A DNA stretch of 64,000 nt. Origin: Amoebophrya sp. A120. Its lineage: Eukaryota > Protista > Dinoflagellata. Location of the stretch: assembly GCA_905178155.1 (NCBI GenBank), contig CAJINV010000008.1:3398013-3462012 (forward strand). The letters run 5' to 3'. The notes under the pieces were generated by a model, which saw nothing but the letters and a program-made list of their open reading frames with translations, searched no databases and was not told the origin of the DNA. Numbering within the stretch: position 1 is the first letter of the stretch; every line of letters begins with the position of its first letter. Both the position numbers and the translations under genes were made by a program. This document shows positions 1-64,000 of this stretch, in pieces.

Positions 1-604
1 CGTGCCAGAGCGAGTTTATGTGCTTTGCGGACGGGGACCCTGCGCTTAGTTCGTCCGTGCCATCTGCCGGGGATGAACCCGCATAATTTGTGCTTGTTGA
101 CGTCGTTGCGGTGGTGGAAACTGCACTGCCGCCGCTGGCGTTATGCCGTAGTATTGCGTCCTTGAAGAACAGAGTTTTCCGGTTCTGCCGTACGAAAGAG
201 ATCGCGAGGTAGTGCGCCCCGGAGGCCGCGTTCAGACAAACGTCCTTGGCGAAGGTGAGCGCCGCCTGGCCGTCGAACGGGGGAAGGCTAGTAGTCTTGG
301 CGGGCTCCTGCTGCATAGACGGCGATGAGGTTGTCCTTGCCGCGCCGGAGAGAGCAGCGGAACCTAGAAGGGGCGACTCGTGCAGGTGCCCGGCAGTTCC
401 TTTTTCCGGCGACTGCTCCGATGATTCCCCGGCGGGCGATCCCGACTCGCCGGCGCCATCCCGCGGCTCCGTTGCGCTTGGCGACACGGTTGTGGCGTTT
501 TTTCTCTTGGCGCCCTTTTTGTTCTTGTTCGCGGGGGTCACCTTGGGAGTGGCGGGGGCCGTCGCCGGCTGCTGCACCTGCGGTTCAGCGGCACTTGCCG
601 TCAT
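1..604 (-). CDS. 5' part of a hypothetical protein gene, truncated by the window edge
   Basis: ATG at 604-602 opens a stop-free frame to position 2 (MTASAAEPQVQQPATAPATPKVTPANKNKKG...LTFAKDVCLNAASGAHYLAISFVRQNRKTLFFKDAIL...). It is absent from the ORF track because no stop falls in the window. No domain recognised. Confidence 0.65.
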   Translation of the reverse strand, partial: MTASAAEPQVQQPATAPATPKVTPANKNKKGAKRKNATTVSPSATEPRDGAGESGSPAGESSEQSPEKGTAGHLHESPLLGSAALSGAARTTSSPSMQQEPAKTTSLPPFDGQAALTFAKDVCLNAASGAHYLAISFVRQNRKTLFFKDAILRHNASGGSAVSTTATTSTSTNYAGSSPADGTDELSAGSPSAKHINSLWH

Positions 605-2394
605 CGGTTCTTGGGGAACGAAGCTATGTATGAGCTGCGAGAAAAATTTGCCCTAGAAAAATTCCGCGCACAGATTTTCCTCTTCGTGTTGCCCCTTCTG
701 GGCGGGTACGTTGATCTCTCGTCTAGAGCCGGACTCTACTAACCCTACAACCTTGGAAACTACTTTCGATTTACTTCTGCAGCTACTTATTGGAAGGGAG
801 AAGCACTCTAGGGATTCAGACCTGGTTGCAAAAAAGTTCGGATCTTTCGGCTTACCGGATTCTGGAACAGCGGTATTTAGTTTCATCAATCGCGTTTACC
901 GCACGTACTTCGATCGCGTAGCTTCGGATAGCAAAAAACTTCAACAAAGAAACAAAACGGCGATCTTGAATCTACACGCAGAAAACAAACAGGCCACGCG
1001 GCAGAGAATACAAATCAGCGCTGTTCTGCGGGGAAGAGCGGAACACATGGCGCGAACCGCGAGTGTGCATATAGCCCGAGCGCCGCCACTACAGAAAATG
1101 CTGCGCCGCTCCGGCCGGCCCGTTTTATTATGTCCGACGCGGCTAGCAGAATGGCACACCGTCTGGCCCTGATAAGAAGCAGCGCCCGGAGAGCGGGGCG
1201 AAGCGCAGTCGACCCTCGACTGAAGCACGAGAACCCGAACAGCGGCACCGAAGGCCGCACGAGGGGGGGTTGGCACCGAAAACACGAAGACACCATCGCA
1301 GAGAACCCCCAACAAGCCTCAACCGAAGGTCGACCAAGCGACGAGCCGCTCTCCCGAGCTGCCAAAGTGTGTGCCGCGGGAGGACAGCGCAAGCACTGCT
1401 CCCGGCACACCTACGGTGTGCGCAAACTACCAACCAGCTGCGGCAATGGCACATGCCTGCATGACACACGAAGGAAAACAACACAGGCTACACAGCCGTA
1501 AACCGAATGGCCTGAACCTTTGACAGGCCCTGAAACAGAAACTGACCGGCAGGGCCCCCCGAAAGGGGCCAAAGGGAAGAGACAGTGACGCGCCCAGCGT
1601 CTTGCACTGATTGCTGGCGCGCGCTGACCACAGCCTGGCGCCATCACAGCAAACTAACCTAAAGCACGGACTGCAGTCGCATGCTGGAGACAGAGACAGC
1701 ATCTAGGACCGGATAAAGCCAGTAGCAAACGCCCTCAAACGTCTTCAAAGGCCAGAAAGTGCAGGTCGCGCAAGCGCCTCGCAGCACAAATGTCGTAGGC
1801 GCCCCACGAGACACAGCACGTGCTGGGTTGTAGCGCAAAACTGGCAACAGCGCCGGCACCTACGGCCGCCTGAAGACGCCTCCCACCGTTGCATGCCCCA
1901 AAATACGCAAGCGTGCGTGTTGTAGGCGAGGGCGCATAGAAAAAGCCAGGCGCGACCAGCGTGGCCTGCGAGCCTGTACGAACAACATGCCGACCCCAAA
2001 GCACAGCGAGACAAGACGGCGTCGCAGCCTCGCTCTGGCGTTGGCAAGAGATGCGAAAACTTCTGTCAACAGCCATCAACCAAATTTGCAACGCCAATCG
2101 CAGAACCGGGTGGGCGGGGTGGGAAAGAAAAAACGCGCAGCAACGAATCTGCGACCGTAATTCTCCCTGCTGCCCTTTTCTGGAGGTGGAGCTGCAACTG
2201 CAGCCCCCTCCAGCAAATATACAAAATAGCCCAGAAAGGGCAGAACCAACAAACAGCGGCCAGGCAGCAGCCTGGCAACCTGACCAGGGTGGCCCGTTTG
2301 GGCCTATCTCCATGCCGGTCGGCAGAATAAAACTGCAGGCTCGTCCCTCGCCGCTTCACGCCGCGGGCACCGGCGGACGGGCGCGGGCGCGGGC

Positions 2395-3330
2395 ACCGGC
2401 GCGCCCAAAAAATCGGCGGCCGCGCGTCCCGGGCGCGAAAAAATCGTAGGCCGCGCGTCCGGGGCGCAAAAAAATCGTGGGCCGCGCCTCCGGGGCGCAA
2501 AACAATTGTTGCTTGCGCGTCCCAGGCGCAAAACCATTGCCGGCCGGGCGTCCCGGGCGCAAAAAAATCGGCGGCCGGGCGTCCTGGGCGCAAAAAAATC
2601 TGCGGCTCGGCGTCCTGAGCGCAAAAAAATCTGCGGCTCGGCGTCCTGAGCGCAAAAAAATCATTGGCCGCGCGTCCCATATGCAAAAAAATTGTGGGCC
2701 GCGCGTCACGGGCACAAAAAAATCGTCCGCTGCGCGTCTTGGGCGCAAAAACATCGTTGGTTGCGCGTTGCGGGTGCAAAAAAATCGTTGGCGACGGGTC
2801 CCACGTGCGCAAAAATTGTCGGCAGCCGGTCCTGGGCGCAGAAAAAATGTCTGCGGCGCAAATGGAGCGCAGAAAAATCCTCTGCCACACAAACGCAACG
2901 CAAAAAAATTGTCGGTCACGCATGCGGCGCGCAAAAAAATCATCAATCGCACGCTCATGGTGTAAAAAGATTATTGGCCACGCGTCCACGGAGCAAGAAA
3001 AATCATTGGCCGCGTGTCTGAGGCGGAAAAAAATCATCCTCCATGCGTCTGGGGCGCAAAAAAATCGTCGGCCACACGTCTGGGGCGCAAAAAAATCGCC
3101 GACTGCGCGTCCACGACGCAAGGTTGCACCTCTAGGACGCAAAAAAATTATCAGTTGCGCGTCTAGGGAGCACGAGAATTGTCGGTCACGCGTCTCGGCC
3201 CCAGAAAAGCCGTCAACTACGTGTCTGGATTGTACGATAGTGGCTGGCTGTGCGTCCGGGAGCCGAAAAAACCGTCGGCCGTGCGTTCGAAATGCAAGAA
3301 AGTGGCTGGCTGCGCGTCCAAAATTGGCAA
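2395..3330. repeat. Degenerate ~31-bp GC-rich tandem repeat with one A5-A7 tract per unit, about 30 copies
   Basis: Consensus is approximately GGGCGCAAAAAAATCGTCGGCCGCGCGTCCN (e.g. 2431-2460, 2461-2491). Copies decay towards 3330. Confidence 0.9.
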
Positions 3331-4495
3331 ATAGGGAAACCGTCCCACTTGTTAGCACTATGGGACACGCGGGGCGTCCTATCAGGCCCGGTGTTCCGAT
3401 CAGGAGCGCCATCGACTTCGCGCATAATAGTTTAGGCGCTGCCCATCTATTTAACTCATCACAAAAGCACCGCACACCCCCGGGCGCCAATGTAGGAGCG
3501 CCCGCTGCCTGCCTGTGAATCGCGTGGCCCCTCGAGAACGAGCTGGGTGCGTTCAGGGATCCTTTCAGGCGCGCTGGTTGCCCGCCGGGGCCCGCAAGGA
3601 CGCGGCGCCCGACAGCTGGAAGCGCAAAAGAATCGCCGTCCGCCCCACAGGACCGCTGTCGAGGCGCGCAGGGAGGACTAAAAAGGTCCTGTGACCATGC
3701 GGGGGCTGCTTGGCAGTCGCTGCGCGCGCTAGGAGCGCGAAACAGTCCCCGTCTTTGCGCCGGGAATGCGGGAACGCGCACCGTCCGTGTGCCTCGGGTG
3801 TCAGTGAGTCGCGGTCTGCGTGCGGGGAGCGCCACAAATTCGCTACCCGCGCGCCACCGGCGCAATGAAGTCGTCAACTGCGAGCCGGGGCCCGCCCGCA
3901 CCGAGCCTCGCTCTGTGTTTGTGAAGCAGGCAAGAACCTGTGTCCGCGCGTCGGGAGTACCGAAGCGTCTCCGTTCGTCTTATGGCCGCGGTAAAAGGTT
4001 GCCGCCGCGCACCGCTGAGCCCCGGAAATTACCGCTTGTCCCCCGATGGGGCCAACAAAAACGCGCAACGACGGCCCTTGCAGTCGCCCACGACCCCTAT
4101 CCGTGCAGCGGGGGCCCTCGAGTTTACTCGCCAGGACGCAGGACCATAGAAAATATGTCCGCTGCTGTCGCTGCCGGAGGACCTAACTCGCGCGCCTCGA
4201 CGAATTCCGATTGCATGCGCCGCTCCGGCGCTCGCCCTACTTCCGGCAGAGAGCCGGTGAGCCCGGACGTGCTTCTCGCTGCCGGGCCGTCTTCCTTCTT
4301 GCTCGGAGGCGGGTCACGAAAGAACAGGTGAGCCGGATCGCCAAGCGACGCTCGCACAACGGGGGTGGAGACGCCTCGCCTGATCGATCGGTTTGCTTGC
4401 CTGGGCAAGTGTGCTAAATCTTACCACTAGAAGTGTGGAGTAGAGAGACATCACGCGGCTTCTTTCTCTTTTCGCGATACGGTACGCAAGCCGAA

Positions 4496-7400
4496 ATGGG
4501 CGGCGTCGTTTGGTCGGTGGCCCCGGCCACGCGCCAGTTCAACAGGGCGCGGAGACATGAAAATCCTTCGGCCAGCATCGAGGACACGATTCCCAGCCTA
4601 CCTCCCTTACCGCCCGGCTTCGGGAAGCCACTGCTGAAGCACTACAGTTTCAAGCCGGGGTACCGCAACCTGAACCACGGGAGCTGGGGCGCCGTTCCCG
4701 TGGCGGTGCAGGAAGCGACCGCAGCAAATACCGACATGAAAAGTGCCCCGACGCAAGACCGCGAACACCGTTTGCATACAAAACTTATCCACTCTGTTGA
4801 GCATCACGGTCGGTTAAGCATCACACAACTTTGTATAGTGGGATGGGTATTTCTCTGCCACCTTGCATGTAAGTATGTATCACCAGGAAGGTCTAGAGCA
4901 CACATCTATCAATCTCGTTGCAGGAGAGTTTGTCTTAAAGACCCAGCGACAGTGGGGCGACCGTCATGTGACACGTGCCTTGCGCGGCGCTTCCTGCAAA
5001 TCCAAAACTCGTCACTTCGACACTGTGAATTATCAGAAATGTTTTCCATTTCCAGGGGAGGGACACTTTTGAACAGGATCGCAAAGCGGGCTTTGATGGA
5101 AGCCGACCCGGAGAGTGTGTTTCGCTATCCCTTCGACGCGGACCCGAGCGGGACGATGGACGCCCGTTCTAGTAAACCACCTTGGTCTAGCAATACGTAC
5201 GCAGCGACGAAAAGCAGTTGTGATCTGCACGGAGCGGGAGACTCCTCCGTGCCCATGCATGACAGTCACGTGGAACCGCTGGACCCGAATCACATTTCCG
5301 TGTGGATGCGGGAGGGCCTGGAGGCCTTCGCGTCGGTTGTTGGTCTTACCCGAGCGGGAAAACTTACCATAGAATCGTTTGATGCAAAACGCAAAACGCG
5401 CAGAAAGACCTCTTATAACGGGTGAGTAGATGACCGCGGCAGGCTGGTCCTGGTATGTTGCCAGACTATTCGTTTCTACATGTTATGATACAGACTACTT
5501 GCATCAAATATATACGAAGCAGTTTTCTTCCACCGCATAGGCGTGGAGGATCCGGCGGACCGGAAGAATGCCGTGCTGGTGCCTAACGCGACGTACGCCG
5601 CTAACTGCGTGATTCAATCAGTGGTACAGTCTCGGGACCACGCCGTTCTGTACTTCGACGTGATTTACGGAAGCCTCTTGGAAATTTTCCAGTCCGTCGT
5701 GCCCGACGTGGCAGGCCGACACTTTGTCGTGCCGATTCGCAAAGTGCTGCTCGAGGACGTGCGTGCCCGCCGCGGGTTGTGCGGAACGGGAACCGCAGCT
5801 CGTACAAGAACAACTCCGGGGATTTGTTTTCATCGTCAAGAAGACACCAACTTCTCCTCGTCTTGCTCCGGAATCACGACGGCGCACCACGACGAGATAA
5901 TATCAACCGACGCCACAAATTACGAGCAACAACCTCCTGCGCAAGCGGATCGCATGTCAAAGCGTCCGGGAGGTGAGAAAGATTTTACGGAACAAGTGCA
6001 GATCGTACCCTTGCGGTCCAGAATTCTCGCTGCGGTGAGGGAAACGCTGCAGATGGCAGAAAAGCAGAAGAAGAAGATTCGTCTGGCCAGTTTCGACCAC
6101 ATCTCCTGCATCCCAGCGATCAGGTTTCCCGTGGAAGAGGTCGTGCAGCTTTGCAAAATATCAAATGGAGATTAAATGATGTCGGGGCCTGGAAAGTTGT
6201 GATGCTGACTTGTGCATGATGCTGAAATAAACACTTCGGAATGCAGCTAAGCATCACAAGTTTGCGAGAACGATTTCATCTCATACGCTGCATGAGAAGC
6301 TGCGTTTTTGTACCTAAATGACAAAACACGGCGCGGCTGATGTTGGTCATACAATACAGATTGCACAAGCACAAGAATCTAACACCAGCACTACAAGTTC
6401 CAACTTTGTTCCAGAACCAAGCTGCATATAATTTACGAATGCATACAAAACGGAGTTTCGGCACGTTGTCGACTACGTACAGATAGACGGCGCGCACGCG
6501 CCCGGACAGATTCCGGATCTGGACGTGCGTAAAATCAATGCGGATTTTTACTTCGGCAACGCGCACAAGTGGCTCAGTGGCGCGCGGTCCTGTGCGCTGC
6601 TCTATGTGAAAAACCCGATCATTTATTTTCCTCCAGAAGCTGATGCTATACAAGCAGATGGAGAGCACCATCTCAACGTTCACAGAGATCATCCACCGCG
6701 GCAAGAACTACATCTTCAGAGTAAAGGAAAAGACGGCGTTCTTTTGACGGGAAAAAATCCATCGGAAATTCTTGGCGAGGAAGTACCTTCCCGATCGGAC
6801 CGCAAGCCGCGCCTCCTCGTCCGCGACGTCTTGGTTGCGGATAGCATCCCTTCCCCCGCGTTTGATTCGGCTCTGCAAAAGGAGTTTTCGTGGCGCGGCA
6901 CCTCCGACCCGGCAGCGTACTACGGCGTGAAGGCGGGCGTGGACTACCGGCGAAACGTGCTCCAGAAAACCGAAAGGGAGATCTGCGCGTACCAACACGC
7001 GCTGGCGCTTCGCGGATCGGCGATCTTGAAGCGAGCCTGGAAATCGGAAACCATGCCGGCAAATCTCGTTGGGGAAGGAAGGGGTCTTCTACAAGTACCT
7101 GGAGCTAGTACACAGAACAAAACCGGGAAAGGGGAGATCTTCGGTACATATTCTTCGCAGCCCAAGCCATCCTCCAGCTGCCTACAACATGACCTTTTCG
7201 ATGCAGTCCCGGCAGCACGGGAGGACGAAGTTCATTGGGACGTCGAGACGACCGAGAGGGAGTTCGTGCTGGTGAGTGAACACCAAGTCGAGAAAATGAA
7301 CATCACGCGGGAGAGCTGTAAAGACGTGGCGAACAGCCAGCGCACAGATTCCTGTGGTGAAGATGGTGTTGTTGTTGGCCGCGGTGAAGTAGATGTTGTG

Positions 7401-7838
7401 GTTGGCCGCGGCGCATCAACTACTGCTCCCTGCGCGGGACTACATCAGGTTCTTAGCACCTCCGAGGATGAAAACGACTCGGACCTCCTCGGCTGTCTGT
7501 TCAATGTGCGGCTTCCGTATTCGCGCAAGCTATTTTTCCCGCACCGGAAAATAATGAATGCAAATGCTGAGAGCAAAAATAAACGACCTGGAACGACCTC
7601 AGCGGAAGTAGAAGTCGTCAGCAGTTGTGCACAAGACGAGGACTTTATCGACCCTGCGGCGTACCACCTGGGAACACGGCTGCGTACCGAATACAGCACC
7701 TGGGTACCGTACACGAAATTGCAGGGGTTGGACGGACAGATGGAGTTTTGGGCGAGGATTTCTGCTGCCATGTACACAGACGAAGCGGACTTTCACTACT
7801 TAGCAAACGCGGTGCTGGAAATTCTCGAGCTGAAATGA
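4496..7838 (+). CDS. Aminotransferase class V PLP-dependent C-S lyase (L-cysteine desulfhydrase / hercynylcysteine sulfoxide lyase Egt2 / CefD-like)
   Basis: Exons ~4496-4728, 5086-5342, 5541-6158, 6451-7838. Motifs LNHGSWGAVP, PNATYAAN, FDHISCIPAIRFPV, IDGAHAPGQI, DFYFGNAHKW (PLP lysine), WRGTSDP, WARISAAMY. Intron 5343-5540 is GT-AG; the other two are non-canonical. Confidence 0.85.
4729..5080. mobile_element. Introner with decayed termini
   Basis: TSD GCAAA at 4724-4728 and 5081-5085. Ends are TAC...ATC, with IR core AAAAGTGCCC / GGGACACTTTT. Removal gives VQEATAAKRALMEADP. The intron is in frame and stop-free, so the ORF track reads through it. Confidence 0.65.
6159..6445. mobile_element. 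Introner
   Basis: TSD CAAAA at 6154-6158 and 6446-6450, ends TAT...ATA, weak TIR, internal TTGTGATGC and GCATCACAA. Removal gives VQLCKTEFRHVVDYVQIDGAH. Confidence 0.8.
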
Positions 7839-8319
7839 TGAGTAACCTCAGTTACGACGTCTTACAAAACATTTTCTTTTCCATACTTGCTTCTGCAAAT
7901 ATTTGAAAAGAGGTCGGGCTAGAAATGCTACACTCTTGGTGCTGTTGTAGCAGTGACGTATGAGCGGGCGGGTTGAAAAATATGTTGTACAACTCGGTGG
8001 TGCCACGATAATTTGAGAGAACGCCTAAATTCAAAAACTGACCTTTGGAGTCGAGTGCATCAAAGTGCGGTGGCGCAACAGGGTAGACAAACTTTGTCCT
8101 GTCGTGCGGGAACAAAACGCACCGCGAGATGGGTAAGGAAGACGGGCTAGCGTTTAGTACGTACAACTTCTAGCGACGTACCTTTATCTGGTTACTGCGA
8201 AATAAACCTTTTAGCGTATACTCAAAATCCAGACCGTTGTAGCGTTTATTGCAGGGTCGTGCAGCTGCGCTGAATAAAGCTCGAGTCCTCAAGCGACGAC
8301 TCGAAGTTGTCCCGAATTT

Positions 8320-11300
8320 ATGTCGTTTTTCGCAGCCTGCGCGCAGCGGGTTTGCGGGAAGGGAAAGCAGAACCGAACGGGCGACGGAATGACTTCCCAC
8401 GGGAAAAAAGCCGGGTTCTTCCAGACGTTGCGGGATGGCAAAAAGCTCCACGAGCGCATTTGCCTGAATGCGGTCCTGCGGCCATGGCGGACGCTGTTGC
8501 AGATCACGCTCACCTGCATCGTGCTGTACGTGCTAGCGCTGGTCACGAAGAACTATTACCCCACCGGGCTATGAGAGTGCACAACGCCCCCTCCCCCTCA
8601 TTTGTAATGCCAAATACCAAATCCACGTCTTGCCTTCGAGCACAGCTTGCATGACAAATTTTGAACCCTCAAACAGTACTATAATCCGTCTGCAGATTTG
8701 TCATGCGGATGTCACATTTCTGGCGTTGCTTGTGTTGCTGCTCATGCCATTCATATGAGGGGGAGGGGGAGTTGTGCACTGTCATGCGGGTCCGTCGAGG
8801 TGGAAAAAAACGTCAACATTTGGCGGCCGAAGTCGCACAAGCTGATGCAGGACCAGCATGCGTTCGAGGCGGTGACGGCCTGGACGCCTTTGTGGAAGGA
8901 GGCAAGCGAGGAGTTCGAAACCGACGCGGAGCGGCACCGTCGCTTGGCCGCCGCTTTTCCCGCCGTCAATCCCGAAGTGCAAACCGCCCTGCACGGCCCC
9001 GCGCCGTCCGCAGCGAGTCAGAATTTCGGCGGCAACGCGCAAATCGTGTACAAGACCAAGGGTGGCAATTATCAAAATGAAAAGCTGGCGCAAGTCACGT
9101 TCTGAAGTACAAAGAATCTGCTGTTTTGGAACGTTTTCAAAAAGCGACTTGCTGTTTTACATGAAAGACCTGCGGGCCTTCTTATCGCTAAAATGGAACG
9201 GAGGCTGTGAAACAAGCATCTCCACTTCCGCAGCAAATGCTCCGGCTGCAGTGCAGCTAGGGTAGGTCTTCGCAACGCAAATTGTTGCTCTACTTCTGCG
9301 TCGAAAATTTGTGCTATAGTGGTACGAAAAATGTGTGGCACTTGAGTCCTCCTTGTGCTCCCAAGCTCTGGCGTACTTAATATGTGCGCTTTCTTTCATT
9401 TCGATACCAACTCTAACGTGTTTACAAGGGGGAATTTGTACGCCATGTGCCGGTTGGAGCAGCTGTGGTACACGTGGAACGATTTCGATGACGGTGCCAG
9501 TGGGAAGGACCGCTTCCTCCAGTCACACACGCGGCTGTCGAACCTGCTGGTGCAAAGTTTCGTCAGTCCGGGGAAAACGCTCAGCCAAAACGACCCCAAC
9601 GCCTTTCCCGCGTCCGATTGCGACTTGATCTTGGCGAAGTCGCAGGCGGAAGTTGACGTGGCGGTGAAAGAACGAATCTTCGACCTATCCGGGCGCAGAA
9701 GTCAGAAGTCCTCTTCTTTTCAGTGCGATCTCGTCCGTCGACTGCTGATGATTGAATGAAAGCGCCATGGTGAGCAGCAACTGCACCGGCAGCGACAGCG
9801 CTGCAACACAAGCTTGCAGAGGGCAACTTATCTTTTTTCTACGAACAACTGCAAAGTTGTAGTCCTATCGAACGATAGGGAGGTGCATCGACGTCATCTG
9901 GAGTTTATCATGCAAGATTGTGCGTAAAATGGATATGGAACTTTTCGTTTTGGGCGGCGTTATTTTTTGCTTGAGACATTTATCTTGTAAGTGAACGTGA
10001 ACCAATGATTGTCAGAGAGGGACTCGTCCTGCTTCTGCCCTTCCATACGACCGGTACGAGGTAGACAACCAGGCGCAGTTTGGGTTTTTCCTGGACAAGA
10101 ACTTCAGTGCCATGACCACCACGCCGAAATTCACGTCGTTGACCCGTTCGGGGTTCCAGGAGCTGTCCGGCGATTTTGCGAAAGCCGAGGACGCGCTGAA
10201 AAGCCTGCAAGCGTTTTTGAACGTCGAGTCGTCCTTTTTCCAACCCTTGTTCGTCGTGGACGACAAGGAGCACAAGTTTGTCCCCATGCCGCAATTTGCG
10301 CAGGCCGCGAACAACCTGGAGGTGCGCATCTTCGATCCGGCGCTGGCCAACGCGGCGGGCCGCATGCTGAACCTCGGCCGCGACCTGGGCGTCGGACTGC
10401 CGATCACGTTTCTGATCGTGTGGGCGATCATTTTCTCCTTCACCAACCACAGCAAGTTCTGCGCCTCGTTCGTGCTCGTCTTCGTGTTTCTCTCCATGCT
10501 CTCCGGCTACACGGGCTACTACCTGCTTGCGCGGCTGGCCTATATGGAGCCCTTCATGTCGCTCACCCTGTTTCTCATGCTCGCGGTGGGCGCCGACGAC
10601 TTCTTCGTGATCTGGGAGGCGGTGCGGCTGGAGCGGGCGCAGGCGCGACAAGACGCCAAGGAAATCCTGCCGCAGATCGAGGTGCTGACCGCGATGCTGG
10701 AAAATTATGAGCTCCCGGTCACCGCGATCAAGTTGCCCCAGGAGTTGGTGCTGCGGCAGAGGGATAAAATGAAGCTGACGCGCCAGATGTTGAGCGGTGA
10801 GGTACAAGTGAAAGATTCTTCTTCGGCGGCAGGCGTTTCGGACGGTCTTTCTTCTCCTGTTAGCATCGATAGTACAAGAACTGCCGAAAGCAGGCAGATC
10901 GAAATTTACCTGGCTTTGTACCGGGGATCGCAGCGCGCCGCGGCCAGCATGATGGAGACCAGTTTGACGACGGCCTTGGCGTTTTTTTCCATGGCGAGCT
11001 CCAACGTGCCCCCCATCGCCAGTTTCGGCATGTTCGCGGCCTTCATGATTCTCGGCAGCTACGTGCTCGCGGTGCTGTGCTTCCCCTCGGTATCGTGAGT
11101 AAAAACGTCCCCACACCAGAGTTGTAATGCAAATCTGCATGCTGAAAATGTTTCTCATGCGGAGACCCATGAGAAGCAGTCTCTAGTCGTGTTGTGGGAT
11201 TTGTGATGCTAGAATCAGCATGATATGCTAGATCTGTGATGCTGCTGAACAAGCTAAACAGGATTACACTGCGAGGCCAAACTTGTCATGCGCAGCAGCA

Positions 11301-14094
11301 AAAGCTGACAGATTTGTCTAGCAGATTTCCCAGCTTGACTCTGGTGTGGGGACGTTTTTACTCAGGATACTCGGTCATCGGGGCCTACTTGCTGCAGCTG
11401 GAACACAAGCCGACGGTGTGGCAGTGGTGCAAGGCGAAGTTGTTGCGTTTTTTCAACGCACGCAAGCAGAGCAACGAAGTTGTTCAGCAAGACGGTGAAA
11501 CTCAGAAAAATCAGGGTGTAACTGCGACAAGTAATAACGGTGCTGCTGCGCTGATGATGCTGCAGGAGGGATCGCCGGTGGTGATCGATACTAGCGAACA
11601 GCATCACAAGTCGACAGACGGCAACAAGAACTGCGACTTCGGGTTGAAAAATCTGCTGCAGGAACAGACGCCCGAAAAGCTGCAAGCTTCGGACGCCAAA
11701 CTCGCAACAGGAAATAAAGCAAACGCCAATCAGCTGCACAACGGTTTGTTTCAAACCGCCTTCGTTGCGGCCAATGCGAACGATAGTACACCCACTGCAG
11801 CCATCGAACTTGCGGTGGCGGGTTTTCCACCGGAAAAAAAACCCGGAAACTACGCAAATACCGGGACCACGTCCATGTTCACGACCGTCGCAAATTATAC
11901 TAACGAGGAGGGGAAGCAGGAGGACGGGGAGCAGCAACAGCAGCGGACCACGCGCCTTCTCGACAAAGCTATGGACAAGACGTTTGAGTTTTTGACCGCG
12001 AAGAGAATCACCGTGAAAGATAACTACACGCTTTTTCCGGTAGCTTTACTGACGGTGCTGCTCTTCACGTCCCTCTCTATCTGGTTGTTTGCCGAGGCTA
12101 CCACCCTCCCCTCGCCCTCCGCGCCGTTTGAGTTTCTGCCGGACACCCACATCATGACCGGGTTTCACTCGGACAACTACCAGCTCTTCCTGTCCAGCGG
12201 GTCGAAATCCGAGTACCGCAAGCTGCACATCGTGTGGGGGCTCAACGCCGATCAGCCGTTGAAGAATCACGACGAGCTGTCGAAGTTCTTCCCGTGGACC
12301 TGGAACGCGGACCCGAATCTGGTGCCCATCGACGCGACCGACAAGGACAGCGTAAGTTTTATCCTGCGGCTCGGAGAGAAGCTGCAAAACCTGAACTGCA
12401 ACGGCAAAAGCTTTTGCAAGGACCGCGTCGTTGGGAACAAGATGTTCGTCCCCCGTTCCCTCGAGTGCGGGCTGCGAGACACGATCTTTCCCCAGCTACG
12501 GACCAGTGCAACCACTCCGGCTACGAAGTTGACGGAACTATACTACGACGGCGTAGGCGGAGGTTCAACAGCGTCAATCTCCTCGACTTTGGACGCGAGC
12601 GGCGGCTTCGACTACACGACTTTGTCCAACCCTACGTGGTCAGCTGCAACAGCTGGAGCAGCCGCGGGCACGTTGAGCGCAGGCGTTCTAGCCAAGGAGT
12701 CTTACTACCGCTCGCACGCCTCGTACGACTATTCGGCCCGCGCGAGGCACTCGTCGCCCGTGCGTCGAGTGTCCGGAGGCACTTCTGCGGCAGCGGATGA
12801 TCCGTTTGCCGTTGACTGGATCGAAACGACCGATGCGGCGCACCCCGGGACGGGCACGTTTGCCGGTCGGGTTTTCAAGTGGAAAGGGATGAGCAGTGCG
12901 GCCGGGGGAGCCTCTTTGCAGTACCAGCTCTATTCCCTGACGATCTCCATCCCGCTCACCGCTTTGAAGGACGGTACCAGTTTCACTGATTTGGAGTCCC
13001 TGAAGGAAACCGTGCGGGTAGGCGGGAAATAAAAAAAGTTATGTTTATTTGGTGTATTAATTAAACCTCCCTGTATTGATTCTGCCGAACATGATGCACG
13101 GCACAGTTTGTTACTACGCCAGTCTTCGTCATGCGCGAGAGCCGAGAACATCTGCGGAGTTCATGAATGCTGTCTTCACGTACTTACAACTCGTACGCAA
13201 GCTATGCAAAGGTGCGGCGTGCGTTCTGTTTTACACAAAGTAAAAACATAACTACTTTTTTCCGGGCTATAGAGGGAGCTTCTCGACCAAGAAAATGCCA
13301 GAGCGCCGGCGAAGCTTGGAAAAGCAATCCAGATTGCGGAGTACGGAACCTACACGTTAAACTACGAGCTGAAGCAAACTTTGGTGTCCGGCCTGATCCT
13401 CTTAATCCCGCTGTGTTTCGCGATCCTCCTCCTGGCCTCGCGAAACCTCGTCACGGCCTTCCTCGCGATTTTTAACGTGATCTGCATCGTGTCGCAGGTG
13501 ATGGGCAGTTTCCGCCTGATGGACTGGGAGCTGGGCCTGCTGGAAACGGTGGCCGGGATTCTGGTCATTGGCTTGGCTATGGACTACACGCTGCACTTTT
13601 CGCACGTGTACACGGAGGCGGGCCGAATCGATAGTGATGCTCCTCATGTGGAACAAGCTGCGGATGGAGAGAATAAGCACAGAACAGGCGTCGATCCGGA
13701 GTCGAAGCTGCACAGTGAGGACCACGACGGCCCTACGCACAGCTACGAGTCCCGCGAGTCCCGGGTGCAGTTTGCCTTCCAGCACATGGGCCCGACGATC
13801 TTTGCCGGTTTCTCAACCAGCATCGCCGCGGGTCTGTTTCTGATGCTGTTCTGCGTCACGCCCTTCTTCCAGCAGATGGGGGTGGCGATCTTTCTCACCA
13901 TCCTCTACTCGCTCGTCATGTCGCTGTTTTACCTGCCCGCGGTGCTGCTGCTCTGCGGCCCGAGCGGGAAGTTCGGGGACTTGGTGCTGCTCTACCGCGA
14001 GTTCAAGGCCCGCACCATCGGGGAGGCGCGTGGTTCCACGGGACAGAAGGATGAAAGCGGGATCAGAAACGGAGCGGCTGCGGTGGAGCCGTGA
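8320..14094 (+). CDS. Dispatched/Patched-like RND superfamily membrane protein with sterol-sensing domain
   Basis: Exons ~8320-8568, 8791-9068, 9411-9685, 10053-11090, 11375-13017, 13273-14094. An N-terminal TM helix and two TM bundles carry GxxxD(D) motifs: LAVGADDFFVIWE and IGLAMDYTLHFSHVY. Also TSLTTALAF and MGPTIFAGFSTS. Confidence 0.85.
8570..8786. mobile_element. Introner
   Basis: TSD CGGGC/CGGGT. ~33-bp TIR: ATGAGAGTGCACAACGCCCCCTCCCCCTCAT versus ATGAGGGGGAGGGGGAGTTGTGCACTGTCAT. Removal gives YYPTGSVEVEKN. Confidence 0.9.
9070..9406. mobile_element. Introner, aged
   Basis: TATCAAAATGAAA...TTTCATTTCGATA, TSD GCAAT/CCAAC (3/5). Removal gives KTKGGNSNVFTRGNLYAMC. Confidence 0.75.
9686..10047. 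mobile_element. Introner
   Basis: TSD CGACC at 9681-9685 and 10048-10052, ends TAT...ATA, IR core GCAGAAG/CTTCTGC. Removal gives RIFDRYEVDNQAQFGFFLD. Confidence 0.85.
11091..11369. mobile_element. Introner family A (279 bp)
   Basis: TSD CTCGG. 32-bp TIR TATCGTGAGTAAAAACGTCCCCACACCAGAGT with one mismatch. Same length and related sequence as 34327-34605. Removal gives LCFPSVIGAY. Confidence 0.95.
13019..13271. mobile_element. Introner, aged; also readable as GT-AG intron 13018-13272
   Basis: TSD GCGGG/GAGGG, ends TAG...ATA, IR core AGTTATGTTT/AAACATAACT. Both splice readings keep the frame. Confidence 0.7.
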
Positions 14095-15269
14095 GGAAGA
14101 AAGGCTGTTCAGTACACTTTTTCTATTTATACTCGTTCCAGAGCAACACAGTCTGAGATTACTTATTAGTGATCGTTTATTCGAGACGAACAGGCACGGT
14201 ACTAGTTTAGGTCATTTTCCAAGAATAAAGTTAGGCAATTTCAAATTCACTGTGCATCATATTGCGCAGCAAACGGTAGTTAGTTCTACAGAGACACATA
14301 GCAATTGCTGTCCATTTACTACAGTTCAGATTTTTTGATTTCAAAAATCGTCGCACATAAATAACCCGGGGTGGTGCGTCCCCCATGGTGCTTCTATGAC
14401 CGTTCTATTGAAACACTGTAGAAGCTTCATCATGTAGTTCTCTTTTTTTGGCACGTAAAAAAATGAACTTTTTGAATAGGTAAAGAAGCTCTTCGTCTTG
14501 GCATAGTTACACACAGTTTCTTCACATGCTGTCCAGACGTCTGTTGCCACACAGAACATGGAGAGGGCTTCACAGTCACATACTAGCCGGTTACGTTTCT
14601 GCACAGCAATGATGAGCCAATTGATGTTGCACTGCACACGATCGCTTTTTTAGGAGAGAGATTCCCGTAAAAGGGAGGCGGATAGGAAACAGGATTCTCA
14701 GAATGCTGATTCCCTATGCGCCTTCTGGTCTCAAAAATTCGTCGTGTCGTCGCTGGCCCAGTGGATTATCGGAAGAACAAGGGGGCGTAGTGCGGTTGTT
14801 ATTTCTGCTGGCTTCTTTGATGTTGGTCTTGGTTCCACCGGCTACAGATCGAGATCGACAGAAATCAGCAAGATCATCTGATCGGAAAACACATTGTGGC
14901 ACGTTGCTAGTTGAAAAGCTCTGGAAGGCACGGATCAGGTTACAAAAAATGCTAGCAAATCGCGAGCATGCAAGGATCTGTGTTGCAGAGTGAAAAAGAT
15001 AGAATTGATTGGATTTGACAACGTCTCTTTGACAGTTGATCAACTACAAATTTATTTGTTTCTGCTGGCGTTTGGGCGAGATCAAGAAGTGGAGCTCGAG
15101 CCATGGGTTTGGTCTGTGACGCGAAGAGCTTTCCTATTCCAGTACACAAAGAAAATCCGCTGTCCTTCGCTTCTGAAAATTCAGGTACAAAAAGAGCTTG
15201 TCCTTAGTAAGGAAGTAGTATTTATTTTGGCTTAGAGATTCGTGGCATAGCGGCAAACCTTCCCCAAGC

Positions 15270-17390
15270 ATGTTCCTTCTAGACATCGAAGACACTGAGT
15301 CGGACAATTTCCCCTGGAGCCCCGAGCTCGCTGTTGAAGAAGATGATGGCACACCGGCGGCGACAGGCATAGCTGACGAAATATCTACTGCTGACCACGC
15401 GCAGCACGACGCTCACGTCGATGAACGTCGCGCGAAGCCCCTGCCGGTGAAAAACTTGAAATGCCCGAAGTGCGAGCGGAAGCTGTGTTTGTGTCGCCAC
15501 GTCAAGACACACCTGGACCGGTTGGTGGCGGAGCTGCGAAGCGGGCGAGAGGATGCGCAGCAGGCTTCTGGGGTTTTGGCCGACGGCGCTCCTCGTCAAG
15601 CGGCTGTTGACTGTCAGTTGCAAAGCTGTCGGGTTTGGGTTTTGCAACACGTGCGGGAATCGCAGAAGAACGCCATCAGCAGCGTACCAGTCCTGAGAGC
15701 TTGTCTGGGGGGTCTAGAGCGAAGGCACGGGCAGGAGGACGCCACGCACCACGGCAGCACGCATCGGATCAATTCGATTCGCGTCCACACCACGGCGCCA
15801 CCCAAACCGGGTTCGTCCGAAGGAGCGGCAGCTGCACCACAGCAAGAAAATCGATCTCCATGGTCGCCCGAGTTTCCCGCAGCATGGAAAAATATGCTGA
15901 ACAGCCCGAATACCGTCTTGCTGTGGCCGGGAGAGAATTCCGTGTCTCTGGAAGACGTGGTGGCGGGAATGAAGGGCGATGAGCTTGATATTGCTGTTGC
16001 ACCAGCGAGGAGTAGTTATATTGGAGGCGGCGCAACCCATACGGAAGATGAAAGTCATAGTAGTGCACCGAGTTCTTGTTCTGTTGGCGAACAAGCACAG
16101 ACCGATCCTTACTCTACGCCACCGCGGGCTGTCGTTGCATCGGAAGGCGCGACCACTGCGCGAACACAGCGTGCGTTGAATACCCCTTTGACAGCGTCAC
16201 GAATGCCGGCTGGAAGTGAAAAACGATGCGAGTACGAGCCCTTAGATGATCATATGCAAGACCCCGACGAAGGAGAAAATTCCTCGGGTCGTGGAAGAAG
16301 TTTATCTCCAAAATGCCGTATCATCAGCCTCCTGGCGCTCGACGGCACCTGGAGTCAGGCGCGCCAGCTGTACCAGGCGTTACTCCACTCGTTTCCGGAC
16401 GAGATGGAAAGGATGAAGCGGATCCATTTGAATACGTCATACGAAAAATCGCTCTACGAGGGCATCCGCAAGGAACCCAAAAAGGGCTTTGTCTCCACAC
16501 TCGAGGCGGTGGCGCTGTGCCTTCCGCTGATAGACGAGCGAAATGCAAAAGTCGCGGAATTCTTAACCAACTGCTTCGACGCCGTTTGCTCGGAAATGAG
16601 GCGATTTTCAGAAAGCTGCGACAGTGTTGTTGCATTACAGAGTCGTGGGTGTATAAGGAACGAGCATGAAGGAGTCAAGAATGCTAATGGAGCATCAGAC
16701 GCAGCGAACCACGCTAAAACTTCTAGTACCAAGTGCCTTATTTCTACTCCCGGACGCGGCGGCAAGAGTGCTGAGCACGACCTATTGTTGAAAAATGGGG
16801 CAGCGGGACGTCGAACCCTCTTCGACCACAACAAGCGAACCCCAAAAATGGACCCCAAGTACTGTGATACGAAGGAGCAGCTTTTCACGATTGTCCGCGA
16901 CGAGCGCGACCCGTTGACCAACAAAGTGACCTACGTCCCGGTAGACTTGGAAAGGGAACTTTTACAGTACGAAAACATCGTGGACACGGTGCTGTTTCAC
17001 CACGACGGTGGATATTTTTCATCACCGCCATCAGCTTATAACTCGTGCCCCAACTCAATCGAGGGTTCGACTTCTGAGGACGGCGGCGGGGAGGAGGAGG
17101 AGCACCATCTCGCAATTATATCGGGAGATGATGTTGCGGCCAATGAAGCTACTGGTACAACTGAAGGAGGAACGGAGTCAACAATGAAATCAAAAGTACG
17201 AGCTGTAAAAATGTTGACCAAAAATATACACACTCACGGGCTTTTTCACAATGAAAAGTTTGGCACCTATTCTGCCGTAAAGCAGTATACAGAAATGCTA
17301 AACCAGGTTTTGCAAAAGAAAAAAGGCGAGCGCTTCACTGTGCAGCCGAGTTTCCGGCTGAGGAAATTGAATACTGAAGTTGAGCATTAG
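15270..17390 (+). CDS. DTW-domain protein (tRNA-uridine aminocarboxypropyltransferase, DTWD2/TapT-like)
   Basis: Single ORF of 706 aa with CPKCERKLCLC, VLQHVRES, LLWPG, LLALDGTWSQARQLY and IRKEPKKGFVSTLEAVA, separated by long insertions. Confidence 0.85.
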   Translation: MFLLDIEDTESDNFPWSPELAVEEDDGTPAATGIADEISTADHAQHDAHVDERRAKPLPVKNLKCPKCERKLCLCRHVKTHLDRLVAELRSGREDAQQASGVLADGAPRQAAVDCQLQSCRVWVLQHVRESQKNAISSVPVLRACLGGLERRHGQEDATHHGSTHRINSIRVHTTAPPKPGSSEGAAAAPQQENRSPWSPEFPAAWKNMLNSPNTVLLWPGENSVSLEDVVAGMKGDELDIAVAPARSSYIGGGATHTEDESHSSAPSSCSVGEQAQTDPYSTPPRAVVASEGATTARTQRALNTPLTASRMPAGSEKRCEYEPLDDHMQDPDEGENSSGRGRSLSPKCRIISLLALDGTWSQARQLYQALLHSFPDEMERMKRIHLNTSYEKSLYEGIRKEPKKGFVSTLEAVALCLPLIDERNAKVAEFLTNCFDAVCSEMRRFSESCDSVVALQSRGCIRNEHEGVKNANGASDAANHAKTSSTKCLISTPGRGGKSAEHDLLLKNGAAGRRTLFDHNKRTPKMDPKYCDTKEQLFTIVRDERDPLTNKVTYVPVDLERELLQYENIVDTVLFHHDGGYFSSPPSAYNSCPNSIEGSTSEDGGGEEEEHHLAIISGDDVAANEATGTTEGGTESTMKSKVRAVKMLTKNIHTHGLFHNEKFGTYSAVKQYTEMLNQVLQKKKGERFTVQPSFRLRKLNTEVEH

Positions 17391-18033
17391 CAGGACCAGT
17401 GCTTCGGGCGAATTTTTCTATGTGACAGTGATCTAGCTTTCCGAGCGACTTGTAAAGCACATAAGCGACGATTCAAGTTTTTGCTAGCGGCTCGAGAAGA
17501 TGCGGGAGCTTCCAAAAAATAAAGAAAGGCACTTTGCTCAAATGTTGGCTCGAGTGTTCCAGAAACGACGCACGACGCTGGCAAAAAGATTTTCTGATGA
17601 CGGGTAACAAACGGATGTTGAAACGGATCCCCACAGTATTTCGAACCCGAATTTTGAAGTCGGTTCGTTTATTCCATGCACGAGTTTCCTAATTTATTCT
17701 CATATCATTTTCTGCAACCGGCGATGATAATCTTGTCGTTTTCATCCCCAAAACCATCGTGTTTGTTGCAGCATTATAGGTTTGATCTGCAAGAAACATC
17801 AGCCACAGTGTGCCCAGATGTAAGAATGTGGTACTTCTCCGTAGGAGTCGATTTGAAGTTTTTGTAGAAACTTTTTCATTTTTGAATTTGCCTTTGGTCT
17901 TCACCTTTTGGATTGCAGTATGTGCATCAACAACGGAGCAAGGGACTAGAAGAACATTAGGCACGCGTCTTCCATATGTGAACATCGTGCACAAGAAATA
18001 ATTCATTTCTGAAGCAGATCATGATTCCGTGCG

Positions 18034-21000
18034 ATGCGGCGACTGATTCCTCTCATTGCCCTCTTCTGCTTGGGCTGTCCGAGGTTCGTTTGGCCCGAGG
18101 TAATTTTTCGCCCAGAGAAAAATGCGCAGAGCAAGCACGATCAGGACGCCGGGCAGAAGTCCACTCTCGAGGAGGGTCGTTCTTCTCCCACACGAGATAC
18201 TACTCACGCACCGAACGCCGGACCGGACGCCGTGGGGGAAGCTCGGGGAGCAGCAGCAGAGAAGCCAATAACAACTGTCAGGAGTACAACATCAATTGCG
18301 GGGGAGCAGGCACCTTCGGCGAAGAAAGTAGGCGCGTCAACGCAGCAGACCGAAGATGCCCGAACACCGGAGGATCGGAGGACAGAACACAAACAGACGG
18401 CGCACGAAATTGGAGAAGAAGAAGACGCTCCAGGAGAAGAAGATGTGGTAGCGGAGGTTCTGAAAAAGAAAGCTGCAGCGGAGACAGCAAAAAGAACCAC
18501 ACATTTTGCAGCGAGGGTAGAAGTAGAAGAAGGAGCAGAATTGTTGGCGACAAAACAAAAACTCCAGAAGCCTCGTCCAACAATTTCAAAAGAGGACGAA
18601 GATAGTAGACAGACGACTGTAGTGAACCTCCAGGACGAGAAAGAACAGTATCAAAGAGAAACGAACTTGGCTTCCGAAGCCGTTCTGGACGAGGCTGTGC
18701 CAACATTACTAGATAAAAGCGAAAAGATACCTGCAGACGTTCTTACGGCTCCTGTGTCTACACTCCCCACGGATCATCCGCCCCCCGACGTGCCGGAAAA
18801 AAGCGGCGATGCGGTGCCTCCGCGCAAAGAAGAAGCTCCTACATCACCGCCACAAGGGAAAACAACCTCGGAAGTCGAAGAGCAGCCTCCGCGCCTCCTT
18901 CCGAGGATATTTTCTCGGGCGTCAGTGGCACGGAGTTCCACCAAAGATATGCTGGTGGGGGAAGTAGAGCAGATCCGGATGAAGAAAGACCAGCACGAAG
19001 TTGTCAAGGATAACAACCCGGGCAGTCTGGGTGAACAGCATCAAGACCGCACTTCTACAGCGACAAGAGACCACGACGACAAAAAGCTCGAGAGAGGTCG
19101 TGCCGAGAGGACGGATCACGAACGCCAAATGAACCAGCGCTTCGCGGCCGCTCTGGTGGAGCAGGACGACCCCGTTTACAACGACAAGGCGAAGAATAGC
19201 GACGACTCGCATAGCGACAGCGACTTTCCCCCCGACAGTGACGACCCGAGTGTTGTACCTCTCGTTGTACCAGCACGCAGCCTGCTGCATCAGGATACGA
19301 ATGTTTTTCTTGCCGATGAAGATCCCAGCAGCAGGTCTGTACTACACCATCAACCCCGGCAGTTTTTTCTGTCCCCGTTTGACGACGCGTGCGGTGAAAA
19401 GGAATCTGCCGTGGTGAACCAATTTGCGCTGCTGAACTCCGCAGAACAGGTACTGTTGCCGTACGAGCAGTTCTCATCGGCCACCGGTACAGCAAGGAGC
19501 TCCGGATCAAGTAGTACAGCTGCCCTCCCGCAGGAAAGACATGGTGCCCAGCATCCAACGACTTTCTACCGTTGCGACTTTCTCTTCCTGCCCTCCTGGT
19601 ACCAGCCCCTGTTTCCGCAACAGCAAAAGTGCGGGAACCAAAGACTCGACTACTGCCTGTTCAGCAGCAGCCGCGGCCTGGTGCTGTACGATTCTGGCAC
19701 GAGGACCGCGGGCCTTTTCCCGACACATGGCCTTCGCGCGGGAGAGGAAATGATGGACTTGTACGAGTTAATGACTTTTGACGGAACTACAACGGTGAAC
19801 GCTAATGAGTACCGGTCGCTCGAGCGGTACAAGGCGGAGCTCTGCGCGCTGAGCAATTTTCCATTTCCGGCCGTCAAGCTGAACCCGATCCACTACTACC
19901 GCTACCCCTGGGTCCGCAAGTGGTTCCAAGAGCGCGAAAAGCACTGTCTCGACTACGAGCAGGAACAAGCAGGGCTCCTGACCTCCTCCGGTACGCAGCA
20001 TGAAGAACGGTGCGCGCTTTTGAAGTCGCAAGCGAGCAAGCATTTGCTGTATCTGCCGGACTACTTTGGCGCCTCTGGCAGGTTGGATGACGGGCCGTTG
20101 AGGACGACGCTGCACTTCTTCCTCGGCCAGTCGCACTGGCGGGAAAACGAGTGGTGGAAGCTCGGGATGACAGAAACGTTTTGCCACCCCTTCTTGCAGC
20201 GAGCGAACTACTGCAGCGAGTCGGCCGTCCAGCCGGAGTTTGCGCCCAGAGGGATGGCCGAGGAGAAACCGGACGAGGCCGCAGCAGAGCCGGTCAAGTG
20301 GAAAAGTATATTGATTGAGGGTTCATTCTTGTCATCAAAGCGTGATATGAACCATTCTCGACGTCGCACTGCTCTAGTTCTGTGCACGCGTCGCGTTATT
20401 TTTGCAATCCTTTGACTGTGGTTGTTGACGTGATGGCTAGTTGTCATGATCAGAGAGGTGGACAAGAAATTGTCTGCAATCTCATGGGCTTTGTTTTGGC
20501 TTTGCTCAACCTGGACTGTAAATGTGGTTTTCAACAACGTTGAGTTTATGTAGCAGAGAAGTTTTTATGAAAGGACAAAGAGCTAGAACATCATCAACTC
20601 CGAAAAATATTTACACAACAGCCTGGACCCCGCGCGCCCCGCTCCGTGGTCGAACCACGTTCCGCGCAAAGACCTACCTTCGTCTCGAGCTCGAGAAATG
20701 CCGCATTACCGAGCCGTTTTACCAGTGCGATGCGTACAAGGGCGCGGAGTGGACGGTGATCTGGCGGCACATTGGGCCGTTCGTTGCCGACGCGATGTAC
20801 GGGCTGGACGTGGAGCAGGTGCATACCAAATTTCTCCCCGGCACGGTCGCGGCCGACCCGTTGCGGCGGTACAACGAGCAAAGGAGGACGCGAATCGCGC
20901 ACCGGGGGGAGACGTTACGGCAGCTGGAGTTGGAGCGCCAGCGGCAGCTCGAGCAGGAACGCCTGGAGCAGGAGCTTCGGGAGAATGCGACAGCAGCGAA

Positions 21001-24000
21001 TGCGACAAACGACACCGCAGTCGAAGAAGTAGCAGACGAGGCGCAGCAGCAGTCCGCGGGTAGTCTGATGGGGAATCTGCTCGGTGCCATCCTCGACCCG
21101 CTGGGCAGGGGGAAGGCAGCAACGGCGGAAAAAGAAGCTGCTACAAAAGATCTCCGACTTTCATCCGAGGAAGTTGCGAGCAAAGACGATGCTGCAACGG
21201 CAGCGGGTCGTGAAGATGACGACGACGTTATAGAGACGGAAGAAGAGGATGATGATTCATCCCCCGACACAGAAGATGAAGATGACGAGGAGGATGAAGA
21301 AGCAGACCCTGCTGCTGGTGCAGCTTCCGACGAGCCGTTGACCCACTACATGCACTCGGTGCCGATCCCGGATGTGTGGCTGGACGGGGCGTTCTCCGCA
21401 TTCGAGCCCTTCGTGGAGGAGAAAAAGAAGCTGGAGGAGAAGGAAATTCTGGAAAAGAACCGGTTCCTCACCACCGCGATCAATCTGAAGGAGGATTTAA
21501 AGAAGATGGAGTTCGACTACGCCAATCAAGCGGCGGGCGCGAAGATTTTGGACTTCGCGGAAGGCACCACGGGCGCGTCGCACGTGCTGCGGCCCGACCC
21601 CGCGGCCTACATGCTCACCCCCTGCTCGCACACCCCGAGCTGGTTCGTGATCGGACTGCCCGAGTACATATCGCTGGAAAAAGTGGGGTTCTCCTCGCTG
21701 GAGTTCTTCGCCTCGCAGTTTCGGCACCTGCAGATCCTCGGGTCGTCCTCCTACCCCGTCGAGCGCTGGCGGGTGCTGGCGGAGGTGGAGCTGTCGCTGT
21801 CGGAAACCCACCAGATTTTCGACGTGAGCCAGCGGTGCGGGCGCCAGGAGAACGGCTGCTGGGTGCGGTTCCTGAAGATTCGCGCCCTGTCCCACTACAA
21901 CCTGGACGGGTCCGTGTACTGCGCGCTGACAAAGATACAGGTGTTCGGCGGCACGGCGCTGAAGGAACTGGACCGGCAGCTGGAGAAGGAGGACGAGGCG
22001 CTGTCCAGCCAAAACCTCCCGGTGCCGAACGTGCAGGACGTGCTCGGGGAGTACCACGACCGCGAGAACTTTTTCTCCCTCGAGCCCGACCTGTTCCTCA
22101 AGCGGTTGGGGATTTTCGACACGGCGGGCTACCTGCGGATGAGCGGCGGCACCCCTGTGAGTTCTCCTACGGCGGTCGTTGGAGCTGCGCCCGCCGCCGG
22201 TGCGAGCAGCTCTGCTTCGCTGAACGCCGGCGGACAGCCAGCCGCTGCGCCGGTGATGTGGCCGTCTTCCGACGGGTCGTCGGGGGCCGCGCAGCCGGAG
22301 CAGGCGGGCGGCGGGGCAGGTGGGGCCAGCACAGCCACGAGCACGTCCACGCTGGGCGGCGGACAACAGGGGAGTAGTGCTGCGGATCTTTCTGCAAGTG
22401 GAGCGACAGCAGGTGGTCTCCCACTCACCGGCAAGAATAACGGCGGAGAGCTACACCCCACCGGCAGCCTTTTGCGGAGAAAGGGCAGCGAGTTGCTCGG
22501 TCCGCAAGCGAACGGGAGCAGTAGCGGGCAGGATGGAAAAATCCGATCGCAGACGGAAAACGGCGGACAGCAAGCCGCTGACTTTGGAGGTGCAAGCGCA
22601 AGTGGAATGGATTCGTCGTTTCGGGCAGAGCAGAACCAAAACAACAAACCGACATCAAATGACGGCGGTGCTGGTTCAATGCCATATAATTCGGGCACAA
22701 GAACAACTATATCAGGGGCCGATGGGGGAGACAGTTCGTTGTCAGGAACACCAGCAGTCTCAGGTTCAGCCACTGCTGGCGGAGGCGATTCTGGAAATGC
22801 CGCCCCATCGTCCTCTGCCGCAGCTGGACAAGCCAACATAACCGCGACCGGTGCGGGAGAGGTTGGTGGTACGACCAGCACGGCCGCCGCGACGAAATCG
22901 CCGCCGCAGACGCTAAATTTTGTCGGGGACGAGGGCGATTACACGCCACCGATAGAAACGAGTCATCCCATGAGCGCTGCTTCGGTGTCCGCCCGGATCC
23001 TACAGTTTGATGACCTGGACGGAAATTTTCCCTGGATGACAAGCGCGGGGGACAAGTCCCTGACCAATATCGGTGGGACGAAGGAGGCCACGAATCTGCT
23101 GAAGCAGATCGTGACGCTCTTCGATGCCAACGCGAAGCGAGGCAGTGCAGACGGCGCAGGTAGTGGCGGTGAGGGCGTTGGCACTGGTAGCGACCCCGGC
23201 TCGGCAGGTGGACACTACGCGAATAGCGCGAGCAACATGCAGCAGCTGGACACGCTGCTCACCTCCTTGATTGGCCAAGCCGGCGGACCGCATCACGCCG
23301 GGGCGGACGGCCGGGGGCTTCCGACCGATTTTCTGTACAGCGAGGACTCCTTGACCGGGGCGGGTGCCAGGGCGGCGAAGGCGCTAACGCCGGTCAACAT
23401 GCCCGGGGGCACCGAAAAGCCGGCCCTGATGCGCATTTTGGAAAACATTCGCCTGCTGGAAGCGAAGCACGTGGACCTGTCCAAGTTGTCGCGGAATCTG
23501 GTGGGGAGCATGCGCAACTTTGAACTACTGTTGGCGCTGCTCTCCTCGGTGCTGCTCAACGTCGAAAGCGCCACGAAAGACTACAAGACACGGGTGGAAC
23601 GGGTGCACCGGCTGGTGTTAGGAGGCACGGGCGCGAACGAACGGAAAAACGCACTCAGCCGCGAGCACTGCTTCTCGCCACAGAGCACTGGTCTTGTTGC
23701 AGCAGGGGCTTCGGCGAGTGTCTCGGGCGGAAGTAGCAGTGTCGCGGCCGTCAAGAACGAAACGCTCGCGAACCAGACCGGCGCGGTTGTGTCGGCAGCC
23801 GGCGGCATTGTCCTAAACCAAGCCAGTGGAGCGGATGGTAAAAAGTCCTTTCAGGATTTCAGACTACTACACGGAGTTGATATTTTCATACGGTTTTTTT
23901 GAATTCGACGCACTTTATATAGGATCATGAGAACCTACCCCGTCCGCAGGTATCAGCTCTACCGCCACCACAGGCGGCGCCGCCTCCGCGGCGTCTTCAC

Positions 24001-27000
24001 CAGTAGACCGAGGAACCAACACCTTCGACGATCCGCTGCTCTGTCTTCTGGAAGTTGCCATCAAGGAAGCCGCAGCGCACGGGGAGGACGTGTTTTCGAA
24101 GTTAGGTTTGAATCCCGCCGGCGCGGCGACAAATTTTTCCTCGAACGGAACTAAAAGCGGGGTGACCGGGGCCGCAGCTGCACACCATCTTGGAGATTCC
24201 CCGGCGTCAGCAACGAGCTCAGACGACTCGAGTTCAACGTCCCGCCTCTTGCAGTCAAAGAAATACGTCGTGCACTTGCTCACTTCGGGCCTGGAAACAA
24301 TTTTGCAGCAAGTGAACGCGCTTTTCGCTTTCGTGCTCGGGGACGAGACGTTTATGTTGTTTCCGTCGTCTGGTACGGACAACAAGGGCGCAGCAGCAGG
24401 GACGAAGATGAAGGGTGGAAGTGGAACTAGCAGTAAAACAGCGTCTACAACAGCAGCGGCATCTAGTGGCACCATTTCCGGAAAAATGCTATCATCTTTC
24501 TTGGAACGCTTTCTCCCGTTCTTCGAGGAGAAACTGGCACTGGTACACCGGAATTTGCCGAGCTCGCTGCAGGTGTTCTTCTCCAAGGAGACAGTAAGCA
24601 CGATCGCCGAGATCTTGCAAGACGAGATTCTTGCGCACGTCAGTTGGGAGCAGTGGATCCTGGCTTACCTCCTCCTCTATCACGCCTACAGTCTTCTTTG
24701 CAGAAGGAGAAATAGTATGTAGTGAGGTCACCGAACGGTTCTAACCGGGGAGTTTTTTTGACACCCAGACAGCAAAACGGCCGGAAGTTTTCAGGCGGGC
24801 GGACGTGTTTTTGGACGTAAAAGATTTCCATTTATCAAGCGGCCGGGGCTTTGAAGTCAAACAAGCCCGGTTGAAAACTATCGATTCGCACTTGATAAAA
24901 CGACGCAGGGGAGCCGGCAAAAGGGGCGCCCTTCTGAGGCGCCCACCGCCTTAGTTTCTGGCGCTTTGGGGGTCCCAAAAAGGGGCGCGCAAAAAACGCG
25001 CCAAAAATCAGAACAGCGAAACAGCATGGCACGGCCGCGATTTCGGAGCATTTTGGGCGGTCGCGAGAGCGGCCGCCTTTTCGCCGGTTTCAGAGCCTGG
25101 GAAGGTTTGCAAAACGCGCCGGCGTGAAAAATAAAACGCGAAAAAGAAAAAGCGCCCCAGACGCGCAAAGCCAATGCGCATGCTATGGGCCCGATTTTTC
25201 TTCGCTTTTTGGGCGCCCCCCGTGGCACCCGGATCGGCCCCATAGCATGGGGGCTGGCCTTCGGAAAGGAATTTCGATAATTTGCCAAACTTTGCGACGT
25301 TTATCAAGTGGCCGCCATACCGTGCGGCCTAACGTTACTCACGGCGGTATGGCGAGCCCAGAAAAAGCAAAGCCGTGGCCAAGGCGATGGCCGGCAAGAA
25401 AACGCCCACGACCTCACTACCTCCGCCCCGGCGGCTATAATTGGTACTAAACCCGAAGCAGACCATTCTTACCCCTCTTCAACTTCTCGGAACGTCGGGA
25501 CGACCAGAAGGGTGTCAATCGTCTCTGAGCGGGAAAACAACTCTTCCATCCGCGAGGGTAGCCACCGGAGCAGCAGCAGCAGCGTTCCTTCGTACGACAG
25601 GGAGGCTGTAGTACTTAACTCGGATCGGATCCTAATCGAGGACCAGCAAATTGCGCCCAGCAGTCGGGTCTTCTTCCGAGGAAACGAGCAGCAGCATATG
25701 ATTAGAGATCAGAGGACTGCTGTTGGTGAAGATGTGGCCAGCACAAGAAGCGAGTTGCAAAGTAGCCAGCCAGGTCAACATCTGAGCTTCGGAGCGGCAG
25801 GTGTTCAGTCCTTCCACCAACACAATCCGCAGAACTACACGGCTCAACTTCTTCCACAACAAAATTACGGCCCCCATTCCTTATCTCCACCTCTGCAGTT
25901 TGAAACTGCGACGACCTACGCCCGGTTTTCCGCGGCGGAACAATCGGAGCCCCCAGCGACGGCCGCGGACTCGCACCAACAGCTGAGTCCCATGTTCTCG
26001 ACGCATTCCCAGGACCTCCGGAAATTTACGAACACTTCGGCGGAACTACTGACGCCGGATATGCATTGCACAAACAAGATCGGACTTCGTATATTTATAA
26101 TGAACGCATGACAAAATTTTACGTAGTGAAAGAACGTGTGCAAAAATTTCTGTCATGCAAGTAGACTTTTGCATTATTAAAATACGATTGCGATGCTTGT
26201 TTTACACATGACACCGGACTCCACTCCGCAATTTGGTGCGGGCAGTGACGACGTGGTCGTATTCGCGCCGAACAACTTGGAGGTGAACACGTCGACAAGT
26301 AGTACTCTGAAGGGATTGACGGAGCAAAGCGCGTTCATTTTTCACCAGCAAGGAGGGGTCATCACCGATGAAAGCAATTCGTTTGGCCACGCCGAACCGG
26401 AGCAAATCAACCACCTGCAGACCACTCGACTCTATCAAGGAGCAGGACAAGAACTTCCTGGATCCTCTTTGTCGCAGCAGGTAGTTAATATCGGTGGAGC
26501 TGCAAGTAGCCGAACTGACACTGAGTTAATGAGTCATTCTGCTGCTACGCAAGAGGAACAGCAAGAAGCGAATGAACAGCGAAGCGGAATAAATCCGCCG
26601 AAGCGGGCCGGGCCGGCGAAAGATGGGTCGCCACCTGCGCTGATGTCGCCACCGTCCGTAGATAAGATTTTGCCCCCGATAGCGACGCTTTCTTCAGAAG
26701 ATCCGTGCGATGTTCTTGTTGGTAGTAGTGATCATCCCGGGCAGCTGGTGGGACAACTACAGAGCGTCGAGCATCGTGGTCCAGAGGCGACGTTGCCTAC
26801 TAACGATGACTTCGAAGAGGACGACGCAAGGGGGAATGATTCATCCTCTCGCGGCGTCTTGTTCCCTGGTACAACCGCCAGTAGCAGCTACAACACTTCT
26901 TCCACCACTTCCGCCGCTGCCTTGTTCGATTTGAACGTGAAATCTAACGCGCTGCACCAGCCGCCAGGGGCGAGCGCCTGTGTAATAGCCAACGCGGCGG

Positions 27001-27131
27001 CCACGATCAGTGGGGTTAGTGGCACGCAACTCGCACGGGAACTCACCGCCGCACGCTCCGAGCAAGACCGACAGTTTAACCGGCATGTCAAGCAAAGCTC
27101 GAAAAACCAAAAGGACAGCGCTCAACGATAG
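18034..27131 (+). CDS. Large mid-SUN domain membrane protein (SLP1/SUCO-like)
   Basis: Exons ~18034-20305, 20607 or 20622-23837, 23932-24715, 25445-26059, 26219-27131. Signal peptide; SUN domain FDYANQAAGAKIL...YMLTPC...WFVIGLPE...LEFFASQFR...YPVERW...VRFLKIRALSHY...YCALTKIQVFG; a coiled-coil-like segment; then TM SWEQWILAYLLLYHAYSLL. Joining of the first and last exons is less certain. Confidence 0.75.
24716..25439. mobile_element. Large aged introner-like intron (724 bp)
   Basis: Ends TAT...ATA, TSD AATAG/ATTGG (3/5), IR GTAGTGAGGTC/GACCTCACTAC. Removal of 729 nt gives CRRRNSTKPEADH. Confidence 0.55.
26060..26213. mobile_element. Introner, short
   Basis: TSD CCGGA, ends TAT...ACA, IR core AAACAAG/CTTGTTT, internal GCATGACAA and CTGTCATGC. 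Removal gives ELLTPDSTPQ. Confidence 0.75.
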
Positions 27132-28688
27132 ACACAGGTTGGCTGTTTTTTTGTTACAACAAGGAAGTACCTGCAGCAGATGAATTTTTGCATTGTTATG
27201 ATTACGACCCTAGTTGTACTCGTGCCGCCTTTGGCTTTGCCCCTGGGAGGGAATGCGGGGCGGTAAGACATGGCGTCCGATTGATATAAAAGCCCCTTTT
27301 CTGCATTTTTTTCCCATTATTTCAGCTCCCCCTAGTACATTTATTTTCCGAACAAGCGATTATACTGAATACCCCTAATCTCCTTGAACATCGTGTCCGC
27401 GCCGCAAGAGTTGTCATTCAGGATTTTGGATTGCATAGCAAACTGAGAAGATTTTCACTTTTTTCATGTTTTCACAATTTTCAACACACCAAAGAAATTT
27501 CACTTGTAGAAAACCGTTGGAGCAATGTCTGCACCGGCGACAGCGGTTGGAGCAACTCACATGCACACATGTTTGCATTTGATTGAGACTGAGACTTTCG
27601 AGATAAGTAGAGCAGCTGCTGCACAAAAGATACAAACAAAGAGACAACTGAGGATATATATGATTTCTACACGAGTTCTTCTGTGCCTCCGTTTGACGGC
27701 GCTGGTGGGCTGCATGCAGAAGTACAGCTCAAGTCACGAAAGAGAATTACTAAACGTTTGCAACGAGAAACCAAAACAGAAGGGCTGTGTCTGTGCAACC
27801 GGAGTATAGTAGGAAAGACTGACTGCGACTGAATGATAGCACGATGAAATTCGTTTCTCATCCAACTACTTCGCCACGTAACGGTGAAACATTGCCCGGC
27901 TTTCGACAGCCTCTTGATACACGGCAAGCTCGTAACTTTTCAGCGTTGTTCACGATTTTTTCGGAGTTGTTGTACCAGATAGAAACTCACTCTCACTTTA
28001 GCTTTTCTCTCCTGAGGTGGAGTGAATCAATGCTCGTAAGAGCGACGTATAGAGCGGAGGTGCGAGAGCGAATAAGTGACCAGAGGGAAGTAGTACAAAT
28101 CGCAAAGATATTGAGCGTCATCTGAAAAGACAACAGTGTGAGTGGTCTCATGGAGTGGTTCGCGAGACGAGTGAGCGAAGAAGAAGAAGTGGACAGCCGC
28201 AAATTTGCGAAGCACGAGACAAGCGGTTTTTCCAACTTTTCGAGCGGCATAATAATTTCTGTAACCCTGCTGCTACGTTTTCCTTCTCTTTTTTCGCTGC
28301 ACGAAGCAGAGGTTGGCGAGTCAAAACAAACTTTATTTCCCTATTCTCCAGCGACATGGCAGAAAAGAGTATTGTATTGCACCTGTAAGATGAATTCGAA
28401 AATGTGTTGACTCTACTGTCGTGCCACCCCGCACGGGTAGAAGCAGAAGCTCGGCTACGACTCGTGTCTGTGATTTTGGCGACTTACGCTTGGTTGCGTT
28501 GGTTGATTGCACCACCCGGATCGTCTGACACTGATTGCAGTCGAAGTTGTTCTGAAAGCGAACCAAACCAAACCGGGGCATTGACTTGGCAAAAAGCAAG
28601 CGAAAAGCAGACTTGGCACCACAACGCCGGCCGACTTATCTGTACCACCACCACCACCGCCACAGAAAGCTGCTCCAGCTAGTGCACC

Positions 28689-31600
28689 ATGGCTCCGTCG
28701 GCGCTGCAGCAGAGCCAGCCGTCGAAGAAGAACGGGAACAAAAAGGCCAAAAACGATGACAACAAGGAGAATGAGGACCCGGGCGTGGCGAACGTCAAGG
28801 GGGCCCCGGCGAAAAACCCCCCGACCGGGGTCGAGAAGCTCTTCGGCGAGATCTTTGTGGAGACCAGCTCGGGCGACATCGGGTTGCAGGTGAAGGACGG
28901 CCCCCTGCTGCGCTGCCACACAGTGGCGCTGGGTCGGGTCCCCGGGTTTCTCTCGCAGTTGCGGACGAAGCTGAAACCCCTTCCCCTGTACATCGAGAAG
29001 CAACCCTTGAACACCATGAACTGGCTCAAGAGAAAAGGGTTGAAACGGATCGCGGAGCAGATCCAGTTCGCGTCTTTCGCCGAAGATCGGTACACGGAGG
29101 GGACCGACGTGGTCACCAAAGGCGGCTGGACCACGTGCGACACCATGAGTGGCACCAGGTGCGGGTTCCAGAGGAAAGACCCGCTGCGGTTGGCAGAACG
29201 ATACGAGCTGTCCGAAGACGTCGAGCGGGCCGTGGAACTGCTCAGATTTGTGTACTTTGTTTTACTGTTACTAAGTTTGTTGAGAATTATCATCTTCGTC
29301 GAAGTGGCTTCCGGTACGACCATCCAAGAACTACTTACAGAACGTAGATACAAGTTTTGTACCGGGTCTGAAACTTTTTGCTGATCTTATATATCCGGTT
29401 CTAACGTGCCCGTGCGTGGTACTGATACTTCGTCGGACATTTTTTGTCACAGATACCTGGACCAGATCGAATTTATGTCGATGAAGCCGGACACGGAGGA
29501 GGCCAAGAAGAAACTTTTGAACCAGATGGTCGACATGCTCTTTCTCGCAAACCGTTTTGCCGTAGACCAACTGTTCGCCCGGTTAATGCGCTGGTTTCCC
29601 GCGCACTGTCGAGCGGTCTGTGGCGACGCCGCTTTCTGCGACGCGTACTACAAAATACAGTACTACTGGCAATACTCCGTGGAGGTATAATCTTTTGAGC
29701 AACCAATCTTCGTTTTTTTTTTCATTTTGAAATGCGAAGTTCGTCATTGTATGCGAAGGAATATCATTTTGCATGGAAGTTCTATCATCGCGACACTGAA
29801 AATCTCGCGTAGCTCTCCTGTGGCGCTTCTGCGAGGAGGAAAGGTGGATAAAAGTACTCAAAAAAAAATCGAATCCTAAATCCTACCATAGGAACCGCTG
29901 TTCCGCAATCTGATGAAGCAAACGCTGGTTGGCATGGGCTGCGTGCGCATGAACTTCCAGCTGCTTTCCTGGGACGACCGCTGGACGAGTTTGCCCTACA
30001 CGTTTCTCCAGCTCATTCTCGACCACGACGACTTGGCCATCACCTCGGAAGCGGAGCTGCTCGTGCTGATAGAAAGGTGGAATGTATCCAAGACAAAAAA
30101 CTGTGTTAGTGTAACTATCTGTGGCTGACAGCATCACAAATTTGCTCTACGTGACTGAGTAAACCTGTCATGCGTGGCTTGAAGGGGAAAACACACGCGA
30201 AAAGAGGGCGCTATGGTTGTCTGGCATGACAGGCGTAACTCTGTTGCATCTTCTGCATTACAAAGTTACACTTACACAGTTTTTTTCTTGCATAGAACGC
30301 CAACCGGGACAAGGACCCGGAGGAGATTTACGAAATCTGCTGCTGCTATGGAACTGTCAGGATCGAGATTGACAAAATCGAAAAATTTGTGATGCGTAAA
30401 ATGTATGACGCGCAATACGTGTGTTGCAGAGCAGGCAAGTGAGGCCGATTGTAAGCCTGTTTGGGGTTATAGCTCGAGCTGCTAAAGCAGCGTGAGAGAA
30501 TCAGTCTTCTTTGCCTAAACAGCATTGCAAACTGGATTTAGGCACCGCCAGAATTTGTCACGCGCAACTTAGAAACTGGGTTCGAACTGGAATCCATTTT
30601 ATGCATGACAAATCATTTCGATTTTGTCAATTTCGACTCTGACACTTCCATAGCTGCTACCGCCAGACGCCCGAGAACGTGGAGGCGCTGGTGTTTTTCC
30701 TTTCCAACCTGGGCATGCTCGAGCAGAGTACCGCGACGGCGAAAAAGGAGAAAAAAGTGGACGAGTCCGCGTTCAGCAACAAGGAGGACGCCATAAAGGC
30801 GGGCCAGTTGGCGAAACTCTTCGCGGTATTGCCCAGGAGAAACACCAAGCCAAGAAGGGGCAAAACGGAAAAGAAAAAGAAAAGTACGTTGTACTATACG
30901 ACTACGAGGCTTGGTTTCGTAAGTCTAAATTAAACTAAGGCATGATCATGCTGTTTTCGATAGTGTGTCAATCATGAAAGATGCCGACCTCTGCGTCTTG
31001 GTGGACGCGACAGGATATTTGAAATTGTCATTTTTGAGAAGAAGTTCAACTGCAGCCCCGTAATTTTTGGAAAATATACAAAAAACTTAAAACAACAAAG
31101 TCTTGTTTCCCCATTACTTCCAAACAGAGCAAGAATCCGGGCCGAAGGACGCAGTGGCAGAGGGTACCGCGGCCGCCACGGGGGATCAGGACGACGACGC
31201 ACCGGAACCAGTGGCGGACGATTTGGCGGGGGCATTTGCCGCGGTGGAGCAGATATGCATTTCAAATGTTTTGTCCGTGTCATTTGGAAAGTTGTGATGC
31301 TAACTTGAGCATTCGGTAACTCGACGGCAGTAGGCAGAGTGAAAAGCATGACGAAGAAGTTGAGCATGGGTGTGCTCTGTCCATGACCTCTACTACTGCC
31401 GCAAGATGTATTGCAGAGGTTGCAGTCAACATCGCATTTGCGCACTGCAAGGCTTGCGATCATCTTCCAGAGGACCCGGATGGATTTGCAGTGGATCACG
31501 GAGTAACCAGGTCGTCGAAGTGGAAGTAGAGGACGAAGACCTCGGTACGGAATTCGCGTTTTTTGTCATGCGGAAACGTGTGTGAAGGGGTGAAAAATGG

Positions 31601-32566
31601 TATCGATCCTATATTTCGACCATATTTTTTCATATACATATTGCAATTTCTGTTGTGCTAAAGTGAAAAACTTCACACATCAGACGCGTTTATGGTGGTG
31701 AAGAAAGACCAAGAAACCGGGCATTTTTTCGGCGGCCAGACAGGGCTGGGTTTCACGGTGGTTGCGGGAGAAACCATGACACAGCTGTGCGCCATTCGCG
31801 ACCCGGGTCAATACAGAATACGAGTGGTAGAAAAATTCGCAGACGTCTTGATGTAGCCCTAGTATTGCTGCACGGCATGATCGTGCTTTTTTGTAGTCGG
31901 GCGTCATGCGCCGTTGCATCCTCGTTGTGCAACAAAGACTCCTACTAGTACAAATTTCCTCCTACTTGCTTCTCTCCTCGACTACTCAAAAAAAAAACCT
32001 CTTTTCATCACAGGCAATGTCGCAGAAGTTAGCGCAATTGTGGCTGAGCAACCACACGTGCTTCGTCGGCGTCGTCTACAACGAGCACTGCTTCTGCGGC
32101 TATCAGGTGCAAGCGTCCGACTTCCTGGGGATTTACGAACTTCGCTGCATGACGAGCGTGTCCGCGAAGCCGGAAAAGCCGGTTTTTCTCACCGGGTCGG
32201 GAACCAAAGTGGATTTCGACCTGGACTTGACGGTGGACATGAAGTTGGTCAACGGAGTCATCGGCTGCAAGTTTCAAATCATGGCCAACAGCGTCAGCCT
32301 CACCATGGACGAAATACAGGTAAGAGAGGCACTTTTTGCTTCATCTCCTGAAAGTAAAACTGTACAAGTACTAGGACGTTTAGCATCATGACGTAGGCGG
32401 TTTTTTTTGGTCTTCACAATCCAAATTGCAAAATGACAAGGTTTCCAACAAGTGCATGCAAGACGGCGGGTTGCGGTTCCAGATCGTGCCCATGGGACTC
32501 GATCACAAGGAGCAGATGGACATCCGAATCACGTGGATCATGGGGAACGGAAACCTCCGGAAATAA
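28689..32566 (+). CDS. BTB/POZ-BACK domain protein
   Basis: Exons ~28689-29247, 29455-29684, 29892-30084, 30300-30346, 30658-30883, 31128-~31253, ~31437-31544, 31684-31826, 32014-32319, 32441-32566. BTB-like GDIGLQVKDGPLLRCHTVAL...MLFLANRFAVDQL; BACK-like WTSLPYTFLQLILDHDDLAITSEAELLVLIERW. One intron border and one apparent frameshift are unresolved. Confidence 0.7.
29686..29890. mobile_element. Probable aged introner, now GT-AG intron 29685-29891
   Basis: G|TAT...ATA|G, TSD GGAGG/GGAAC (3/5), TIR largely lost. Confidence 0.45.
30085..30294. mobile_element. Introner family B (210 bp)
   Basis: TSD GAATG/GAACG, ~31-bp TIR TATCCAAGACAAAAAACTGTGTTAGTGTAACT. It is a reverse-complement homolog of 40235-40432. 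Confidence 0.95.
30347..30652. mobile_element. Introner with long (~57 bp) imperfect TIR
   Basis: TSD GCTGC. TATGGAACTGTCAGGATCGAGATTGACAAAATCGAAA...TTTCGATTTTGTCAATTTCGACTCTGACACTTCCATA. Removal gives EICCCYRQTPEN. Confidence 0.92.
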
Positions 32567-33635
32567 GGACTACAACCCTTGCACAATGGAGGATCCGAGC
32601 CTACGTCTTGCGGAAACTTTTGAGACGCAAAAAGAACTCACGGAACCTTCGTCGCTGTCTACAATATCGAGCTAAATTAAAAATGGGCGTTGACTGTCGA
32701 ATTCGAAATTAATCTTGTATCTTTCCATCATCATCATCCTTAAGCTGCTTAACGTCTAAACATCAATTAAAAATAGCAATTATTCTCCTTGGCCGCCAGA
32801 GGAGGAAGGTAAGGGTGGCAATAGATTTACGTTCGGTCTTTACACCCAGAACTTTTGCACCAGCTCAATGTATTTCATACGAGTACAATGTCTTGGTCGA
32901 CGTAACAATAGATACACCTTGATACCGAAATGTACCAATTCAGTAGATAAACCAATGCTATTGATTCGGCGCTCGACGATCGAACTTTGCAACTGTAAAA
33001 AACGTAGCTCTAACTCCGAAATTGACAGAATGGACGCACTTTTCCAAGTGTGGGCTGAGTACTGGCCCGAGGTCCGTTGTTTCCCCTTTGTAAAAATTGT
33101 TTCGCAGGAGCACTGCCCTCACGGAATTTGTAATTCTCAGAACAATTATTGTCTCGCCTGATGCTGCTGAGTTTCACCGGCACGCAACGCTCTGTGTAAA
33201 TTTTGACGCGGCAGACTCAGAACTTTTGTAAGAACTAGAAACAAAATGAAAATCAAAAGATGTGACATGACAGGTGTTGCTTCGTTTCGTGCTTCAGCAG
33301 ACATGGAAAAAGCGCTTCCGACGTACATTACAGTGTTCAACAGGACCACATCGCAGGAGCTACAGCTAGCCGCTGTAGCTAATGAAGCATAGTCTGGTAC
33401 TGCTGTTGCATAGTTTGGTGTAAAGTTGGGACAGCACCGCTGGAACTACACATACTTAACGCGGCAGCAGCAGATGCTGCGCACCAGATCTTCGTCGCGA
33501 CAAATAACTTTTGCGAAGAATGTAGGCGGCGTTTAAGAGGACCCAGTGCCAGTCCCCAGAAGAAAAAACACTATTATATCCTCACCCACGCTATTGATTT
33601 ATTCAGCTGTACAGGAGAAAAAATTGGACAATAAG

Positions 33636-36600
33636 ATGACGTTTTTCACACGACTCCTCGGTCGGTTTCTCCCGACCTGGTTGCTCGGCATGAACGGCAA
33701 AACCGTCACAAACCTCGACCGCTTTCTCTCCTACCTGGGGCTGGTGTACTTCTGGGCGTTCGCGGGGTACTATTTACAGGTCCGGGCGCTCTACGGCTTA
33801 AATGGTCTCATGCCGGTGGCGGACATGAAAAAAGCAGGCGGCGGCGCACAGTCGCCCTATGCGCCCTTGCCCTACCTGAGCAGCGCACTGTACGCTATTT
33901 TTGGCGCAGGAACAAGTACATCGAGCACAAGCACCGATCACACCGTGCTGGAGGCGGTCAGTCTGTTGGGTATGGTGCTATCGCTGCTGCTGTGGCTCTT
34001 TCCGAGAACTTGGCTCCTGCGCTGCGGAACCACGTTTGCCTGTTGGCAGTGCTATCTCGCGCTGTACTCTGTAGGTATAGATGTTGGTGAAGAATTTTTG
34101 TGTCTATAGAGAGTCAATCTGTATCGCGTTGCTGACCTACAACTACTTGCTTCCTTGAAGCTTTCCCTACATACTCACAAGGACGAGACACGACGAGACG
34201 CAGAGCTGCTGTACAGGACTGTCATCATCAAAAACTAACCATGAATTTCCTATCAGGTCAGACGTTTCTCTCCTTCCAGTGGGACATTCTGTTGCTCGAA
34301 GTGGGTTTCTTGGCCAACCTGTACAATATCCTGAGTAAAAACGTACCCACGCCAGAGTTGTAATGCAGATTTGCAAAGACAGGAAGACTTGCAACGCGCA
34401 TCCCCATGAGAGCCATTTCCAATCGTGTTTTGGAATTTGTGATGCTGTGAACAGGATGAGCAGATGAATCTGTGATGCGGCTGCACTTGCTAACCTGCAC
34501 TACACTGCATAGTGCAACTTGTCATGCGTGACTTACAAAACTCCTAGGTTTGTGTTGCAAAATCCCCATCCTGACTCTGGTGTGGGTACGTTTTTACTCA
34601 GGATATACAACTTGTCCTCTTCGGTCTATTTCCACAACTGCGTCGATTGGCTCCTCCGCGCGCTTTTCGTGAAGCTAATGTTCATGACCGGCGTAGTGAA
34701 GCAGTCTTCCAACTGCCAAACCTGGAAGGATCTGACCGCCCTGGAGTACCACTACGTGTCCCAGTGCCTGCCCACGGAGATGGCCTGGTTTGCGCACCAG
34801 GTCCACCCCTTTGTGAACCGACTGGGCGTCGCGTTCATGTTCTCCATCCAGCTGGCGCCGGGGATCCTCCTGATTTACGTGCCCTACCTGCGGGACTACG
34901 TCGCCATGCTCCACGCGGTATTGCAGATCGGGATCTTCCTCACGGGGAACTACAACTGGTTTAACGTGTTAAGCGCAATTCTCCTCTGGCCCTGCCTCGG
35001 CAGCGGATCGACCGCATCTTCGGGGAGTGACTTGACTGGAGACGCGTCCAGTGGAATTGCATCACTCACAAGTTACGGCGGCGGGAGCAAAAGTAGTGGG
35101 AGCACAGGTGTTGGTCGTGACAAAGGCGCGATAGAAATGACGACTAATTATAAATCGACTAGCAAGAGCAAAGCAGGAGCGGGTGCGGAGAAGAGTAAAG
35201 CGGCCATGAAAGCGAGTCGGTTGGCGACGCCGACGAAATCTTCGTCGAGAAAAATCGACTTACTTGATGAAGCGGCTTTGGACCTCGACACTGGTTCTTC
35301 GATAAGTGGGAATGAAGTACAAAAAAACGCAACAACACCAGCAAATAAATCGAAGGACATCAAAAACTCGTCCGCCATGAGCAGTCATCTGAAGCTGAAA
35401 AAATCCTCCTCTTTGTCGTGTTTCCAGAAAACGAGGAAGCAAGTTTTCCTCCTGTTCGCGTGCCAACTGCCGCTCCTCGTGCTGATCTCGCTGTTCCTCA
35501 TCCTCCAGGGCACGGACTTCGGTGTTACAGAGGATTTATCTGACTTCGTGGCAGCGAAGATGGTGCAGCTTCCCGGCGAGGGGAAAATCCAGCAGTTGTT
35601 GCCGACCAGCTTTGGTGCTGGTGTTGCTCTTGTGCAAAGCCTCTTCAGCGCGGAAACGCTTGCGGTTGTGCTCGCGCGGTTCGAACTGATGAAGGATGCC
35701 GTTCTTTCCTCGGCTGCTGTCGTTTTCAGCGGTGAATATGAAGAACACCCAGGCACTTATTTGTTCGCTTTCGGTCGTGCGTTGGAAGGCTTAGATTTTT
35801 GGAAAATTTTCCACGGCGATTTTTTCACTATCAAGTCCACCATTACCGACGGCGGCGTCCGGCAGTACCTGCACTGGTACACGCAGTACGGGTTGGTCGC
35901 GGTGCAAATCGCGTTCTTCATTTCCGCCCTCCGGTACCTCTTCGCGGTTACCGCGGACCATGACGTCACGTGCTTCGACCTGTGGAGCGGAAAAGGGCAC
36001 AGCGCCCGAAAGAAATCCAAAGAACCCCCGAGCCTTGCGATCGAGGACGGCACGCCGCACTCGTCCGCGGTTGGAATGCTTACTACTTCGAACTCATCGT
36101 ACAAGAGCCACTTCAGCACCGCTCCGGACGGCTCGCCTAGCTCGACGTGGACGTCCATGCAGCGACAGAACCAGGGCGGGGCCGCTTCGCCGCCGACGAT
36201 TCTGTCGAAGACGAAGCGGATTTTCCTCTTTCTCCCCATCGCACTGGTCCGCCTAGCGGCTGCCTTCGTCGCGCTCAACCTCGGCATGATCCCCTGGGCG
36301 CACCTGGGCCCGACCAATTTTTTGCTGCAGAAGGAAGTCATGACGCACGTGTACTCCGAGCTCTTCAAGCACGACCAGTACTCAAGTTTATCTAACAGCT
36401 ACGGCCTGTTCCGCCGCATGACCGGCGTCGGCAGTCACGACCGATCGGCGAAGAAGGTGCCGAAGGTGAGCGGTTTGCTGGGAATGGTGACGGCAGGAGA
36501 TGATTCGAATTCTACGAAGATGAACAGTACGAGTGTAGAACTTTCCGTCGCACCAGCGAAAAATCCACCCACAGAGGAGGCGTTTTCTCTCCAATCCGGG

Positions 36601-37581
36601 TACGCGGGGCTGAGTTACACCCCGGTGCCGAAGGTCCCGGTGCTGATTTTCGAGGCGCAGCTGAAATCTACGGGGCGAAAAACAAAAACATCAGCGGATA
36701 TTACGACGAGCAGGGAGAAGTGGCACGAGATTCCCTTTCGGTACGCACCCACTTTTTTGAATAAAATGCCGGTGCGCACGGCGCCCTACCAGCCGCGGTT
36801 CGACTGGCAGCTCTGGTTTGCCGCGCTGGCGGACCAGTATGCCGGGCAGTCGTGGCTTGTGAGGATGCTGTGGCTGCTGATCACGGAGAAGGTGCAGCCT
36901 GCCGCTGGAACGACAGGGGTGGCGGGTTCTGGTGAAGAAGGATCAGAAACTTCTGCACCCCCGCTCTACTCGCCGACCACGGACGTGCGCGAACTCCTCG
37001 AGCTGGATACGAGCACGGATGTGGACTGGCGCACGGCGGAAATCAAAGCGGTTCGCGTGCAGCGGTACTTCTACGACTTTTCGCGCTACGAAAACCCGCC
37101 CTGGCACCCGAAGCAGCAGGGGAGCGGGAAAACGGGGAAAGGTCCTCGTGTGAAAAACAATAGCGACGGAGGAGAACTAAAGTCTTCCATCAACCCTACT
37201 TCTCAGTGGTGGACCCGCGAGTACGCCGGAAAATGGCTGGACACCGTGGACGCGACGACGCTGGCACCGCTGGCCAAGTCGCAAAAGTGGAAGTTGGCTG
37301 AGGACGCGGATACGAAGAGGAAGAAGAAAAAGCCGCTCCAGGGTCTGGAAAATTTTCTCTCGACCGTGCGGGAGTTCCTCGTGCAGAAACCCAAACAAAT
37401 GCTCAAGGGCTTCGTCCTGAAAGGCGGGGGAAAGGAGGGTAAGCAGGGTGCGGGGGCCGACAGTGAAGATGGATCACTCAGCAATATTGTCGACAGCGCC
37501 CGAGCGGTGCTGGCAAAGGTGGACGAGAATTTCCTCTTTCTAACCGTCCCGCCAGTGCTGCTGGCGATTCTGGTCGGGTGA
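33636..37581 (+). CDS. Lipase maturation factor (LMF1/LMF2 family)
   Basis: Exons 33636-34074, 34257-34326, 34611-37581. Motifs GQTFLSFQWDILLLEVGFL, KLMFMTGVVK, WKDLTALEYHYVSQCLPT, LTGNYNWFN, NSYGLFRRMTGVG, APYQPRFDWQLWFAAL, WWTR. Confidence 0.92.
34327..34605. mobile_element. Introner family A (279 bp)
   Basis: TSD TACAA, TIR TATCCTGAGTAAAAACGTACCCACGCCAGAGT. Homolog of 11091-11369 in the same orientation. Removal gives LANLYNLSS. Confidence 0.95.
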
Positions 37582-38577
37582 ATGTGAAGGAGTCCGCATC
37601 AAGGTAGATTTTTGGGGAGCTGCGGTTTTTGCACGATAAGTAGGGGAAGTAGAATTATCAATCTGATCCGAGACAATATTTTTTCATACTATCAGCCAGC
37701 ACTGGATGTGCGCAACGTTAAGACCGATCACTGTGCCGCGACAAAGTGCGCGATTTTTCTAAACCGCAAGAACGTTATCGTCAGTCGATGTCGCATTTTA
37801 CAATAATGAGGCTCTTGTAAAGCAGTAGCAGATTCGCACCGGCGTCCTCTGTGTTTCGTTTATGCTTGTTTGCCGATACGCGCCCAGAAGAGATGAGGAA
37901 TGGACGATGGATTTTTTCGTCGTGCTGGTTTCTTCTCGTGTTTCGACTCAAAAAACTCTCTCGAATTCGTTGCTGATTCGACGTTGTTCGATTTCTCAGC
38001 CTGCGGAAAACCTAGTTCATGCAGTTGCTTCTCGGTGCGAACAAAAAATATACATGACAAGAGAGACGGGAGAGAGATCGTTGCGTGCTTCCGGATGCAA
38101 GTGGTTCGAAAAAAGGACGAAACTATACTTCGCCAACCGAATTGTCGCATGGTGCGCCAAGAGTTGTGCGCACAGCACTTGCGCTTCATCACTTCATCAG
38201 TTTCGCCGCTTATGCCTTTCGTTTCTTCACTTGGTGGATCAGGCTTCACGAAATCGCCTTCTGACAAAAAAATCATGTAGGACAAGTGTGAGTGTCAGTT
38301 GAAAACACTTGTTGTTTCGTTCTTGGAGTATCTCCACTACCTCTTCACCCACGTATTGCTTTTTTCTGCCGTGTCACGATTTCTCAAACGGAGAAGCAAG
38401 TGGGCTTAGCGGCTGCTGGGAACAATGCAGCAACGCGTCTACCACTTTACCGGTCACCTCCCATAGCTGCACTTTGCGCGAGCACGACCAGAAGAACTGC
38501 TTGTTCTTATCCCAGAGACAAGGAAATAAGGTTCCCGACCAACAAGAGTTAATTTCTTCCGTCATCCAGCCTTGAAA

Positions 38578-41500
38578 ATGAACACACCGCCGTTCTACAA
38601 GCTGCACACCCGCACGGGCTATCAAATGTAAAAATGTCTGGGTCTGGAAACTTGTAATGCTAAAAATGAATGATAGACGCACTGCAACAAGCAGCTATGC
38701 ATGACAAATTTTTTGGCTGCCATGTCTTACGTATTCCGCATGGCAAACTGCGTTTTTGCATGACAGATAAGAGGACTTTTTCGTGCCTATGCAACACAGA
38801 TTCTCGAGTCATGCCAGACAAGCATGACAAACTTGCATTCTTCCAGACCCAGACATTTTTGCAATCCATACGGGCGGTGCGCCACCACCGGTGATAGACA
38901 AGCAGAACTACTTCCCGAGTTCCTCTTCTACGTCTTTAGCCGCACCAAACTTGGACACCGAGCCGGGAATCACAGGAACTTCTGAAGTAGAACAGACACC
39001 GCAGCCCATGGTTTCTACGAGTTTGATGCAACCGCCTAATTTACTAGCGCAGTGGGCGAAGCGCTCGCACTTAACTTGCTACCACCAGTACGACCACCAG
39101 GGGATCTGCCACCCCAGTAGGTGGATCCAGGGGACGAGCAACACCTCGGAGGATGCAGCCCTCAAGAAACAAACAGAGGGGGAATTCTGCAGCAACCATC
39201 CTCTGCCTCCTGACCGGTCGGGAGCAGCAGGTACTGATGGCTTCAGCTCCTCCACCGGGGAAAATAAAGTTTCAAACAACCCCGACGAGGACAACGACGA
39301 AGCTCTTGCCGGGGGTTCTGATGAACCGGAGGACGATGCCGTACTTATCGACCTCTACGACTACGGGCACAAGGCGAAGATCGGAATTTCCAAGAACAAG
39401 CGGGCCGAACAGCAGGACGCTTTTTTTATCTTCCAGGACGGCGAAGAGCACTACTTCGGCGTGATCGACGGCCACGGCCCGGAGGGCGGCTGGGTCGCCG
39501 CGGAGCTCCAGAACAAGGTGCCAGAGTTTTTGCGCAGTTGCGACGGGGACATGTTTCGGGCGTTTGAGGCGACGGAGGCGTATTTAGCGGAGGACAGCCG
39601 GAGCTACTGCAGCGGCGCCGCCATCGCCGTGGTGCACGTGAATCCGGAGGTTGGTGCTTCTATTTTGTTCTTGAGGCCAATATCGCAGAATGATTCAAGT
39701 CATGTTTTCCGTAGTACCATCATATCTGCACGTTGGATGTAGACCCTGAACGGCAAGGGTTAGGGTGACCAACTGAAATACGTAGTTTCTCTACACTTCA
39801 ACTCGCTCAACGATAGATGTAAACCGCATGACGATCAAAATTGACTGTTACGCAACATGAAGAAAAAAACAATATTCAGATCGTCGAGTGCTGGCACCTT
39901 GGGGACTGTCGAGTTTTGTTTATCAACTGTAAAAATGTCTGGGTCTGGATCTGGAAGAATTCATGTTTGTCATGCTTGTCTGGCATGACTCTTAAATCTG
40001 TCATGCACGTTACCCAAGAGCTCCGTTTTTCTGTGATGCAGAAGCGCAGTTTGTCGCGCGGAATAGGCAACACCGAGGAGCTCAGAAACTTGTCATGCTG
40101 GGCCAGCATTTGGAGCCTCATCATGAGACGCCACCCAGCATCACAAGTTTCCAGACCCAGACATTTTTACATTTGATATTGTTTGGCTCCCGTCCGTTGA
40201 CGGATGACCACTCCGTGCGGAACCTCAGCTTCCATATGCAAGAAAAAAACTGTGTAAGTGTAACTTTGTAATGCAGAAGATGCAACAGAGTTACACCTGT
40301 CATGCCAGACAACCATGGCGCCCTCTTTTTATGTGTTTTTTCCCTTACAAGCCACGCATGAAGTCATGTAGAGCAAATTTGTGATGCTGTCAGCCACAGA
40401 TAGTCACACTAACACAGTTTTTTTCTTGGATATTCCAGGAACGCATGTCACTGTCCACAAAAAGTATAATCGTGTGTTACTAATTCTTGGTAGTGAATTT
40501 CTTCGACTAGATATTTGGGCGGAATAGATCAAAAATAGATTGGCCGCCAAGCTACGAGCATAGCGCGGCGCCTGGAAAAGAGATTGCTCCGGCCCGCGAA
40601 AGTTGGCCCAAACACCACGGCACTCTCTTACCTGGGCTGTCAGGTTTTGGGGCCAGGTAACTAAGAGAGCAGCGCGGTGCTTGTGATGCGAAAACGTCTT
40701 GGCCCGGGAAGGTGGCCAGATAAGGAGGGTGATCTTGAAGCACAAGCAGCACGCTGTGCTCTTACCGGGGCCTCTAGGCTCTGAGGCCCGGTAAGAGCAT
40801 AGCGTGGCGCTTGGAAAAAAGACCGCATCGGCCCAAAAAAAATTCGTCCAAACACCACGGCACTCTCTTACCTGGGTTGCCGGGTTTTGGGGCCAGGTAA
40901 GAGAGCAGCGTGGTGTTTGGGATGCGAAAATGTCCTGGCCTGAAGAGCGGAGGTGGCCAGATGAAAGAGACACCCTTGAAGCACAAGGCCGCGCTGTGCT
41001 CTTACCTGGGCCTCCAGACTTTGAGGCCCGGTAAGAGCATAGCATGGCGCTTGGAAGGAAAAAGACCGCGTCGGCCCAAAAAAAGTTGGCCCAAACACCA
41101 CGGCACTCTTTTACCTGGCCTGCCAAGTTTTGGCGCCAGGTAAGAGCATAGCGTGGCGCTTGAAAGGAAAAAAGGCCCCGTTGGCCCAAAAAAAGTTGGC
41201 CCAAACACCAGGGCACTCTCTTACCTGGCGTTCCAAGTTTTGGGGCCAGGTAAGAGAGCAACGCTTTGTTTGGCTCCCGTCCATTGACGGATGACCACTC
41301 CGTGCGGAACCTCAGCTTCCAGGAACGCATGTCGCTGTCCACAAAAAGTATTGTCTGCTACTAGTGTAGTTTTTCCAGCATGTCGTGAAAGTGACATCTA
41401 CGTTTGTTAGGTGTGCGTGATTCAGATTCTCCAAGCTGCGTATTCTCGTTGGTTTATCCGTTTGTGAAGATGATGATTAGTAGAATTTTTTCTTTCCCAA

Positions 41501-42456
41501 AAACAATCCAGCCGGCGCCCGCTTTCTCTCCGGAAACACGCGCGTGACGCTCTCCGGCGCTCCGGGTTCGCTGGAGTTGATGAGGTGCTTTGGGGACCGC
41601 TGGGGCAAGGAGACCGGTCTGTTTTCCGCGATTCCGGACCACATCAGAGTAACGAGACCGGAAGCTCTGTCCGAGCAGGGAAACCACGACCAGAAGGTGT
41701 CGCCGGACATCCTGGTCGCCAGTGACGGTGTGTTCGGTGTACTGGACAACGTGGAGGTGTGTGAGGAGCTACAGCGCACCAAAGCCAGGTCGCAGGAAGA
41801 GGCTGCAGCGAGCGGGGGTAAGGGTTTTTCTTGTAGCTTCTCAACAAAAATGGTCGTGCATTGATCATGTCTACGTGATGTCACAGCTGGCGAATGAATT
41901 CTTGCGAGACAGAAAAAAGTAAGTTTTGACGTCGTCGTCCTCTAAGACAGCACATTGATAATTATCAACAGCCACCACGAATCCGGTCGAGGCGGTGATG
42001 CGGCGAGCCATCGAGCAGCGGTCGACAGACAACATCACTTGCGTTGGTATTTTTACCCGGAAGATAAGGAGGAGAGCAAGTAGCCGCCGAAAAGAGGCCG
42101 GTCTTGCTGGAACCTCAAATCGAAGCGACACCAACGTCGCATCAAACGCCACCGCAGCAGCAGCAGCACCACCACCACTGAACGTAGATCCAACTGGGGC
42201 CAGGACCACCGACAAAGATGAAAGTAACCGGAAAATGAATGATGGAGCTCGTCTTGGGGCGAGATCCTCCAACCCCGTTGCGCCAACGACGACGGAAGTA
42301 AGCGGAAATGGTTCCTCCTTGTTGCCCCCGAGGTCATTCGACTTTTCGGTCGGTGACCTTCGTGACAAACGACAGTCGCGGGAGGATGGCGCACGAACGC
42401 ATGCCACCGCCGCTTTTAGCGCAGCAGCGCTACGCGGCAGAGGGCTCCGGGCGTGA
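38578..42456 (+). CDS. Protein phosphatase 2C (PPM family)
   Basis: Exons ~38578-38619, 38876-39649, 39880-39920, 40184-40234, 40438-40463 (or the duplicate 41271-41347), 41512-41817, 41972-42456. Motifs KRAEQQDAF, FGVIDGHG, SGAAIAV, HLGDCR, LTDDH, LMRCFGD, LVASDGVFG, STDNITCV. Confidence 0.9.
38620..38870. mobile_element. Introner family C (251 bp)
   Basis: TSD CGGGC, TIR core AAAAATGTCTGGGTCTGGAA. Removal gives HTRTGGAPPPVIDK. Confidence 0.93.
39921..40178. mobile_element. Introner family C (258 bp), inverted relative to 38620-38870
   Basis: TSD TTGTT. Its 3' end is the reverse complement of the 5' end of the 38620 element, and the interiors align in antisense. Removal gives GDCRVLFGSRPLTDDH. 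Confidence 0.95.
40235..40432. mobile_element. Introner family B (198 bp), inverted relative to 30085-30294
   Basis: TSD TTCCA, TIR TATGCAAGAAAAAAACTGTGTAAGTGT. The empty site is visible near 41317-41321. Confidence 0.95.
40550..41273. repeat. Intronic tandem array of six hairpin units (~110-135 bp spacing)
   Basis: Each unit has CTCTTACC(T/G)GG...CC(A/C)GGTAAGAG inside longer imperfect stems (one copy carries a small insertion). Hairpins start near 40608, 40743, 40848, 40984, 41091 and 41201. Confidence 0.9.
41266..41351 (+). repeat. Introner-free duplicate of the PP2C exon segment 40179-40234 + 40438-40467
   Basis: Identical to the spliced segment apart from CCG>CCA and TCA>TCG, with a single TTCCA at the junction. 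Confidence 0.95.
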
Positions 42457-45002
42457 CAAGTTGTCATTTGTTGACTTCGGACTGTGGCTTTTTTGTTTCC
42501 AGCAGGCGGAATAATCGCAGGGAGTTCTGCAGGCTCGTCCTGTTTGTTGCCGACGAGCAGATCCGGTTTCATCTCTGATCAACACATTCCTTGCGGCGAA
42601 GCAGCGAGGTGTTGTAGAAGAACTACCAACTATCTAATCCTACTTGAGAGAGCTTGAGTGCGAAAGACAGAAAAAAAGTGCACGTGCTTCGCTTTTGTAC
42701 TAAGATTTTGCTTTTGTACCAAGGTAGTTGTCACTATCACACACGCTGTGTCAGAAACAGCACTTGTATCTATCAAATGTGAAAATAAATAGTGCTAGAA
42801 GGAATTACCATTGCAATTTGTATGATGATCTTGAACTCTTTCGCCTGCAACTGTTGTGCCTACTCCTATCAATGTACTTCTGGAGTTTTGTACTGATGGC
42901 TGAAGAACTTGAGACCACAGTTTGTTCGCGTTTTCTATCGACTGACTGGATGCAGACAATTTCGTACAATCAGTTCACTTTGTGAACTTGCCCATGAAAA
43001 TAGATTCTCGTCCTCCAGTAGAGCTTTGCATATTGTAGAATTGCGCGGCTAGACATCAGACGAAAAATAAAAATTGTAGCAGTCATCTGCGAAAAATCGA
43101 GACGTTGCAGCGCATTCCTTGTGCATAAGTCACTGCTCTTTTTCAGTATTTTACCCTCCTCTTCTACTATTTCGACATAGATTAGCAAGCCGTTTTAGGC
43201 AATTTTCAACTTGCATTCAAAAATTACAAATGATCACAACTGGAAATAAAGTAGTTTGGGGAACTGTTTCAATCATGAAAGTGCCATTCTCGGGGAGTTA
43301 CTGTTAGTATGAATCAACAGCCTCCTCATGATCTTTCTTGCGTTTTCAACGTCAAGTAGAGCTACTTGGGAAGGTCGACGATGCTGTGGAACAATGGTGC
43401 GTTGCATGTGCCTCGTCAACCGGAAGCATTGCGATCATGTGTAGCCGTATTCACTAGAAGGATAGACAGCCCGAAGGCGAAGTGCAGTCTGTTGTGCTTC
43501 GTAGTGGTCAGCTTTTTTATGGGGGGCATTGCGATAATTATTGCGATACTAGTTTGTTTCATCTGAATGCATTGTCGACAAGACGAGGAAGTGGCTGAAT
43601 CGATTGGTTACCTCGTCATCAACGATTGGGTGCAATATCATTTTCCGTTCTTTTACTTTTTTCCATTTCTTTAGAGTAGTTTTACTGACTTGCCGGCGTT
43701 CGTCGCTGCATAGGGTCTACTCATGCGTGATTACGCTTGGGGCGCAGTGGATAAATGGTCTTCTGAACAAAAGAGCTGTCCTGAATAATGAAAAACAGAG
43801 GTGTACACGTTTCGGCGCATCTTCATGCGGGACAACTACGGACGGAAGGAAATTGAACTGTTTTGTGGTCATCACAACAAAGAAACTTCTTGTCGTGCTG
43901 GTTTTTCGTTTGCCTAGCCATAAGTATTCCACCACAGTATAGGTTACTAGATGGTTCTAGTTGCTCTTGCACAGAAAAGTTTTTTGTCATCTGCAAATTC
44001 GAATGGGACAACGCGACCTTTTCCTCCTGTCAGACAATGCTGCCTGGTTCAACACCAGGCGAAGTGAGCTACTCAATACGATTTTTGTCACGGAAGAAAT
44101 GTACAGAACTCACTCCTGTAGAAATCTCAACTGAGACTGATAGCTGCAAAATCCGCACGACCGCGGACAAGCGTGGTCGTGTTCGGTGTTTTTTTTCTGC
44201 CGCAGAGAAAAGCTTGTTCGAACAGTTCGTCTGCATTGAAGATCTGATTCTCATCAAGGAAAGTCGAATAATTGACATTCAACCACGACGAGCAGGACTA
44301 GTTCTGTCACGAGCAGTCTGGCTGACAGCAAAAGGCCTTCTTTCATCTCAGATCTCAGTATCCCAGCAGTAGGAACGTCGTCTTTGTTCTGGTATGAACA
44401 ATTGATACAACGAACTTCTTCGACACAGTCCACCACGACCCTGACCCATTCACTCTCAATAATTTTGATTCCCCCCATGAATAGAAAAATTATACCTCGA
44501 GCAATTCACAACGCATAGATATTCCGCTAGAGCGAGGAACTTCAGCAGATAGAACTACACATTTTTAGTCATTCTCCATATTGAAGATTCATGTTGTAAT
44601 CATAAGTTTCGATAACAAGCTACAACCCACAACACACACATTTTCCCTTCTGAAGCTGTAATTTTTCCCTTAGTTCTTTCCACACCACACCTCGAACCCA
44701 CACATTTTCATAGATTACCCAAATGTCCCCCCACGCCCGAGTCCTCGACACGACAAAATCAATTCACCCGCCCGCGTCAAAACGGTCGAGACTTCTGGCT
44801 TTGGAACAGGAAAGTTCGTTTGCGACACTGTTGTTTCACGACCCGCAACAACATTCTAATTGCAGGAGGAGAAGGGTCTTCATCTCCGCTCATGTTCTTA
44901 GGGAGAAGACAGAGGACACCTAAAAAGCCCTCGCTCCAACAAGAAGAACGTCGCGAGGTCATCAACACATCGCCCAGCAGTCAGAGGAGTAACTAGCGCA
45001 AG

Positions 45003-47119
45003 ATGAAGAACAAGAAAAGCGACGATGACACGCCTAAGAAGGACGGGGCGATCGCGGACTCCAGCGAGACGGAGTACAGCGAGTGGGACAACCGCAAGCG
45101 CACCAGCGGCGAGGACCAAGCCGCGGCCCCGAGCGACGGGGCCCGGCTCCGCGTGAAGAAGACCGCCACGCAGCGAAACCAGGAATCGAAATTACCTGTG
45201 GTGCTGGAGGCCAACGCGCCCTGGTCTGAGGCGAAGAAGAGAAGTGTCAAGGAGCGGGTGTTCTGGAGTTGCGTCATGGTTTCCATGTTCGCCGTCGTCA
45301 TCGCCATGGGGCACTTGTACTTGGCCTTTCTGGTCATCGCTTTGACCATGGGCATGTTTCACGAGGTCATCGGGCTGAAGCGGAACAAGGAAAAGGACAA
45401 TAAGGTACGAAATGCTAGGAGGAAGATCATCGGAAAGCGTTTTGAATGACAGGCTGTATGTTGTAGTAGAAGAGAGGAAAGCGTTTCTTGTGTAGTAGAA
45501 GTAGCACAATGTAAATTTACTTTGCCTTACTGGGCACGAATTGTCCGGGTTTGTTTCGCATAAGCATAAAGAAAATGTATATGATTGCAAGAAGAAATTG
45601 AACCTCCGTACAACAGATACCATGGTTCCTGACGATGCGATGGTACTTTTTCGTCCTGGCGGAGTTCTACGCGATCAAAAGACTTCTACCGCTTATGAAA
45701 GGATTCGTTTGTAGTTGCAGCAGTCTCGCGGTCGTATCATGCTCAGCTTAAGATGCGCGAACTATCCAAGTACTAGGAAAAAGATTAGAGACCTTGGCGA
45801 TGGTGATTGATACGACCGAGTTGCTGAAACGAATTCTTCCACTGCATACTCCCATCACACGAGCTGGAAATAAAAATCAAGGAAATCGGCGGCCAGATAC
45901 CCTACCTGCTTTTCGTCAGGTATAGAATAGTGCTAGTTCCGCTTGTTATTTTCTAGAAGATTTGCCGACTTACCAGGACCCCTTTTTCACGTTCAAGGTT
46001 GGGCCGATGTATTCCAACTAGCATTTTAATTTTTTCCTGCAACACCGAGCCTGCCTCTCGACTGGTACAGAAACGAAATTGCAGTTATGCATTTTACCAA
46101 CGATTCTCAGGTACTACACTTTCACGGTCTACCTGGGGTTTTTGGGCGGGCTGATTTTTTTCGTGCTTTCCCTCCGGAAATTCACGCTCAAGTACCAATT
46201 TCACCAGCTCGGGTGGGCCATGCTCACGATTTTGCTGATCGTGATGCAGAGCTGCGCCCACGTGTCAAACATCTACAGTGGCATCGTCTGGTTTCTGCTC
46301 TCCACAACGCTGGTCATTACTAACGACGTTTTCGCATACATAGTCGGGATCCGCTTCGGGAAAACCCCACTCATTGCTCTCTCCCCAAAAAAAACCGTGG
46401 AGGGTTTCTTCGGCGGCAGCGTGTTCACCTGCATTTGGGCGGTGTTTGCGGTCAACATTTTGTCCAAAATGGATTTCTTCCTCTGTCCGCAGCCGGACCT
46501 GGTGGGGCTCCCGTTCATGGGGATCAGCAACCTGCACTGTAGCGAGGAGGTGACGACGCAGTTCTTCGAGACCGTGGTCTTCCGAATACCGGGAGTGCAG
46601 TACCTCACCGCGGACCCGGAAGCCTACTCGTTCAGCATGTCGATGCTCTCGGTGCACGCCACGGTGATGGCCCTTTTTGCCTCCCTGGTCGCGCCTTTTG
46701 GCGGGTTTTTCGCGTCCGGGTTCAAGCGGGCGTTCCGAATAAAGGATTTCGGAGATCTGATCCCGGGACACGGAGGATTGACCGACCGGTTTGACTGCCA
46801 GATCGTGATGGGTATAGAGAAATTGCTTTAATATTAATAAAGTACGTGTGTTGCAATGGTTTGCTGCATGATGAATTTTAGTGTAGCTTTCTTGCAGGTA
46901 CATGATGAGTTTTTACGTCGCTTGCCACCACGTTTTGGACTCGAGTTATCATGCCCAATCTCCACATCAGGTCTCTTCTGCCACGTGTACCTACACACGT
47001 TTGTCTATTCCAGCGCCATGGTTTCCGTGGATGTGATGAAAAAACTCGCGGAAAGTCTCTCTCCCCAAGACCGCCAGGAACTCGTAAATCACCTGATGAG
47101 TCTGGGGAGGGGGTACTAG
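45003..47119 (+). CDS. CDS1: Phosphatidate cytidylyltransferase (CDP-diacylglycerol synthase, eukaryotic type)
   Basis: Exons ~45003-45404, 45617-45682, 45785-45837 (tentative), 46108-46811, 46971-47119. Motifs ITNDVFAYIVGIRFGKTPLIALSPKKTVEGFFGG and APFGGFFASGFKRAFRIKDFGDLIPGHGGLTDRFDCQ. The start codon is uncertain. Confidence 0.92.
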
Positions 47120-48942
47120 CCACTCGACACGAGGAAGAACGAGAGCTGAGGAGCAGCCAGCTCTAGTCTGGACGATGCCACGGTCGATAAGGAAAGTGAC
47201 GCACGGTGTTGTCGACTAGGATTCCATTCCAAGGAAGCCGTCGTGCACCAGTATGGGCCGGTTGTGCCCCACTTGATAACGTCGGGCAGGTGGGCGTGGT
47301 GTGCCGTTGTGCAGGGCAGGCGGAATGTGTCTGGGAAGACCTGGTCCTTGCGCCTGGTGCAGCAGAAACAACCGCTGCAAGGTGAAGACAGGTGATACTA
47401 CTGTTCGTTCTTCGACGCAGTCAGTCGGAACTGGCACATGCAGAGCTGGTTTCGACTGCGCAGAATACCTCCAAAAAGTTCTTAACTGGTCTGTTGCGCA
47501 GAACCTGAATACGATGGCTTTGAAAAAGGTCAGTTCTGTCCAGGGTGTAACAAACGTATGAAGGCGATAAAAAATCAGACTACCAAAAACGCTCCGATTG
47601 TCCGCGGTGGATGGTTTTTGCCTCAAATGTGTTACCTTTATCGCAGTGGCGTCAAACGCAAACCCGGTAAAGATTCGAAACTACACCGATATGATGACTC
47701 GCCTGAGAGCCGGGATCAGATATTGAGATGTCGAGCGTTGTGCCAATGCGAGAGCCGAAATCGTAGAGCACATACACTGAGAGTCTCGAATGAGTTACTG
47801 TTTTTTAGTTTTTCCTCCGTCGCCATTTTTCGCCAAAAAATTGCAACGTGCTTTCGTTGTGCTCTGTTCGAATATCTTCGAAGCCATCTGCGAAACAAAA
47901 AACGTAGAAAAGAGGTTTCTGATTCCTGATCTTCAGGAAAAAGGGCTTCAGCACTCGTGGTCACAAGATTTCGACTTTCACCTGTACCGAGGCTGTACGA
48001 CAGAGAAGCATGGTCCGCGCAGATACTGAGACCGCGGCTCGCTCTCCGCGAGGATTTTCATCGCGGCCCCCGAGCAACACCAGCAAGCCTTGCAGCTGTC
48101 CGGGGATGAAGAAAAAGGAGGAAAATTCCGAGACCCGCTCGCTGCGCATGCAGTTGCGCCTGATCAAGATGCTCGTCGCCTGATCAAGATGCTCTTCTGA
48201 CAAACGCAAATCTGTTTTACGGCCGACGTGGTGGTTAGGATTGCCTGACTGCTGCGTTGAGCCCAGCTTGCGTGACGGCGTTCGCTGCGTAGCCGCCTCT
48301 ACTATAGCAGTACGCGTGGTCAAGTCTAGCTCATGAAAGCACTCGCCGGAGCTCTTACAGCCCCGAGTTCGCCCCACTCCTTACAGCTCCTCACGGCAGC
48401 TCATGTATTGCGGGAGGGGTACAAGCATTACTGTTAGCCGCCTCTACTAGTACAGTAAGCGTGGTCGAGCTCTAGTTCATGAAAAAACCGGCTGCACTCT
48501 TAAAGTTCCGGTACGCCAATCCCCTTGCGTGCGTGCGTGACACCTCTGATCTGATCTGATCAGTGTCGTGTACTTTTCCGGGATTGGCGCATTCGCAGTA
48601 GTGCAAGACCAAAGGAAGAAAAGCGGGCGGTTGCTGCGGACCGAACGGGGTGTGGAAGAGGATGTGCTGTACACCGTGGGTAGCGGCGATGAAGGACCTG
48701 CGTCTACTGCTGGAATTACATCTGGTGGCAAGAAGAGGGGCGTGGCCTCGGGAAGCAACGGGCTGCTCTTCCAACTTGCGTACGGTATCTATGACTGGTT
48801 GGCGCCGGCGGAGACTGTTGGTGGCGACATGAGTGCAGGTATCGGTCGTTGGTGTTGACGAGGCTGACGTAGCTGGTGTGTCACGTGGTCGTCTCTGAAT
48901 GGTCTTGCAGAAAATTTTGGTGTCATGCATCGGTAGTCGCAT

Positions 48943-51772
48943 TTGCGCCCAAAGGGCGCAAGCCAGATACCATACCAAAATAAAACAGGAGCTCCTGCGC
49001 ATGAAGGTCCTCCCGTGACGGACAAGGCTGTTGATGGCCGGGTCGCCGGCACATCCTTACCGGCGGATTTCTTACAAGTCGGTGCGGTGGAGTCCTCGTC
49101 GAAGAAGCCAGATGATGTGGCACGCGTGCACATCGGCGAGATGAAGAATCTTGCGGACGAGAAAAAAAGTGGCAAGGAGGACGGTTCATCGTCGTCGACA
49201 AACACGGGGATGAAACTGGAAACCAGTGACGCTGCCACGGTCGCTGGCAGGGACGACGTAAGGCCGGCTGGGAAGACGACGAAGAAGGATTTGGTCGAGA
49301 AGGACAGGGACGCAATCGTGACGGAATTAGCGGCGGCCCAAACGAGCACGGACAAACGTGCTCCATCTACTACCGTCGAAGCTTCTTCGCATGGGGAAAC
49401 CGAAAAGAGCGTGGAGAAAGCATCTAGTACAGCGACGAGTATTGGCGGGGACGGTAACATGTCGACGACGTCGAGAGCGCGAACGGGAGCGGCGCCGGAT
49501 CGTGAAGCGGGTTCTATCCTCGGGAAGCCTTGTGACTTGTTGAGTTGAGTCGAATCGGTAAGTGTACGCTGCAAAGAATGAAAGTTATTTCAACTACAGC
49601 ATGTTCTTATGCTTATCCGAGATACGACGAGAACCGAAAGTAGACAGACTGTCTAAACCTAGTTCTTATCTTTCTAGAACGGGCGGTCGGCCCCCGTCCG
49701 CCGCCCCGGCGACGAGCCGGCGCGAGGGAAAGGAGAGGAAAAAGATAGACAAACCATCACAAAGCACAACCCCCAGCGGAAATGACCGGAAAGCGCACCA
49801 TCAGGGGATGCCATCAGAACTTCTTTGCTGGGGCAGTTAAAGAAAAGAAGCGCCGTCAACTTTGCTACGCGTACGCACCTCGCGCAGGCGGCGGACGCTA
49901 GCATAATGCAGGGCGCTTCTCAACAGCGTCCATCAGGATGAAGATAGTACAGCATTGCGGCTTTTCCCTGATAAAGATAGATTCTTTTTAACATTTATTT
50001 GCGCGAACATGCATTACGATGGATTTTGTGACTCAACTTACTTTCGACATGCATAGCGGCCGTGGCGGACCGGGGAGAAAAATCCCCAAGGGACGTCTCC
50101 ACAACTTTGCGTTCGTACGACCAAGGCAGCGGTAGTGAGGATGCACATACACAACAAAACGGGCTGCGACCTATCGTTGACAAGCAGTCGGGCAAGTTGG
50201 TGGGTGCAACGAGTCGTCAAGCAGGAGACGACACTGCGCAAAGTCGCAGTAAAATCAAAGTAGCGAACAGCGAGCGGGACGTGCAGGATGAGAGTACCTT
50301 GCAAATGTTTGGTCCTAATAATTTGGGTGCTAATTCTGCTCTTCTCGGTGGGACTCCTCGTCCTCTTTTCGGTGGGACTCCTGATCAATCTACGCGGCAG
50401 CGTGCTGCGCAGTTGCTTGCAACCCAAAAAGCCCGAGAAGCCCTGGTGGTCCAGGCTGCCTCGCAACGAGGGGGGCGCACCCCGACGTCCATTTTGGTCT
50501 ACCCGGGCGGCGGGGCGCAACGCGTAGAAGAGCGTCTCCGTCCGAAACGTTTCCTGGACGCGGAAGAAAGAGCTCAGAGGCAAAGACTGCAAAGCGCCGG
50601 CGCTGATTCTCTTGAACCGTGGGAAACCTTTTTGACAGAGCTGGCTGCTAAAGCTGATGAAGCGAAGGGTCGCAATGACGACTTTGGAAATTTTCCCCGA
50701 GCTCTTGTTTTCCGATACTACCTGGTTTGGCTGGAGACGCAGAAGACACCGGAAGCAGAGCATCCGCTTCTCGCAGAAGACGCGCGGAGGGATCTTCTCG
50801 TGCAGGCTGCGGAAAAAATGACACCTGACGGTGGAGCTGCCATCGAAACTGCCTTGAAGAGCGTGTTTGCAATTGGAAACTCTTCTGAGGCCGGAAAGAA
50901 GATTACCGCGGAGGACAATGCCGCCCTTGAGAATTTCGTGAGCCAACAAAGCGGTAGAAACTTTGCTGATTTACACCATGATGATTATATGTACGGTGTA
51001 GTGCTTCATTTTAGCTTTTGCTTATCTTTCTCCGGCAGGAATACCGGACATAGATTTGAGACAGACTTTCATAGTGACTATGAATGTATCTGTAAAGGTT
51101 TATTTGATATGTAGGAAAAAATCACATGATTAAACTTGAAACAGCAGCAGCACGTGCTGCGGCCTCGGTGCAGCCGAGTCTTGCTACCCCAACAGTTGGA
51201 GAAGAAACAACCCGAAGTGCAGTGCAGTTGGAAGGAGCACAAGAGCCTACGACAAGTGCTGCTGATCCCGTCGCCGACACTAAATCTAAAACGAATTTTC
51301 CGAGACGGAGTTTCGCGGCAATTGAAGGTATTCAAAATTTCCAGTCAGCACTGCAAGCAGCAAACACCATCGTAAATGGTACATGATCGGTATGATGTCG
51401 CTCGGCATGTGTTTGAATTCCAAACAAGTTGGAGAAAGGATGAGGATGTAAAAAAACTCGATACTAGATGACCGAGCTGCTGTTTCGAGTTCCATGGTGG
51501 AAGTTGCTTCGAAGACCGTGTCTGGTTTCAACATCGGAGCAGCAGTTGATGCCCCTCCTGCGGGACACGCTAAATACGTTGATGAGGATACGGAAGAGGA
51601 AGGGGAAAAACGTGCAGCTTCATCGCAACAAGATAGTGCTTCCGGGGGAGTGTGGGGCAATGAAGCCGGCGGCGATTCGAAAAAGCAGAAAAATTCCGGC
51701 AGTGGACGAGATACCAACGCGAGTAGCGGTTTGAGTCCGCAGTTGATGGGCGACGCGTCGACGCCTGCGTAG
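48943..51772 (+). other. Possible hypothetical or degenerate gene made of several low-complexity plus-strand ORFs
   Basis: ORFs 48943-49548, 50062-51114, 51126-51386 and 51494-51772 have protein-like composition and the same orientation as neighbours. No domain recognised and no convincing splice path found. Confidence 0.3.
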
Positions 51773-52902
51773 AACAGCGCCGATGGTCTGCCAGTTCCGG
51801 ATGAAAGATCGACCTGGAGCACTGAGCTTTTGTTTGCTTCTTTGAATTGATGAGAAGTAACAACCTGATGTATGTATCGAAAATCAGTGTCTTCAGATCT
51901 GAAAAACTGAAACCCAGTGTACATGGATAGTCTTTCGCCCAGATTGACCTGTATAATTAATCAAACCCTAACGAAGATAGGAGCGGCAAGTTGAAAAGAT
52001 TGTATGATTGACTTCGGCTGTCGTGCAGGCACTGTATAATGAAAACGTGAATGAGTTGAAGAAGTCTGACGGTTGTATTCTGTTCTTTATGTTTCGGTAG
52101 GAATGCGTTTTTGTATCACAACTTCCCTGTATCGACAAATCAAAATAGCAAGTAGTGTTTTGCCTTGTATCCCGCATCAAGAAACTGTAACTATGACAAA
52201 TTTTCCAACCAGCGAAAAAAGCAAGCCTGCCTTCAGCTTCATCAAGCACATCCCAGAAAGCGTGCACATAATTGTCGTGGGTGAAATATATGGCAGCAAC
52301 AGCGGTATTATCTCGAACGGCGCGCCGAGTAGTTTGGCTGCACTACTTCTTTTTTCAGCAGTGTTCAGATTCCGTAGTGAGATGATTTTTTGATACTTCA
52401 GCGATGTGCTGAGTGTTTTTTGCAAATCTTTTGATTGCTGTTTGCACGGTTCTTGGAACACTGTGACAAGCAACGTTTTGGTACGCAAGATCAACACAGT
52501 TCCCGCGTACAGGATTATTTCGGATGCGTATAGTTCTACTGATCGCGTTTCTGAGCATTTATGGCAAGCGAAGCATTTCAATCTGAAAAGTTAGAGGTTC
52601 AATGTTAAGGTCGTTAGACGCGTTCCTTGCATCTATATGTACTTGTTTCATCACATAAATTTAAATGTTCCATTTGTTTTCAAGTTTTGCGACGGCAACG
52701 CGGATGGCTTTTCTGAAAGTTTCACTCTACAACTTCTTACTAAATCTTCATGCCTCGTCTTCGAAGGACATTTTTACGTGCTGCTTTGTGATGATAAGTT
52801 TGTAGAGAAGACCAGGCTGCGCCGGTTTTTGTGGGACAGGGAACCAGAAGGCGAGCGTTATGGAGGACGAAGCGCAATGACAAGCAGTTGTGTGAAGATC
52901 TG

Positions 52903-55900
52903 ATGTCGCCTCACACATTCCGGATGCAGTACTCCGATTCAGTCCCTCGGCGCTGCGCTTCGTCGTCTTCGTCGCGAAGCAGCGGCTTGGGAGAACGCGG
53001 AACCGAGGCCCGTGCTAGCATATGTGATGGAACGGCCAAAAAGCGAAGGCCTTGGGCGGTCGCGCATCACCTCTTCGGATTGAGTGGCAGACCGTGTCGC
53101 ACGAAGTCAATTTTACAGCGACGAGGAATGCAAAATTGGATCGCCGTAGATGGGCGGGAGGATCAGAAACGAAGAGGACGGGTGCGCGTTTATTCTGTCG
53201 GGGAACCTCGGCCGGGGTCAAGTCGCGACCAGAGCAGTGCTAGCGTGCTCGTCGCCTGGTTTTGGACGAGAATCTGGACACAACTGGTGCCTCCTTCGAT
53301 ATGGTTGCCATACTCGTTTGCTCACAAGAATAATAGATCCAGGATACGAGGCCTTGTGCGTTGTTGGAAATGTGTCGCTTCACTGACATTTTTCCTTTTC
53401 TTGTTCCTTCCCCTCCATCTGCTTCCAACCACCACCCTCGCCCAGATCCAGGTCATTCGCTTCCCGTCCTCTTCAGGCCACGGCGCCCCCTATCTCGGCG
53501 GTATTTTCGACCTGTTCCGCACGCCACCACACATGCGCCAGGTGTCGAACTTTTACACGCCGGAATTAACGTTGAACAGCGAGCCCTGGAATGCGCTCCT
53601 AAAGTCGAAGCATATGGTCGCGGTGCTGTTTTTCAGTCCGGTCTGCGTCTACTCCCAGGCACTGCAGCCGATCTGGGACCAGGTGGCGCACAAAATGGAG
53701 AGGAAAGTCCCGGTCGTGCGGGTGGATTTAACGAATCAAGAAATGGAGGCCATGAAGAAGTATAAGTTGCAAGGGTACCCAGGGTATCCAGTAGTCCGGC
53801 TGATCGTGGAGGACGAGAATAAAGTTGACATGTTCGAATACGAACCAAAAGGGTGGCAGACAACCATGGAAACAATCACGAGCTGGGTACTATGACGCGG
53901 ATTTTGAGGGCTGTGCATACATGACAGTTCCAGAAGTTCAAGTTCTACATTCTTGAGTCAGTACGTGTCTTCTATACTAGAAGCTTCGTCTACTTTCTAC
54001 CCAAACCGAAAAAAAATCTCAGCTCTCCAAGCACCTTTCAACCGGCCACGAGGTGCATTCTTTAGAAGAGTTCCGGAATTTCCATTTTCAAAACCCCCTC
54101 TTCGTTGTTGGTCTTTTCGAAGACGACACCCCCGTTGACGCCCCGACCTCAAGCGACAATCCAGCGGCCACCACCGCTTCCGACTCCACGCTCTCCCCCC
54201 AACAGCAGACCGACAACCGGCACAACGTGCAGACGTTTCAGGAAGCCAGTAAGCACTTCGAGAACGTACTGTTCGCGGAGAGCCGGAAAAGCGGGGTCTC
54301 CAGGGAGATCGCGAACTACCTCCGCGAGCACCACCACTTGAAGTGCGAGGTGGTGAATTTTGGGGCCAGCAAGGAAAATACAAAAGCGGTGGAAACGCCG
54401 AACAAGGAGAACATGCGGTGTCGCGGGCCGAAGAACCTGCAGCGGCCGGAATGGAACGACAGTTTCGAAGTGACCAGTAACAAAACGCACGTGACGGCGA
54501 AGCGAACGGACCAAAACAGCGGGTGGGATCTATTACAGTGAAAAATGCCCCCACCCCAAAAGTTGCAACAATTTGTGATGCGAAGTTTCCAAATGAAAAC
54601 TTTGTGTCTTGCATGAAAGGACTATGAATCTTTCTGATGCAGGGTCTAGTCGTATGCAGCATCGCTTGCATGACAAGCGTCGCGCTTTCTGGGATCTTTC
54701 GCAATGCAAATTTTGGCTACTCACGATGGAAAATCTGTGATGCTGATAAAAGGAACAGGGCGAGTGCTTCCATTGGAAAGATTTGCAATGCAAATGCTCC
54801 CAAGTTTTGGGGTTGGGGCATTTTTCCTCACAATAGGACCAGGGGCTGCAGTATTCCTGTTGTCTGGAATACAACCCGCAGGGGGAGGCCCCGTTGGAGC
54901 TGAAAATCCCCTCCGTGACCATGTTCACGCCATTTGACGAGCAGGTTTACACCTTCCCGGCCGACCACTCCTCGCACATCAACGTGGTCGAGCTGATCGA
55001 GTTCGTGCACAAGTACCGTCAGTCGCTGATAACGGACTTCAACGTCAACACGATGAACGAGGTGTTGGAAAGCGCCAGCTCCGCGGAACTCCCGCTCCTG
55101 ATGCTGATCCACAACGAGGAGGACAGCGGGTCTACTTCGGACGACGGAACCGGGGCGCAGTCTGCGCAGATGGCGAAACTAGCGGAGGTGGAGGAGACCG
55201 TACGGAAGTTCGCAAAGGAGATGAAGGGCCGGGTGTTATGCTCGAAAGCGCTGAAGAGCGGCGACGACCCGGCGTACAAGTTTTTGTTCGAGATGCTGGA
55301 CCTCTCCGCTGTCAAGGACTTCCCTGTGCTGCGGCTGATGACGCGGAACCGCGAGGCGCGGTCCCGGGCCTCCGCGGTGCTGAAGTACAAATTAGGCGGG
55401 AACAACGACGGGGAAGTGGCGCCGACCGTGGACAATCTCAGGGGGTTGCTGGAGTCGTTCGAGCAAAAAACCGCGCGACCGTATTTGAAATCCGAGCCCG
55501 CGCCGGACCCGGCCTACAAGGACGAATACGACCCGGTCGAGGTCTTCGTCGGGTCGACGCTGCACGACGGCATCGCGAACCGAAAAACGGATATATTTTT
55601 GAACATCTACGCGCCCTGGTGCGGGCACAGCAAGCGGCTGCAGCCGGTCTGGCGGGACCTGGCCACGCGGTTACGGGGAAATGAGCAGGTGGTCACGATT
55701 GCGAAGATTGACGGCACGGCGAATGAAACACCAGATATTCCGGTCATGGGGTATTGACGAATTAGATATTGATGCGAAACAAGAATTATTGGCAGCGATT
55801 TGTTGTGCTTGTTTAAGAAGCTGGTTGAGGACTAAGGGTCACGAGGACGTCGAGCAAACGCAATGACAATCTATGAAGTGCGGCATAGATTGATTTATCT

Positions 55901-56157
55901 TTTTCCATCACAGAACATGCAGAGAGAAAAAGTCAAGCTCTACCCTTGTAACACATAAACCCAGATATCCAACGATGCTGTTTTTCAAAGCGGGACAATC
56001 CGGCTTCAGTTCGATCGAATACAACGGGCCCCGCACCACCGACGCACTCCTAGAGTGGCTGAAGAAGCACAGTCCGGGGGAGATAAAACCGGACCAGGTC
56101 ATACCGGCTGCAGAATCCGGCTACGACGCCGGACGGGGGCACAGCGACGAAATTTAG
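52903..56157 (+). CDS. Protein disulfide isomerase family protein with CXXS active sites
   Basis: Exons ~52903-53886, 54023-54530, 54841-55750, 55965-56157. First thioredoxin domain VLFFSPVCVYSQALQPIW...GYP; x-linker YLKSEPAP; last domain IYAPWCGHSKRLQPVW...IAKIDGTANE...GYPT; C-terminus SDEI. The start codon is uncertain. Confidence 0.88.
54531..54835. mobile_element. Introner (305 bp)
   Basis: TSD GGATC/GGACC, ends TAT...ATA, TIR core GAAAAATGCCCC(C/A)ACCCCAAAA. Removal gives SGWDQGLQYSCC. Confidence 0.92.
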
Positions 56158-57002
56158 GGAAGAGGTTGCTGGCGCCAGGGCGACTTGACAGGTCCACCCC
56201 CGAAGCGGCTCGCACAACATACAACATTGAATTGGCGATCTAGAAGATCAACATCAGCAAGCACATCAAGAAAAAACAAGTCATATTAGTACGAGGACAA
56301 CAAGAAAATTGGAATAAGCATCAGGAAGCTGTACCATTTGAACGAAGTAAAAGCAGCGGCTTTCTTTTTCGCAGAGAAGGGCCATCCGCATCCTCGCCAC
56401 CTCATGGCAAGAGGGATTGGGGTAGTGCAGGCGGCGTTTCCACGGGCTGGAAAAGTTCTCCAAAGCAGACCGAGTCTGTTCCACAGGCGCCACCATTCGC
56501 TTTGCTGCATCTGAGTTCCGGAAGTATGGTGTGAGGTTGCAATTTCTTTGTCTCTGACTGTTGTGCATGATGTGTCCGACATTTTTTTTTGATCTTTATG
56601 CAAGAAGAAGTGCTGCCCAAGCTCCTCCGTCCTCCCACGGACTCTCAGTCCAAAATGGGATCCGAAAATGTTTCTTTGTGGATCCATAGCTTCTTAGATC
56701 TCTTCTCTGTGCTGTGGATCTGACAGCGCGTTAACCAGTAAACGATTGGTGTGTAGTCGCTGCGCATCACCTTCTTATTGCCTATTTATTGTTGTCAAAC
56801 TCTCTTAAACTAATCATAAGTACTTCGTTGAAATAATACCAGCGGCAAGAATCAAGTAAAGTGGTTAGTCGAGGCTGCCGTAGAAGTTTTCCCGCCAAAG
56901 AGCCACCTACTTAGAAATGAGAGCCACGGATTGATGCAGTAAGTAGGTTCACAAATAACTCTGATTGGTACAGCGCGATGTGTGAGTCCTTGATCTTAGA
57001 GT

Positions 57003-60000
57003 ATGGCCGCGGCACGTGAAACAAGTATGAGCCCTCCGCTCGAGGAGGAGGACTCCGGCGTGCTGAGCTGCAGCTTCGAGTACATAGACGAAACCGATGA
57101 TGAGAATTTTTTCAAAAAATTCTTATCCGAAGAGCGAGCGGCTCCGGGAGAGGAAGAGGAACTTGGCTCCTCCCCCCCTTCCGGCCGATCTTCCGCGTCG
57201 GGGTCTTCCGCAGAGGACGAGGAAGAGGACGAGGAAGACGAACTAGAATTACAAGCCGAGAGCACATCAACCTCGGACCAGGACAGCCTCATGGGAATCC
57301 CCGCAGAGCAGGAGCCGAGAGGTGCCGAGCCCGAAGACCTTCACTGGGCTCCCTCGTCGGGGGACGAAGAGGGAGAGAACGGAGGGTCGGCGGCCGCTGG
57401 TTCGGGCGAGGACGAGGAGGAGGCTGCGAACAATTTGCACGGCGCAAAAGGAGGACGGAATCCTAATAATTTGCGGTTTTTCAAGTCCGACGGTCTCGAT
57501 CTCGATTCCGACATTCTTTTAGACGAAGAAGAGTACGAAGATTCGGAGGGTTTCCAGCACATACCGCTTGTAGAACAAGACGATGAAGACGACCAAAATG
57601 TCGTCGGCGAGCAGCTGCCAGAGGATTTTGTCTTCGATTCCGATGATCTGAGTGAAGATGACAGCGGAGGGGACGACGTCGAACAAGGAGATCATATGAA
57701 TAAAGGCCCTGCAGGAGATGGCGCGTCAAGACCAGCAGAAGACGACGTCGATCCGTCTGTGTACCGACGGAAGAACAACATGGGCGTAACCATCGTTACC
57801 TCGCCGATCTGGTCCCCGCGCACGGATGCGAGATTTGAGAAACCGCCAGAGAAACCAGTACGCATGGGAAGGCTGAGTGGACCACTTGTACAAGAGAGGG
57901 ACAGCACGGGTAAACAAGATGCTCCACGAGCTCCTAATGCGAACGTGAGCGACGTATTAGCAAAACGCCTGAGGAGCACTTTGAGGAGCAGAAAGAACCT
58001 TGCGCCCTTTGCGCGCTTAGCTCCGTCCAGCCATCGGGTTTACTTCCCGCAAGCCGGGAGAAGAACCAGACTGGGCAGAGCATTAGCGGAGTTGAAGAGA
58101 CGGAAGCAGGGCAGCAAAGTAAACCCCTGCTGGGGCGAGCCCCGGGACAGTGCTACTGCGGGTCGTAGTTCTTTTTCAGAGCAAAAACTTTTACGGAATA
58201 TTGGCGGAGGTCCCCGAGGGGGGAATCTGGAAGCACAAAGTCGCGCTCCGGAAAGTGGCGGGCTGCCAGCTTCAGAAACAACTCAAATGCCACTTGGGGT
58301 ACCAAACAGAACGAGCCCGGACAACAAGTCTTTGCAACAGATTCTGTCGCTGCAACGACAGTCTCTGCAACAGCACGGTCTTCGACGCCCGCCACTGAAA
58401 AGACCCGAGATGCTTCCCTGGAGCAACTTTTTCGCTGACGATAACCTGGTCGCCGAAGTCCGGGATTATTTGCTGTCCAACGACGGCACGGATGCTTTCG
58501 CACCCGGAGCAAGAGCTTCGGCGAAAAATATCCAAAATCCGACCGTCCCTCCCTTCACCGCTGCCCAAGAACGGGCGATTCTTGCGAACCGCTACGGCAT
58601 TGCGTCAGAAGAGCTGTTGGACTTGAGGAATTACCGCCGCGCGCCGTTCAAACAGAGGAAAACCAGTTTTGACGCCCGAGCGAGCACCTCTGGTGTAAAA
58701 ACACGTGCGGCAAGCGCGGCGGGCATTGTTACAGGCACCACGAGTTCCTCTTCGAGCAGGAGTTTTTTTCTGGATCCGCAGCACTTCGCCACCGATCCAA
58801 ACCAGTCAGTGACCAGGCCGCAGTACGACAGTCCGGTGTTGTTTGACAATTCCGTTAAGAATCACGAAAGGCGAGCCTTATTTGGACCCCGGAATGCGGG
58901 CTGCGGTGTTCGGGAATGCGACGTAGCGGCCGCTGCTGCTGGTGCTTTTAGTGCGTCTGCGGTCAGCAGTAGTAGTACCGGAGAAGGAGCTCCTGCAGTT
59001 CGACCTGTGAACAATCAGCGTGACCATATCGTTACGCATTTGGAGAAGAAGCAGAACATTCTGCAGTTCCGTCCGCAGCGCGCCCTGGGGTGTCACGACG
59101 TGTACGGACCTCCCGGGCACCCCGAAGCCTCGTGGGAGGTGATGTGTCGGCTGGAGCAGCATGCATGCGACCAGCGGCTGTGGAAAAGTCGGGTTCTGGG
59201 CGGACCGCTCCGCCACCCCGTGGCCGAGATCGTCTCCTGCCCCACCACCAGCACTGGGCTCAGCGCCGGGACGTTCCACACGATTCACCCCATCGGCCTG
59301 CACCACCCGCACGCGCGCCTGTCGCGCGGTACGTTTCCCCACTTTTTGCAGCCCACGCTAGAAAAGCGAAAGTTCAACAAGGACATAGGATATCTGGGGA
59401 AGGTGCAGATACTGTTTTCGATCGCGGCACAGGCAGACCCCGCCCTCGTCGTGTCGTCTTCAAACCCGCAGGACGAGCGCCGTGAGGTACGAGATGAAAT
59501 TTTATCAACCCGTGATGGTAAAAACGACTACGGTTCCGCTCGCACAAGAACCTCCACCAGAGACCGGGGCAAGACGGAGTACTTGCATAATTCGTCCGGC
59601 AAGAGGAAGCGGGGAAGTGAAGATACCCAAGAAGCGGAGGACGATTTCAACAGTTTTGGAACCGCGGCGGCCTCGCGTGGAGGTGCGGGGGCACCAGACG
59701 GCGACACCCCATCCACCACCGCTTCGACGATCAGCAACGAGCTCACGCTCGCGAAACCGCGCAGGTCATCCTCGACCTTTTCCGGCGGGATCGACGACAA
59801 GCGGAAAGAGAATTTTATGAAGTCAATATCTGCAAGAGAGGACGCTGATGGCAAGTCGGCCCACAGCAAGCAGGCTTCTCGGAAAGGAAATGTTAAGGCG
59901 ATTCCTGCCACGACTCTGGTTGAACACTTGTCTGCGACCCCGATGGTGATGCCAGTGCGGGGGATGGAATACTCGGTGCGCGAGATCATGGCAGACCAGC

Positions 60001-63000
60001 AACACAATGCGTCGAGTGGTGCCAGCAGCCGGCATAAAACTTCCGCGTCAAAGCTGGACCCGACCGTCGAGGTCTTGACTCCGAACACCGCAATCCCGAA
60101 GCTGTTCGGTGGGAAATGTGTCCGAATGCAGAAGAACAGAACTGTAAAACTTTTGCGCACAACCGTGAGTCAAGCGCCCGTCTTGGAGATGCCGACGACT
60201 AGCAGCGAAGATTTGTACACCGATTTCCTCTTGATCCGCAAACAGCCACGGCCGGCCACAGAGTACCAGAAAACGGTGGCTCTCGGTTCTACTGCAGCTT
60301 CAGCAGCAGGTGTTGTCGACGCCACATCGAATGCGGCAGGGGGCAGTGTAGTTTCGGGTGTTTCTATCGGAAGAAGCAAAGCATCTTCCTCCAGGTCGCC
60401 GATAAAGAAAACAGTGAGCGGAGACGGGGACCCAGACGCGGGGTTTGCAAAAAAGAAAATCGCGAAGACAAGCAGCAGTGCAGTTGTTTATCGCTCGCAC
60501 TTCAAACCTCTGTTCAAGGAAAAATATCTGCCAAAGACCACATCCTCAAACGCAGAACGGGCGCGCAAATCGGATCAGAAACAGGACGATGCGCGGCCCG
60601 GTGTTGACAGCGGCACACGCGGAATATCAAATACCGGGGCGAGCAGCAGTGCGGGTCGGAAGCAGCTACTGAATGAGAAAGCAAGCACCGGGCAAAACAA
60701 TGCAGGAAGTAGCAAACGGCCTCAGTCCGATCCGCTGCACGAGGACGACACTCTGGATGCGCGTGCGCTTTACGGGATTAAGGTACAGATCGAGAACTTG
60801 GCGCGTTACCACCGGAAGCTCTTTCTGCTTCCGCGAGTCGTCGCGGCAGAAGGTGCAGGTGGACAGGCAGGACCAGCCGCTTCGTCCTTCGACCCTCAGG
60901 AAGCGATGCCCGCTGTATCCGCCCCTACCCCGGAGGAGCAAGTGTGGCCCGAGTTTGTGGGCACGCCCGTGCGGTGTCCGCAGTCGTTTCGATCGGGCGT
61001 GATCTGCAAGGTCTTGGTGCGGAAAATACCAAACGCTACTGGTACAGCTGCGGCGGGGAGCGCGAGTGCTGCAGCTGGCGCGACGTCATCCTCGTCTCTA
61101 CTGCCCCCCGCGCAATTACCCGCGACAGATCATGCCGGAACTACAATTGCGCCGGTCGTGGCAGCATCTAGCGGCGCAGCTGCGGTTAATAGCGGCGCCG
61201 AAGCAGGTACTAGCAGTGCAACAGGAACAACAGCCAAAAAGGGTACTAGCGCGGCAGGGCCTCATGGGACTACAACTAGCGCTCCTAGTTCCTCCGCACC
61301 CGCCGCGACAACATCAACCACCAGAATCACCCCGACCGTCCGCCCCTGCATCCGCGTGCTCTTCGACACGGGCGAGGTGGAGGAGCTGGAGGCGATTGAC
61401 CTGTTGCAGACGGTTTCCTTCGAGGTGCTGACGCCGAAGAAGCGTTTCCTCCTCTCCGACAACCCAGACGCCCAGCGGTTTTTCAGCGAGGAGGCCGCCC
61501 GGTCCGCCTGGTGTTTCAAGTCTTCCTTTGCGGGCACCGCGGTGCACCAGGGGAAGCTCTGTCTCGTGCGCGTGGAGCCCCAACTGTTTTTGAACAAGCT
61601 GGACCGCCTCTTTCTGCAGCACGACACTGCGCTGGAACCGCTGCTGGGATCCGCGAGCAGCGCGGTGGCAACCACGCAACAGCAAATCGCTGCGGCGGAA
61701 GATCATGCAACCGGGCGGGGGAATAATGGAACCACCACTACGACAACCTCCTTAGTTTCGAACGCGACAAGCATTGTCCGGCCCACCGAGCTGAAACCAC
61801 AGTCCTTGCGTACCGCGGTAACGGAAAAGAAGATCGGCACGACGGCGAGCAGCGTGTCCGGCGGGAGCAGCTTCACGAAAAAGAACCGCAGGAGAAATCT
61901 GGTTGCGCAACACGCTGCTCGCCGGCGCATGAACAAGGGGCCCAACTACAAGCCTGACGGAGTTACAGAACAGGACGATAGTGGTTTGATTAAAAATGCA
62001 ACACCTGCCACAGCAGCGATCGCGGCAGACAGTCTGCTGAAACACCAGGTCAGCCAGGCGAGTCGCGCGTTGCGCGTGGCGCAGGCCATTTTGCGTTTGC
62101 TGCACGAGGCGCAGGAGTTGAAGGTGATTCCCCAGGTCTCGCAACTCGAAGAGAACAGCAAGGAACAGCTGCACAACCTCTGCGCCAACATGTTCAGCGA
62201 AGATAGTCTGTACTTCCTCGGCAGTGCCAAGGAGCCCCTCGCGGCCGTCAGCTTCGCCCTGACCATGCGGCCCGACTACCGTGGCGGCACGTCCTCCGCG
62301 GCGACCGCGCGGGCGCGCGGGGGCCCGTTGCTGGGGGCGATGATCACGTCGACGGACTACTTTTCGCAGTTGCTCGAGGAGTTGGAGCAGCGAAAAGGCG
62401 TCAACGCCGAGCAGAACTGCAGCTGGCAAGCCTGCATCGACGGGATTTTCGACCTCGTCCAGGAGCTCCGGATTCCCTTTCTGCTGCCCGCCTCCGCGCG
62501 CGGGGAAAATTTCGAGCAGAAGCTGCTGCGGGCGTTGCAGAGCATGGAATTGCTGGAGGATTTCTATTCGACGAATATGCAAAACCAAGGAGATCATCAT
62601 GATCCCGCTGAAATGATGAATCAGCTGCAGCCGGAGAGCATTTGGCGCCTGGTTCCGCCGGCGCGGTACTTGTTGGACAAACTGAACTCCTGTCCGTGGG
62701 CGCAGGCGACCGACTACGGAATCATCCTAGACCGGCCCGACCAGTGGACCTTTCTGATCAACTATCCCACGAAAAAAGTGTTACAGTGACACATTTGTAA
62801 TTCAATTCAGCAACACAAATTTCTCTGCATGAGAGAGAAAACTTGTAATGCATACAATCCTACGGGAAAACACCTATGAAACGAGGCTCCTATGCCGGCA
62901 TGACAGAGCTTGTCTGTCTTGCTTGGCCTGCAGCACAATGTGTAACTGTAACACTTTTTTCTTCCCATATCAACGCGGAAAGCAGTTTCTCCGAACTGCA

Positions 63001-64000
63001 GAAGAACTCCGGCGTCGCGAAAGCGCAGGCGATCGAGAAGTATCAGCGGGCGTCCCTCAGCCAGCAGGACGACCGCGCGTTGCTTCTGGCGCTCCTACCG
63101 GAGGGCGCGGCGACGGTAGAGCGGCGGAACGTGTACAAGTACTTCCAGGAGAGGAAGCAAGTCCAGGTGTTCCAGAACAAAAGCTACTCCGAAATTCTGG
63201 AAATCTACGCGCGACTGCGAAACTTTTCGAAACTGCAGAAGGAGGCGATGTTTCTGTACCACGAGGTGGTCTTCGAGGGGAAGAATTTGTCGATCACGAA
63301 GAAGATATCAAGTGTAAAAATGTCTGGGTCTGGAAGATTTCGACATTTGTCATGCACATTTTGCATGACTCCTGATGTCTGTGATGCATGCCCTAGCATC
63401 AGAAATTTTTTGAGGGCTTTCTGATGCGTATCCTGCATGACAAATGCCCTCTCCGTGTAGCACAAAATCGAATCCTCTTGCTAGTCATGCAACACAGATT
63501 TTCCTAGAATCCGAAGACAGCATCAGAAGTTGCATCCTTCCAGACCCAGACATTTTTACAATCCATAGAAGAGGCAGATGTACGAAGAGTCCGTCAACCA
63601 GTGGTTCTGGACCGGCATCTATTGTGGAGAAAAATCCTCCCTCCCCATATTAAAGAGGTATGTTTCAACATCTAAAAAATTTGTGATGCTGATTTGTGGC
63701 CACAAATCCTGTCTCTCTTGCAAGAAGGCAAATCCAAAAAATCCGCCGCTTAATGGAGACGATTTGTAATGCTGTTGCACCTACATGGCAGGCCTCTGCT
63801 ATGCTAAGCGCCTACAACAAAACACCCCTACGCAGGCTGAGGCTTTGCCTGTGGTGCCTCACTGCAAGACAGGGCTGATTTGTGTACACAAATCGAGCAA
63901 CAGAAGTTTCCGCTTCAATATGTGGAGGGGAGATTTTTCACTTTGATAGCATCTTGACGCAATTGCGGTATCACAAGTACTGGAGCCTGAACAGATTACG
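57003..64000 (+). CDS. Very large protein, probable divergent TFIID subunit TAF1; runs off the right edge
   Basis: Exons 57003-62762, 62975-63305, 63573-63619, 63954->64000. Acidic N-terminus, then segments resembling the TAF1 central (DUF3591) domain in the expected order: LHHPHARLSRGTFPHFL, LVEHLSATPMVMPVRGM, SQAPVL...TDFLLIR, SCPW. Identification is by recalled motif similarity only. Confidence 0.55.
62763..62969. mobile_element. Introner (207 bp)
   Basis: TSD TCAAC, ends TAT...ATA, TIR core GAAAAAAGTGTTACAGT(G/T)ACACATT. Removal gives WTFLINAESSF. Confidence 0.93.
63306..63567. mobile_element. Introner with family C TIRs (262 bp) and a diverged interior
   Basis: TSD GAAGA, TIR core TGTAAAAATGTCTGGGTCTGGAAG. 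Removal gives SITKKRQMYEES. Confidence 0.93.
63620..63948. mobile_element. Introner (329 bp)
   Basis: TSD GCATC, ends TAT...ATA, TIR core GAAAAATC..CCCTCC.CATATT. Removal gives WFWTGILTQLRYHK. Confidence 0.9.

What the first reader, a model, noticed from the sequence alone, without database searches (positions are those of the whole stretch)
30085..40432. The same introner families sit in both orientations within plus-strand genes
Seen: family B is present at 30085-30294 (BTB gene) and as its reverse complement at 40235-40432 (PP2C). Family C is at 38620-38870 and inverted at 39921-40178 in the same gene. Inference: insertion is DNA-based rather than by reverse splicing, which would keep orientation. 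Excision must rely on symmetric features (terminal stem and TSD) rather than a strand-specific branch point and pyrimidine tract.
Basis: partly seen in the sequence, partly recalled or inferred. Interest (0 to 1): 0.8.

Follow-up and report, generated by a model that had tools for sequence, protein, structure and literature searches.

The report
Orientation-blind transposon introns in Amoebophrya
These are the already published hairpin-ended transposon introns of the marine parasite Amoebophrya; they sit in predicted coding exons facing either way about equally often, so they were likely inserted as DNA and are likely cut out by reading their mirror-image ends, but the two reversed copies flagged here are skipped together as one larger block rather than shown to be removed one by one.

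Summary
Observation confirmed: B1/B2 (88.9% identity) and C1/C2 (74%) are inverted copies inside plus-strand genes of Amoebophrya sp. A120; they are the introner elements (IEs) of Farhat 2021 (TAT...ATA ends, 5-bp TSD). The chosen examples do not prove the claim: in 4 of 4 likely-RNA runs B1 and C1 are removed singly, but C2 and B2 vanish inside one 1350-nt skip to a duplicate exon that lacks B2. The general claim holds on other data: among 207 elements from a related assembly, orientation relative to the predicted host gene is 67:69, and in 49 of 55 cases with both flanks callable the flanks join in one strand and frame after removing element+5 nt (26 versus 23 by orientation). DNA insertion is well supported. 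The cut register is -1/+4 (B1 RNA joint plus an annotated protein), and B1's available GT-AG is ignored. The inference 'stem, not branch point or U tract' does not follow: the 30-nt inverted ends give both orientations nearly the same linear ends. Either-orientation introners are published for Polarella and Aureococcus; this scan has met the class and the -1/+4 register on other A120 DNA. New here: the unbiased ratio and the unexplained 1350-nt joint.

The parts
30085..30294 (+). B1: IE of family B in the BACK/BTB-type gene, 210 nt, TATC...CATA, TSD GAATG (30080-84) / GAACG (30295-99); removed as 215 nt although an in-frame GT-AG (212 nt) is available
   Evidence: RNA joint 30083>30299 in 4 of 4 runs; contig length check 467 = 232+192+43
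40235..40432 (-). B2: reversed copy of family B, 198 nt, TATG...GATA on the + strand, TSD TTCCA; lies in exon copy E2, inside the skipped block; own excision not seen
38620..38870 (+). C1: IE of family C in the first coding exon of the PP2C-like gene, 251 nt, TSD CGGGC; removed as 256 nt
   Evidence: RNA joint 38613>38870 in 4 of 4 runs
39921..40178 (-). C2: reversed copy of family C, 258 nt, TSD TTGTT; its upstream end is the 5' edge of the 1350-nt skip
40179..40467 (+). E2: first copy of an 86-nt duplicated stretch (TSD, exon, GTAT donor), split by B2; not the copy in the transcript contigs
40556..41256 (.). palindromic tandem array (periods 240 and 110) between the two exon copies; its unit shares TGTTTGG with the start of the second copy
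41266..41351 (+). E2': second copy of the 86-nt stretch without B2 (empty site, one TTCCA); differs from E2 at two synonymous sites (41283, 41334); used by the transcript contigs
   Evidence: DNA contig 41235-42600 without differences
39915..41264 (+). 1350-nt stretch missing from the transcript contigs as one joint (may slide by up to 7 nt); no GT-AG placement, no inverted repeat or ATA at its 3' edge
   Evidence: record lengths 37+83+31=151 show no letters between
30347..30652 (+). IE 'E', 306 nt, TSD GCTGC; removed as 311 nt
31254..31497 (+). decayed C-like IE 'F' (ends ATC, TSD GCAGA/ACGGA, terminal stem not predicted); still removed as 249 nt
34327..34605 (+). IE D2 in the LMF1 gene, 279 nt, TSD TACAA; removed as 284 nt; same orientation as D1 (11091-11369)
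8570..8786 (+). IE 'H', TSD CGGGC/CGGGT; the annotated protein keeps the downstream T, which fixes the register at -1/+4
63306..63567 (+). C3: IE with C-type ends but a separate interior subfamily; TSD GAAGA; frame restored on removal
62763..62969 (+). IE 'K', distant B relative, same orientation as B1; TSD TCAAC; frame restored on removal

Best explanation
These are the published Amoebophrya A120 introner elements: short non-coding elements with inverted ends and 5-bp target duplications that sit in predicted exons in both orientations about equally, were likely inserted as DNA by a transposase, and are likely removed from pre-mRNA by a relaxed spliceosome that reads the two mirror-image ends. 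Shown: the anatomy; removal of element+5 nt in transcript contigs for five elements; no need for GT or AG. Supported by one RNA joint plus one annotated protein: the cut falls 1 nt before TAT and 4 nt after ATA, so the intron starts N-U-A-U (canonical donors here start GUA in 8 of 9, GUAY in 6 of 9) and ends AUA-NNNN. Inferred: because the about 30 terminal bases read nearly the same in either orientation, all needed signals (donor-like NUAU, a U run, a fixed A as possible branch point, the closing stem) are offered twice, the interior is irrelevant, and orientation is nearly neutral. Inferred: the mobiliser is a DDE transposase or integrase-like enzyme supplied in trans. At the PP2C-like locus the reversed C2 gives the 5' edge of a larger skip to a duplicate exon; B2 is a passenger in the main transcript.
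For: Window protein 100% identical to one named Amoebophrya sp. A120; ends match the TAT+7+AAA motif of Farhat 2021 section 11. RNA joints of element+5 for B1, E, F, D2, C1 in 4 of 4 runs. B1 slides only 1 nt and keeps the upstream T; P0121 reads YYPTG-S-VEVEK, keeping the downstream fifth base at H: only -1/+4 fits both. Related assembly: orientation 67:69 of 136 strand-called among 201 family-assigned elements; C1/C2 family 12:14, C3 family 30:32, D 6:4; 49 of 55 with both flanks independently called agree in strand, and all 49 in frame, 26 vs 23 by orientation; retention would give a stop or frameshift in 48 of 49. Orientation classes equal in age proxies (nearest-relative score 0.798 vs 0.794, p=0.44; TSD mismatches 3 of 44 vs 5 of 44). 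At -1/+4, GT in 40 and AG in 15 of 141, near base composition. Same-family neighbours in a locus: 11 opposite, 9 same. Weak transcript polarity at end position 4 (C favoured at the 5' end, odds ratio 3.2, p=0.0025, post hoc) fits a strand-reading machine.
Against: No reversed copy was seen excised singly in RNA; the only two in the window lie in the 1350-nt skip, and all seven within-family comparisons in working exons of the window are concordant (B1/K, C1/G/F, D1/D2). The both-orientation evidence is frame prediction (mod 3 only) from a Markov model in another assembly without RNA; Pfam backed only 3 of 18 strand calls tested, all in one orientation class; 6 of 55 flank pairs disagreed in strand. 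The 1350-nt joint has no ATA, stem or AG at its 3' edge, so it breaks the rule. No lariat, branch point or spliceosome binding was tested; YTRAY is present in only 71 of 135 3' ends. U1 snRNA was not found in A120 and Farhat found no transposase there. The position-4 signal does not survive a 30-position scan (p=0.027 uncorrected). RNA data are contigs from 2 samples of 1 study, labelled RNA by guess.
Confidence: 0.62

Rival explanations
1. Orientation-blind DNA insertion as above, but removal is by a non-spliceosomal, structure-guided cut-and-join system (endonuclease plus ligase measuring from the terminal stem), as proposed for euglenid nonconventional introns, which leave as circles. This is.
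For: No GT/AG need; B1 ignores an in-frame GT-AG; closing stems are predicted equally in both orientations (B1 -71.3/-72.0, C2 -110.4/-115.8 kcal/mol); U1 not detected; euglenid precedent (PMC11282704 section 6).
Against: Decayed F is removed at the same register though its terminal stem is not predicted; the -1 register puts UA where canonical donors have it; nearly all spliceosomal proteins and U2, U4, U5, U6 are present in A120; slight 5'/3' polarity at position 4.
Confidence: 0.25
2. Orientation matters: one orientation is spliced poorly, and the PP2C exon duplication rescued a gene hit by two reversed insertions.
For: In the window both reversed copies lie in the bypassed block and the working copies are concordant within family; B/K family is 6:1 in the related assembly.
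Against: 67:69 overall, 14:12 in the very family of C1/C2, equal age and frame conservation in both classes; the B/K skew is toward the B2 orientation, the opposite of what this rival needs (6:3 with the window's B1 and K, p=0.51).
Confidence: 0.06
3. The non-canonical joints are reverse-transcriptase template switches at hairpins flanked by direct repeats, not splicing.
For: Strong hairpins plus 5-nt direct repeats are the known recipe for such artefacts (own knowledge); it remains a live reading for the 1350-nt joint, where a hairpin array ends at a 17-nt repeat.
Against: B1 and F join with only 1 and 2 shared bases; the BACK/BTB-type frame stays open for 667 codons only through these joints; 48 of 49 genes tested would be broken by retention.
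Confidence: 0.04
4. The elements spread by reverse splicing of excised intron RNA into transcripts followed by reverse transcription.
For: Farhat found no transposase in A120 and favoured copy-paste.
Against: Reverse splicing would keep one orientation and make no TSD (established expectation, own knowledge); found 67:69 and 173 of 207 perfect 5-bp TSDs.
Confidence: 0.03

Closest known systems
Introner elements (IEs) / non-canonical introns of Amoebophrya sp. A120 (Farhat et al. 2021, PMC7789003; read abstract, sections 10, 11, 12, 16, keyword passages, keyword search of the one supplement text)
   Same: Same organism, TAT-started inverted repeats with an A run, 3-5 nt direct repeats (5 bp in Fig. 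S19 legend), about 240 nt, non-GT-AG ends, many families.
   Different: The text searched does not report element orientation relative to genes (hits for 'orientation' shown concern gene order; 'antisense', 'strand', 'reverse complement' absent from the supplement text), leaves the splice position relative to the hairpin 'variable', and doubts transposase mobilisation. Figures could not be seen.
Polarella glacialis ILE classes 6, 8, 10, 2, 7, 3, 1 and Aureococcus IEs (Roy et al., bioRxiv 2020.10.14.339549; keyword passages read; Huff et al. 2016 known only through that text and from recall)
   Same: TIR/TSD DNA transposons that make introns in either orientation.
   Different: Those recruit GT/GC/GA and AG from the TSD or the element end, so insertion sites are constrained, and classes 6, 8 and 10 were biased to one orientation; here no dinucleotide is needed and the large families are unbiased.
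A120 introner family 38, TIR-flanked with LTR-like ORFs, Ginger-like (Gozashti et al. 2025, PMC12130899; keyword passages read)
   Same: Same genome; a candidate source of a mobilising enzyme.
   Different: No link to families B, C or D was tested; the elements here are non-coding. That paper's filter asks for matching 5'-to-5' orientation.
Fritillaria borealis non-canonical introns (via review PMC11282704 section 6; PMC13326754 listing, abstract start and two passages)
   Same: MITE-derived introns with TIR and TSD, removed by a changed spliceosome.
   Different: Preferred AG-AC/AG-AT ends; U1 kept and U2AF diverged; orientation not addressed in the passages seen.
Euglenid nonconventional introns (via review PMC11282704 section 6)
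   Same: Terminal stem, TSD-like repeats, non-canonical ends.
   Different: Released as circles after spliceosomal introns; excised form untested here.

Membership tests
Amoebophrya A120 IE | occurs in A120 | tested here: met
   window proteins 100% identical to entries named Amoebophrya sp. A120
Amoebophrya A120 IE | terminal inverted repeat starting TAT, seven variable bases, then an A run | tested here: met
Amoebophrya A120 IE | 3-5 nt direct repeat at the borders | tested here: met
   5 bp at all four named copies; perfect in 173 of 207 in the related assembly
Amoebophrya A120 IE | repeated in the genome | tested here: met
   families of 40 (C1/C2) and 14 (B/K) among 222 sequences; relatives at 84-93% identity
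Amoebophrya A120 IE | removed from transcripts as its own intron: B1, C1 | tested here: met
   joints in 4 of 4 runs
Amoebophrya A120 IE | removed from transcripts as its own intron: B2, C2 | tested here: inconclusive
   both lie inside one 1350-nt joint; contigs drop minor forms, so absence is not shown
MITE / non-autonomous TIR DNA transposon | TIR, fixed-length TSD, no coding capacity, either orientation | tested here: met
   (stops in all three + frames)
MITE / non-autonomous TIR DNA transposon | autonomous partner with the same ends | not testable with these tools
   no whole genome held
Huff/Roy-type introner (splice dinucleotides from TSD or element end) | GT/GC/GA donor and AG acceptor created at insertion | tested here: not met
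   GT 40 and AG 15 of 141 at the used register; B1 ends GT..AC and skips an AG
U2 spliceosomal intron | lariat with a branch adenosine; snRNP dependence | not testable with these tools
   no lariat or knock-down data; YTRAY in 71 of 135 3' ends is no test
euglenid-type nonconventional intron | released as a full-length circle | not testable with these tools
   only assembled contigs covered the locus

The most novel reading that the evidence does not exclude
Amoebophrya has a fully orientation-blind and dinucleotide-blind splicing code held in about 30 mirror-image terminal bases, which makes any insertion of these transposons into any exon site nearly silent; and the PP2C-like locus is a natural experiment in which the donor end of a reversed element is spliced across 1350 nt to a duplicate of its own downstream exon that has no inverted repeat, showing that the 3' site can be set by the exon or TSD sequence without the closing stem, with two mutually exclusive exons coding the same peptide.
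Probability: 0.3. Interest if true: 0.7.

Novelty: already known. Interest (0 to 1): 0.42.

Why it matters
How Amoebophrya removes tens of thousands of non-GT-AG introns without a detected U1 snRNA is a stated open question (Farhat 2021). An unbiased orientation ratio confines the splicing information to the mirrored ends and rules out interior, strand-specific signals and plain reverse splicing; with the -1/+4 register it tells where to look for lariat branch points (the 3' inverted repeat) and which few bases to mutate. It also explains the scale of the invasion: no site and no orientation is wasted. The PP2C-like locus gives a ready PCR target for asking whether the stem is needed.

Tried and rejected
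No whole genome is held, so no A120-wide count was possible; a related assembly found by pattern scan stood in (153 of about 590 estimated stretches, 80 with long flanks; whether it is the same strain was not determined). My interim reading from the window alone, that working copies share one orientation, was rejected. No RNA holder was listed as on record; X1-X4 are RNA by guess, backed by skipped GT-AG introns. Raw RNA runs X9 and X10 (same species label) had 80 and 2 reads, nearly all on element ends, and said nothing. Laying DNA run X5 flooded the joint table with copies from other loci and did not show whether exon copy E2 is present in that sample; its summed depths are not copy numbers. 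The viral scan gave 2 single matches with no element. Pfam on 36 flank pieces gave clear hits for 3 loci and low-grade hits for 2. The first protein search for the H exon found nothing at near lengths; 'longer' found P0121. The intron after E2 is not alignable to the intron after E2' (score 16.5 vs shuffle mean 18.9), so a plain tandem duplication was rejected. Folding the 1350-nt block gave no stem that closes at its 3' edge. Cross-family orientation from weak similarities (z 4-6) was judged unreliable and not used. Paper searches for prior reports of orientation in Amoebophrya: and keyword reads 13, 15, 47, 50, 51, 53, 65 found none; Roy 2023 (journal version), Huff 2016 and Henriet 2019 were not read, and figures were not visible.
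Full report
1. Observation. Each begins TAT, ends ATA, has about 30-nt inverted ends and a 5-bp flanking repeat. The window holds 15 such elements that I worked with; 11 passed a strict end-complementarity cut against 0-1 in 20 shuffles. A window exon is 100% identical to a protein named Amoebophrya sp. A120, and the ends fit the A120 IE motif in Farhat 2021.

2. Transcripts. Four runs of contigs that the tool guesses are RNA (2 samples, 1 study) skip seven GT-AG introns in 29860-41760 and five elements as length+5: B1 215, E 311, F 249, D2 284, C1 256, each in 4 of 4 runs. Record coordinates show no extra letters at B1/E (467 = 232+192+43), D2 (67) or the long joint (151 = 37+83+31). B1 has a GT one base before it and an AG one base after it that would give an in-frame 212-nt intron; the contigs show 215. 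The BACK/BTB-type frame runs 667 codons through these joints.

3. The named reversed copies are not shown to be spliced singly. The PP2C-like contigs jump 39914>41265 (1350 nt, may slide 7) and then 41347>41512. The skipped block is C2, an exon copy E2 split by B2, about 80 nt of unrelated sequence and a palindromic array. The landing site E2' repeats 86 nt of E2 without B2, differs at two synonymous sites, and both routes would give the same protein; the contigs carry the E2' letters. E2' also serves as an empty site: one TTCCA where B2 has two. A DNA contig confirms the array-E2' junction. The long joint has no GT-AG placement and no ATA or stem at its 3' edge. Readings, my odds by inference: real splicing to the distal copy, direct or after C2 removal (0.5); an allele lacking the 1087-nt block in the RNA cultures or an assembly difference, in which case reversed C2 is simply excised normally (0.3); template switch at the array hairpin or other artefact (0.2). 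In all of them C2's upstream end is the 5' edge, which is partial support for a reversed end acting as donor. B2 has no RNA support; contigs drop minor forms, so this is not proof of failure.

4. Orientation count. From the window alone the picture favoured one orientation in working exons (B1/K, C1/G/F, D1/D2 concordant). A scan with the C-end motif returned 153 loci, 144 from one public assembly series; 119 loci gave 207 distinct elements, none from the 11 other loci including 2 viral ones. The scan required TAT/ATA ends and allowed 2 TSD mismatches; 173 were perfect, 26 had one, 8 two. Families oriented without conflict. Host strand came from a 3-periodic Markov model trained on 8032 window codons: right in 13 of 13 window elements, and on 325 held-out samples right in 278 overall and in 143 of 143 at the margin used. 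At that margin 136 of 201 family-assigned elements were called: 67:69; C3 family 30:32, C1/C2 family 12 C1-type:14 C2-type, D 6:4, B/K 1 B1-type:6 B2-type. Scoring the two flanks independently, 55 of 201 were callable on both sides; 49 agreed in strand and all 49 in frame under removal of element+5 (26 and 23 by orientation; one third expected), 6 disagreed in strand. Retention would break 48 of the 49. The two classes are equally diverged. Neighbouring same-family pairs were opposite in 11 and parallel in 9 cases; L080 has a C1/C2-family pair in opposite orientation 172 nt apart. Limits: prediction only, frame known mod 3, no RNA for that assembly, sample enriched for C-type ends, Pfam backing for 3 of 18 loci tested, all one class.

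5. Register and signals. B1's mismatched TSD allows only -1/+4 or 0/+5. At H (CGGGC/CGGGT) the annotated A120 protein P0121 reads Ser, not Pro, so the downstream fifth base is kept; this is a gene model, not raw reads. Together: -1/+4. Earlier notes of this scan reached the same register on other A120 DNA (unchecked AI notes, not counted as evidence). At that register first dinucleotides are AT 43, GT 40, CT 34, TT 24 and AG ends 15 of 141. The intron thus starts NUAU, like the GUA(Y) of canonical donors here (8 and 6 of 9), and ends U5-N7-AUA-N4. The 5' and reverse-read 3' profiles are almost the same over 34 positions; the one hint of polarity is position 4 (C favoured at 5', odds ratio 3.2, p=0.0025 post hoc; p=0.027 in an uncorrected 30-position scan).

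6. Mechanism. Insertion as DNA is well supported (TIR, fixed TSD, 1:1). A mobiliser was not found; Gozashti 2025 describes TIR-flanked A120 elements with integrase-like frames, a lead only. For removal I favour a relaxed U2/U6 spliceosome reading the end motifs, helped by the stem (0.62), over a stem-measuring nuclease-ligase (0.25). What the ratio does exclude is a needed signal in the interior.

7. Prior knowledge. The class is Farhat's IE. Either-orientation introners are described for Polarella and Aureococcus, there with canonical-type splice sites and, for classes 6, 8, 10, an orientation bias. I found no statement on orientation for Amoebophrya IEs in the texts searched; three key papers were not read and figures in the supplement were not visible and may bear on this.

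8. Verdict. Real, known class; first reading partly right, with the wrong exhibits. Added value: an unbiased orientation count, an independent register check, and one unexplained RNA joint. Interest 0.42.

Noticed in passing
window 39915-41351: 86-nt exon duplication starting exactly at C2's right TSD, a 798-nt insert between the copies, and TGTTTGG shared between the array unit and the second copy; looks like a long target duplication or template-switch repair. Both differences between the copies are synonymous.
   Followed up: partly
window 6159-6445, 9686-10047, 11091-11369, 54531-54835, 63620-63948: Further TAT...ATA elements with 5-bp TSDs; removal of element+5 restores + strand frames (63620 needs 63306 removed too); G at 6159 has almost no stem left.
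   Followed up: partly
window 26061-26212: Likely decayed element, TATG start, ends ACA, flanked by CCGGA on both sides.
   Followed up: no
window 4728-5056: Interruption of the first + strand gene that begins TAC with an A run like family J and ends at an AG; possibly a decayed element now using a canonical acceptor.
   Followed up: no
window 2397-3320: GC-rich tandem array with A runs between a - strand gene end and the first + strand gene.
   Followed up: no
window 31224-31530 and 30854-31157: Low-depth contigs keep F (run X2) and a canonical intron (run X4) unspliced; presence only.
   Followed up: no
all elements, interiors: Short motifs such as TTGTGATGC, TTGTAATGC and TGTCATGC recur on both strands across unrelated families; possible transposase-binding subterminal repeats.
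   Followed up: no
canonical introns of window 29252-41511: Acceptor regions are A-rich with weak U tracts and no constant branch motif.
   Followed up: no
window 40149-40179, run X9: About 70 raw RNA reads match only the C right end with one foreign flank, so a related organism in that run carries a C-type end unspliced at one locus.
   Followed up: no
L001 1160-2055, L018 936-2684, L002 255-2363: Very dense loci with 3-6 elements separated by exon pieces of 30-70 nt.
   Followed up: partly

Follow-up and report, generated by a model that had tools for sequence, protein, structure and literature searches.

How did one exon piece of a PP2C gene come to stand twice in the same genome, once interrupted by an introner and once without it? 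The question is raised by a 64,000-nucleotide stretch of DNA from Amoebophrya sp. A120 (the window, from whose first letter positions are counted). Our answer is that the locus holds a real in-genome pair of filled and empty sites, one that a hairpin-array element probably left behind as a side effect of duplicating long pieces of host DNA.

The 86 nucleotides made up of 40179–40234 and 40438–40467 (copy 1) align without gaps to 41266–41351 (copy 2), with 84 of 86 positions identical; an earlier note had described the second interval as 40179–40467 minus a 198-bp element and one TTCCA, and the alignment bears this out (self-BLAST E-values for the two halves of the copy, 3e-23 and 8e-12). Both differences are synonymous, again as claimed: position 41283 is G in copy 1 and A in copy 2 (CCG/CCA, Pro), and 41334 is A and G, respectively (TCA/TCG, Ser). 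The two fall in about 19 synonymous sites, and a synonymous-only pattern has p 0.06–0.13 if both arose in copy 2 and 0.15–0.28 if they arose in either copy. Selection on copy 2 thus found no significant support (p 0.06–0.28 for this pattern). Two further observations of the earlier note proved correct: the copies end in the same donor (A followed by GTAT), and joining either to 41512 yields the same protein; and the left junction of copy 2 carries a 7-nt TGTTTGG microhomology (41267–41273), common to the repeat unit of the adjoining array. The match of copy 2 to introner-1-free sequence reaches one base further left (41265 T = 39915 T, where the filled site has A), which may be read as one base of evidence for a template lacking both introners. 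The 19-nt spacer that follows copy 1 weakly resembles 41352–41372, the start of the downstream intron (shuffle p = 0.043), with p = 0.60 in a wider flank comparison. Elsewhere in the window, at 48290–48517, an 85-bp stretch occurs in two copies that are 78% alike and 145 bp apart.

The gene was identified with part of exon A as the query; of the three proteins found among 66 candidates, P0001 was the top match (100% identical). P0001 includes the whole 516-aa product of a spliced model that begins at 39008, whichever of the two copies the model runs through; the first PP2C exon, which lies upstream of 38620, was read off the sequence by eye. The other GT-AG introns of the gene measure 230 and 154 nt, and the 164 nt of 41348–41511 are likely its original intron at this place. 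A stop-free frame of 1022 codons lies upstream of the gene, at 34513–37581. Coordinates are collected in the table.

Table. Features of the PP2C locus, in window positions.
Feature	Position	Strand	Details
PP2C gene (PF00481)	38578..42456	+	protein P0001, 574 aa, Amoebophrya sp. A120
Introner of the introner-1 family	38620..38870		TSD CGGGC
Exon B, ends in left TTGTT	39880..39920	+	RNA contigs, joint 39647/39878
Introner 1	39921..40178		258 bp, 29-nt inverted ends, TSD TTGTT, spliced out
Copy 1, first part	40179..40234	+	expressed exon 40184-40234
Introner 2	40235..40432		198 bp, 32-nt inverted ends, TSD TTCCA, spliced out
Copy 1, second part, and GTAT donor	40433..40467	+	exon 40438-40463; donor apparently used
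Spacer between copy 1 and hairpin-array element	40468..40486		19 nt; candidates: filler, carried flank, decayed extension of the duplication
Repeated hairpin-array element	40487..41265 (about)	+	about 55-nt left end, six long hairpins in 106-136-nt units
Copy 2, introner-free duplicate	41265..41351	+	intronic in assembled mRNA
Remainder of probable original 164-nt GT-AG intron (41348-41511)	41352..41511	+	
Downstream exon	41512..41817	+	RNA contigs

To see which copy is expressed, we took runs X3–X6 (two samples of one study) as RNA: in their contigs the introns of the gene are missing, cut out at GT-AG ends. Each of the four has one spliced contig whose 83-nt piece on 41265–41347 shows two mismatches, and the neighbouring pieces of these contigs show none. 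An mRNA from copy 2 is expected to give zero mismatches over this interval and an mRNA from copy 1 exactly two (41283 and 41334); the mismatch count, rather than printed letters, is thus a strong indication that the dominant mRNA uses copy 1. The SNP-based expression check proposed in the earlier note, run here on RNA-like contigs, accordingly points to copy 1 in 4/4 runs. With copy-1 alleles in the mRNA, splicing must have removed introner 1, introner 2 and a GT-AG intron of 1048 nt (40464–41511); this intron holds both the array and copy 2, so the protein would be unchanged, and an unchanged protein gives no sign of functional novelty. Among the raw-read RNA runs, X11 contributed 79 reads, only on an introner end, and X12 and X13 contributed none.

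Introner 2 has the marks of an Amoebophrya introner: 32-nt terminal inverted repeats that start with TAT (arms 91% complementary) and a direct repeat at its borders, TTCCA standing on both sides of the element and only once in copy 2. The 5-bp target-site duplication (TSD) that the earlier note drew from this comparison holds more widely, since all six TAT...ATA inverted-repeat pairs from a strict scan of the window carry a 5-bp direct repeat. The element is also repeated, with a contig depth far above that of the flank in run X1 (contigs whose kind is not on record, DNA-like and possibly the assembly's own data) and a paralogue in the window at 30085–30294 (89.5% identical, 10 substitutions in 198 aligned bases). 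It appears to be spliced out, all four RNA-like runs fitting by mismatch count the copy-1 alleles without the element. The paralogue lies in the opposite orientation, has an imperfect 5-bp repeat (GAATG/GAACG) and stands 52 bp from another introner (30347–30652). The family of introner 1 is very large, the summed X1 contig depth over its interior being thousands of times that of the flank. Published A120 introners have inverted repeats starting with TAT and 3–5-nt direct repeats and resemble MITEs, according to the excerpted account in PMC7789003, and excerpts of PMC12130899 describe diverse transposon-derived introners in A120.

The array between the copies (about 40487–41265) is a repeated element that the earlier note had missed. 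Its six hairpin units are of two alternating types and fold at a z of -10.8 relative to shuffles, and its right end falls inside a unit. A contig over 40504–40628 has a depth of 184.6 against about 44 for unique flank, which as a rough guide corresponds to roughly four copies. A hairpin-pattern search returned five metagenome loci and no matches in viral contigs or prokaryote genomes; further likeness to the array was confined to one of the five, locus L002, and the other four were treated as chance matches. The L002 array is 85% identical to that of the window over 405 nt, and several introner families are common to the two regions, one of them (11091–11369 in the window and 4370–4652 in L002, 90% alike) with a more distant member at 34327–34605. 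The left end of the L002 element is homologous to that of the window element (0 of 2000 shuffles reach the score), and the L002 copy is longer (minus strand, 3171–4131), with additional sequence inside it and a right end elsewhere in the array. A third left end comes from an X4 contig (one of the four RNA-like runs; depth 32.4) that matches 40487–40603 and has unrelated sequence before 40487. Dispersed copies with a common left end and unrelated flanks are therefore found in the window, in L002 and in this contig.

At L002, a 47-bp direct repeat with two mismatches (3171–3217 and 4085–4131; score 41 against 13 for the best of 2000 shuffles) flanks the element. The upstream repeat begins about 130 nt past the stop codon of an introner-rich ALAD gene, in whose sense the element lies. 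Long direct repeats of host DNA, of 86 and 47 bp, thus flank the element at both of the loci with two flanks. An empty allele of the array insertion was not seen, none of 76 metagenome pattern matches for a related PP2C locus being confirmed. A 317-codon minus-strand open frame in the array was rejected as a gene (no homologue at near lengths, no Pfam match above the cut-off), as were two sub-threshold Rfam miRNA hairpin matches; at gathering score, Rfam gave no match for the array. The window also holds a G+C-rich tandem array at 2407–3112 (about 23 units of 31 bp with A-runs), which has no long flanking direct repeat.

The reading that we favour, at somewhat better than an even chance, is that the 86–87 bp are a long TSD made by the array element and that introner 2 entered the upstream, expressed copy later. 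This retains the earlier note's suggestion of a duplication followed by insertion into one copy, and the long direct repeat around the L002 element is its counterpart elsewhere. The element would have entered at two offset breaks, separated by about 86 bp and situated close to TTGTT and directly behind the GTAT donor; its left end is constant in three copies and its right ends differ in two, the window copy ending at the 7-nt microhomology. By the allele match, the element and copy 2 would then leave the transcript in one 1048-nt GT-AG intron, with the protein unchanged, and introner 2 would have inserted afterwards at TTCCA with its 5-bp TSD. Copy 2 is likely, then, a record of the site before introner 2. 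For a long TSD speaks the empty length of 86, nearer to the 47 of L002 than the filled length of 289; a later insertion of introner 2 is favoured by its divergence from the paralogue (10/198), which allows introner 2 to be about as old as the duplication (2/86).

Several points count against the favoured reading. Both flanks are available at two loci only, and the left edge of the duplication lies at the TSD of introner 1, which requires either chance or an added step (a nick at the inverted repeat). Should the T at 41265 be real evidence, a single 87-bp stretch would have taken up two introners since the duplication. The reading offers no explanation for the 19-nt spacer, and it is a mild oddity that both differences are synonymous. 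The element itself shows no enzyme, poly(A) tail, B box or conserved hammerhead core. Our first guess is a non-autonomous partner of a non-LTR retroelement, inserted by target priming, and our second an HUH rolling-circle element. The misfits in the left edge, the 41265 T, the spacer and the synonymous pattern keep three rivals alive.

The strongest of these, which we nevertheless think unlikely, is that copy 2 was written from RNA. At a break directly behind the donor, a reverse transcriptase would have taken as its template a pre-mRNA of the same gene, partly spliced, with introner 2 already out and the GT-AG intron still in; the enzyme would then have stalled at the 29-bp stem of introner 1 and jumped via the 7-nt microhomology to the element's RNA. 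The earlier note had considered repair from a spliced transcript; a completely spliced mRNA is ruled out by copy 2 itself, which retains the GTAT donor and extends into the 164-nt intron, and it is the partly spliced template that survives, at the same low probability. Such copying accounts for the absence of introner 2 without a later insertion and for the edge at introner 1; moreover, the element lies in the sense of the host gene at 2/2 loci, and its left end is present in one of the four RNA-like runs. Set against this are several unusual steps and an unseen enzyme, the small weight of two loci in the same sense, and the T at 41265, which fits an introner-1-free template rather than a hairpin stall. 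The L002 repeat cannot separate DNA from RNA templates, because no intron is seen within it. Were RNA the template, the element's 'target-site duplications' would be RNA copies with introners precisely erased; a genome could then lose introners directly by this path, and the copies would be evidence for hairpin introners leaving the transcript ahead of a neighbouring GT-AG intron.

Quite improbable, in our estimate, is a 289-bp duplication that included introner 2 and later lost it cleanly from copy 2, whether by cut-and-paste excision with the ends rejoined at the 5-bp repeat or by conversion with cDNA. That the duplication starts precisely at 40179 agrees with a DNA template in which introner 1 was already present. 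Precise loss is usually a minority outcome, copy 2 bears no footprint, and 289 bp is six times the length of the L002 repeat. The MITE-like character of introners, as given in excerpts of PMC7789003, speaks for excision.

Less probable again is out-of-register recombination at the 7-nt microhomology between an introner-rich upstream allele, with the array already present, and an introner-free downstream allele. Two functional alleles would differ synonymously, as both differences do, and would account for the likeness between the spacer and the first bases of the downstream intron (p = 0.043). Neither of these statistics carries much weight, and the wider flank comparison gives p = 0.60. No second allele is needed, because L002 has a flanking repeat with the same element.

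The earlier note had also proposed that the copies could act as mutually exclusive exons, a role that the assembled contigs do not bear out: all four RNA-like runs fit copy-1 alleles, and the copy-1 form alone is seen, in contigs that drop rare forms. That the copies are alternative exons, mutually exclusive or tandem, is highly improbable. Copy 2 does keep frame and donor, and rare forms would be dropped from contigs; joining the copy-1 donor to the AG at 41254 would add the second copy in an open frame of 547 aa, and joining the exon A donor to the AG at 41256 would give an open frame of 507 aa with exon B lost. Neither joint is present in the four runs. A true swap needs removal of 39921–41270, and for this we found no splice route: the ends of that stretch lack inverted-repeat pairing of the kind that introners have, pairing at -12.6 kcal/mol against -43.9 kcal/mol for the ends of introner 1.

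Both copies most likely reside in one genome, since two haplotypes would share the depth. One X1 contig (41235–42141; zero differences, depth 43) joins the array, copy 2, the intron and downstream exons and extends 31 letters to the left of copy 2; another, at copy 1, covers 40407–40516 (zero differences, depth 40.4), with short sides of 26 and 30 letters. The haplotype or assembly artefact for which the earlier note had proposed a check is thus countered by a single-copy depth for each copy, 40.4 and 43 against 44.8 in the upstream flank. Such an artefact is most improbable of all, even with no contig through both copies among the eight pieces listed of 7405 in X1, short contig sides at copy 1 and a run that may be the assembly's source, for alleles would split the depth of these zero-difference contigs, and the mRNA links copy-1 alleles to the downstream exon that X1 links to copy 2.

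Introners themselves are already known. For the hairpin-array element, we found no description in the Amoebophrya literature on introners, recombination and TSDs, a provisional result, as unseen supplements may list the family; four motifs had no match in 12 of the 14 supplements of PMC12130899, and a narrow literature search requiring all five terms returned no precedent. Amoebophrya introners have been assumed to be MITE-like, and a filled and an empty site in one genome fix the 5-bp TSD and the ends without an outgroup. The locus further points to a non-coding hairpin-array element that duplicates 47–86 bp of host DNA. Such duplications would serve as internal clocks, each potentially giving the age of a gain or loss of an introner, and comparing them across a whole genome would separate DNA- from RNA-templated copying.

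Among known mobile elements, the array element has the behaviour of a non-autonomous insert, truncated and flanked by a long TSD, and it does not qualify for any class compared. Canonical Helitrons end in TC...CTRR and make no TSD. Neither Helitron nor Replitron ends were found in the array element: TC, TG and TT precede a common TTGG in the three copies, the right ends differ and the duplications are long. Nor is there a non-LTR or SINE tail at the constant end on either strand, or a B-box match in either copy. Excerpts of PMC10288648 describe variable TSDs with carried flanks in Replitron-1 and some Helitrons of Chlamydomonas. Replitron-1/-N1 and the non-canonical Helitrons resemble the array element in one precise end, a TSD of variable length and hairpins, the likeness in TSDs being one of description, with lengths not set against 47–86 bp; their extra carried sequence at one end compares with the 19-nt spacer, which here lies at the constant end. 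The array element differs in that short terminal direct repeats, a fixed target and a Rep gene were not seen (comparison with the excerpts of PMC10288648).

TSDs longer than 50 bp have precedents in the excerpted PMC9977147, in the LINE Dualen-4b_cRei (median 900 bp) and rotifer R9 (126 bp). These non-LTR retrotransposons are alike in a variable long flanking duplication and in having one constant and one variable end; the array element, with a body that is a long-hairpin array, differs from them as excerpted in showing no ORF, reverse transcriptase, endonuclease or tail. Penelope-like elements, as excerpted from PMC8557442, share truncation at one end, tandem internal repeats and an end extension of 30–40 bp. 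The array element departs from that description in that no pseudo-LTR or conserved hammerhead core was seen and that the duplicated DNA is host exon and not element tail. For retrozymes as for Penelope-like elements, Rfam gave no match at gathering score and each copy has one CTGANGA word.

The introners have their closest counterparts in those of Amoebophrya A120 (Farhat et al. 2021, PMC7789003). Introners 1 and 2 are like them in the TAT start, terminal inverted repeats and short direct repeats, and also in being about 200–260 bp long, repeated and spliced out. A filled and empty pair within one gene was not seen in the excerpts of that work; at the present locus the empty site stands in cis.
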